The notes under the pieces are model-generated. The model saw nothing but the letters and a program-made list of their open reading frames with translations. It was not told the origin of the DNA and made no database searches. A stretch of 64,000 nt of DNA from Escherichia coli. GTDB taxonomy: Bacteria > Pseudomonadota > Gammaproteobacteria > Enterobacterales > Enterobacteriaceae. Of the stretch, positions 1-64,000 are shown in pieces. A program made the position numbers and the translations under genes. The stretch lies in NCBI RefSeq assembly GCF_003790525.1, contig NZ_CP033635.1. One strand, written 5' to 3'. Each line of letters begins with the position of its first letter. Position 1 is the first letter of the stretch.

Positions 1-1
1 C

Positions 2-772
2 CTCGGCATCGAAGCGGGTAATGCCTTGCCGCTCGGTCAGGGCGTGTGGGCGGAGATTATTCGCAACCGGATGGCGAAAGAGGGGTTAATCAGCCTGATC
101 GATAACGCCGAAGGCGATAACGGCTGGTGTCTGGCGCTGGTTGAGCCGGATGGCGAACGCACTTTTATGTCATTCAGCGGTGTGGAAAATCAGTGGAATC
201 GCCAGTGGCTGGCGCGATTAACCGTTGCGCCTGGCAGCCTGCTCTATTTTTCCGGTTATCAACTGGCCTCGCCCTGCGGCGAATTGTTAGTGGAATGGCT
301 GGAAAAGCTGCAAGACGTGACGCCGTTTATCGATTTTGGCCCACGTATCGGCGATATCCCGGACGCATTACTGGCGCGGATCATGGCCTGTCGACCTTTA
401 GTATCACTCAATCGTCAAGAGGCTGAGATTGCCGCCGAACGTTTTGCTTTATCCGCAGAGATAACAACACTTGGCAAGCAATGGCAGGAGAAATCTGCCG
501 CGCCGTTGATCGTTCGTCTCGATAAAGAGGGTGCATGGTATTTCAGCAACGACGCTTCTGGCTGCATTCCGGCATTTCCAACGCAAGTTGTAGACACCAT
601 TGGGGCGGGCGACAGTCATGCAGGTGGCGTACTTGCCGGGCTGGCCTCTGGTCTGCCACTGGCGGATGCCGTATTACTGGGCAATGCAGTGGCGTCGTGG
701 GTTGTCGGGCATCGGGGCGGTGATTGTGCGCCAACGCGCGAGGAACTACTCCTCGCACACAAAAACGTATAG
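2..772 (+). CDS. yegV: PfkB-family sugar kinase, C-terminal part (5' end lies outside the window)
   Basis: ORF runs in frame from the window edge to the stop at 772; translation has the C-terminal PfkB/ribokinase-like GAGD motif; sits upstream of yegW-yegX-thiD as in K-12. Confidence 0.75.
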   Translation, partial: LGIEAGNALPLGQGVWAEIIRNRMAKEGLISLIDNAEGDNGWCLALVEPDGERTFMSFSGVENQWNRQWLARLTVAPGSLLYFSGYQLASPCGELLVEWLEKLQDVTPFIDFGPRIGDIPDALLARIMACRPLVSLNRQEAEIAAERFALSAEITTLGKQWQEKSAAPLIVRLDKEGAWYFSNDASGCIPAFPTQVVDTIGAGDSHAGGVLAGLASGLPLADAVLLGNAVASWVVGHRGGDCAPTREELLLAHKNV

Positions 773-1492
773 ATCGCTGCGACAGTGGCTAATGCTGTAC
801 TCAATAGGCCGTTGCTGTTGGTCAAGCGCCACTTGCTTGATCACCAGCACCGGTATTTTGCTATCTAACTGAATATGTGACTGAAACTCGGCATCCGGCA
901 TCCGGGCGCTAACGCGGGAACGTGTACGTTGTGGGTAAATGTGCTGGCTGCGGAAATAGTCATAAAGTGAAATCCCGATGGCATCAACATCATGAATTAA
1001 ATGCGCCGGAACCCACGATTCCTCAATCGATACCGCTTCTTCATCGACATAGCGAATACGCTTAAGCAAAAAGACATCACTTCCTGCTTCGACCGCCAGC
1101 TGCTGCGCGACTTCTTCGGGACATTTCACGACACGCTTGTTAACCCATAGCGTATCGGGCTTTTTCCCGCGCAATACCACCTGCTGAGAAAAACCTCGCG
1201 CTTCTTTCAACGAGTATTCGAAGATGTTGTTGATCTGCGTGCCGTAACCGCGCGAACGCGTCACCACACCCTCTTCTTCCAGCGCCTGCATCGCCTTGCG
1301 CACCGTAATGCGCGAAACGCCGGTTAACTGACTTAAATCACGCTCACCGGGCAAAATATTGCCATGCTCCAGCACCCCGCTGCGCACGGCATTTTTTACC
1401 GTTTCGGCAAACTTAATATAAAGCGGCGTGTTATCCGCAGCTAAAATACGCTCGTTCAGTTGGGCAATCAGCTGGGTATGCGCTTGTTCCAT
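746..1492 (-). CDS. yegW: GntR-family transcriptional regulator
   Basis: 248-aa ORF with an N-terminal GntR-type HTH (LPGERDLSQLTGVSRITVRKA) and C-terminal effector-binding region; position matches K-12 synteny. Confidence 0.85.
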   Translation of the reverse strand: MEQAHTQLIAQLNERILAADNTPLYIKFAETVKNAVRSGVLEHGNILPGERDLSQLTGVSRITVRKAMQALEEEGVVTRSRGYGTQINNIFEYSLKEARGFSQQVVLRGKKPDTLWVNKRVVKCPEEVAQQLAVEAGSDVFLLKRIRYVDEEAVSIEESWVPAHLIHDVDAIGISLYDYFRSQHIYPQRTRSRVSARMPDAEFQSHIQLDSKIPVLVIKQVALDQQQRPIEYSISHCRSDLYVFVCEE

Positions 1493-1543
1493 TTGTCTTT
1501 TTCCTGCCAGGGAGTCTGGTGGGAGTATATCACTGCTTCTTAT

Positions 1544-2371
1544 TTAAGGCGTTTCTTTAATCCCATCAACGAATCCCTGCAACTCCTCCACCGTGCCATT
1601 AAACACATTAAAATCCACCGGACCATTGATGCCATCTACCTGTCCACGGTCGGAATGCTGCCAGAAGCGCCAGGCCATTCCGTCATTGTCCGGACGACGT
1701 TGATAATAGTGAGCCACCCACCACGGATATTCATTAAAATAGCCCGCCAGATTCGTGTGATAAAAAACGGCTCCTGAGTAAATAATCGGCTTTTTTCCCG
1801 TGCGTTTTTCTACCATTTTTAGCCACTGACTTACCCGCTTGCGTAATTCTTTTGCCGATAATTTTCCCCGTTCTTCTACGTCCAGCACGGCAGGGAAATC
1901 GCCTTGTGAGAAATCCACCGTTTGCAGAAATAATCGCGCCTGAACTGAAGCGGATACCGACGGGGAGAAATAATGATACGCCCCACGCAGCATGCCATTT
2001 TCGCGGCTTAGTTGCCAGTTACGCGAAAAATAGGGGTCCACCAGCTTTTCGCCTTCCGTCGCCTTAATAAAAGCAAACTGTAAGCGGATACCGTTGTCGC
2101 GCATTTTTGCCACCCGCTGCCAGTCGATCCGCTCCTGCCAGCGCGAAACATCTATTCCGTGAATGGTATAACTGGCAGGAATGCGAATTGCGAAAGATTT
2201 AACCGGGCGATAACCGTAGAAGTGGATGTAGTCTTTAATCTGAACTGCTGTCGAATAGAAAAAATTCACCGTCTGACGCGGATAAATTGCAATGATGGAA
2301 ATTAGCCCAAGAACGCATAATAAAGCGGTGAATTTTTTTCGACTGGTGATTCTCAGCTGCATTGGTTTCAT
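1544..2371 (-). CDS. yegX: glycoside hydrolase family 25 (lysozyme-like) protein
   Basis: 275-aa ORF with signal/TM N-terminus and GH25-like body; position between yegW and thiD. Confidence 0.75.
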   Translation of the reverse strand: MKPMQLRITSRKKFTALLCVLGLISIIAIYPRQTVNFFYSTAVQIKDYIHFYGYRPVKSFAIRIPASYTIHGIDVSRWQERIDWQRVAKMRDNGIRLQFAFIKATEGEKLVDPYFSRNWQLSRENGMLRGAYHYFSPSVSASVQARLFLQTVDFSQGDFPAVLDVEERGKLSAKELRKRVSQWLKMVEKRTGKKPIIYSGAVFYHTNLAGYFNEYPWWVAHYYQRRPDNDGMAWRFWQHSDRGQVDGINGPVDFNVFNGTVEELQGFVDGIKETP

Positions 2372-2426
2372 CCCTGAATGTCAGTGCCAAAGACTGACAA
2401 TAACCAAAGCAGCTATAGTACGGTGC

Positions 2427-3227
2427 TCACCACCAGGCGTGGAAGTGGTGAACCGGACCAATACCGTGACCAACTTCCAGCATGTCGGCCTGGGCTAACG
2501 CCGATGAAAGCCAGCTTTTTGCCTCCTGTACGGTGTCAGCCCAGTTTGTATGGCGCGGGCGTAGTGCAGCCAACGCCGCAGAGAGTGTACAACCAGTGCC
2601 GTGGGTGTTTTTGGTCATAATGCGCGGTGCGGTAAACCGTTGTTCACCCTCGCGAGTAAACAGCCAGTCCGGGCTTTGCTCATCATCCAGATGACCACCT
2701 TTCATTAGCACTGCGCCACAGCCCATCGCCAACAGCGATCGCCCTTGTTCCAGCATTTCCTGTTCGTTGCGCGCGTGTGGCGCGTCGAGCAAGGCGGCAG
2801 CTTCGGGCAAGTTTGGCGTTATTAATGAAACCTGTGGCAATAATCGACTGCGCAGCGTAGCAACCGCCGAAGGTGAAAGCAGCGGATCGCCGCTTTTTGC
2901 CAGCATAACAGTGTCGAGTACCACGTTTTGGATCTGATAACGTTGCAACCGTTCTGCCACCGCTTCAACAATATCGGTTTCCGCCAACATACCGATTTTA
3001 GTGGTATCGATTCGCACATCGCTGAACACCGAATCGAGCTGGGCGGCGACAAAATCAGGCTCAATGCGATACACCGACTGTACGCCACGGGTATTTTGCG
3101 CCACCAGTGCAGTAATAACTGAGCAACCATAAGCGCCAAGTGCCGAGAAGGTTTTAAGATCGGCCTGAATCCCCGCACCACCACTCGGATCAGTACCGGC
3201 AATCGTCAGAGCGTTAATTCGTTTCAT
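2427..3227 (-). CDS. thiD: hydroxymethylpyrimidine/phosphomethylpyrimidine kinase
   Basis: 266-aa ORF beginning [27 protein letters not shown] (ThiD signature); 4-bp overlap with thiM stop indicates an operon. Confidence 0.9.
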
Positions 3228-4012
3228 GCCTGCACCTCCTGCGTCAATTGCCAGAGCGCATCAAGGAAATGTGGAACAAAACTGCCTGGCCCCTCGCTTC
3301 TGGCGACAGCGCGTTCTCCGGCTTGTTTCATCCAGTGACAGGCAGATGCGACATTTTCCAGCATATCGCCTGGTAAGGCACAACAGGCAGCGACAACCGC
3401 CGATAATGCACAGCCAGTTCCTACCACTTTGGTCATTAACGGATCGCCACCGTGAATACCAATGATACGATGTCCATCGGTAACATAATCCACCTCGCCA
3501 GTGACCACGACGATTGCGCCAGTTTCCCGTGCCAGTGTTTGTGCAGCGGGTATCGCGTTAGCTGCGGCGTCAGTGGTATCCACTCCCCGTCCGCCATTAG
3601 CAATGCCAGCTAATGCCATGATTTCCGAAGCATTACCACGTATCGCTGCCGGTTTAAAAGATAAAAGTTCATGACAAAAATGGCGGCGATAATCGAGCGC
3701 ACCCACCGCTACTGGATCAAGCGTCCAGGGTGTTTGAGAGCTTTTTGCTTGCTCAACGGCAGCACGCATCGCCTGTGCGCGTGGCTGCGTCAGTGTGCCA
3801 ACGTTAATCAACAAGGCACTGGCGATAGCCGCAAACTGACTGGCCTCTTCGGTTTCGATAACCATCGCTGGCGATGCACCGAGCGCCAGCAAGGTATTGG
3901 CGGTAAAGGTTTGCACCACATCATTGGTCATGCAGTGCACAAGAGGGGAATGTTGGTGAAAAAGGTGTAACGCGTGCGCAGATTGCGCTGAACCCAGCAG
4001 GTCGACTTGCAT
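3224..4012 (-). CDS. thiM: hydroxyethylthiazole kinase
   Basis: 262-aa ORF, ThiM-like throughout; immediately downstream of a TPP riboswitch. Confidence 0.9.
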
Positions 4013-4155
4013 AGTTTGCTCCTGCCATAACGTGAAGAAGCAATGACCTGGTGGTCCGTGACTTCCCTACGCTGGCATTATCCAGATCAGGTGATACGGG
4101 TATTTCTCAGCCTTCACGCAGAAGGGCACCCCGAGTCGTTTGGTTGCGATGATAA
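4013..4155 (-). promoter_or_regulatory. TPP (THI-box) riboswitch in the thiM 5' leader
   Basis: Minus-strand sequence reads ...CGGGGTGCCCTTCTGCGTGAAGGCTGAGAAATACCCGTATCACCTGATCTGGATAATGCCAGCGTAGGGAA..., the classical thiM THI-box aptamer, directly upstream of the thiM start. Confidence 0.85.
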
Positions 4156-4234
4156 ATCGCAGAGGAGGATGGTAATGTCCAGCGCACGCGTTGTAAACGA
4201 GGAAAAACGGCAGTTTTACAATCGCGTTAATAAA

Positions 4235-4507
4235 TTATTTGATATATGAATCCAGCACCTTCAGAACGACATCCAGATCTTCTTCACGTTTTAGCTCATC
4301 CCCCTGGTGAACGATGTGTTCCGTCAGATGACCTTTAATCACTTCCCGCATCAGACCGTTTACCGCGCCACGGATAGCAGCAATCTGTTGTAAAACTGCA
4401 GCGCATTCGTGCGGCTCGTCGAGCATTTTCTTGAGCGCCACGACCTGGCCCTGAATCTTACTGGCACGCGCTTTCAGTTTCTGTTTATCACGGATTGTAT
4501 GAGACAT
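4235..4507 (-). CDS. rcnR: Ni/Co-responsive transcriptional repressor (CsoR/RcnR family)
   Basis: 90-aa [24 protein letters not shown]...; divergent from rcnA. Confidence 0.9.
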
Positions 4508-4555
4508 GGCAACACCTGGTTAACAAGAATATGAAAAATCATAGCACTATTAATC

Positions 4556-4590
4556 TACTGGGGGGTAGTATCAGGTACTGGGGGGGAGTA
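4556..4590. promoter_or_regulatory. tandem RcnR operator sites (TACT-G6-N-AGTA) in the rcnR-rcnA divergent promoter
   Basis: Sequence TACTGGGGGGTAGTA (4556-4570) and TACTGGGGGGGAGTA (4576-4590) lie between the divergent rcnR and rcnA starts; matches the known RcnR recognition motif. Confidence 0.7.
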
Positions 4591-4627
4591 GAATCAGATT
4601 GCCGAATTAATACTAAGAATTATTATC

Positions 4628-5452
4628 ATGACCGAATTTACAACTCTTCTTCAGCAAGGAAACGCCTGGTTCTTCATCCCCAGCGCCATCTTACTTGGTG
4701 CGCTTCATGGCCTGGAACCAGGGCACTCAAAAACGATGATGGCGGCGTTTATCATCGCCATCAAAGGCACCATTAAACAGGCGGTGATGCTCGGACTGGC
4801 AGCAACCATTTCGCATACCGCGGTGGTCTGGTTGATTGCCTTTGGCGGGATGGTGATCAGTAAGCGCTTTACTGCTCAATCAGCAGAACCGTGGCTCCAG
4901 CTGATTTCCGCAGTGATCATTATTAGCACCGCGTTCTGGATGTTCTGGCGTACCTGGCGCGGCGAACGCAACTGGCTGGAGAATATGCACGGGCATGATT
5001 ATGAGCATCATCATCACGATCACGAAGATCACCACGACCATGGACATCATCACCATCACGAACATGGCGAGTATCAGGATGCCCATGCACGAGCCCATGC
5101 CAATGATATTAAACGACGCTTTGATGGTAGAGAGGTCACCAACTGGCAAATTTTGTTATTTGGCTTAACAGGTGGTCTTATCCCCTGTCCGGCAGCAATT
5201 ACCGTGCTGTTGATTTGCATTCAGTTGAAAGCCCTGACACTGGGCGCAACACTGGTCGTCAGTTTCAGCATTGGCCTGGCGTTAACGCTGGTCACCGTAG
5301 GCGTTGGCGCAGCAATCAGCGTTCAGCAGGTCGCAAAACGCTGGAGCGGATTTAACACTCTCGCTAAACGCGCCCCCTATTTTTCCAGTCTGTTGATTGG
5401 CTTAGTTGGTGTGTATATGGGCGTACATGGCTTCATGGGCATAATGCGATAA
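4628..5452 (+). CDS. rcnA: nickel/cobalt efflux permease
   Basis: 274-aa membrane protein with a histidine-rich loop (HDYEHHHHDHEDHHDHGHHHHHEH). Confidence 0.9.
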   Translation: MTEFTTLLQQGNAWFFIPSAILLGALHGLEPGHSKTMMAAFIIAIKGTIKQAVMLGLAATISHTAVVWLIAFGGMVISKRFTAQSAEPWLQLISAVIIISTAFWMFWRTWRGERNWLENMHGHDYEHHHHDHEDHHDHGHHHHHEHGEYQDAHARAHANDIKRRFDGREVTNWQILLFGLTGGLIPCPAAITVLLICIQLKALTLGATLVVSFSIGLALTLVTVGVGAAISVQQVAKRWSGFNTLAKRAPYFSSLLIGLVGVYMGVHGFMGIMR

Positions 5453-5670
5453 CTCAATCCTTTAGGCTTGCATGTTATCTTCAGCCCAGGATGATTCTTA
5501 AATCAGCTATTTCCGCTGACTCTCTGCTCGCTAAGGATGCTTTTAGGGCATCCTTTCATTTACACTTTTTACGAAATCATGGGATCACTAACAAAATATC
5601 GCTTGTCAGTTATATTGTATGGCAGGAAAGATATGCGACTGATATTACAGATCCCCAAAGTGGAGAGTTT

Positions 5671-6009
5671 ATGACCATTAAAAATAAGATGTTGCTGGGT
5701 GTGCTTTTGCTGGTTACCAGTGCCGCCTGGGCCGCACCAGCCACCGCGGGTTCGACCAATACCTCGGGAATTTCTAAGTATGAGTTAAGTAGTTTCATTG
5801 CTGACTTTAAGCATTTCAAACCAGGTGATACCGTCCCAGAGATGTACCGCACCGATGAGTACAACATTAAGCAGTGGCAGTTACGTAACCTGCCCGCGCC
5901 TGATGCCGGGACGCACTGGACCTATATGGGTGGCGCGTACGTGTTGATCAGCGACACCGACGGTAAAATCATTAAAGCCTACGACGGTGAGATTTTTTAT
6001 CATCGCTAA
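5671..6009 (+). CDS. rcnB: periplasmic protein modulating Ni/Co efflux
   Basis: In-frame ATG at 5671 gives MTIKNKMLLGVLLLVTSAAWA... with a signal peptide; the longer ORF from 5491 is judged an upstream in-frame extension. Confidence 0.8.
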   Translation: MTIKNKMLLGVLLLVTSAAWAAPATAGSTNTSGISKYELSSFIADFKHFKPGDTVPEMYRTDEYNIKQWQLRNLPAPDAGTHWTYMGGAYVLISDTDGKIIKAYDGEIFYHR

Positions 6010-6036
6010 AAAAATCCCCCTCATCATGAGGGGGAA
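6010..6036. terminator. intrinsic terminator hairpin between convergent rcnB and yehA
   Basis: Perfect hairpin CCCCCTCATCATGAGGGGG (6016-6034), flanked by an A-run on the plus strand (a T-run on the minus strand), so it most plausibly ends the minus-strand yeh operon and may also stop rcnB. Confidence 0.6.
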
Positions 6037-6090
6037 ATGCAGACACCTTGTTATTTTTTATTATTAGCCACTTGCTCGTCTTGCTTGTTA

Positions 6091-7125
6091 TTAGTCGTAT
6101 TTCACGTTGATTAATGCGGTTGCCTCCAGTGCGCCAGATTTAACTTTGTTTGTATCGTAGACGTAGTAACTGGCTGTTATCGGAATTGAAACCGTTGTAT
6201 CTGTAAGTTTTGACTTTGCCGCAATTTCTTTTAAATTTGTGTATCCTTTGCTGTTATCAGTGATATTTAAAAGTGTGACTGGCGAACCATTACTTTCAAG
6301 AATAAATCCTACGCCATTATCTTCCGCACCTTTCAGTATTGTGTTGCTGTTGGTTAACAAGTCAGAACTTGATAAATACACCTGCATTTTCCGTGATGTT
6401 TGATTTTGTTGACCTAATAAATTTTTACAACGCAGAATAATATCCCCTTTTTTACTATTTATTGTTGCTTTGTTACCTGTGGCTGGTAATTGTGAAACGG
6501 GAATACCCTCTAAAGTAATTAATAAATCGTCCGGTTTGCAGGTTGTGGTTATCGGGTTGTATGACAAGGTCAGATTAAAGGAATAGACACCTGCATTTTG
6601 TGCCAATGCATTTCTATAGCTATTTACACATGCATCCCATGACTTGCCACCTAATAAACACAGTAGAAATTGTACTGCGGCACTCCCGCGTGTCGATGAT
6701 GAAGCACTGGATAATGTCGCAACACCATTAATCATCACTGAACCGCCGCCCCCCGCAGAAACATTCACTTTTGCATTACTGGCCGCAGGTGTCACCGTTA
6801 CCGAATAACCATTGGTGAAACTGGTCTGATTATTTGACAACGTGATGTTATTTTTATTGGTCCATTCAAAATGTAAATTTAATTTAATGGTATCGTTATA
6901 AAGTCCAACAATAATATCCGACGGGCTCATAGGGGTGATAGTATTTGTACTCACGCATGACGAATCATTAAAATTATGCTCATATGTCGCCATTTGTGTT
7001 TGAGTAAGTGCAAAATCCCCCTGAACAACCAAGTTGTGCTGAACAGATAACTCACTATAACATGCCGCATAGCTCACAGGCATAACCATCATCATTAATA
7101 TAAATAGCATTATGCGAATTTCCAT
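6091..7125 (-). CDS. yehA: fimbrial adhesin-like subunit of a chaperone-usher fimbria
   Basis: 344-aa ORF with signal peptide; last gene of the yehDCBA operon order. Confidence 0.8.
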   Translation of the reverse strand: MEIRIMLFILMMMVMPVSYAACYSELSVQHNLVVQGDFALTQTQMATYEHNFNDSSCVSTNTITPMSPSDIIVGLYNDTIKLNLHFEWTNKNNITLSNNQTSFTNGYSVTVTPAASNAKVNVSAGGGGSVMINGVATLSSASSSTRGSAAVQFLLCLLGGKSWDACVNSYRNALAQNAGVYSFNLTLSYNPITTTCKPDDLLITLEGIPVSQLPATGNKATINSKKGDIILRCKNLLGQQNQTSRKMQVYLSSSDLLTNSNTILKGAEDNGVGFILESNGSPVTLLNITDNSKGYTNLKEIAAKSKLTDTTVSIPITASYYVYDTNKVKSGALEATALINVKYD

Positions 7126-7140
7126 AGAACCACCTGACTA

Positions 7141-9621
7141 TTACTGGCAAATATAATTTCTACTTTCATCAATCTCTTTACCGAAGGTGATTGTGCATGA
7201 AAGTCCTTGTTGCTTATCAATTGCTACATTAACCGATGGCGGTACTTCATTGGTGCGAATAAATAACTGGCTTCCCTGACCGACAACGCCAATATTATGA
7301 CCATGGATATCATTGACTTCATAACCAAACATTAATGGTTGCCCATCCGCTCTTAACGCTTTTATAAACCAGGGCTTGCGCTGATCGGTATCAAAATTAA
7401 CCAGTACAACCGCGCCGCGATAAGGGGCGGCAATTTTCCGGTTGCCACGTAATTCTGCTTCGCTATCGCTTTGCGACACATCCAGCATCAGGTGATTTTC
7501 CCGATAAGGTGTCATTCCGTCGTATACCACCACTCCATTACGGTTTGTTGTGCGATATTTTTGCCCATTGACATAAGCATCTTTAATTCCTGGGGCATTC
7601 ATCACAGCAAACGTTTCGGAAAGACGGTTCGCCAGATTAACGCCACCCGACCAGGCGACAATGCCCCCAGAAACACTGGCTCCAGCCTGTCGATAAGTAC
7701 TCGACTGACTATAACTGCCATTCACTGTCGCAACCGGCGCGTTCCAGGTCAAATTCGCCCCAGCTGTCGTTTCATTTCCCTGATGCTGATAACTCAGGTT
7801 GACCCCATAGTTAAACTGATCCCGGCTTCCAACGGTTCCTGATAATCCCGTATTATTTGAGGCAAACCCCTGATCATCAAACGTCGTTGAGTTAGACATA
7901 TATATTTGCCGACGAGGCGTCGTAACGTCATCACCCCAATCAAAGGGAATCGATATAAAAATATTAAATCGTTTCTCTTCATGATGATTCTCGTCATAAG
8001 CCTGGCTTGCCGCGAGGGTATAGCTTATCCGCCGCCAGTTATTGGAATAACTCAACTGATAATCCTTACTGCTGCCGCTACGTCCCCAGTAATCTCGCCA
8101 TAACGTACTTAAGGACACAGAACCCCAGCCTTCTGGCAATGACTGGCTCATATTGGCAGAAAAGCTATTTTTACGGCCAAAATCGTTCTGGTAATAATCG
8201 GCAATGTCATAGACATCGTTTTCATCACAGCGATAATTATCTTTATTGTTTGCCCAAACGTGATCATTAAATGTCCGGTAATCACGCGATGAATAACGCC
8301 AGGCCGCAAGACCAAAACGCGTCGACGTTTGGCTCACAAATTTGTTGTAGGCAATTTGATAACTTTGCCCGTCAAACACATCGCCGTTGTCTTGTTTACT
8401 ATGCGACTTAGTGGCATCGACGGAAATGGCACCAATGCGTGTATTCCAGCCAGTCCCCAAAGTAAACGCGTAATAATTATTCGCGACCATCGAGCCGCCA
8501 TACAGCGTCAATAAATTATTAAAACCATACTGATAACCCACCTGGACAAATTCACTTTGTTTGCTCGCCCCTTCAATATGGCTACGACCCGCCGCAAAAT
8601 CATATTTCGACACGCCGGGTTGCAGCATATTTGGCACCGCTGCATAAGGCACCAGATAGGTGGTTACCGAACCGTCCGCCTCTTTCACGCTGACATCAAG
8701 ATCTGCTCCACCACCGGCCAACTGCAAATCTGTAATCGCGAACGGGCCAGGAGGAACCTCTTTCTGATAAACGACAAAACCATTCTGTTCAATAGTTACC
8801 AGCGCGTTACTCTGAGCAATCCCCTGCACCCGTGGCGTAAAATTTTGTTTCGAGTTAGGCAACATCTGCATATCACGAAACAACCGCACACCTCTGAAGC
8901 GAACAGAATCAAAAATATCGCTTGATGTGTACATATCACCCACGCGAAGCGTGCCGAGAAGTTGGGCAAATCCACGTTCCAGATACAGGGTATTGCTTTT
9001 CCACACCCCTGGATTGTTATTTGTTTTACTGAAACTGGCATCAGAATGCAGTTGCCACCCCAGTAAATTTAACCCGCTGTTAAAACGTACATATGTACTC
9101 TTGTTATTACCCGACGCTTTATAGTCGCTGTAATACTGACTCAGATAATAAGAGGTATAAAACGCATTAATACCCCGCTCCCAGTTTTCCGGTGGAACAT
9201 AGCCACTTTCCAGTTCTTCCACCCAGGCCTGCGGGACACTGAAATCGAGACGAAAAACCCCGATATCCCAGGTATAGCTCCCACCCTGAACAAGTTGCTC
9301 AAATGTTAAACATTGCTTACCGCTGGCGAAGTTATCGCTATTAATGCCTAACCGCTTGATAACTTCTCTTGATAAACATGTTTCTTGCGGGTTGTCTTTA
9401 ACAATAATCTCATATTTCCCGCGCCATTGCTTATTGACATAAATATCGATGTCATACTGCCCCGGTAAGGGTTGATTATCATCAAGACGAATATTTGCAA
9501 CCTGCTGGTCTTTCATTCCACCTATCATAAAATGGGTATCAAAGGTTTCTTCAGCTGCATAAGCTTCAATGCCGAGCAATAACGCTACGATTGCTGATGC
9601 AAGTGGGGTCATTCTCAACAT
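7141..9621 (-). CDS. yehB: fimbrial outer-membrane usher
   Basis: ~826-aa usher-like protein; start placed at the MLRMTPLASAIVALLLGIEAYA signal peptide. Confidence 0.85.
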   Translation of the reverse strand: MLRMTPLASAIVALLLGIEAYAAEETFDTHFMIGGMKDQQVANIRLDDNQPLPGQYDIDIYVNKQWRGKYEIIVKDNPQETCLSREVIKRLGINSDNFASGKQCLTFEQLVQGGSYTWDIGVFRLDFSVPQAWVEELESGYVPPENWERGINAFYTSYYLSQYYSDYKASGNNKSTYVRFNSGLNLLGWQLHSDASFSKTNNNPGVWKSNTLYLERGFAQLLGTLRVGDMYTSSDIFDSVRFRGVRLFRDMQMLPNSKQNFTPRVQGIAQSNALVTIEQNGFVVYQKEVPPGPFAITDLQLAGGGADLDVSVKEADGSVTTYLVPYAAVPNMLQPGVSKYDFAAGRSHIEGASKQSEFVQVGYQYGFNNLLTLYGGSMVANNYYAFTLGTGWNTRIGAISVDATKSHSKQDNGDVFDGQSYQIAYNKFVSQTSTRFGLAAWRYSSRDYRTFNDHVWANNKDNYRCDENDVYDIADYYQNDFGRKNSFSANMSQSLPEGWGSVSLSTLWRDYWGRSGSSKDYQLSYSNNWRRISYTLAASQAYDENHHEEKRFNIFISIPFDWGDDVTTPRRQIYMSNSTTFDDQGFASNNTGLSGTVGSRDQFNYGVNLSYQHQGNETTAGANLTWNAPVATVNGSYSQSSTYRQAGASVSGGIVAWSGGVNLANRLSETFAVMNAPGIKDAYVNGQKYRTTNRNGVVVYDGMTPYRENHLMLDVSQSDSEAELRGNRKIAAPYRGAVVLVNFDTDQRKPWFIKALRADGQPLMFGYEVNDIHGHNIGVVGQGSQLFIRTNEVPPSVNVAIDKQQGLSCTITFGKEIDESRNYICQ

Positions 9622-9636
9622 AGGCAGCTCCTGCAA

Positions 9637-10311
9637 TTAAATTTTGTCACTAATATAGTTGCCATGGTCATCGATAATGGTCAGATGCCAGTTATTTGCA
9701 TTATTACTTTTGACATTAACACTCTGACTTTCTAAGGGGGCAATCATAATAGTTTCATAATTGACTTTGACATTATTAGCTTTGACATCCGAAATCGTCA
9801 CCCAATTAGCTGAGTCATTTTTTATCACCAAACCATTGCCACTGCGATTTACCAGCAATTTTTTAAATGTCGCTTTATTTACCGGAGCAATACCCGCTGG
9901 CCGGTAAAACAACTTAATTCTGTTTTGCATCGCAAACTTCAGTGCATTCTTACCTTCTTGCTCTGGACTATTTGGTGGAATATCCAGAACATTCAGATAA
10001 AAAATGCTTTCTTTATTAGTGGGCAGTTTATTCGGCATAATTTTGATTTTTACTTGCTGCCCGGAATTTGCCCCTATTTTTGCCACTGGTGGCGTTAACA
10101 TGAAAGGAACCTGAATTTTTTCTGGTGGTAATGACGTATCGCCATCATCAATCCACGCCTGCAGCAGCGAAGAACGGTTTCCCTGGTTCATCAACTGCAC
10201 CATCACTTCTTTATTTTCTGCCGGGTAAATAATGCGCGTCCCGTAGATAACAATTCCGGCATGTGCAGGAAGGACCATAGAAAAAATGAGTAAAGATAAT
10301 AATCCTTTCAT
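9637..10311 (-). CDS. yehC: periplasmic fimbrial chaperone
   Basis: PapD-like chaperone; start placed at MKGLLSLLIFSMVLPAHA. Confidence 0.85.
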   Translation of the reverse strand: MKGLLSLLIFSMVLPAHAGIVIYGTRIIYPAENKEVMVQLMNQGNRSSLLQAWIDDGDTSLPPEKIQVPFMLTPPVAKIGANSGQQVKIKIMPNKLPTNKESIFYLNVLDIPPNSPEQEGKNALKFAMQNRIKLFYRPAGIAPVNKATFKKLLVNRSGNGLVIKNDSANWVTISDVKANNVKVNYETIMIAPLESQSVNVKSNNANNWHLTIIDDHGNYISDKI

Positions 10312-10390
10312 TTTAATGCCTCTTAAATTAAAAGGCCGCCATGGGATAGCGGCCATGTTTATTACCTGGAGAAACTTACAATTTTATTTA

Positions 10391-10933
10391 TTAATCCTGC
10401 GCCACACGCATAACCAGAGAAGATAACACATCACCTGATTGCACTGAGTTATCTGTCAGTTTCAGGTATTTTGCTTTAAACGGAATAGCATATTGACCTT
10501 CCGCTGTTTTATAACTCTCAATGTTAAAAGGTGCAGAAACATCCAGGACATCGCTGTTATCACCTAAATAGAGATAGTAACCCACGGTATCGTTGCTACT
10601 GGCTATCGCCTTATCGTTACCGGTTATTTTATCGTTGGTAATCAACGAGAGTTTTACACCAGCAACTTCTTTCGGGCAGCTAATTTTTAACATGCTGCTG
10701 GTTACACCGACTGCATCATCATAGGTAGAATATTTAGCTTTACCTTCAAAGACACTGGTTGGTACAGTCGGCATATTAATACTTACTGAATCACCACCCG
10801 CTTCGAATTTACACGGAGATTCTGCAATATTCCCCTTAATAGTTAATGTTCCGGTATCAACGTCTGCAGCAAATACTCCAGCGCTCATAAAAAAAGAAGA
10901 AAAGACAGCGGCAGCAATAATTGAACGTTTCAT
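10391..10933 (-). CDS. yehD: major fimbrial subunit
   Basis: 180-aa fimbrial subunit with signal peptide; first gene of the operon, preceded by an AT-rich leader. Confidence 0.85.
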   Translation of the reverse strand: MKRSIIAAAVFSSFFMSAGVFAADVDTGTLTIKGNIAESPCKFEAGGDSVSINMPTVPTSVFEGKAKYSTYDDAVGVTSSMLKISCPKEVAGVKLSLITNDKITGNDKAIASSNDTVGYYLYLGDNSDVLDVSAPFNIESYKTAEGQYAIPFKAKYLKLTDNSVQSGDVLSSLVMRVAQD

Positions 10934-11156
10934 AATATGTTCCTTAATAAAATTTTATTTTTGGTTGTTAAGAGTCTGTATCTCTTGGAAACAAATTTCT
11001 CACATCAAAAAAGTTGCCGCAATGTAAACACATTGTTTTATTGATTTAAAACAAATTAACCATTGCAATATAAATACAAAAAACATTTAAGAGTATTAAC
11101 TATTTATCGCATCTATCAATTAATGTAGATTTATGTAAATGGTATTGTTGATATCA

Positions 11157-11195
11157 ATAAAAAAGCCGAAATCATTTATATAAATGATTTCGGCT
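11157..11195 (-). terminator. intrinsic terminator downstream of yehE
   Basis: Hairpin AGCCGAAATCATTT...AAATGATTTCGGCT followed on the minus strand by TTTTTTAT. Confidence 0.6.
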
Positions 11196-11226
11196 TTCTA
11201 AATGCAATTAAAATCAGGTTGCCAAA

Positions 11227-11508
11227 TTAATCGTAGCGATTTAACACGATTCGACGTTTGCTATCGCTACCTGCAACAACCACTTCTGTCGTTACACCTT
11301 TGACGGGCGAAGAAAACAGATGACGGGTGTCAACATTATACGTTAACTGACCACAATGCTGTTGAGGTTGACCATTAACCATAGCCATACTGCATGTTGG
11401 GGGACTGATCCTGCCATTAATCGCTAATGTGGCAGTCTCTGAAGAGAATGCGGGAGAAGCCAATCCATAGGCAAGAAAAATAATTCCTGACAGCCAATAC
11501 TTATTCAT
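11227..11508 (-). CDS. yehE: small secreted protein of unknown function
   Basis: 93-aa ORF with N-terminal signal peptide; position between the yeh fimbrial operon and mrp. Confidence 0.75.
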   Translation of the reverse strand: MNKYWLSGIIFLAYGLASPAFSSETATLAINGRISPPTCSMAMVNGQPQQHCGQLTYNVDTRHLFSSPVKGVTTEVVVAGSDSKRRIVLNRYD

Positions 11509-11770
11509 TGAACGTTATCCCTGTAGTAAAGGTTATGCCTGGATAGAATGAGTGCATAACAAACTATAGCTGTACATCCACTACACAGCCACGAAGGATG
11601 ATAATGAAGCATTGCCTGTATGATCAATCGACTTTGTAGAGTTTCGGACGAAGGTCCGCAGAATATTCGCAGTATTAAATAAGTGTTCATTAATGCGGCA
11701 AAAACTAATACACCGCATCAATGTAACATCTCTGCGGTGTATGAAGAATAACCAGAATGGTTAATAGGCG

Positions 11771-12880
11771 TTAGACCGCGCGGAAGGAAATCTCGCCTGG
11801 AATGACTTCACCCTGCCAGTAGAGCTGAGCTGCAACGCGGTCAGCCAGCTGGCGGTAGATAGCGGTAAATTCGCTCTCCGGACGGCTGATAACCGTTGGC
11901 GTACCTTTATCGAGATCCTCACGTAAGGAGATGTGTAACGGCATCTGCCCCAGCAGCTGTGTATGGTATTTTTCAGCCAGTTTCTCTGCACCACCGGTAC
12001 CGAAAATCGGTTCATGGTGACCACAGTTACTGCAAATATGCACACTCATGTTCTCGACAATACCGAGCACCGGAACCTCGACTTTCTCGAACATCACAAT
12101 GCCTTTTTTCGCATCGATCAGCGCGATGTCCTGCGGGGTGGTGACCACGACTGCACCGGTTACTGGAATGTTTTGCGCCAGCGTCAATTGAATGTCACCG
12201 GTGCCTGGCGGCATATCAAGCACCAGATAGTCGAGATCCGGCCACAAGGTTTCCTGCAACATCTGCATTAACGCCTTGCTCGCCATCGGTCCACGCCACA
12301 CCATCGCATTGTCGTCAGTGACCAGATAACCAATTGAATTGGTTGCCAGGCCATGAGACATAATCGGTGCCATATGGGTACCGTCCGGCGAAGTTGGACG
12401 CTGATTTTCTGCGCCCAACATTGTTGGGATTGATGGGCCGTAGATATCGGCGTCCAGAATGCCGACTTTCGCCCCTTCTGCCGCCAGCGCCAGTGCCAGG
12501 TTTACCGCCGTGGACGATTTACCCACGCCGCCTTTACCGGAACTCACCGCGATAATGTTCTTCACACCGTTAATTCCCGGCTGATTCTTCACGCGTTTCA
12601 GAGTGGCTATGTTATGCGACAGTTTCCAGTCGATAGCTTTCGCCCCGGTGATGCGCAGCAGTTCGGCGCTACATTGCTCTTTTAACTCTTCGAACGCGCT
12701 ATGCCAGACAAACGGCATAACCAGTTCCACATGCAACGTGTCGTCCATCCAGGCGACATGGTGCAACGCTTTCAGCGTGGTGAGGTTATGCTTCAGGGTT
12801 GGGTGCTGAAAATTGGCCAGTGTCCCGGCGACCATTGCGCGCAAGGCTTCTGGTGATTTGGCCTGGGATTGTTCGTTCAT
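11771..12880 (-). CDS. mrp: Fe-S cluster carrier ATPase (Mrp/ApbC/NBP35 family)
   Basis: Start placed at MNEQSQAKSPEALRAM...; deviant Walker A GKGGVGKSST present. Confidence 0.9.
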   Translation of the reverse strand: MNEQSQAKSPEALRAMVAGTLANFQHPTLKHNLTTLKALHHVAWMDDTLHVELVMPFVWHSAFEELKEQCSAELLRITGAKAIDWKLSHNIATLKRVKNQPGINGVKNIIAVSSGKGGVGKSSTAVNLALALAAEGAKVGILDADIYGPSIPTMLGAENQRPTSPDGTHMAPIMSHGLATNSIGYLVTDDNAMVWRGPMASKALMQMLQETLWPDLDYLVLDMPPGTGDIQLTLAQNIPVTGAVVVTTPQDIALIDAKKGIVMFEKVEVPVLGIVENMSVHICSNCGHHEPIFGTGGAEKLAEKYHTQLLGQMPLHISLREDLDKGTPTVISRPESEFTAIYRQLADRVAAQLYWQGEVIPGEISFRAV

Positions 12881-13011
12881 CCCGACTCCTTTTTTGTATA
12901 GATAAACCATCAGCTGATAGTTTACCTGAAGAATATAGAGAAGTACTTACTTAACATTTTCCCATTTGGTACTATCTAACCCCTTTTCACTATTAAGAAG
13001 TAATGCCTACT

Positions 13012-15045
13012 ATGACTCAAGTCGCGAAGAAAATTCTGGTGACGTGCGCACTGCCGTACGCTAACGGCTCAATCCACCTCGGCCATATGCTGGAGCACAT
13101 CCAGGCTGATGTCTGGGTCCGTTACCAGCGAATGCGCGGCCACGAGGTCAACTTCATCTGCGCCGACGATGCCCACGGTACACCGATCATGCTGAAAGCT
13201 CAGCAGCTTGGTATCACCCCGGAGCAGATGATTGGCGAAATGAGTCAGGAGCATCAGACTGATTTCGCAGGCTTTAACATCAGCTATGACAACTATCACT
13301 CGACGCACAGCGAAGAGAACCGCCAGTTGTCAGAACTTATCTACTCTCGCCTGAAAGAAAACGGTTTTATTAAAAACCGCACCATCTCTCAGCTGTACGA
13401 TCCGGAAAAAGGCATGTTCCTGCCGGACCGTTTTGTGAAAGGCACCTGCCCGAAATGTAAATCCCCGGATCAATACGGCGATAACTGCGAAGTCTGCGGC
13501 GCGACCTACAGCCCGACTGAACTGATCGAGCCGAAATCGGTGGTTTCTGGCGCTACGCCGGTAATGCGTGATTCTGAACACTTCTTCTTTGATCTGCCCT
13601 CTTTCAGCGAAATGTTGCAGGCATGGACCCGCAGCGGTGCGTTGCAGGAGCAGGTGGCAAATAAAATGCAGGAGTGGTTTGAATCTGGCCTGCAACAGTG
13701 GGATATCTCCCGCGACGCCCCTTACTTCGGTTTTGAAATTCCGAACGCGCCGGGCAAATATTTCTACGTCTGGCTGGACGCACCGATTGGCTACATGGGT
13801 TCTTTCAAGAATCTGTGCGACAAGCGCGGCGACAGCGTAAGCTTCGATGAATACTGGAAGAAAGACTCCACCGCCGAGCTGTACCACTTCATCGGTAAAG
13901 ATATTGTTTACTTCCACAGCCTGTTCTGGCCTGCCATGCTGGAAGGCAGCAACTTCCGCAAGCCGTCCAACCTGTTTGTTCATGGCTATGTGACGGTGAA
14001 CGGCGCAAAGATGTCCAAGTCTCGCGGCACCTTTATTAAAGCCAGCACCTGGCTGAATCATTTTGACGCAGACAGCCTGCGTTACTACTACACTGCGAAA
14101 CTCTCTTCGCGCATTGATGATATCGATCTCAACCTGGAAGATTTCGTTCAGCGTGTGAATGCCGATATCGTTAACAAAGTGGTTAACCTGGCCTCCCGTA
14201 ATGCGGGCTTTATCAACAAGCGTTTTGACGGCGTGCTGGCAAGCGAACTGGCTGACCCGCAGTTGTACAAAACCTTCACTGATGCCGCTGAAGTGATTGG
14301 TGAAGCGTGGGAAAGCCGTGAATTTGGTAAAGCCGTGCGCGAAATCATGGCGCTGGCTGATCTGGCTAACCGCTATGTCGATGAACAGGCTCCGTGGGTG
14401 GTGGCGAAACAGGAAGGCCGCGATGCCGACCTGCAGGCAATTTGCTCAATGGGCATCAACCTGTTCCGCGTGCTGATGACTTACCTGAAGCCGGTACTGC
14501 CGAAACTGACCGAGCGTGCAGAAGCATTCCTCAATACGGAACTGACCTGGGATGGTATCCAGCAACCGCTGCTGGGCCACAAAGTGAATCCGTTCAAGGC
14601 GCTGTATAACCGCATCGATATGAGGCAGGTTGAAGCACTGGTGGAAGCCTCTAAAGAAGAAGTAAAAGCCGCTGCCGCGCCGGTAACTGGCCCGCTGGCA
14701 GATGATCCGATTCAGGAAACCATCACCTTTGACGACTTCGCTAAAGTTGACCTGCGCGTGGCGCTGATTGAAAACGCAGAGTTTGTTGAAGGTTCTGACA
14801 AACTGCTGCGCCTGACGCTGGATCTCGGCGGTGAAAAACGCAATGTCTTCTCCGGTATTCGTTCTGCTTACCCGGATCCGCAGGCACTGATTGGTCGTCA
14901 CACCATTATGGTGGCTAACCTGGCACCACGTAAAATGCGCTTCGGTATCTCTGAAGGCATGGTGATGGCTGCCGGTCCTGGCGGGAAAGATATTTTCCTG
15001 CTAAGCCCGGATGCCGGTGCTAAACCGGGTCATCAGGTGAAATAA
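13012..15045 (+). CDS. metG: methionyl-tRNA synthetase
   Basis: 677-aa product starting [29 protein letters not shown] (HIGH motif) with KMSKS motif; divergent from mrp. Confidence 0.95.
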
Positions 15046-15052
15046 TCCCCCT

Positions 15053-15085
15053 TCAAGGCGCTGCATCGACAGCGCCTTTTCTTTA
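15053..15085 (+). terminator. intrinsic terminator after metG
   Basis: Hairpin AAGGCGCTGCATCGACAGCGCCTT followed by TTCTTTAT. Confidence 0.7.
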
Positions 15086-16715
15086 TAAATTCCTAAAGTT
15101 GTTTTCTTGCGATTTTGTCTCTCTCTAACCCGCATAAATACTGGTAGCATCTGCATTCAACTGGATAAAATTACAGGGATGCAGAATGAGACACTTTATC
15201 TATCAGGACGAAAAATCACATAAATTCAGGGCAGTTGAGCAACAGGGAAACGAGTTGCATATCAGTTGGGGAAAAGTTGGCACCAAAGGGCAAAGCCAGA
15301 TAAAAAGTTTTTCAGATGCTGCGGCAGCGGCAAAAGCGGAGCTTAAGCTGATTGCGGAGAAGGTGAAGAAGGGGTATGTGGAGCAAGCGAAGGATAATTC
15401 TTTGCAACCTTCCCAAACGGTAACGGGCTCTCTCAAGGTAGCGGACTTATCCACCATTATTCAGGAACAACCCTCTTTCGTAGCAGAAACCCGTGCGCCT
15501 GACAAAAATACAGATGCTGTTTTACCGTGGCTGGCGAAAGATATTGCTGTCGTTTTTCCGCCCGAAGTTGTACACACCACGTTAAGTCATCGCCGCTTTC
15601 CCGGAGTTCCTGTTCAGCAAGCAGACAAATTGCCCCAATTACGTCGCTTAGCCTGTAGTGTGTCGCAACGGGATAATAAAACAGCCACATTTGACTTCAG
15701 CGCCTGTTCTTTAGAATGGCAAAACACCGTCGCCCAGGCGATCAGTCAGATCGACGGCCTGAAAACAACACAGTTACCATCACCAGTAATGGCTGTACTC
15801 ACGGCACTTGAAATGAAATGCACAAGATATAAAGTGCGTGAGGATGTTATGGATCAGATCGTCCAGGAAGGCGGTCTGGAATATGCTACTGATGTAATAA
15901 TACACCTTCAACAGATTGATATTGAATGGGATTATGCGAATAATGTCATTATTATTCTGCCGTCTGGCATTGCACCTAGCTACTTGGAGCAATATTCCAG
16001 ATTTGAATGACGCCTACGTAAACATTTATCACTGACGGAAGAGTCTCTCTGGCAAAAATGTGCACAAAAACTTATTGCCGCAATTCCACATATTCCAGAA
16101 TGGCGGCAACCATTAATTGCTTTGTTATTACCCGAAAAACCAGAAATTGCACATGAAATTGCCCAGCGTCTACTGGGGCAAAAAAAATTACCCTCGCTTG
16201 AGTGGTTAAAAATAGTGGCGACTGATGAGCACATTCTTGCCTCATTAGAAAAATATCACGAACCATATGCCATTTTTGATGATTACTATTGTGGTGCGAT
16301 ATGGTCAGCCACCGTATTACAGGAGCAAGGTGTTGCAGCCCTGCCCCGATTTGCTCCCTATGCCGCAAGTGACTACTGCGCCGATGTGTTGCGTCATATC
16401 AATCATCCGTTCGCATTGACACTGCTTATACGTGTAGCCGGGCAAACTAAACGCTGTCACGATCGGATGACGAAAGCCATTGCTGCGTTCCCACATGCAG
16501 CAATGGCGGCACTGACGGAACTTCTTGGGCAAAAAGAAGAGAACAGTTGGCGCATTATGCTAATGACAATGCTTATCTCACAACCAGCACTGGCAGAACA
16601 GGTCATTCCCTGGCTCTCGACACCCGCAGTTGCCGTACTGAAATCATGCCAGCAACAACTGACACAGCCCTCAAACCATGCCAGCGCCGATCTACTGCCA
16701 GCCGTAGTAGTCTCC

Positions 16716-18054
16716 CATAAGCGCTAACTTAAGGGTTGTGGTATTACGCCTGATATGATTTAACGTGCCGATGAATTACTCTCACGATAACTGGTCAGCA
16801 ATTCTGGCCCATATTGGTAAGCCCGAAGAACTGGATACTTCGGCACGTAATGCCGGGGCTCTAACCCGCCGCCGCGAAATTCGTGATGCTGCAACTCTGC
16901 TACGTCTGGGGCTGGCTTACGGCCCCGGGGGGATGTCATTACGTGAAGTCACTGCATGGGCTCAGCTCCATGACGTTGCAACATTATCTGACGTGGCTCT
17001 CCTGAAGCGGCTGCGGAATGCCGCCGACTGGTTTGGCATACTTGCCGCACAAACACTTGCTGTACGCGCCGCAGTTACGGGTTGTACAAGCGGAAAGAGA
17101 TTGCGTCTTGTCGATGGAACAGCAATCAGTGCGCCCGGGGGCGGCAGCGCTGAATGGCGACTACATATGGGATATGATCCTCATACCTGTCAGTTCACTG
17201 ATTTTGAGCTAACCGACAGCAGAGACGCTGAACGGCTGGACCGATTTGCGCAAACGGCAGACGAGATACGCATTGCTGACCGGGGATTCGGTTCGCGTCC
17301 CGAATGTATCCGCTCACTTGCTTTTGGAGAAGCTGATTATATCGTCCGGGTTCACTGGCGAGGATTGCGCTGGTTAACTGCAGAAGGAATGCGCTTTGAC
17401 ATGATGGGTTTTCTGCGCGGGCTGGATTGCGGTAAGAACGGTGAAACCACTGTAATGATAGGCAATTCAGGTAATAAAAAAGCCGGAGCTCCCTTTCCGG
17501 CACGTCTCATTGCCGTATCACTTCCTCCCGAAAAAGCATTAATCAGTAAAACCCGACTGCTCAGCGAGAATCGTCGAAAAGGACGAGTAGTTCAGGCGGA
17601 AACGCTGGAAGCAGCGGGCCATGTGCTATTGCTAACATCATTACCGGAAGATGAATATTCAGCAGAGCAAGTGGCTGATTGTTACCGTCTGCGATGGCAA
17701 ATTGAACTGGCTTTTAAGCGGCTCAAAAGTTTGCTGCACCTGGATGCTTTGCGTGCAAAGGAACCTGAACTCGCGAAAGCGTGGATATTTGCTAATCTAC
17801 TCGCCGCATTTTTAATTGACGACATAATCCAGCCATCGCTGGATTTCCCCCCCAGAAGTGCCGGATCCGAAAAGAAGAACTAACTCGTTGTGGAGAATAA
17901 CAAAAATGGTCATCTGGAGCTTACAGGTGGCCATTCGTGGGACAGTATCCCTGACAGCCTACAAAACGCAATTGAAGAACGCGAGGCATCGTCTTAACGA
18001 GGCACCGAGGCGTCGCATTCTTCAGATGGTTCAACCCTTAAGTTAGCGCTTATG
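16716..18054 (+). mobile_element. IS186 (IS4 family) insertion sequence, 1339 bp, perfect 23-bp terminal inverted repeats, flanked by a 10-bp target duplication
   Basis: Left end CATAAGCGCTAACTTAAGGGTTG (16716-16738) is the exact inverted complement of the right end (18032-18054); direct repeat AGTAGTCTCC at 16706-16715 and 18055-18064. Confidence 0.85.
16771..17883 (+). CDS. insL: IS186 transposase (DDE, IS4 family)
   Basis: 370-aa product MNYSHDNWSAILAHIGKPEEL... recognised as the IS186 transposase; lies between the terminal inverted repeats. Confidence 0.85.
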   Translation: MNYSHDNWSAILAHIGKPEELDTSARNAGALTRRREIRDAATLLRLGLAYGPGGMSLREVTAWAQLHDVATLSDVALLKRLRNAADWFGILAAQTLAVRAAVTGCTSGKRLRLVDGTAISAPGGGSAEWRLHMGYDPHTCQFTDFELTDSRDAERLDRFAQTADEIRIADRGFGSRPECIRSLAFGEADYIVRVHWRGLRWLTAEGMRFDMMGFLRGLDCGKNGETTVMIGNSGNKKAGAPFPARLIAVSLPPEKALISKTRLLSENRRKGRVVQAETLEAAGHVLLLTSLPEDEYSAEQVADCYRLRWQIELAFKRLKSLLHLDALRAKEPELAKAWIFANLLAAFLIDDIIQPSLDFPPRSAGSEKKN

Positions 18055-20338
18055 AGTAGTCTCCCCTCCCTGGCTTTCGAAAAAGAAAAAATCGCCGATT
18101 CCGGTGCTGGATTTAGCGCCATTAGGCATTGAGCCAATCTGTTATCTGACAGAAGAAATCAGTAATCAACTTTTGGCGAAATATATCTGGTATTCAAAAC
18201 ACATCACGGTTAGCCATGAAGAAAGTACTACCAACCTGTTGGCAAGGATGGGTTTTCAACGACGGATCGCTGGTACATATATTAAAGCTCCCGAAGCGGT
18301 AGTTGAGGCATGGCTAAATGAAGATTATTCAACCTTACTAAGTGAATTTAAGGTGTTTCATTCACCTACCGGGCATTATTGGCAGTTGGGGATTTTGACA
18401 ACATTGCCGCTGGAGAAAGCAGTAAAAGCATGGAATGCCCTTACCCTATCTCCACATACCGATACCGAATACTCCATGTTACATTTTGGACTCAAAGGGT
18501 TACCTGGGTTAGTAAACTCACTTGCACGCTATCCACAAGAAGCCTTGCCCATCACGAATTACTTCGCAGCGAGTGAGCTGGCTCCTGCCGTCGCCCGTGC
18601 CTTCAACAAACTGAAAACGCTACGCGAAAACGCCCGTAGCTGGCTGTTGAAATACCCGGAACATGCCCTTACCGGCCTGCTGCCTGCGGCGCTCGGCAAA
18701 GCCGGTGAAGCACAGGATAACGCCCGCGCTGCCTTGCGTATGCTTACCGAAAACGGTCATCAGCCATTACTGCAAGAAATCGCCCGACGTTATAACCAGC
18801 CGGAAGTAACCGATGCGGTGAACGCTCTGCTTGCGCTCGATCCCTTAGATAATCACCCGACAAAAATCCCCACTCTTCCGGCCTTTTATCAGCCATCGCT
18901 CTGGACGCGCCCGGTATTAAAAGCAAATGCCCAATCACTGCCAGATAGCGCCCTCCTCCACCTCGGTGAAATGCTCCGCTTCCCTCAGGAAGAGGCTCTG
19001 TATCCGGGATTATTGCAGGTGAAAGACGTCTGTTCCGCCGACTCACTGGCGGGATTTGCCTGGGATCTGTTTACCGCCTGGCAGACCGCTGGCGCGCCGT
19101 CGAAAGAGAGTTGGGCGTTCACTGCGTTAGGCGTTCTCGGTAACGATGACACCGCCCGCAAACTGACGCCATTAATACGCGCCTGGCCTGGTGAATCCCA
19201 GCATAAACGCGCCACCGTTGGGTTGGATATTCTCGCTGCTATCGGTAGTGATATCGCCCTTATGCAGCTTAACGGCATCGCCCAGAAACTGAAATTCAAA
19301 GCATTACAGGAGCGGGCAAAAGAAAAAATTGCCGACATTGCCGAGAGCCGCGAACTCACGGTGGCGGAGCTTGAAGATCGGTTAGCACCGGATCTCGGTC
19401 TGGATGATAACGGTTCGCTGCTGCTGGATTTTGGCCCACGGCAGTTCACCGTCAGCTTTGATGAAACCTTAAAACCGTTTGTGCGTGATGTTTCCGGCAG
19501 CCGCCTGAAAGACCTGCCCAAACCGAACAAAAGCGATGATGAAACGCGGGCGAACGATGCGGTTAACCGCTACAAATTGCTGAAAAAAGATGCGCGTACC
19601 ATCGCCGCCCAGCAGGTAGCAAGGCTGGAATCCGCCATGTGCCTGCGCCGCCGCTGGTCGCTGGAAAACTTCCAGCTCTTCCTGGTTGAGCATCCGCTGG
19701 TTCGTCACTTAACCCGCCGTCTGATTTGGGGCGTTTATAGCGCCGAAAACCAGCTACTGGCTTGCTTTCGCGTAGCAGAAGATAACAGCTCCAGCACCGC
19801 TGACGATGATCTTTTCACCCTGCCGGAAGGCGATATCTCTATCGGCACTCCTCACGTTCTGGAAATATCACCAACGGATGCTGCCGCCTTTGGTCAGCTT
19901 TTTGCCGACTACGAACTGCTACCACCGTTCCGCCAGCTCGACCGTAACAGCTACGCCCTGACAGAAGCCGAGCGCAATGCCAGTGAACTGACCCGCTGGG
20001 CAGGCAGAAAATGCCCGAGTGGTCGGGTCATGGGGCTGGCGAATAAAGGCTGGATAAAGGGCGAACCACAGGATGGAGGCTGGATCGGATGGATGATCAA
20101 ACCTTTGGGTCGCTGGTCGTTAATCATGGAAATCGATGAAGGCTTTGCGGTAGGCATGTCGCCAGCCGAACTCAGCGCTGAGCAGCTCTTAAGCAAGCTG
20201 TGGCTATGGGAAGGCAAAGCAGAAAGATATGGCTGGGGGAGTAATTCAACACAGGAAGCGCAGTTCTCCGTAATCGATGCCATCACCGCCAGCGAGCTAA
20301 TTAACGATATTGAAGCCCTGTTTGAATAAGGAAAGAGC

Positions 20339-23300
20339 ATGGACAAGGAATTACCGTGGCTGGCGGATAACGCCCAACTGGAACTGAAATATAAAAAAGG
20401 CAAAACGCCGCTCAGTCATCGTCGCTGGCCGGGCGAACCAGTGTCCGTTATCACTGGAAGTCTCATCCAGACATTGGGTGATGAATTGCTACAAAAAGCT
20501 GAGAAGAAAAAAAACATTGTCTGGCGTTATGAGAATTTTTCACTGGAGTGGCAGTCCGCCATCACGCAGGCCATCAACTTGATCGGCGAACACAAACCCT
20601 CAATCCCGGCCCGGACAATGGCGGCGCTAGCCTGTATCGCGCAAAATGACAGCCAACAGTTGCTCGACGAAATCGTCCAACAAGAGGGGCTGGAATATGC
20701 GACTGAGGTGGTGATTGCACGCCAGTTTATTGCGCGGTGTTATGAGAGTGATCCTCTGGTAGTGACATTGCAGTATCAGGACGAGGATTATGGCTATGGT
20801 TATCGCTCAGAAACCTATAACGAATTCGATCTCCGACTGCGTAAGCATCTCTCTCTGGCAGAGGAAAGCTGCTGGCAGCGTTGCGCCGACAAACTCATTG
20901 CCGCACTACCAGGAATAACCAAAGTTCGCCGCCCTTTTATTGCGCTGATCCTCCCGGAAAAACCAGAAATAGCCAATGAGTTGGTAGGCCTTGAATGCCC
21001 GCGAACTCATTTTCATTCTAAGGAGTGGTTAAAAGTTGTTGCTAATGACCCCACAGCGGTGAGAAAACTCGAACACTACTGGAGCCAGGATATATTTAGC
21101 GATCGAGAAGCCAGCTACATGTCGCATGAAAACCACTTCGGCTACGCGGCCTGCGCCGCCCTTTTGCGCGAACAAGGACTGGCAGCCATTCCGCGCCTCG
21201 CGATGTATGCCCATAAAGAAGATTGCGGCAGTCTGCTGGTACAAATTAACCATCCGCAAGTCATCCGCACCTTGCTACTGGTGGCTGATAAAAACAAACC
21301 CAGCCTGCAACGTGTAGCTAAATACCATAAAAACTTCCCCCATGCGACGCTCGCCGCACTGGCAGAACTGCTGGCGTTAACAGAACCACCAGCCCGCCCT
21401 GGTTATCCAATCATCGAAGACAAAAAGCTGCCTGCACAGCAAAAAGCACGCGATGAATACTGGCGTACGCTGTTACAAACGCTGATGGCATCGCAGCCAC
21501 AACTGGCAGCAGAAGTGATGCCGTGGTTAAGTACTCAACCCCAGTCAGTGCTGAAGAGTTATTTATCGGCACCGCCCAAACCGGTTATTGATGGCACCGA
21601 TAACAGCAATCTGCCAGAAATCCTCGTTTCACCACCGTGGCGTAGTAAGAAAAAAATGACAGCTCCACGTCTTGATTTGGCACCGCTCGAATTAACTCCG
21701 CAAGTTTACTGGCAACCAGGCGAACAAGAGAGGCTTGCCGCCACTGAGCCTGCCCGTTATTTCAGCACGGAATCTCTTGCGCAACGCATGGAACAAAAAA
21801 GTGGACGAGTTGTATTACAGGAACTGGGTTTTGGGGATGATGTATGGCTGTTTCTGAATTATATACTCCCCGGAAAACTGGATGCTGCACGCAATTCACT
21901 CTTGTTCAGTGGCATTACTACCAGGGGCGGGTTGAAGAGATCCTGAATGGCTGGAACTCCCCGGAAGCACAATTAGCAGAACAGGCGCTCCGCAGCGGTC
22001 ACATAGAAGCGTTAATTAACATATGGGAAAATGACAACTACTCACATTATCGTCCGGAAAAGAGTGTCTGGAACCTGTATTTATTGGCACAGTTGCCGCG
22101 TGAGATGGCTTTGACCTTCTGGCTGCGTATCAATGAGAAAAAGCATCTGTTCGCGGGTGAGGACTATTTTCTCAGTATCCTCGGATTGGATGCGCTACCA
22201 GGTCTGCTGTTGGCTTTTTCACATCGTCCAAAAGAAACATTTCCGTTAATTTTAAATTTTGGCGCAACAGAACTGGCGCTGCCTGTTGCCCACGTCTGGC
22301 GACGTTTCGCGGCGCAGCGTGATCTGGCTCGCCAGTGGATTTTACAATGGCCGGAACATACGGCTAGTGCACTTATCCCTCTTGTCTTTACCAAACCCAG
22401 CGATAATAGCGAAGCCGCATTACTTGCCCTGCGTTTACTGTACGAACAGGGACATGGCGAATTGCTACAAACCGTGGCAAACCGCTGGCAGCGTACAGAT
22501 GTATGGTCTGCCCTGGAGCAGTTGCTTAAACAGGGTCCAATGGACATTTACCCGGCACGCATTCCAAAAGCCCCTGATTTCTGGCATCCGCAAATGTGGT
22601 CCAGGCCGCGCCTTATCACTAATAATCAAACTGTTACCAATGACGCTCTGGAAATTATCGGCGAAATGCTGCGCTTTACCCAGGGGGGACGTTTTTATAG
22701 CGGGCTGGAACAACTGAAAACGTTCTGCCAGCCACAAACGCTGGCAGCTTTTGCCTGGGATCTCTTCACTGCGTGGCAACAAGCTGGTGCCCCCGCAAAA
22801 GACAACTGGGCATTTCTGGCGTTAAGTCTCTTTGGTGACGAAAGCACGGCACGGGATCTGACGACACAGATCCTCGCCTGGCCACAAGAAGGCAAATCTG
22901 CCCGTGCTGTCAGCGGCCTGAACATCCTTACCCTGATGAATAATGATATGGCGCTGATACAGCTGCATCATATATCGCAACGGGCTAAATCCCGCCCCTT
23001 ACGTGATAACGCGGCGGAATTTCTTCAGGTGGTCGCAGAAAATCGCGGGCTAAGCCAGGAAGAGCTAGCGGACAGATTAGTCCCAACCCTGGGCCTTGAT
23101 GATCCGCAGGCGTTGAGTTTTGATTTTGGTCCCCGGCAGTTTACCGTTCGCTTCGATGAAAATCTCAACCCGGTTATCTTTGATCAGCAAAACGTTCGCC
23201 AGAAAAGCGTTCCCCGTTTGCGCGCCGATGACGATCAACTGAAAGCGCCCGAGGCACTGGCCCGACTAAAAGGGCTAAAAAAAGATGCTACTCAGGTGAG

Positions 23301-23970
23301 CAAAAACCTGCTCCCGCGTCTTGAAACGGCCCTACGTACCACCCGACGCTGGTCGCTGGCAGATTTTCATTCTCTGTTTGTTAATCATCCCTTTACCCGT
23401 CTGGTTACCCAGCGATTAATATGGGGGGTTTATCCGGCAAATGAACCGCGTTGTTTACTCAAAGCCTTTCGTGTGGCCGCAGAGGGGGAGTTCTGCAATG
23501 CGCAAGATGAGCCAATTGACCTGCCTGCGGACGCTCTGATTGGCATTGCCCACCCGTTAGAAATGACAGCAGAAATGCGCAGTGAATTTGCACAGCTTTT
23601 TGCCGATTACGAAATTATGCCGCCTTTTCGCCAGTTGTCGCGCCGCACGGTGCTGCTCACACCTGACGAGTCAACCAGTAACAGCCTGACTCGCTGGGAA
23701 GGTAAATCCGCTACCGTTGGGCAACTTATGGGAATGCGATACAAAGGCTGGGAGTCAGGCTATGAGGACGCATTTGTCTATAACCTGGGTGAGTACCGGC
23801 TGGTCCTTAAGTTTTCACCCGGTTTTAACCACTACAATGTTGATAGCAAAGCGCTAATGAGCTTCCGTTCTCTTCGAGTGTACCGTGACAATAAATCCGT
23901 CACTTTTGCCGAACTTGATGTGTTTGATTTGAGTGAGGCGTTAAGCGCACCTGACGTCATTTTCCATTAA
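20339..23970 (+). pseudogene. yehI: yehI-like DUF4132 gene split into two overlapping ORFs by a frameshift within 21841-21946
   Basis: ORFs 20339-21946 and 21844-23970 overlap in different frames and together are collinear with the molR paralogue. Confidence 0.65.
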
Positions 23971-24030
23971 AACACAGCGGGCAGTGATGCAACTGCCCGT
24001 TATCAACACGACTTACCAGCGGGGAAAGCG

Positions 24031-24348
24031 ATGATCGTGCAAAAAGAGCTGGTTGCTATTTACGATTATGAGGTCCCTGTACCTGAAGATCCGTTTTCCT
24101 TCAGACTTGAGATCCATAAATGCTCTGAATTATTTACAGGTTCCGTCTATCGACTGGAGCGATTCCGGCTACGTCCAACATTTCATCAACGTGATCGAGA
24201 AGATGCTGACCCGCTAATAAATGATGCGTTGATTTATATAAGAGATGAGTGTATTGATGAGCGGAAATTACGAGGTGAATCACCTGAAACTGTAATAGCA
24301 ATTTTTAATCGTGAACTACAGAATATATTCAACCAAGAAATAGAATAA
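24031..24348 (+). CDS. yehK: small protein of unknown function
   Basis: 105-aa ORF, AT-richer than its neighbours, at the K-12 yehK position. Confidence 0.65.
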   Translation: MIVQKELVAIYDYEVPVPEDPFSFRLEIHKCSELFTGSVYRLERFRLRPTFHQRDREDADPLINDALIYIRDECIDERKLRGESPETVIAIFNRELQNIFNQEIE

Positions 24349-24517
24349 TATACTCTAAATAATTCAAATTGGTCCGATCCGGCGCAACGTCCCAATGGCC
24401 TGGATTATAAATCTCATTATCTTAATTGCAACGGGGTCCAGCCGTGGTTATAATTCGTTCGTTGGAACACGATGTTGCACAGGCTGTGGTGTTAGGCCTG
24501 AAAATAGTAAATAAAAG

Positions 24518-24546
24518 AACCTGCCTCACCAGCAGGTTTTTTTATT
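24518..24546 (+). terminator. intrinsic terminator about 170 nt downstream of yehK
   Basis: Hairpin CCTGC-CTCACCA-GCAGG followed by TTTTTTTATTT. Confidence 0.65.
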
Positions 24547-24654
24547 TACTGTGATCTGCTTTCCAGATATTTTTCGCTCAAACAACTAATGCGCCAAACA
24601 TTTATTGCGCGTAAAATATCGTTTATTTCATTAATACATTTCAGGGATGAATAT

Positions 24655-25743
24655 ATGTCACCGCAGAATAATCATCTGCAGCGTCCGCCTGCTGCTGTGT
24701 TATACGCCGATGAACTGGCAAAATTAAAACAAAATGATAACGCACCTTGCCCGCCCGGTTGGCAGTTAAGTTTGCCTGCGGCCCGTGCTTTTATCCTTGG
24801 CGACGAAGCGCAAAATATCAGCCGTAAAGTGGTGATTAGCCCCTCCGCTGTCGAACGTATGTTAGTCACTCTTGCTACCGGCCGCGGTTTGATGTTGGTG
24901 GGGGAACCGGGTACCGCAAAATCTCTTCTTTCTGAATTACTGGCAACCGCTATTAGCGGCGATGCCGGGTTAACCATCCAGGGCGGGGCATCTACCACCG
25001 AAGATCAAATCAAGTATGGCTGGAACTACGCCCTGCTTATCAATCATGGTCCGTCAACGGAAGCGCTGGTCCCTGCCCCGCTTTATCAGGAAATGCGCGA
25101 CGGCAAAATCGTCCGTTTCGAAGAGATAACGCGTACACCGCTGGAAGTGCAGGACTGTCTGTTAGGTATGCTTTCTGACAGGGTGATGACGGTGCCGGAA
25201 CTCACTGGTGAAGCCAGTCAGCTCTATGCGCGAGAAGGCTTTAATATTATTGCCACTGCCAATACCCGCGATCGCGGCGTCAATGAAATGAGTGCTGCGC
25301 TAAAGCGTCGCTTCGATTTTGAAACGGTTTTTCCGATTATGGATTTCGCCCAGGAGTTGGAACTGGTCGCCAGTGCTTCGGCGCGTTTGCTGGCCCATAG
25401 CGGTATTCCGCATAAAGTGCCTGACGCGGTACTGGAATTACTGGTCCGCACCTTCCGCGATCTGCGTGCCAACGGCGAAAAGAAAACGTCAATGGATACA
25501 CTGACAGCGATTATGTCCACCGCTGAAGCCGTGAACGTGGCCCATGCTGTGGGCGTCCGCGCCTGGTTTTTAGCGAATCGCGCGGGGGAGCCTGCCGACC
25601 TGGTGGAATGTATTGCCGGAACCATCGTCAAAGATAACGAAGAAGATCGCGCGCGTCTGCGCCGTTACTTCGAACAGCGTGTCGCCACACATAAAGAAGC
25701 TCACTGGCAGGCTTATTATCAAGCCCGCCACCGCCTGCCGTGA
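24655..25743 (+). CDS. yehL: MoxR-like AAA+ ATPase
   Basis: 362-aa product from the ATG at 24655; Walker A LMLVGEPGTAKS. Confidence 0.85.
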   Translation: MSPQNNHLQRPPAAVLYADELAKLKQNDNAPCPPGWQLSLPAARAFILGDEAQNISRKVVISPSAVERMLVTLATGRGLMLVGEPGTAKSLLSELLATAISGDAGLTIQGGASTTEDQIKYGWNYALLINHGPSTEALVPAPLYQEMRDGKIVRFEEITRTPLEVQDCLLGMLSDRVMTVPELTGEASQLYAREGFNIIATANTRDRGVNEMSAALKRRFDFETVFPIMDFAQELELVASASARLLAHSGIPHKVPDAVLELLVRTFRDLRANGEKKTSMDTLTAIMSTAEAVNVAHAVGVRAWFLANRAGEPADLVECIAGTIVKDNEEDRARLRRYFEQRVATHKEAHWQAYYQARHRLP

Positions 25744-25753
25744 GGAAAGATGC

Positions 25754-28033
25754 ATGAGCGAGCCGTTAATTGTCGGCATCCGGCATCATAGTCCGGCCTG
25801 CGCCCGGCTGGTGAAATCGTTAATCGAAAGCCAGCGGCCACGATACGTGTTGATTGAAGGCCCGGCTGATTTTAATGACCGGGTAGACGAACTGTTTTTA
25901 GCCCACCAGCTTCCGGTAGCTATTTACAGTTATTGCCAGTATCAGGACGGTGCAGCCCCCGGGCGTGGTGCCTGGACGCCATTTGCTGAATTTTCGCCGG
26001 AGTGGCAGGCGCTACAAGCCGCACGTCGCATTCAGGCACAAACTTACTTCATCGATTTGCCTTGCTGGGCGCAGAGTGAAGAAGAGGACGATTCGCCTGA
26101 TACGCAAGATGAAAGCCAGGCCTTACTGCTGCGTGCCACCCGCATGGATAACAGCGATACCCTGTGGGATCACTTGTTCGAAGATGAAAGCCAGCAAACT
26201 GCATTACCCTCTGCGCTGGCGCACTATTTTGCCCAACTGCGGGGCGACGCCTCCGGCGATGCGCTCAATCGTCAGCGCGAAGCCTTTATGGCCCGCTGGA
26301 TTGGATGGGCGATGCAGCAAAATAATGGCGACGTGTTAGTTGTCTGCGGTGGCTGGCACGCTCCGGCACTGGCAAAGATGTGGCGCGAATGCCCTCAGAA
26401 AATTAACAAGCCAGAATTGCCCTCGCTGGCAGATGCCGTTACAGGTTGTTATCTCACACCCTACAGTGAAAAGCGCCTTGATGTGCTGGCAGGATACCTT
26501 TCAGGAATGCCTGCCCCGGTATGGCAAAACTGGTGCTGGCAGTGGGGCTTGCAGAAGGCCGGTGAACAACTGCTAAAAACTATCCTTACCCGTTTGCGCC
26601 AGCACAAATTGCCCGCTTCTACCGCGGATATGGCTGCCGCTCATCTGCATGCGATGGCGCTGGCACAGTTGCGCGGTCATACACTACCGTTACGCACTGA
26701 CTGGCTGGATGCCATAGCAGGCTCGCTGATTAAAGAAGCCCTGAACGCGCCGTTGCCGTGGAGCTATCGCGGCGTTATTCATCCCGATACCGATCCGATT
26801 CTGCTAACGTTGATAGACACATTAGCGGGTGACGGATTCGGTAAACTTGCCCCTTCTACGCCACAACCGCCTCTGCCAAAAGATGTCACCTGCGAACTGG
26901 AACGTACCGCAATCTCCCTTCCGGCGGAGCTTACCTTAAATCGCTTTACCCCCGATGGGCTGGCGCAAAGTCAGGTGTTACATCGGCTGGCAATACTGGA
27001 GATCCCTGGGATTGTACGCCAGCAGGGAAGTACACTGACACTTGCAGGCAACGGTGAAGAACGCTGGAAATTAACCCGCCCGCTTAGCCAGCATGCGGCA
27101 TTGATTGAGGCCGCCTGTTTTGGTGCCACACTCCAGGAAGCCGCACGCAATAAATTAGAAGCCGATATGCTGGACGCGGGCGGAATCGGCAGTATCACCA
27201 CATGTCTTAGCCAGGCGGCGTTAGCGGGTCTGGCGTCCTTCAGTCAACAATTACTGGAGCAACTCACACTATTAATCGCCCAGGAAAATCAATTTGCCGA
27301 AATGGGCCAGGCGCTGGAAGTGCTTTATGCCTTATGGCGGCTGGATGAAATTAGCGGTATGCAAGGCGCGCAGATATTACAAACGACGTTATGCGCGACT
27401 ATCGATCGCACGCTGTGGCTGTGTGAATCTAACGGCAGACCGGATGAAAAGGAGTTTCACGCTCACCTGCATAGCTGGCAAGCGCTTTGCCATATTCTGC
27501 GCGATCTACATAGCGGCGTTAATTTACCCGGCGTTTCTCTTTCTGCGGCGGTAGCCTTACTGGAGCGACGCAGTCAGGCAATTCATGCCCCGGCGCTGGA
27601 TCGCGGCGCGGCTCTTGGCGCACTAATGCGTCTGGAACATCCCAACGCCAGTGCCGAAGCGGCGCTGACGATGCTGGCGCAGTTATCCCCGGCACAATCT
27701 GGTGAGGCGCTGCACGGTTTGCTGGCGCTGGCCCGCCATCAACTGGCCTGTCAGCCGGCATTTATCGCCGGTTTCAGCAGTCATTTAAATCAACTGAGTG
27801 AAGCCGATTTTATTAACGCCCTGCCCGATTTACGCGCGGCGATGGCCTGGCTACCACCACTAGAACGCGGGACGCTGGCGCATCAGGTGCTTGAGCATTA
27901 TCAACTGGCGCAACTTCCCGTTTCGGCGCTGCAAATGCCGTTGCATTGTCCACCACAGGCCATTGCACATCATCAACAACTCGAACAGCAGGCACTGGCA
28001 TCGCTGCAAAACTGGGGAGTTTTCCATGTCTGA
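25754..28033 (+). CDS. yehM: large protein of unknown function, partner of the MoxR ATPase
   Basis: 759-aa ORF starting MSEPLIVGIRHHSPACARLV...; tightly linked to yehL and yehP. Confidence 0.8.
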   Translation: MSEPLIVGIRHHSPACARLVKSLIESQRPRYVLIEGPADFNDRVDELFLAHQLPVAIYSYCQYQDGAAPGRGAWTPFAEFSPEWQALQAARRIQAQTYFIDLPCWAQSEEEDDSPDTQDESQALLLRATRMDNSDTLWDHLFEDESQQTALPSALAHYFAQLRGDASGDALNRQREAFMARWIGWAMQQNNGDVLVVCGGWHAPALAKMWRECPQKINKPELPSLADAVTGCYLTPYSEKRLDVLAGYLSGMPAPVWQNWCWQWGLQKAGEQLLKTILTRLRQHKLPASTADMAAAHLHAMALAQLRGHTLPLRTDWLDAIAGSLIKEALNAPLPWSYRGVIHPDTDPILLTLIDTLAGDGFGKLAPSTPQPPLPKDVTCELERTAISLPAELTLNRFTPDGLAQSQVLHRLAILEIPGIVRQQGSTLTLAGNGEERWKLTRPLSQHAALIEAACFGATLQEAARNKLEADMLDAGGIGSITTCLSQAALAGLASFSQQLLEQLTLLIAQENQFAEMGQALEVLYALWRLDEISGMQGAQILQTTLCATIDRTLWLCESNGRPDEKEFHAHLHSWQALCHILRDLHSGVNLPGVSLSAAVALLERRSQAIHAPALDRGAALGALMRLEHPNASAEAALTMLAQLSPAQSGEALHGLLALARHQLACQPAFIAGFSSHLNQLSEADFINALPDLRAAMAWLPPLERGTLAHQVLEHYQLAQLPVSALQMPLHCPPQAIAHHQQLEQQALASLQNWGVFHV

Positions 28034-29162
28034 ACTGAACGATCTTCTGACCACCCGTGAGCTACAACGCTGGCGATTAATTCTTGGCGAAGCGGCAGAA
28101 ACGACGCTTTGTGGGCTGGATGACAACGCCCGGCAGATAGACCACGCGCTGGAGTGGCTGTATGGGCGCGATCCTGAACGGCTCCAGCGTGGTGAACGTT
28201 CCGGTGGATTAGGTGGCTCAAATCTCACCACCCCTGAGTGGATCAACAGTATTCACACGCTGTTTCCGCAGCAGGTGATTGAGCGGCTGGAAAGCGATGC
28301 CGTGCTGCGCTACGGCATTGAAGATGTGGTGACGAATCTCGACGTGCTGGAACGTATGCAGCCTTCTGAAAGCCTGCTACGCGCTGTTTTGCACACCAAA
28401 CATCTGATGAACCCCGAAGTACTGGCTGCCGCCCGCCGGATAGTGTGCCAGGTTGTTGAAGAAATTATGGCTCGACTGGCAAAGGAAGTTCGTCAGGCTT
28501 TTTCTGGTGTCCGCGATCGCCGTCGCCGTTCATTTATTCCACTGGCGCGAAACTTTGATTTCAAAAGTACTCTGCGCGCCAACCTGCAACACTGGCACCC
28601 GCAACACGGCAAGTTGTATATCGAATCCCCCCGCTTTAACAGCCGCATTAAACGCCAAAGCGAACAATGGCAACTGGTCTTACTGGTTGATCAAAGCGGA
28701 TCGATGGTTGACTCGGTGATCCACTCTGCGGTGATGGCGGCCTGTTTATGGCAGTTACCCGGCATTCGTACCCATCTGGTGGCGTTTGACACCAGCGTCG
28801 TTGATCTCACGGCAGACGTTGCTGATCCGGTAGAGTTATTAATGAAAGTACAACTGGGCGGCGGGACCAATATCGCCAGTGCCGTGGAGTATGGTCGGCA
28901 ACTTATTGAACAACCAGCAAAAAGCGTCATTATCCTCGTGAGCGATTTCTATGAAGGGGGTTCATCATCATTGCTGACGCATCAGGTGAAAAAGTGTGTC
29001 CAGAGCGGCGTCAAAGTGCTGGGACTGGCGGCGCTCGATAGCACCGCAACACCTTGCTATGACCGCGATATGGCCCAGGCGCTGGTTAATGTCGGCGCAC
29101 AAATAGCTGCCATGACACCGGGCGAACTGGCGGCCTGGCTTGCGGAGAATCTTCAGTCATGA
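28026..29162 (+). CDS. yehP: von Willebrand factor A (VWA) domain protein
   Basis: 378-aa product MSELNDLLTT...; MIDAS-like motif LLVDQSGSM; start overlaps the yehM stop by 8 nt. Confidence 0.85.
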   Translation: MSELNDLLTTRELQRWRLILGEAAETTLCGLDDNARQIDHALEWLYGRDPERLQRGERSGGLGGSNLTTPEWINSIHTLFPQQVIERLESDAVLRYGIEDVVTNLDVLERMQPSESLLRAVLHTKHLMNPEVLAAARRIVCQVVEEIMARLAKEVRQAFSGVRDRRRRSFIPLARNFDFKSTLRANLQHWHPQHGKLYIESPRFNSRIKRQSEQWQLVLLVDQSGSMVDSVIHSAVMAACLWQLPGIRTHLVAFDTSVVDLTADVADPVELLMKVQLGGGTNIASAVEYGRQLIEQPAKSVIILVSDFYEGGSSSLLTHQVKKCVQSGVKVLGLAALDSTATPCYDRDMAQALVNVGAQIAAMTPGELAAWLAENLQS

Positions 29163-31159
29163 ATTCACTACGTCCGGAATTATTAGAACTGACGCCGCAG
29201 GCCCTGACGGCGTTAAGCAATGCCGGTTTTGTTAAACGCAGTCTTAAGGAACTGGAAAATGGCAACGTCCCGGAAATCAGCCATAAGAACGGCGCTTTAA
29301 TCGCCACCTTCAGTGACGGTGTCCGTACCCAGCTGGCGAACGGTCAGGCACTGAAAGAGGCTCAATGCAGCTGCGGGGCCAACGGTATGTGCCGTCATCG
29401 CGTGATGCTGGTGTTAAGTTATCAACGACTTTGTGCCACCACTCAGTCTACGGAAAAAGAAGAAGAGTGGGATCCGGCAATCTGGCTGGAAGAACTGGCT
29501 ACCCTTCCCGATGCTACCCGCAAACGCGCACAGGCGCTGGTCGCTAAAGGCATCACCATTGAGTTGTTCTGTGCGCCGGGTGAAATTCCCTCTGCCCGCT
29601 TACCGATGAGCGATGTGCGTTTTTATTCCCGCAGCAGTATTCGTTTCGCCCGTTGTGATTGTATTGAAGGCACACTTTGCGAACATGTCGTACTGGCGGT
29701 ACAGGCCTTCGTCGAGGCCAAAGCGCAGCAAGTAGAATTTAACCATTTAATCTGGCAGATGCGCAGCGAACACGTCACATCATCTGACGATCCGTTTGCC
29801 AGCGAAGAAGGCAACGCGTGTCGTCAATATGTTCAGCAATTAAGCCAGACATTATGGCTTGGCGGCATCAGCCAGCCGCTCATCCATTACGAGGCAGCAT
29901 TCAACCGCGCATTGCAGGCGGCAGAGACCTGCAACTGGCGCTGGGTGAGTGAATCGCTACGGCAACTGCGCGCCAGCGTTGATGCCTTCCACGCCCGCGC
30001 CAGCCACTATAATGCCGGAGAATGCTTACATCAGCTTGCGGCATTAAACAGTCGATTAAATTGCGCACAAGAGATGGCCCGGCGCGACAGTATTGGTGAA
30101 GTTCCTCCTGTGCCGTGGCGCACGGTCGTTGGCTCTGGCATTGCCGGAGAAGCAAAGCTTGATCATCTGCGGCTGGTGTCTTTAGGTATGCGTTGCTGGC
30201 AGGATATTGAGCATTATGGTTTACGCATCTGGTTTACCGATCCCGACACCGGCAGTATTTTGCACCTTTCGCGCAGTTGGCCGCGAAGTGAACAGGAAAA
30301 CTCACCGGCAGCTACGCGTCGGCTGTTTAGTTTTCAGGCTGGCGCACTGGCGGGCGGGCAAATTGTTTCACAAGCAGCAAAACGCAGTGCCGATGGCGAG
30401 CTGCTGTTAGCTACCCGCAACCGCTTAAGCAGCGTTGTGCCGCTGTCGCCTGATGCCTGGCAAATGTTGAGCGCGCCGTTACGCCAGCCGGGCATTGTGG
30501 CTTTGCGGGAATATTTACGCCAGCGTCCCCCCGCCTGCATACGGCCTCTTAATCAGGTCGATAACTTATTTATTCTGCCGGTCGCTGAGTGTATTTCGCT
30601 CGGTTGGGACAGCAGCCGCCAGACGCTGGATGCGCAGGTCATTAGCGGCGAAGGGGAAGATAATGTGCTGACGTTATCATTACCAGCCTCAGCCAGCGCA
30701 CCTTATGCCGTTGAACGCATGGCGGCGCTTTTGCAACAAACAGACGACCCCGTGTGTCTGGTTTCTGGCTTTGTCAGTTTTGTTGAAGGGCAATTGACAC
30801 TGGAACCACGGGTGATGATGACAAAAACCCGTGCCTGGGCGCTGGACGCAGAAACTACGCCTGTGGCACCGCTACCTTCTGCCAGCGTTTTGCCTGTGCC
30901 GTCTACTGCTCATCAGTTGCTGATACGCTGCCAGGCGTTACTTATTCAACTGCTCCATAACGGCTGGCACTATCAGGAACAGAGTGCTATTGGTCAGGCA
31001 GAGTTGCTGGCGAATGACCTCACCGCGGTGGGTTTTTATCGGCTGGCACATGTGTTGGGACAATTTCGTAATACAGAAAGCGAGGCACGGGTAGAAGCAA
31101 TGAATAACGGTGTTTTGCTTTGCGAACAATTATTCCCCATGCTTCAGCAACAAGGATGA
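29159..31159 (+). CDS. yehQ: SWIM zinc-finger domain protein
   Basis: Two SWIM-like CxC...CxH motifs (CSCGANGMCRHRVMLV and CDCIEGTLCEHVVLAV); ATGA start/stop overlap with yehP. Confidence 0.8.
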   Translation: MNSLRPELLELTPQALTALSNAGFVKRSLKELENGNVPEISHKNGALIATFSDGVRTQLANGQALKEAQCSCGANGMCRHRVMLVLSYQRLCATTQSTEKEEEWDPAIWLEELATLPDATRKRAQALVAKGITIELFCAPGEIPSARLPMSDVRFYSRSSIRFARCDCIEGTLCEHVVLAVQAFVEAKAQQVEFNHLIWQMRSEHVTSSDDPFASEEGNACRQYVQQLSQTLWLGGISQPLIHYEAAFNRALQAAETCNWRWVSESLRQLRASVDAFHARASHYNAGECLHQLAALNSRLNCAQEMARRDSIGEVPPVPWRTVVGSGIAGEAKLDHLRLVSLGMRCWQDIEHYGLRIWFTDPDTGSILHLSRSWPRSEQENSPAATRRLFSFQAGALAGGQIVSQAAKRSADGELLLATRNRLSSVVPLSPDAWQMLSAPLRQPGIVALREYLRQRPPACIRPLNQVDNLFILPVAECISLGWDSSRQTLDAQVISGEGEDNVLTLSLPASASAPYAVERMAALLQQTDDPVCLVSGFVSFVEGQLTLEPRVMMTKTRAWALDAETTPVAPLPSASVLPVPSTAHQLLIRCQALLIQLLHNGWHYQEQSAIGQAELLANDLTAVGFYRLAHVLGQFRNTESEARVEAMNNGVLLCEQLFPMLQQQG

Positions 31160-31283
31160 AATAGTGTTTTTTACTAAGAGTTCTACTCCAGTTCCGGACT
31201 GCTCACGCCACGGTATTAGGCATATCCTATATAGCCCCTGGTGAGAGTCACCAGTTCCTTGATTAAATAAAATGGAGTTTTAC

Positions 31284-31745
31284 ATGAAGGCTTTCAATAA
31301 GCTGTTTTCCCTCGTTGTTGCATCTGTTCTGGTTTTCTCTCTTGCTGGCTGCGGTGACAAAGAAGAATCGAAGAAATTCAGCGCCAATCTGAACGGCACT
31401 GAAATTGCCATTACCTATGTCTACAAAGGTGACAAGGTGCTTAAGCAATCTTCTGAAACCAAAATTCAATTTGCCTCCATTGGTGCAACCACCAAAGAAG
31501 ATGCTGCCAAGACACTTGAGCCGTTAAGCGCCAAATACAAAAACATCGCGGGTGTTGAAGAAAAATTAACCTATACCGATACCTACGCGCAGGAAAACGT
31601 GACTATCGATATGGAAAAAGTGGATTTTAAAGCCCTGCAGGGTATTTCAGGAATCAACGTTTCTGCTGAAGATGCCAAAAAAGGTATCACTATGGCGCAA
31701 ATGGAACTGGTGATGAAAGCCGCTGGTTTTAAAGAAGTGAAATAA
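31284..31745 (+). CDS. yehR: lipoprotein (DUF1307 family)
   Basis: MKAFNKLFSLVVASVLVFSLAGC lipobox signal peptide. Confidence 0.85.
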   Translation: MKAFNKLFSLVVASVLVFSLAGCGDKEESKKFSANLNGTEIAITYVYKGDKVLKQSSETKIQFASIGATTKEDAAKTLEPLSAKYKNIAGVEEKLTYTDTYAQENVTIDMEKVDFKALQGISGINVSAEDAKKGITMAQMELVMKAAGFKEVK

Positions 31746-31749
31746 TCGG

Positions 31750-31787
31750 TTGGCGGTCATGCTCTAAACATGACCGCCAATTTTTTA
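31750..31787 (+). terminator. intrinsic terminator after yehR
   Basis: Hairpin TTGGCGGTCATG...CATGACCGCCAA followed by TTTTTT. Confidence 0.8.
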
Positions 31788-32255
31788 GCCTTTTTTCACA
31801 TGCTGGCGCGCTGCCAGTCCACGCAGAAAATAACGTAAAAATTGATCGCCGCATTCGCGGAAGTTTTTATGATCCGGTGCGCGCATCATCGCTGTAATTT
31901 CCGGCATCGAAACGCGGAACTGCTGTTCGGTGAGGATAGCCAGAATGTCATCGGTTTTCAGCGAAAACGCGATGCGTAATTTTTTCAGCACGATGTTGTT
32001 ATTAATGCGACGTTCCGGCTCCAGTGCCGGAGCAGACTCATCCTTGCCGCGTTTTTCATAAATCAGGCCATTGAGGAATGACGACAAAACAATGTCCGGA
32101 CAACGCTGAAAACCCTCTTCGTCTTCTTTACGTAGCCAGACGGCGATCTGTTCCGCGGTGGCTTCGACATTACCCAGCGCCAGAATACGCACCAGGTCAT
32201 TATTATTGGCTTTCAAAATGTAGCGCACGCTGCGCAGAATATCGTTACTTAGCAT
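31785..32255 (-). CDS. yehS: DUF1456 family protein
   Basis: 156-aa product starting MLSNDILRSVRYIL...; K-12 synteny. Confidence 0.8.
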   Translation of the reverse strand: MLSNDILRSVRYILKANNNDLVRILALGNVEATAEQIAVWLRKEDEEGFQRCPDIVLSSFLNGLIYEKRGKDESAPALEPERRINNNIVLKKLRIAFSLKTDDILAILTEQQFRVSMPEITAMMRAPDHKNFRECGDQFLRYFLRGLAARQHVKKG

Positions 32256-32301
32256 GAGGCCTTCAGGTGTTGATGAGGCAAAAAGCCATTTTAGCAGTCT
32301 T

Positions 32302-33021
32302 TTACAGGCCAATCGCCTCTTTTAAGCTTTTCAGATAACGGCGGCTGACCGGCACGGTTAAGCCATTACGCAAAATCAACTCGGCCTGGCCGTTATCTTC
32401 CAGACGAATCTCCTGTAAATGCGCGAGGTTAACCAGATACTGACGATGGCAGCGCAGTAGTGGTGTACGACTTTCCAGGGTACGTAATGTCAATTCGGTA
32501 AAGCCCTCTTTCCCTTCGTGGCTGGTAACGTAGACACCGCTCATCCGACTGCTGACAAATGCCACATCTTTCATTTGCAGCAAATAAATCCGACTATGCC
32601 CCGTACAAGGGATAAATTTCAGCGCCTGTTGATTTTCCGGTAACAGCGAAACATCCTGCTTGCTGCGCTCCTGACGCAATCGCGCCAGCGTTTTCTCCAG
32701 TCGCGCTTCATCAATTGGCTTCAGCAGATAATCAAAGGCATGTTCTTCAAAGGCTTTAATTGCGTATTCGTCAAACGCAGTGAGAAAAACAATATACGGG
32801 CGATGTTCCGGGTCAAGCATCCCCACCATTTCCAGACCACTGATGCGCGGCATCTGGATATCGAGAAACAGCACATCCGGGCGCAGTTTATGCACCGCGC
32901 CGATCCCTTCCACGGCGTTTGAACACTCTCCAACGATTTCAATATCGCTCTGCTCCTGCAAAAATACACGCAGGTTCTCCCGTGCTAACGGTTCATCATC
33001 GACAATTAAGACTTTAATCAT
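32302..33021 (-). CDS. btsR: LytTR-family two-component response regulator
   Basis: Product [16 protein letters not shown]... with receiver and LytTR domains; 4-bp overlap with the upstream kinase gene. Confidence 0.9.
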
Positions 33022-34703
33022 GCCTCGTCCCTCCATGGTAGTCGTAACGTTATTCGGGTGTAACTATCAGGCTCACAGGCGACGCTTATTCCATAGTCAT
33101 CGCCAAACCGTTCACGTAAACGCTTATCCACCAGATTCATCCCCAGCCCACTGGCATTGGTTACCGGTTGATACAAACCGGCATTGTCTTCGATCTCCAG
33201 CATCAAATGTTGCCCCTCACGTCGGGCGCTGATTGCCACTCGCCCTGTATCCAGCAGTTGTGATGTCCCATGTTTAATGGCGTTTTCCACTATCGGTTGC
33301 AGGGTAAACGCGGGCAATTGCTGCTGGGATAATTCTTGCGGAATAGCAATGTTGACCTGCAACCGCGACTGGAAGCGCGCCTTTTCAATTTGCAGATAAG
33401 CATTCACATGTTCAATTTCGTCGGCGAGAGTAACAAACTCCGAAGGCCGCTTTAAGTTTTTGCGGAAAAAAGTGGAAAGATACTGCACCAGCTGGCTGGC
33501 CTGTTCGCTGTCGCGGCGGATCACCGCTTTAATGGTGTTAAGCGCATTAAACAAAAAATGGGGATTCACCTGGGCGTGAAGCAGTTTGATCTCTGACTGG
33601 GTGAGCATCGCTTTTTGCCGCTCATATTGCCCGGCAAGGATCTGCGCCGAAAGCAATTGCGCAATCCCCTCACCCAACGTGCGGTTGATTGAACTGAATA
33701 AACGGTTTTTGGCTTCATACAATTTGATGGTGCCCATCACCCGCTGATTTTCACCACGCAACGGAATTACCAGCGTCGACCCCAGTTTGCATTGCGGATG
33801 CAAAGAGCAACGGTAAGGTACTTCGTTGCCATCAGCGTAGACCACTTCACCGGTTTCAATCGCTTTTAAAGTATAAGTTGAAGAAATCGGTTTGCCGGGT
33901 AAATGGTGGTCGTCACCAATTCCGGTAAAGGCCAGCAATTTCTCTCGATCGGTAATCGCGACTGCACCAATATCCAGTTCCTGATACAGCACCTGAGCCA
34001 CTTTCATGCTGTTCTCTTCGTTAAACCCCTGGCGCAAAATGCCTTCCGTCGAGGCTGCCACTTTCAGCGCAGTGGCAGAAAAAGCCGAAGTGTATTTTTC
34101 AAACATCGCGCGTTTATCGAGCAATATACGCATAAACAGCGCCGCGCCGACGGTATTGGTGACCATCATTGGCGCAGCAATATTACTCACCAGACGCACC
34201 GCATCTTCATAAGGTCGGGCGATCGCAAGGATGATCAGCATTTGCACCATTTCAGCGACGAACGTGACGGCACCGGCGGTAATGGGGTTAAAGACTTTAT
34301 CAGTGCGCCCGCGGCGGATCAGGATGCTGTGTACCAGGCCACCGAGTAATCCTTCAACGATGGTCGAGATCATGCAACTTAACGCGGTCATGCCCCCCAT
34401 CGAATATCGATGTAAGCCGCCGGTCAGCCCAACCAGCCCACCGACGACCGGACCGCCGAGTAAGCCGCCCATTACCGCGCCTATCGCACGGGTATTGGCA
34501 ATAGAATCGTCAATGTGCAACCCAAACCAGGTGCCCATGATGCAGAAGATGGAAAAGACGATGTAGCAGAGAAATTTATGCGGCAGACGAACCGTGACCT
34601 GCATTAACGGTATGAATAATGGCGTTTTACTCATTAACCATGCAATGACTAAAAAAACGCACATCTGCTGAAGCAGCAGCAACACCAGATTAAAATCGTA
34701 CAT
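33018..34703 (-). CDS. btsS: LytS-type sensor histidine kinase (pyruvate-sensing BtsS/YehU)
   Basis: 561-aa multi-TM N-terminus, GAF and histidine kinase regions ([14 protein letters not shown]). Confidence 0.9.
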
Positions 34704-34924
34704 ACCCGCAAACCACACTTCCCTTTAAAACGCGTAACATACATTGCCTGCGTTTAACTTTCTTTGAACTCTTGCAGAAAAATGAGAATTCGTGAGTACG
34801 ATCACTCAAAATCGCCTGGCAAAAATAAAATCACCCTATAGATGCACAAAAAACGGGCAAAACTACCTGGTTCGCAAAACTGCGTCTAAAGTTAAACCGG
34901 GACCTCGCGAGCAAGGGTGAGACG

Positions 34925-35656
34925 ATGGCGCTTTACACAATTGGTGAAGTGGCGTTGCTTTGTGATATTAATCCTGTCACGTTACGCGCGTGGCAGAGGC
35001 GTTACGGATTGCTGAAACCGCAACGGACAGACGGCGGTCATCGGCTGTTCAACGATGCCGATATTGACCGGATCCGCGAGATCAAACGCTGGATCGACAA
35101 CGGCGTGCAGGTCAGCAAAGTTAAAATGCTGCTCAGTAATGAAAATGTTGATGTGCAGAACGGCTGGCGCGATCAGCAAGAAACATTACTGACTTACCTG
35201 CAAAGCGGCAATCTACATAGCCTGCGAACGTGGATCAAAGAGCGCGGTCAGGATTACCCCGCCCAGACACTCACCACACATCTGTTTATTCCTCTGCGCC
35301 GACGGCTTCAGTGCCAACAACCGACTCTCCAGGCGCTGCTGGCGATCCTCGACGGCGTACTGATCAACTACATCGCCATTTGTCTGGCTTCGGCACGTAA
35401 AAAACAGGGTAAAGATGCGCTGGTGGTTGGCTGGAATATTCAGGATACCACCCGTCTGTGGCTGGAGGGCTGGATTGCCAGTCAACAAGGATGGCGCATT
35501 GATGTCCTCGCCCACTCGCTCAATCAACTACGCCCTGAACTATTCGAAGGCCGTACATTGCTGGTGTGGTGCGATGAAAATCGAACCTCCGCCCAACAGC
35601 AGCAACTCACCAGTTGGCAAGAACAAGGCCATGATATTTTCCCACTCGGCATTTAA
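34925..35656 (+). CDS. mlrA: MerR-family transcriptional regulator
   Basis: 243-aa product MALYTIGEVALLCDINPVTLRAWQRRYGLL (MerR HTH). Confidence 0.85.
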   Translation: MALYTIGEVALLCDINPVTLRAWQRRYGLLKPQRTDGGHRLFNDADIDRIREIKRWIDNGVQVSKVKMLLSNENVDVQNGWRDQQETLLTYLQSGNLHSLRTWIKERGQDYPAQTLTTHLFIPLRRRLQCQQPTLQALLAILDGVLINYIAICLASARKKQGKDALVVGWNIQDTTRLWLEGWIASQQGWRIDVLAHSLNQLRPELFEGRTLLVWCDENRTSAQQQQLTSWQEQGHDIFPLGI

Positions 35657-35715
35657 TGATTCGTTAACAAATGCGCTTTACTGTACAATCCTTTCGTTAA
35701 CATAAGGAGTGCATT

Positions 35716-35823
35716 ATGCGCATAGCTAAAATTGGGGTCATCGCCCTGTTCCTGTTTATGGCGTTAGGCGGAATTGGTGGCGTCATGCTCGCAGGTTATA
35801 CCTTTATTTTGCGTGCTGGCTAA
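35716..35823 (+). CDS. yohO: small membrane protein (35 aa)
   Basis: ATG at 35716 gives [35 protein letters not shown], preceded by AAGGAG; its 3' end overlaps the convergent yehW stop. Confidence 0.6.
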
Positions 35824-36535
35824 GCGCCTGCACCAGCCTTTCAAACAGGCGGTCTGCGATGATCGCCGCCAGTGCCACCAGTAACGCCCCCTGGATCACA
35901 TACGCGGTATTAAATCCGCTAAGCCCGATGATGATGGGCGTACCCAGCGTGCTGGCCCCTACCGCTGAGGCGATCGTCGCCGTACCAATGTTGATAATCA
36001 CCGAAGTTCGCACGCCCGCCAGAATCACCGGAGCCGCCAGCGGTAGCTCGACCTTACGCAGTCGCTGACCACGACTCATTCCCATACCTTTCGCAACTTC
36101 TGTCACGCTGGCATCAATCGCTCCCAGCCCGGCAAGTGTCGCCTGCAGGACGGGCAGCACACCGTAAAGGATCAAGGCGATAATCGCTGGTTGCAGACCA
36201 AAGCCGATCACCGGAACGGCGATCGCCAGCACTGCGACGGGCGGAAAAGTCTGTCCAACGGCGGCAATAGTTTCCACCAGTGGGCGAAATTCCGCGCCCC
36301 ACGGGCGAGTGACAGCAATTCCGGCACCAGTGCCAATGATCACCGCAAACAAACTCGAAATTCCCACCAGCCAGAAATGAGCCAGTGCCAGAGCTGCAAA
36401 ACTTTCTTGCTGATAAACGGGTCGTGGCAGTTGTGGGAACAAGGCAGCAAACAGCGGCTGGCTGTAAGGCAGCCAGAAAATCAGCGCCACAAACAGAGCA
36501 ATGAGCCAGAACAGCGGATCGCGCAACATCTTCAT
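35804..36535 (-). CDS. yehW: osmoprotectant ABC transporter permease
   Basis: 243-aa multi-TM permease; last gene of the osmF-yehYXW operon. Confidence 0.85.
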
Positions 36536-36539
36536 ACGC

Positions 36540-37466
36540 TTACGCCTCCACCAGCAGATCCTGAAAATGCAGCGTGCCGCAAGGCTGGCCCTGCATGTTC
36601 ACCACCGGCAGCACCTCGCATCCCCGCGCAACAAACAGAGAGAGCGCATCGCGTAGCGTCATCTCTTCTGCCAGTGCCTCACCATCTGCTCGTTCTTCGC
36701 GACGCACGTAATCCGCCACACTACGTAACGAAAGCAGGCGCACACCCAGTTCACTACGTCCAAAAAACTGGCGGACAAAATCATTCGCCGGACGAGTCAG
36801 CATCGTCAGCGGATTGCCCTGCTGCACTACTTCACCGTGATCCATCAATACCAGATGTTCTGCCAGCCGTAGCGCCTCATCAATATCATGAGTGACCAGC
36901 ACAATGGTACGCCCCAGCAAACGGTGAATGCGCGTCATCTCTTGTTGCAACGCGCCGCGCGTTACCGGGTCCAGTGCGCCAAAAGGTTCATCCATCAGTA
37001 AGACTTGCGGATCGGCAGCCAGTGCACGCGCCACTCCCACACGTTGCTGCTGACCACCGGAAAGCTGATGCGGATAACGCTCACGCAAATTTGACTCCAG
37101 CCCCAGTAGCGCCATTAATTCGTCGATACGATCGTCAATCCGCGCCCGCGACCATTTTTGTAATTGCGGCACGGTAGCGATGTTTTGCGCCACGCTCCAG
37201 TGGGGGAACAGGCCAATAGATTGAATGGCATAGCCCATCCGGCGGCGCAACTCCAGTACTGGCAGCGAGCGAATTTCTTCTCCGGCAAAGCGGATCACTC
37301 CGCTGTCATGCTCCACCAGGCGGTTAATCATTTTCAGGGTGGTGGATTTGCCGGAGCCAGATGTGCCAATCAGCACCGAAAAACTCCCTTCCTGAAAATT
37401 GAGATTGAGATCGTTAACGGCTTTTTGTGCGCCGAACAGTTTGCTGACATGGCTAAATTCAATCAT
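36540..37466 (-). CDS. yehX: osmoprotectant ABC transporter ATP-binding protein
   Basis: Walker [13 protein letters not shown] signature LSGGQQQRV and Walker [12 protein letters not shown]. Confidence 0.9.
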
Positions 37467-38616
37467 TACGTTTCACCTTCAGCAGTGCGATAAGCAAATC
37501 GAACAGCGCGTCGGTAAGCACCGCCAGAACAATTACCGGGATCACCCCCAGCAACACTAAATCAATGGCGCTGCTTAGCAGCCCCTGGAAAACCAGCGCA
37601 CCAAAACCGCCTGCGCCGATTAACGCCGCAATCACCGCCATACTTACAGTTTGCACCATCACCACCCGCAGGCTGCGCAGAAATACCGGTAACGCCAGTG
37701 GTAACTGAACATGCAGGAATCGCCGCGCCCCGCTCATGCCCATCGCTCTGGCGCTCTCCAGCACATCGCGCGGGATCTGGTTCAAGCCGACTACCACGCC
37801 GCGCACCAGCGGCAGCAAGGCATAGAGCACCAGCGCAATCAGTGCGGGTGTCATTCCGGTTCCTGCTATGCCGAGCTTCCCCAGCCACGGAAAGGCCGTC
37901 ACCAGCGCGGCAAGCGGCGCAATCAACAGGCCAAAGAGCGCCACCGAAGGCACGGTCTGAATGACATTGAGCAGAGAAAAAATTGCCCCCTGCCGAGCAG
38001 TGGAAAAGTAGCACCAGATGCCCAACGGCACACCAATCACTAACGCAGGCAGCACCGCACCAAACAGCAACGTCAGATGTTGTGCCAGCGCGTCGTCAAA
38101 CACATCCTGACGGTTGGCGTATTCTTTCATTAGTGAGAGATCGTTAAGCGTGCCGGAGTACAGCAACCACAGCGGAATAATGGCAATCTGCATATGCAAC
38201 AACCAGCGCCACAGCGGATGCGTGGAGATTCGGCGGATGGCATCGCTACAGGCCAGCAATGCCAGCGCCGCAGCCAGCCAGAAACCACTGCCGAGGCTGG
38301 TACGCGCCAGCGCACTGCCATTTTGCGCCAGTTGGGTCGCCGCCTTTCCAGCTCCCCACACCAGCAATACGAAGACGAATTGCGCCAGAATGAGTGCACA
38401 AATGCTGCCTTTTTTACCGGGAATAAAACAGGCCGTCAGCCAGGCGCAACCAACGCCCACCAGCATCCAGATCGTTTGCGGCCACAGCTGCCAGAGATGA
38501 CGCCCCTCACCCGAAACTAAACGATTAGGCGCGTAACTGATAAACGGCAGCGCCGCTGCGATTGCCGTCAGCAACAGCAGCAGCGCCAGAACAGGATTAA
38601 TACGGAAATAAGTCAC
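37459..38616 (-). CDS. yehY: osmoprotectant ABC transporter permease
   Basis: 385-aa multi-TM permease; 8-bp overlap with yehX. Confidence 0.85.
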
Positions 38617-38622
38617 GGGAAA

Positions 38623-39540
38623 TTACTTCGTCCACCCTTTTTGTTTCAGGTAGTCGGCAGCCACTTTTTTGGCATCCAGTCCTTCCACAGCAATGCTGGC
38701 ATTCAGTTGCTGCAATGTTTTTGCATCGAGGCTGGCGAAGACTGGCTGTAGCCACTGTGCCATTTGCGGATACTCCCTCAACACCGACTCACGCACCACT
38801 GGTGCAGGCGCGTAGATAGGTTGCACACCTTGCGGATCGCTTAAGGTTTGTAGCCCCAGCGCCGCGACCGGACCGTCAGTGCCGTAAGCCATTGCGGCAT
38901 TAACGCCAGAAGTTTGCTGGGCAGCGGCTTTAATCGTTACCGCCGTGTCGCCACCAGCCAGTGACAGCAACTGATCCTGACCGAGCTTAAAGCCATAGGC
39001 TTTTTCAAAGGCGGGTAACGCATCGGCGCGTTCGATAAACTCTGCCGAGGCTGCCAGTTTGAAGGTGCCGCCCTCTTTCAGATAACGACTCAGGTCAGCA
39101 AGCGAAGTGAGTTTGTTTTTCTCTGCCACATCCTGACGCACGGCGATGGTCCAGGTGTTATTCGCTGGTGCGGGCGTCAGCCAGATTAACTTGTTTTGCT
39201 CTGCATCGAGTTTTTTGACTTTCTCGTAGCCTTGCCCGGCATTTTTCCACACCGCATCGTTTTCATCTTTAAAGAAGAACGCCCCATTGCCGGTATATTC
39301 CGGATAGATATCCAGTTCACCAGAGGTGATCGCCCCGCGCACCACAGGAGTCGTTCCCAGTTGCACTTTATTGACCGTTGGTACGCCGTGACTTTCGAGT
39401 ACCTGCAAGATGATGTTGCCGAGCAGCGCGCCTTCGGTATCGATTTTTGAACCGACTTTAACGGGGGAAGCCGCGTGCAGCGGCAGGCTCACGGCTGCCA
39501 ACAAAACCAGTGAACCTGCCCAGACCTTTGAGAGTGGCAT
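38623..39540 (-). CDS. osmF: periplasmic osmoprotectant-binding protein
   Basis: 305-aa product with signal peptide MPLSKVWAGSLVLLAAVSLPLHA; first gene of the operon. Confidence 0.85.
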   Translation of the reverse strand: MPLSKVWAGSLVLLAAVSLPLHAASPVKVGSKIDTEGALLGNIILQVLESHGVPTVNKVQLGTTPVVRGAITSGELDIYPEYTGNGAFFFKDENDAVWKNAGQGYEKVKKLDAEQNKLIWLTPAPANNTWTIAVRQDVAEKNKLTSLADLSRYLKEGGTFKLAASAEFIERADALPAFEKAYGFKLGQDQLLSLAGGDTAVTIKAAAQQTSGVNAAMAYGTDGPVAALGLQTLSDPQGVQPIYAPAPVVRESVLREYPQMAQWLQPVFASLDAKTLQQLNASIAVEGLDAKKVAADYLKQKGWTK

Positions 39541-39683
39541 GATGCTTTCCTCATTCTTTTACTGTTGTTTTCAGCGAATTAAGAGAAAAGCATAGTTGAT
39601 AATGGCGGGATTAGCCTGAGCGGACGGATTCAGTTGCAGAATCAGATAAATACTTAAGAGGCATATTCGGTCCGGCGTTTCCT

Positions 39684-39720
39684 GCCGGATGCGGCGCGAG
39701 CGCCTTATCCGGCCTACAAA
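39684..39720. repeat. REP (repetitive extragenic palindrome) element
   Basis: GCCGGATGCGGCGCGAGCGCCTTATCCGGCCTACA matches the E. coli REP consensus. Confidence 0.6.
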
Positions 39721-39786
39721 GTGCGAAAATTCAGCAAGTTAAGATAATCAGGCAAAGGGCGCAAACGTCGCGCCCTTACTAAAGCA

Positions 39787-42084
39787 TTACAGCAACTCAA
39801 ACTCGCCTTTCTTAACGCGTGCGGAATCAGTGCCGATAAAGACATTGAACATGCCAGGCTCGGCGTCATATTTCATCTGTTGATTCCAGAACTTCAGCGC
39901 CTCGATATCAATCGGGAAGCTGACGGTCTGAGTTTCGCCCGGCTTCAGGGTGATTTTCTCAAAGCCTTTCAGCTGCTTCACTGGACGGCTCATGGAAGCC
40001 GTCACATCCTGCAAGTACATCTGCACTACCGTGGCCCCTTCGCGTTTACCGGTGTTCGTCACCTGCACGCTGGCCGTCACTTTGCCGTCACGCTTCATGG
40101 TCGGCGCAGAAAGTTTCACATCAGAGACGGTGAAAGTGGTATAGCTCAGACCATAGCCGAACGGATAAAGCGCCCCGTTAGCTTCATCAAAATAACGCGA
40201 AGTGTATTTGTTCGGCTTGTCGGCATTATACGGACGACCGGTATTCAGATGGCTGTAGTACACCGGGATCTGCCCGACAGAACGCGGGAAGGACATCGGC
40301 AGCTTGCCGGACGGGTTGTAATCGCCAAACAATACATCGGCAATTGCATTACCGCCTTCAGTCCCCGCAAACCAGGTTTCCAGAATCGCATCAGCCTGCT
40401 GATCTTCTTTCACCAGCGCCAGCGGACGCCCGTTCATCAGCACCAGCACCAGCGGTTTACCGGTGGCTTTCAGCGCCGCAATCAAGTCACGTTGGCTTTG
40501 CGGAATAGTGATATCGGTCCGGCTGGAGGCTTCGTGCGCCATCCCCTGTGCTTCACCGACCACAGCCACCACCACATCAGATTGTTTCGCGGTCTGCACC
40601 GCTTCATCAATCATCTCTTGCGGCGAGCGCGGATCGACTTTGACCGCTTCTTCATACTGATTCAGGAAATCGATAATGCCTTTGTCACTGGTGACGTTCG
40701 CCCCTTTGGCGTACAGCACTTTACCGTTTTCACCGACGGCATTTTTAATCCCGGTCAGTACGGTCACGGATTGATCGGCAACACCGGCTGCGGACCAGCT
40801 GCCCATCACGTCACGTTTACTGTCCGCCAGTGGCCCAACCACCGCAATGGTGGCTGATTTTTTCAGCGGTAACGTTTCGAGACGGTTTTTCAGCAACACC
40901 AGGCTTTCGCGCGCCACTTCACGCGCTTCTTTACGGTGCAGGCGGCTTTCGGCATTGGTATCCACCGGGTCAGACTCTTTCGGCCCCAAATGGCTGTATG
41001 GGTCGTTAAACAACCCCATATCATATTTAACGTTCAGTACATGGCGGGCAGCATCGTCCAGCTCTGCCATCGTCACTTTGCCGGATTTGATCAACCCAGG
41101 CAGATACTTCGAGTAGTACTCGTCGCTCATGCTCATGTTGATTCCGGATTTCAGCGCCACGCGCACCGCATCTTCCGGGTCTGCCGCCGTGCCATGTTTA
41201 ATCAGCTCTTTGATTGCACCGTGATCGGAAACGGTGATGCCTTTAAAGCCCCACTGGTCGCGCAGAACATCTTTCAGCAGCCAGGAATCGGAGGTGGCTG
41301 GCGTGCCGTTCAGCGAGTTCAGCGCCACCATCACCGCGCCGCTGCCTGCGTCCAGCCCCGCTTTGTACGGCGGCATATAATCATTAAACAGGCGCTGCGG
41401 ACTCATATCGACGGTGTTGTACTCTTTACCGCCTTCTACCGCGCCGTATGCGGCAAAGTGTTTGACGCTGGTCATCACCGAGTAGCGATCTGCCGGGCTT
41501 TTACCCTGCATCGCTTCCACCATGGTTTTACCCATTGTTGAGGTGAGATACGTATCTTCGCCAAAACCTTCGGAAGCACGTCCCCAGCGCGGATCGCGCG
41601 AGACATCGACCATCGGTGCCCAGGTCATATTCAGGCCATCATCTGCCGCTTCATAAGCAGAGACACGTCCGACCGTTTTCACTGCATCGAGGTTAAAAGA
41701 CGAGGCCAGACCGAGGCTAATCGGGAACACCGTGCGCTGACCGTGCAGCACGTCGTAAGCAAAGAAAAGAGGAATTTTCAGGCGGCTTAATTCCATCACC
41801 TGATCCTGCATGGCGCGGATATCCTGACGGGTTACGGTGTTGAAAATCGCCCCAACCTGACCGTCTTTGATCATCTCGCGGATCGCCTCTTTCGGGTTAT
41901 CCGGGCCGACGCTGATTAAGCGCAGCTGACCAATTTTCTCATCAACTGTCATTTTCTTAAGCAGTTCGGTGACGAACGCATCCCGCGCTTCGGGCGTTAA
42001 TGGATGGTTGCCGAATAAATCATCCGCCAGTGCTGGCTGCAGGGCCAGACTCACCGCGATTCCTACTGAACATAGCCATTTCAT
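39787..42084 (-). CDS. bglX: periplasmic beta-glucosidase (glycoside hydrolase family 3)
   Basis: 765-aa product starting MKWLCSVGIAVSLALQPALA. Confidence 0.9.
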   Translation of the reverse strand: MKWLCSVGIAVSLALQPALADDLFGNHPLTPEARDAFVTELLKKMTVDEKIGQLRLISVGPDNPKEAIREMIKDGQVGAIFNTVTRQDIRAMQDQVMELSRLKIPLFFAYDVLHGQRTVFPISLGLASSFNLDAVKTVGRVSAYEAADDGLNMTWAPMVDVSRDPRWGRASEGFGEDTYLTSTMGKTMVEAMQGKSPADRYSVMTSVKHFAAYGAVEGGKEYNTVDMSPQRLFNDYMPPYKAGLDAGSGAVMVALNSLNGTPATSDSWLLKDVLRDQWGFKGITVSDHGAIKELIKHGTAADPEDAVRVALKSGINMSMSDEYYSKYLPGLIKSGKVTMAELDDAARHVLNVKYDMGLFNDPYSHLGPKESDPVDTNAESRLHRKEAREVARESLVLLKNRLETLPLKKSATIAVVGPLADSKRDVMGSWSAAGVADQSVTVLTGIKNAVGENGKVLYAKGANVTSDKGIIDFLNQYEEAVKVDPRSPQEMIDEAVQTAKQSDVVVAVVGEAQGMAHEASSRTDITIPQSQRDLIAALKATGKPLVLVLMNGRPLALVKEDQQADAILETWFAGTEGGNAIADVLFGDYNPSGKLPMSFPRSVGQIPVYYSHLNTGRPYNADKPNKYTSRYFDEANGALYPFGYGLSYTTFTVSDVKLSAPTMKRDGKVTASVQVTNTGKREGATVVQMYLQDVTASMSRPVKQLKGFEKITLKPGETQTVSFPIDIEALKFWNQQMKYDAEPGMFNVFIGTDSARVKKGEFELL

Positions 42085-42279
42085 ATGGATTTTTCTTCCT
42101 TTGTTGCCCGACGTGGCAGCGAAAATGGTGCAAAAACCGTAGTTTGCCATAAGCATGATGGAGAGAGAAAAAGAATGCTCAGTTTATTGTCTGAATTTTC
42201 AAAATATTCACTCGCTGAATTGTTATACAAGGCGCTATTCTAGTTTGTGATATTTTTTCGCCACCACAAGGAGTGGAAA

Positions 42280-64000: not shown

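What the first reader, a model, noticed from the sequence alone, without database searches (positions are those of the whole stretch)
28026..29162. Overlapping stop/start junctions implying translational coupling in yehM-yehP-yehQ
The yehP start codon lies inside the yehM 3' end (ATGTCTGA, 8-nt overlap) and the yehQ ATG overlaps the yehP stop (ATGA). Such junctions usually indicate co-translated subunits of one complex made in fixed stoichiometry.
Basis: seen in the sequence. Interest (0 to 1): 0.25.

Follow-up and report, generated by a model that had tools for sequence, protein, structure and literature searches.

The report
Overlapping stop/start junctions in yehLMPQ
The two gene overlaps are real and are kept across distant bacteria, so linked translation of these genes is plausible though untested, but overlaps of this type are among the commonest gene junctions in bacteria, so the finding is ordinary.

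Summary
The window is an E. coli chromosome. The finding spans exactly the yehP gene of the yehL-yehM-yehP-yehQ cluster.

**Observation: confirmed.**
- The yehP ATG (28026) lies 8 nt inside yehM (ATGTCTGA, stop 28031-33).
- The yehQ ATG (29159) overlaps the yehP stop (ATGA).
- No other usable start codon exists for either gene, so the overlaps are not annotation artefacts.

**Not unusual in themselves.** -4 and -8 are the first and third most common spacings in E. coli. Three more such overlaps lie in the same window (thiM/thiD, btsS/btsR, yehY/yehX).

**Conservation in 80 related loci (~39 genera, Proteobacteria to Actinobacteria):**
- The order DUF4132-yehL-yehM-yehP-yehQ is kept.
- The yehP/yehQ RTGA overlap is present in 68 of 81 loci.
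- The yehM/yehP junction stays overlapped in most loci, but its geometry varies.
- The yehI/yehL junction is usually a gap.
- Shine-Dalgarno-like motifs precede both downstream starts.
- No RNA structure masks either start.

**Most likely mechanism:** termination-reinitiation coupling on one H-NS-silenced mRNA. This is inferred, not shown.

"One complex in fixed stoichiometry" is plausible, because MoxR ATPases pair with VWA proteins, but it is unproven.

Interest is low. The five-gene system itself is uncharacterised.

The parts
24655..25743 (+). yehL, MoxR-type AAA+ ATPase (362 aa); first gene of the tightly packed unit
   Evidence: Pfam AAA_5, E 4.7e-35. RefSeq annotation. Named as the type of the YehL subfamily of MoxR ATPases (PMC3893208). 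PDB sequence hits are to midasin AAA domains.
25741..25756 (+). yehL/yehM junction: TGA stop 25741-43, GAGGA Shine-Dalgarno 25742-46 overlapping the stop, yehM ATG 25754-56 (10-nt gap)
   Evidence: Read. SD:anti-SD duplex -6.2 kcal/mol. +9..+12 nt is a small E. coli-specific peak of spacings. In homologues this junction is -4 or -1 in 38 of 76 loci and a gap of 0-15 nt in 25.
25754..28033 (+). yehM, DUF5682 protein (759 aa)
28014..28019 (+). GGGGAG Shine-Dalgarno-like motif for yehP, inside yehM (Trp-Gly-Val codons), 6 nt before the ATG
   Evidence: Duplex with the 16S 3' end is -7.9 kcal/mol, better than 98.5% of in-frame positions in yehM (computed on the E. coli locus L001; the same -7.9 was recomputed on the window).
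28026..28033 (+). yehM/yehP stop-start overlap ATGTCTGA (-8): yehP ATG 28026-28, yehM TGA 28031-33
   Evidence: The 76-nt segment around it was found in 5327 of 5426 E. coli genomes, all but one at >=95% identity. Among 77 homologous loci the junction is -4 in 42, -8 in 7, -1 in 4, -11 in 2, another overlap in 7, a gap of 0-15 nt in 4, a gap >50 nt in 10, and has no usable start prediction in 1.
28026..29162 (+). yehP, VWA (CoxE-like) protein with intact MIDAS motif (378 aa); this is the interval of the finding
   Evidence: Pfam VWA_CoxE, E 1.4e-72. Invariant D222-x-S224-x-S226, T281, D307. 58-70% identical between E. coli, Betaproteobacteria and Actinobacteria.
29144..29147 (+). GGAG Shine-Dalgarno-like motif for yehQ inside yehP (Ala-Glu codons), 11 nt before the ATG (long spacing)
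   Evidence: Duplex -6.6 kcal/mol, in the top 5.6% of positions. Non-enteric homologues instead carry AAGGTG (Lys-Val codons) 5 nt before the ATG.
29159..29162 (+). yehP/yehQ stop-start overlap ATGA (-4): yehQ ATG 29159-61, yehP TGA 29160-62
   Evidence: Invariant in five Escherichia alleles although the flanks vary. RTGA overlap in 68 of 81 loci and 30 of 39 genus-level groups. The yehP stop is TGA in 81 of 81 loci. The overlapping start is the only start candidate within 150 nt in 49 loci.
29159..31159 (+). yehQ, SWIM zinc-finger protein (666 aa, intact in this window)
   Evidence: Pfam SWIM, E 1.6e-7. Invariant C70, C72, C78, H80. AF2 model pLDDT 90.6. The central beta region gives marginal Foldseek matches to tandem OB folds (RPA70 1jmc E 1.3e-3, MNDA HIN, LEF-3, POT1). 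K-12 DH1 carries yehQ as a pseudogene with an internal stop.

Best explanation
yehL, yehM, yehP and yehQ are read from one polycistronic mRNA that H-NS normally keeps silent.

Proposed steps at the junctions:
- A ribosome finishing yehM at UGA 28031-33 is within a few nucleotides of the yehP AUG (28026). The GGGGAG motif 6 nt upstream of that AUG holds it by pairing with 16S rRNA, and it reinitiates there.
- A ribosome finishing yehP at UGA 29160-62 reinitiates on the AUG that shares two bases with that stop (AUGA).
- The yehL/yehM junction (10-nt gap, GAGGA overlapping the stop) is either weakly coupled or initiated independently.

The result is that YehP and YehQ are made only when, and roughly in proportion to how much, the upstream protein is made. 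All four proteins emerge close together from the same mRNA.

The proteins probably act together as a MoxR-ATPase/VWA-centred assembly, with YehM, YehQ and the upstream DUF4132 protein YehI as further components.

Shown: the geometry, the forced overlaps, the Shine-Dalgarno-like motifs, the lack of masking RNA structure, and the conservation of gene order and overlaps.

Inferred: a single transcript, dependence of downstream translation on upstream termination, physical association of the proteins, and any particular stoichiometry.
For: Geometry and forced overlaps.

Published tests (literature):
- 4 of 5 native E. coli -4 pairs were coupled using only -99..+30 nt of context, and the Shine-Dalgarno motif mattered in 4 of 5 (PMC6728339).
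- Coupling falls steeply with spacing. The -8..+6 window is treated as the termination-reinitiation window, and -4/-1/-8 are the enriched classes (PMC10666635; PMC12548453).

Conservation in 80 loci from about 39 genera:
- Gene order is kept.
- P->Q is -4 in 68 of 81 loci.
- M->P is overlapped in 62 of 77 loci, switching between -1, -4, -8 and -11.
- L->M is -4 or -1 in 38 of 76 and a gap of 0-15 nt in 25.
- The I->L junction of the same loci, used as an internal control, is a gap in 59 of 69.

Shine-Dalgarno motifs:
- SD:anti-SD pairing before the yehP and yehQ starts has a median of -6.4 and -6.6 kcal/mol, against about -3.3 for background positions in the same genes.
- The pairing falls in the best quarter of background positions in 49 of 65 and 61 of 78 loci.

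Transcript:
- No sigma-70-like promoter lies on the + strand inside yehL-yehQ.
- yehL and yehM are co-derepressed in hns/stpA mutants (PMC3686432).

Protein partnership:
- MoxR ATPases generally pair with adjacent VWA proteins, and RavA binds ViaA (PMC3893208).
- YehL's closest solved relatives are midasin AAA domains. From my own knowledge, not checked here: midasin carries an AAA ring and a MIDAS/VWA domain in one chain.
- Hu et al. 2009 place yehI/K/L/M/P/Q/R in one genomic-context module.
Against: - No experiment on these junctions exists in the searched literature.
- One of five tested E. coli -4 pairs (bioBF) was not coupled.
- The yehP initiation region has a strong, well-spaced Shine-Dalgarno motif and is less structured than shuffled sequence (z +1.6). 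Free ribosomes could therefore initiate there without coupling.
- Overlaps longer than 4 nt couple less well.
- ATGA is self-stabilising: any change destroys a start or a stop codon. Its conservation may reflect that rather than selection for coupling.
- Some lineages have uncoupled M->P junctions: +100 nt in Burkholderia, and inserted genes in Chitinibacter, Xenophilus and an Azoarcus MAG. Coupling is therefore not required for the system.
- No physical Yeh complex was reported by Hu et al. 2009. The module there is genomic-context only.
- RavA:ViaA is about 4:1 rather than equimolar.
Confidence: 0.6

Rival explanations
1. Independent initiation. The overlaps are a by-product of gene packing and start/stop drift. 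Each gene is initiated by free 30S subunits at its own intragenic Shine-Dalgarno site, with no dependence on upstream translation.
For: - Own SD-like sites exist at all three downstream genes (-6.2, -7.9, -6.6 kcal/mol).
- The yehP initiation region is unusually unstructured (z +1.6; 195 of 200 shuffles fold at least as well).
- bioBF, a native -4 pair, initiates de novo.
- Homologous systems tolerate +70 to +100 nt gaps or inserted genes between yehM and yehP.
- Overlaps of this kind are frequent between genes that do not form complexes, such as btsS/btsR and thiM/thiD.
Against: - 4 of 5 and 3 of 3 tested native E. coli pairs with such junctions were coupled.
- The E. coli yehQ SD sits 11 nt from the AUG, a poor spacing for de novo initiation.
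- The three internal junctions stay within the reinitiation window in most of ~39 genera, whereas the I->L junction of the same loci does not.
Confidence: 0.27
2. Coupling by RNA unfolding. The downstream start sites are locked in secondary structure with upstream coding sequence, and are opened only by ribosomes translating the upstream gene.
For: This is the classical mechanism for several E. coli and phage pairs (introduction of PMC6728339; PMC12548453). In the minimum-energy fold of the yehL/yehM junction, a stem covers the yehL stop and the first bases of the GAGGA motif.
Against: Folds of -99..+30 nt around the three junctions are no more stable than shuffled controls (z -1.28, +1.61, +0.22). 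In the yehP and yehQ folds the SD and AUG are largely unpaired or weakly paired. Long-range pairings beyond 130 nt were not examined.
Confidence: 0.08
3. The overlaps serve frameshifting or fusion. Ribosomes shift frame at the junctions to make YehM-YehP or YehP-YehQ fusion proteins.
For: Three database proteins join the domains: P0004 (DUF5682+VWA, 619 aa), P0009 and P0051 (VWA+SWIM).
Against: Each of these is a single-member cluster, 88-98% identical to E. coli YehP. They are best explained as indel mutants or sequencing errors. No slippery heptamer is seen by eye in the yehM frame at 28010-28033. All 80 distant loci keep separate ORFs with a stop codon.
Confidence: 0.01

Closest known systems
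Native E. coli gene pairs with 4-nt stop/start overlap shown to be coupled by termination-reinitiation (hyfHI, astDB, ydbH-ynbE, menDH; Huber et al. 2019, PMC6728339)
   Same: Same ATGA geometry at yehP/yehQ. An intragenic Shine-Dalgarno motif lies in the upstream gene. No need for long-range structure.
   Different: yehMPQ has never been tested. The yehM/yehP junction is the less common -8 class. The E. coli yehQ SD is 11 nt from the AUG.
bioB-bioF of E. coli (4-nt overlap without coupling; PMC6728339)
   Same: Same overlap geometry.
   Different: bioF initiated de novo despite a weak SD. This shows that geometry alone does not prove coupling. Which of the two behaviours yehP and yehQ follow is unknown.
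ravA-viaA, the other MoxR AAA+/VWA operon of E. coli (PMC3893208)
   Same: A MoxR-family ATPase and a VWA/MIDAS protein are encoded in one operon. The partners bind each other and ViaA stimulates the ATPase.
   Different: - Different MoxR subfamily (RavA versus YehL).
- ravA-viaA has two genes. The Yeh cluster has four or five, with DUF5682, SWIM and DUF4132 partners.
- RavA:ViaA is about 350:90 per cell, not equimolar.
- The function of Yeh is unknown.
AAA+/VWA chelatase motors (CobS-CobT, BchI-BchD) and eukaryotic midasin
   Same: A dynein-related AAA_5 ATPase is combined with a MIDAS-containing VWA domain. YehL hits midasin AAA domains. YehP weakly hits a cobaltochelatase model, and JGI names homologues 'Mg-chelatase subunit ChlD'.
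   Different: Scores are far below the family cut-offs (18 bits against a cut-off of 779). No CobN/BchH-like subunit is present. The partners are instead a ChaN/TraB-like protein and a SWIM protein.

Membership tests
Stop/start-overlap gene pair coupled by termination-reinitiation | Co-directional neighbours with stop-to-start spacing within about -8..+6 nt | tested here: met
   -8 at 28026-28033 and -4 at 29159-29162. Alternative starts are excluded.
Stop/start-overlap gene pair coupled by termination-reinitiation | Both genes lie on one transcript, with no promoter or terminator between them | tested here: inconclusive
   No sigma-70-like site on the + strand within yehL-yehQ, and overlaps leave no room for one. 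yehL and yehM are co-derepressed in hns/stpA mutants. No transcript mapping was available. The consensus scan is weak evidence.
Stop/start-overlap gene pair coupled by termination-reinitiation | Shine-Dalgarno-like motif inside the upstream gene, ahead of the downstream start (needed in 4 of 5 tested E. coli pairs) | tested here: met
   GGGGAG 28014-19 (-7.9 kcal/mol, 6-nt spacing). GGAG 29144-47 (-6.6 kcal/mol, 11-nt spacing, suboptimal). Enriched across homologous loci.
Stop/start-overlap gene pair coupled by termination-reinitiation | Translation of the downstream gene depends on ribosomes reaching the upstream stop codon | not testable with these tools
   Needs reporter fusions with premature stop codons, or ribosome profiling. 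No such data were found.
Coupling by unmasking of RNA secondary structure | A stable structure sequesters the downstream SD or start codon | tested here: not met
   z-scores -1.28, +1.61 and +0.22 for -99..+30 nt windows. Long-range pairing was not examined.
MoxR AAA+ / VWA partner system (YehL subfamily) | MoxR-type AAA+ ATPase gene | tested here: met
   AAA_5, E 4.7e-35. YehL is the named type of the subfamily.
MoxR AAA+ / VWA partner system (YehL subfamily) | Neighbouring gene for a VWA protein with a MIDAS motif | tested here: met
   VWA_CoxE, E 1.4e-72. Invariant DxSxS, T and D residues. Linkage kept in 77 of the 81 loci examined (80 fetched from other genomes plus the E. coli locus L001); the other four are L018 and L020, where no yehL/yehM was detected upstream, and the short contigs L049 and L055.
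MoxR AAA+ / VWA partner system (YehL subfamily) | Physical interaction of the ATPase and the VWA protein | not testable with these tools
   No solved structure exists for YehM, YehP or YehQ relatives. Hu et al. 2009 list only a genomic-context module.
Heteromeric complex made in fixed stoichiometry | Conserved co-occurrence and order of the subunit genes | tested here: met
   yehI-L-M-P-Q order is kept in nearly all of 80 loci from Proteobacteria and Actinobacteria.
Heteromeric complex made in fixed stoichiometry | Co-purification and a defined subunit ratio | not testable with these tools
   No data found. The base rate for E. coli pairs at -8..+10 nt is 30.4%.
Known anti-phage defence systems (PADLOC-DB 2.0) | Any protein matching a defence-system model | tested here: not met
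   No hits at E <= 0.01 for YehK, YehL, YehM, YehP or YehQ.

The most novel reading that the evidence does not exclude
The conserved cluster YehI (DUF4132), YehL (MoxR AAA+), YehM (ChaN/TraB/Tiki-like domain with twin GxxH motifs plus helical repeats), YehP (VWA/MIDAS) and YehQ (SWIM zinc finger plus tandem OB-like barrels) is a single, horizontally spread, ATP-driven multi-subunit machine of a kind not yet described. It may act on nucleic acid or take part in biological conflict. On this reading, the phylum-spanning stop/start overlaps exist because its subunits must be made and assembled together on one mRNA.
Probability: 0.25. Interest if true: 0.6.

Novelty: new member of a known kind. Interest (0 to 1): 0.17.

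Why it matters
As stated, the finding adds one more untested example to a very large and well-described class. About a quarter of E. coli co-directional gene pairs have such junctions, so it changes little.

Its modest value is as a pointer. The overlaps and the gene order are kept from E. coli to Streptomyces-like Actinobacteria. This marks yehL-M-P-Q, with yehI, as a genuine functional unit.

That unit is still uncharacterised. It has no PADLOC, NCBIfam or PDB assignment for three of its proteins, and almost no literature. If someone sets out to study this MoxR-VWA system, the junctions say two things. The genes should be expressed together from the native arrangement. Polar or nonsense mutations in yehM or yehP are likely to reduce the downstream proteins as well.

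Tried and rejected
1. Annotation artefact: rejected. There are no alternative start codons, and homologue N-termini align from the first residues.
2. Masking RNA structure at the junctions: not found.
3. Internal promoters: none found by consensus scan. This is weak evidence.
4. Known defence system: no PADLOC hits.
5. Named family for YehM, YehQ or YehI: none in NCBIfam or by PDB sequence search.
7. Fusion or frameshift proteins (P0004, P0009, P0051): judged to be indel variants of E. coli genes, not natural fusions.
8. Ribosome-profiling synthesis rates (Li et al. 2014): the paper is not held.
9. Physical interaction data in Hu et al. 2009: only a genomic-context module was found.
10. One broad literature search returned mostly noise.
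11. Shine-Dalgarno enrichment at the yehL->yehM junction across loci was not seen (median -2.4 kcal/mol). This may be due to uncertain start prediction there.
12. A genome-wide background for each of the 80 genomes was not computed. The I->L junction of the same loci and published genome-wide figures were used instead.
Full report
**Identity of the region.** The segment 24000-31800 of the window matches 5425 of 5426 complete E. coli genomes at 90-99.6% identity. The RefSeq annotation of strain 203740 maps onto the window as follows.

| Gene | Window coordinates | Pfam family |
|---|---|---|
| yehK | 24031-24348 | none |
| yehL | 24655-25743 | AAA_5 (MoxR-type), E 4.7e-35 |
| yehM | 25754-28033 | DUF5682, E 6e-98 |
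| yehP | 28026-29162 | VWA_CoxE, E 1.4e-72 |
| yehQ | 29159-31159 | SWIM, E 1.6e-7 |
| yehR | 31284-31745 | DUF1307, E 3.8e-45 |

The interval of the finding is exactly the yehP coding sequence.

**The observation.** It is correct to the base.
- ATGTCTGA at 28026-28033 contains the yehP ATG and the yehM TGA.
- ATGA at 29159-29162 contains the yehQ ATG and the yehP TGA.

I also checked that the overlaps are not an artefact of start-codon choice.
- In the yehP frame there is no ATG, GTG or TTG in the 80 codons after 28026. The only other candidates are TTGs 63 and 135 nt further upstream, which would lengthen the overlap.
- In the yehQ frame, 29159 is the first start codon after the upstream in-frame stop. 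The next one is at codon 77, which would remove part of the invariant CxC...CxH SWIM motif at residues 70-80.
- Homologues from other genera align from residues 1-13 of both proteins.

The yehL TGA (25741-43) is followed after 10 nt by the yehM ATG (25754), and a GAGGA motif overlaps the stop.

**Is it more than chance?** As a piece of geometry, no.
- In E. coli, 707 of 2,987 co-directional pairs (24%) lie between -8 and +6 nt. The -4 class is the commonest, followed by -1 and -8. A further 7% lie at +9..+12 nt (PMC10666635).
- In the annotated 50 kb homologous to this window, 5 of 27 co-directional pairs overlap by 4 or 8 nt. Besides the two Yeh junctions these are thiM/thiD (ATGA, about 3224-3227), btsS/btsR (ATGA, 33018-33021) and yehY/yehX (ATGATTGA, 37459-37466).

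The yehLMPQ operon therefore shows the three most typical E. coli operon junctions.

**Conservation.** This is the informative part. An alignment of YehP homologues was used to fetch 80 loci from one-genome-per-species contigs. They come from Enterobacterales, many Betaproteobacteria, Xanthomonadales, Trichlorobacter, a Polyangiaceae MAG and about a dozen actinobacterial genera. YehP is 58-70% identical across these phyla.

tblastn with the E. coli proteins shows the same order, DUF4132 (yehI)-yehL-yehM-yehP-yehQ, in nearly all loci. Burkholderia has yehI after yehQ.

For each junction I located the upstream stop codon and all in-frame start candidates. I took as the predicted start the candidate nearest to the N-terminus projected from the alignment.

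| Junction | Loci | Overlapped | Gap 0-15 nt | Gap 16-50 nt | Gap >50 nt | No call |
|---|---|---|---|---|---|---|
| yehP->yehQ | 81 | 72 (68 at -4, 2 at -1, 2 other) | 6 | 1 | 2 | 0 |
| yehM->yehP | 77 | 62 (42 at -4, 7 at -8, 4 at -1, 2 at -11, 7 other) | 4 | 0 | 10 | 1 |
| yehL->yehM | 76 | 38 (22 at -4, 16 at -1) | 25 | 2 | 10 | 1 |
| yehI->yehL (internal control) | 69 | 10 (8 at -4, 2 at -8) | 12 | 13 | 34 | 0 |

- For yehP->yehQ, the -4 class holds in 30 of 39 genus-level groups. The yehP stop is TGA in all 81 loci. The overlapping start is the only candidate within 150 nt in 49 loci.
- The three junctions inside yehLMPQ are thus held within the range where reinitiation works, while the neighbouring junction is not.
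- The exact geometry of M->P changes between lineages: -8 in Escherichia, TAATG in Klebsiella, +9/+10 in Erwinia, -4 in most others. This argues for a constraint on closeness rather than simple inheritance.
- Exceptions exist: +100 nt in Burkholderia, an extra gene in Chitinibacter and Xenophilus, and toxin-antitoxin-like genes in an Azoarcus MAG.

Within E. coli, the junction segments are present in about 5330 genomes. The GCGGAGAAT...CAGTCATGAATTCAC core is invariant in five Escherichia alleles whose flanks differ.

**Ribosome-binding sites and RNA structure.**
- Pairing of the 18 nt upstream of each start with the 16S 3' end gives -6.2 (yehM), -7.9 (yehP) and -6.6 kcal/mol (yehQ). These fall in the best 8%, 1.5% and 5.6% of in-frame positions of the upstream gene.
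- The yehP motif GGGGAG (28014-19) is 6 nt from the ATG. The yehQ motif GGAG (29144-47) is 11 nt away, which is long.
- Across the homologous loci the median pairing energy is -6.4 before yehP and -6.6 before yehQ, against about -3.3 for background.
- Non-enteric species have AAGGTG, made from conserved Lys-Val codons of YehP, 5 nt before the yehQ ATG.
- Folding -99..+30 nt around each junction gives no structure beyond shuffled controls (z -1.28, +1.61, +0.22). The yehP region is, if anything, unusually open.
- No sigma-70-like promoter was found on the + strand inside the operon.

**Mechanism.** Together with the published experiments, the best reading is termination-reinitiation at both overlaps, assisted by the intragenic Shine-Dalgarno motifs, on one mRNA.

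The relevant published results are these.
- Four of five native E. coli -4 pairs were coupled with only local sequence, and the SD was needed in four of five (PMC6728339).
- Coupling is nearly lost at +20 to +40 nt (PMC10666635).
- Efficiency is best at -4..+3 nt and falls faster with longer overlaps (PMC12548453).

That mRNA is normally silenced: H-NS binds the AT-rich region upstream of yehL, and yehL and yehM rise in hns/stpA mutants (PMC3686432; 44% GC at 24000-24999 against 53-56% in the operon).

I put about 0.6 on coupling at both junctions. It is somewhat more likely at yehP/yehQ than at yehM/yehP. Independent initiation at the same SD sites is the main rival (about 0.27). It is favoured by the open, well-spaced yehP site, by the bioBF precedent, and by lineages that have broken the M->P junction. 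Structure-unmasking coupling (about 0.08) and frameshift fusions (about 0.01; the three fused database proteins look like indel variants) are unlikely.

**The 'one complex, fixed stoichiometry' claim.**

Partly supported:
- Overlapping or near-overlapping pairs are enriched 4.5-fold for heteromeric-complex subunits in E. coli. Even so, that is only 30.4% of such pairs.
- MoxR ATPases generally work with an adjacent VWA protein, and RavA binds ViaA. YehL is the type of one of the seven MoxR subfamilies (PMC3893208).
- YehL's closest solved relatives are midasin AAA domains.
- YehP keeps an intact MIDAS motif.
- The five genes travel together across phyla.
- Hu et al. 2009 grouped yehI/K/L/M/P/Q/R as one genomic-context module.

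Against:
- No physical Yeh complex has been reported, and no structures exist.
- RavA:ViaA is about 350:90 per cell.
- The same overlaps in this very window join proteins that are not stoichiometric partners (btsS/btsR, thiM/thiD).

**What the proteins are (side result).**
- AF2 models built on alignments of the orthologues are confident: YehM pLDDT 87, YehQ pLDDT 90.6.
- YehM carries invariant G8-x-x-H11, E35 and G199-x-x-H202. From memory, a pair of GxxH motifs is the signature of the Tiki/TraB/ChaN/EreA superfamily. This was not checked in a source.
- The C-terminal half of YehM is helical repeats.
- YehQ has the SWIM CxCx5CxH motif and a central beta region with marginal Foldseek matches to tandem OB folds of RPA70, HIN domains, LEF-3, POT1 and CST (best E 1.3e-3).
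- None of the proteins matches PADLOC or a specific NCBIfam model.
- 'DUF5682' appears in no paper of the library and 'DUF4132' in four.

The system is uncharacterised. Its very high cross-phylum identity and patchy distribution (278 hits among about 100,000 species genomes) suggest horizontal spread.

**Verdict.** As a finding it is an ordinary instance of a well-known arrangement, so interest is low. The only less ordinary aspect is the conserved, unstudied five-gene MoxR-VWA system in which it sits.

Noticed in passing
window 24426-24548 (+), yehK-yehL intergenic region: An OrzO/OrzP-family type I antitoxin sRNA (Rfam RF02083, 99.9 bits against a gathering score of 60) lies at 24468-24543. 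It has a sigma-70-like promoter (TTGCAA-17-TATAAT, 24426-24454) and a hairpin plus T-run terminator. No 29-aa Zor toxin ORF was found in the 306-nt spacer. Fozo et al. 2010 place zorO/zorP-orzO/orzP between yehI and yehL in O157:H7 and report them absent from MG1655. This looks like an orphan antitoxin or a remnant.
   Followed up: partly
window 20339-23970 (yehI), indel near 21901: yehI (DUF4132, 1210 aa in strain 203740) is split into two ORFs in the window (20339-21946 and 21844-23970). The cause is a 1-nt deletion in a T run relative to strain 203740, so it is either a frameshift pseudogene or a sequencing error. The upstream paralogue (about 16.5-20.3 kb) is also a frameshifted DUF4132 pseudogene in the reference strain.
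   Followed up: partly
window 29122-29197 and yehQ 29159-31159: The window's allele of the yehP 3' end and yehQ 5' end is rare. It is >=99% identical in only 46 of 5333 E. coli records, while 4325 are 90-95% identical. The yehM/yehP junction segment, by contrast, is >=99% identical in 2148 records (five shown at 100%, including K-12 DH10B) and 95-99% in 3180. K-12 DH1 carries yehQ as a pseudogene with an internal stop, whereas yehQ is intact here.
   Followed up: partly
L002-L081 (80 loci), match at about 7001-8134 in most: The cluster DUF4132-MoxR-DUF5682-VWA-SWIM is conserved in order from Enterobacterales to Actinobacteria. YehP is 58-70% identical and YehL 60-76% identical across phyla. 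It was found in only 278 stretches among about 100,000 species genomes. This pattern suggests horizontal transfer of a self-contained system.
   Followed up: partly
window 25754-28033 (YehM) and 29159-31159 (YehQ): In structure predictions, YehM has an N-terminal ChaN/TraB/HopBA1-like domain with two invariant GxxH motifs, plus a helical-repeat C-terminus. YehQ has a SWIM finger or fingers plus a region resembling tandem OB folds of ssDNA-binding proteins, at marginal scores.
   Followed up: partly
L053 4295-5633; L016 5794-6834; L019 6192-6959: In three species other genes have been inserted between yehM and yehP. The Azoarcus MAG has small toxin-antitoxin-like ORFs, Chitinibacter has a 346-aa ORF, and Xenophilus has a 255-aa ORF. 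The Xenophilus ORF itself overlaps both neighbours by 4 nt.
   Followed up: no
window 33018-33021, 37459-37466, about 3224-3227 (all - strand): Other stop/start overlaps of the same classes lie in the window: btsS/btsR (ATGA), yehY/yehX (ATGATTGA) and thiM/thiD (ATGA).
   Followed up: yes
window 24000-24999 versus 25000-30999: yehLMPQ is 53-56% GC, against about 50% in the flanks. The region upstream of yehL is 44% GC, which is consistent with the reported intergenic H-NS binding and with a foreign origin for the operon.
   Followed up: no
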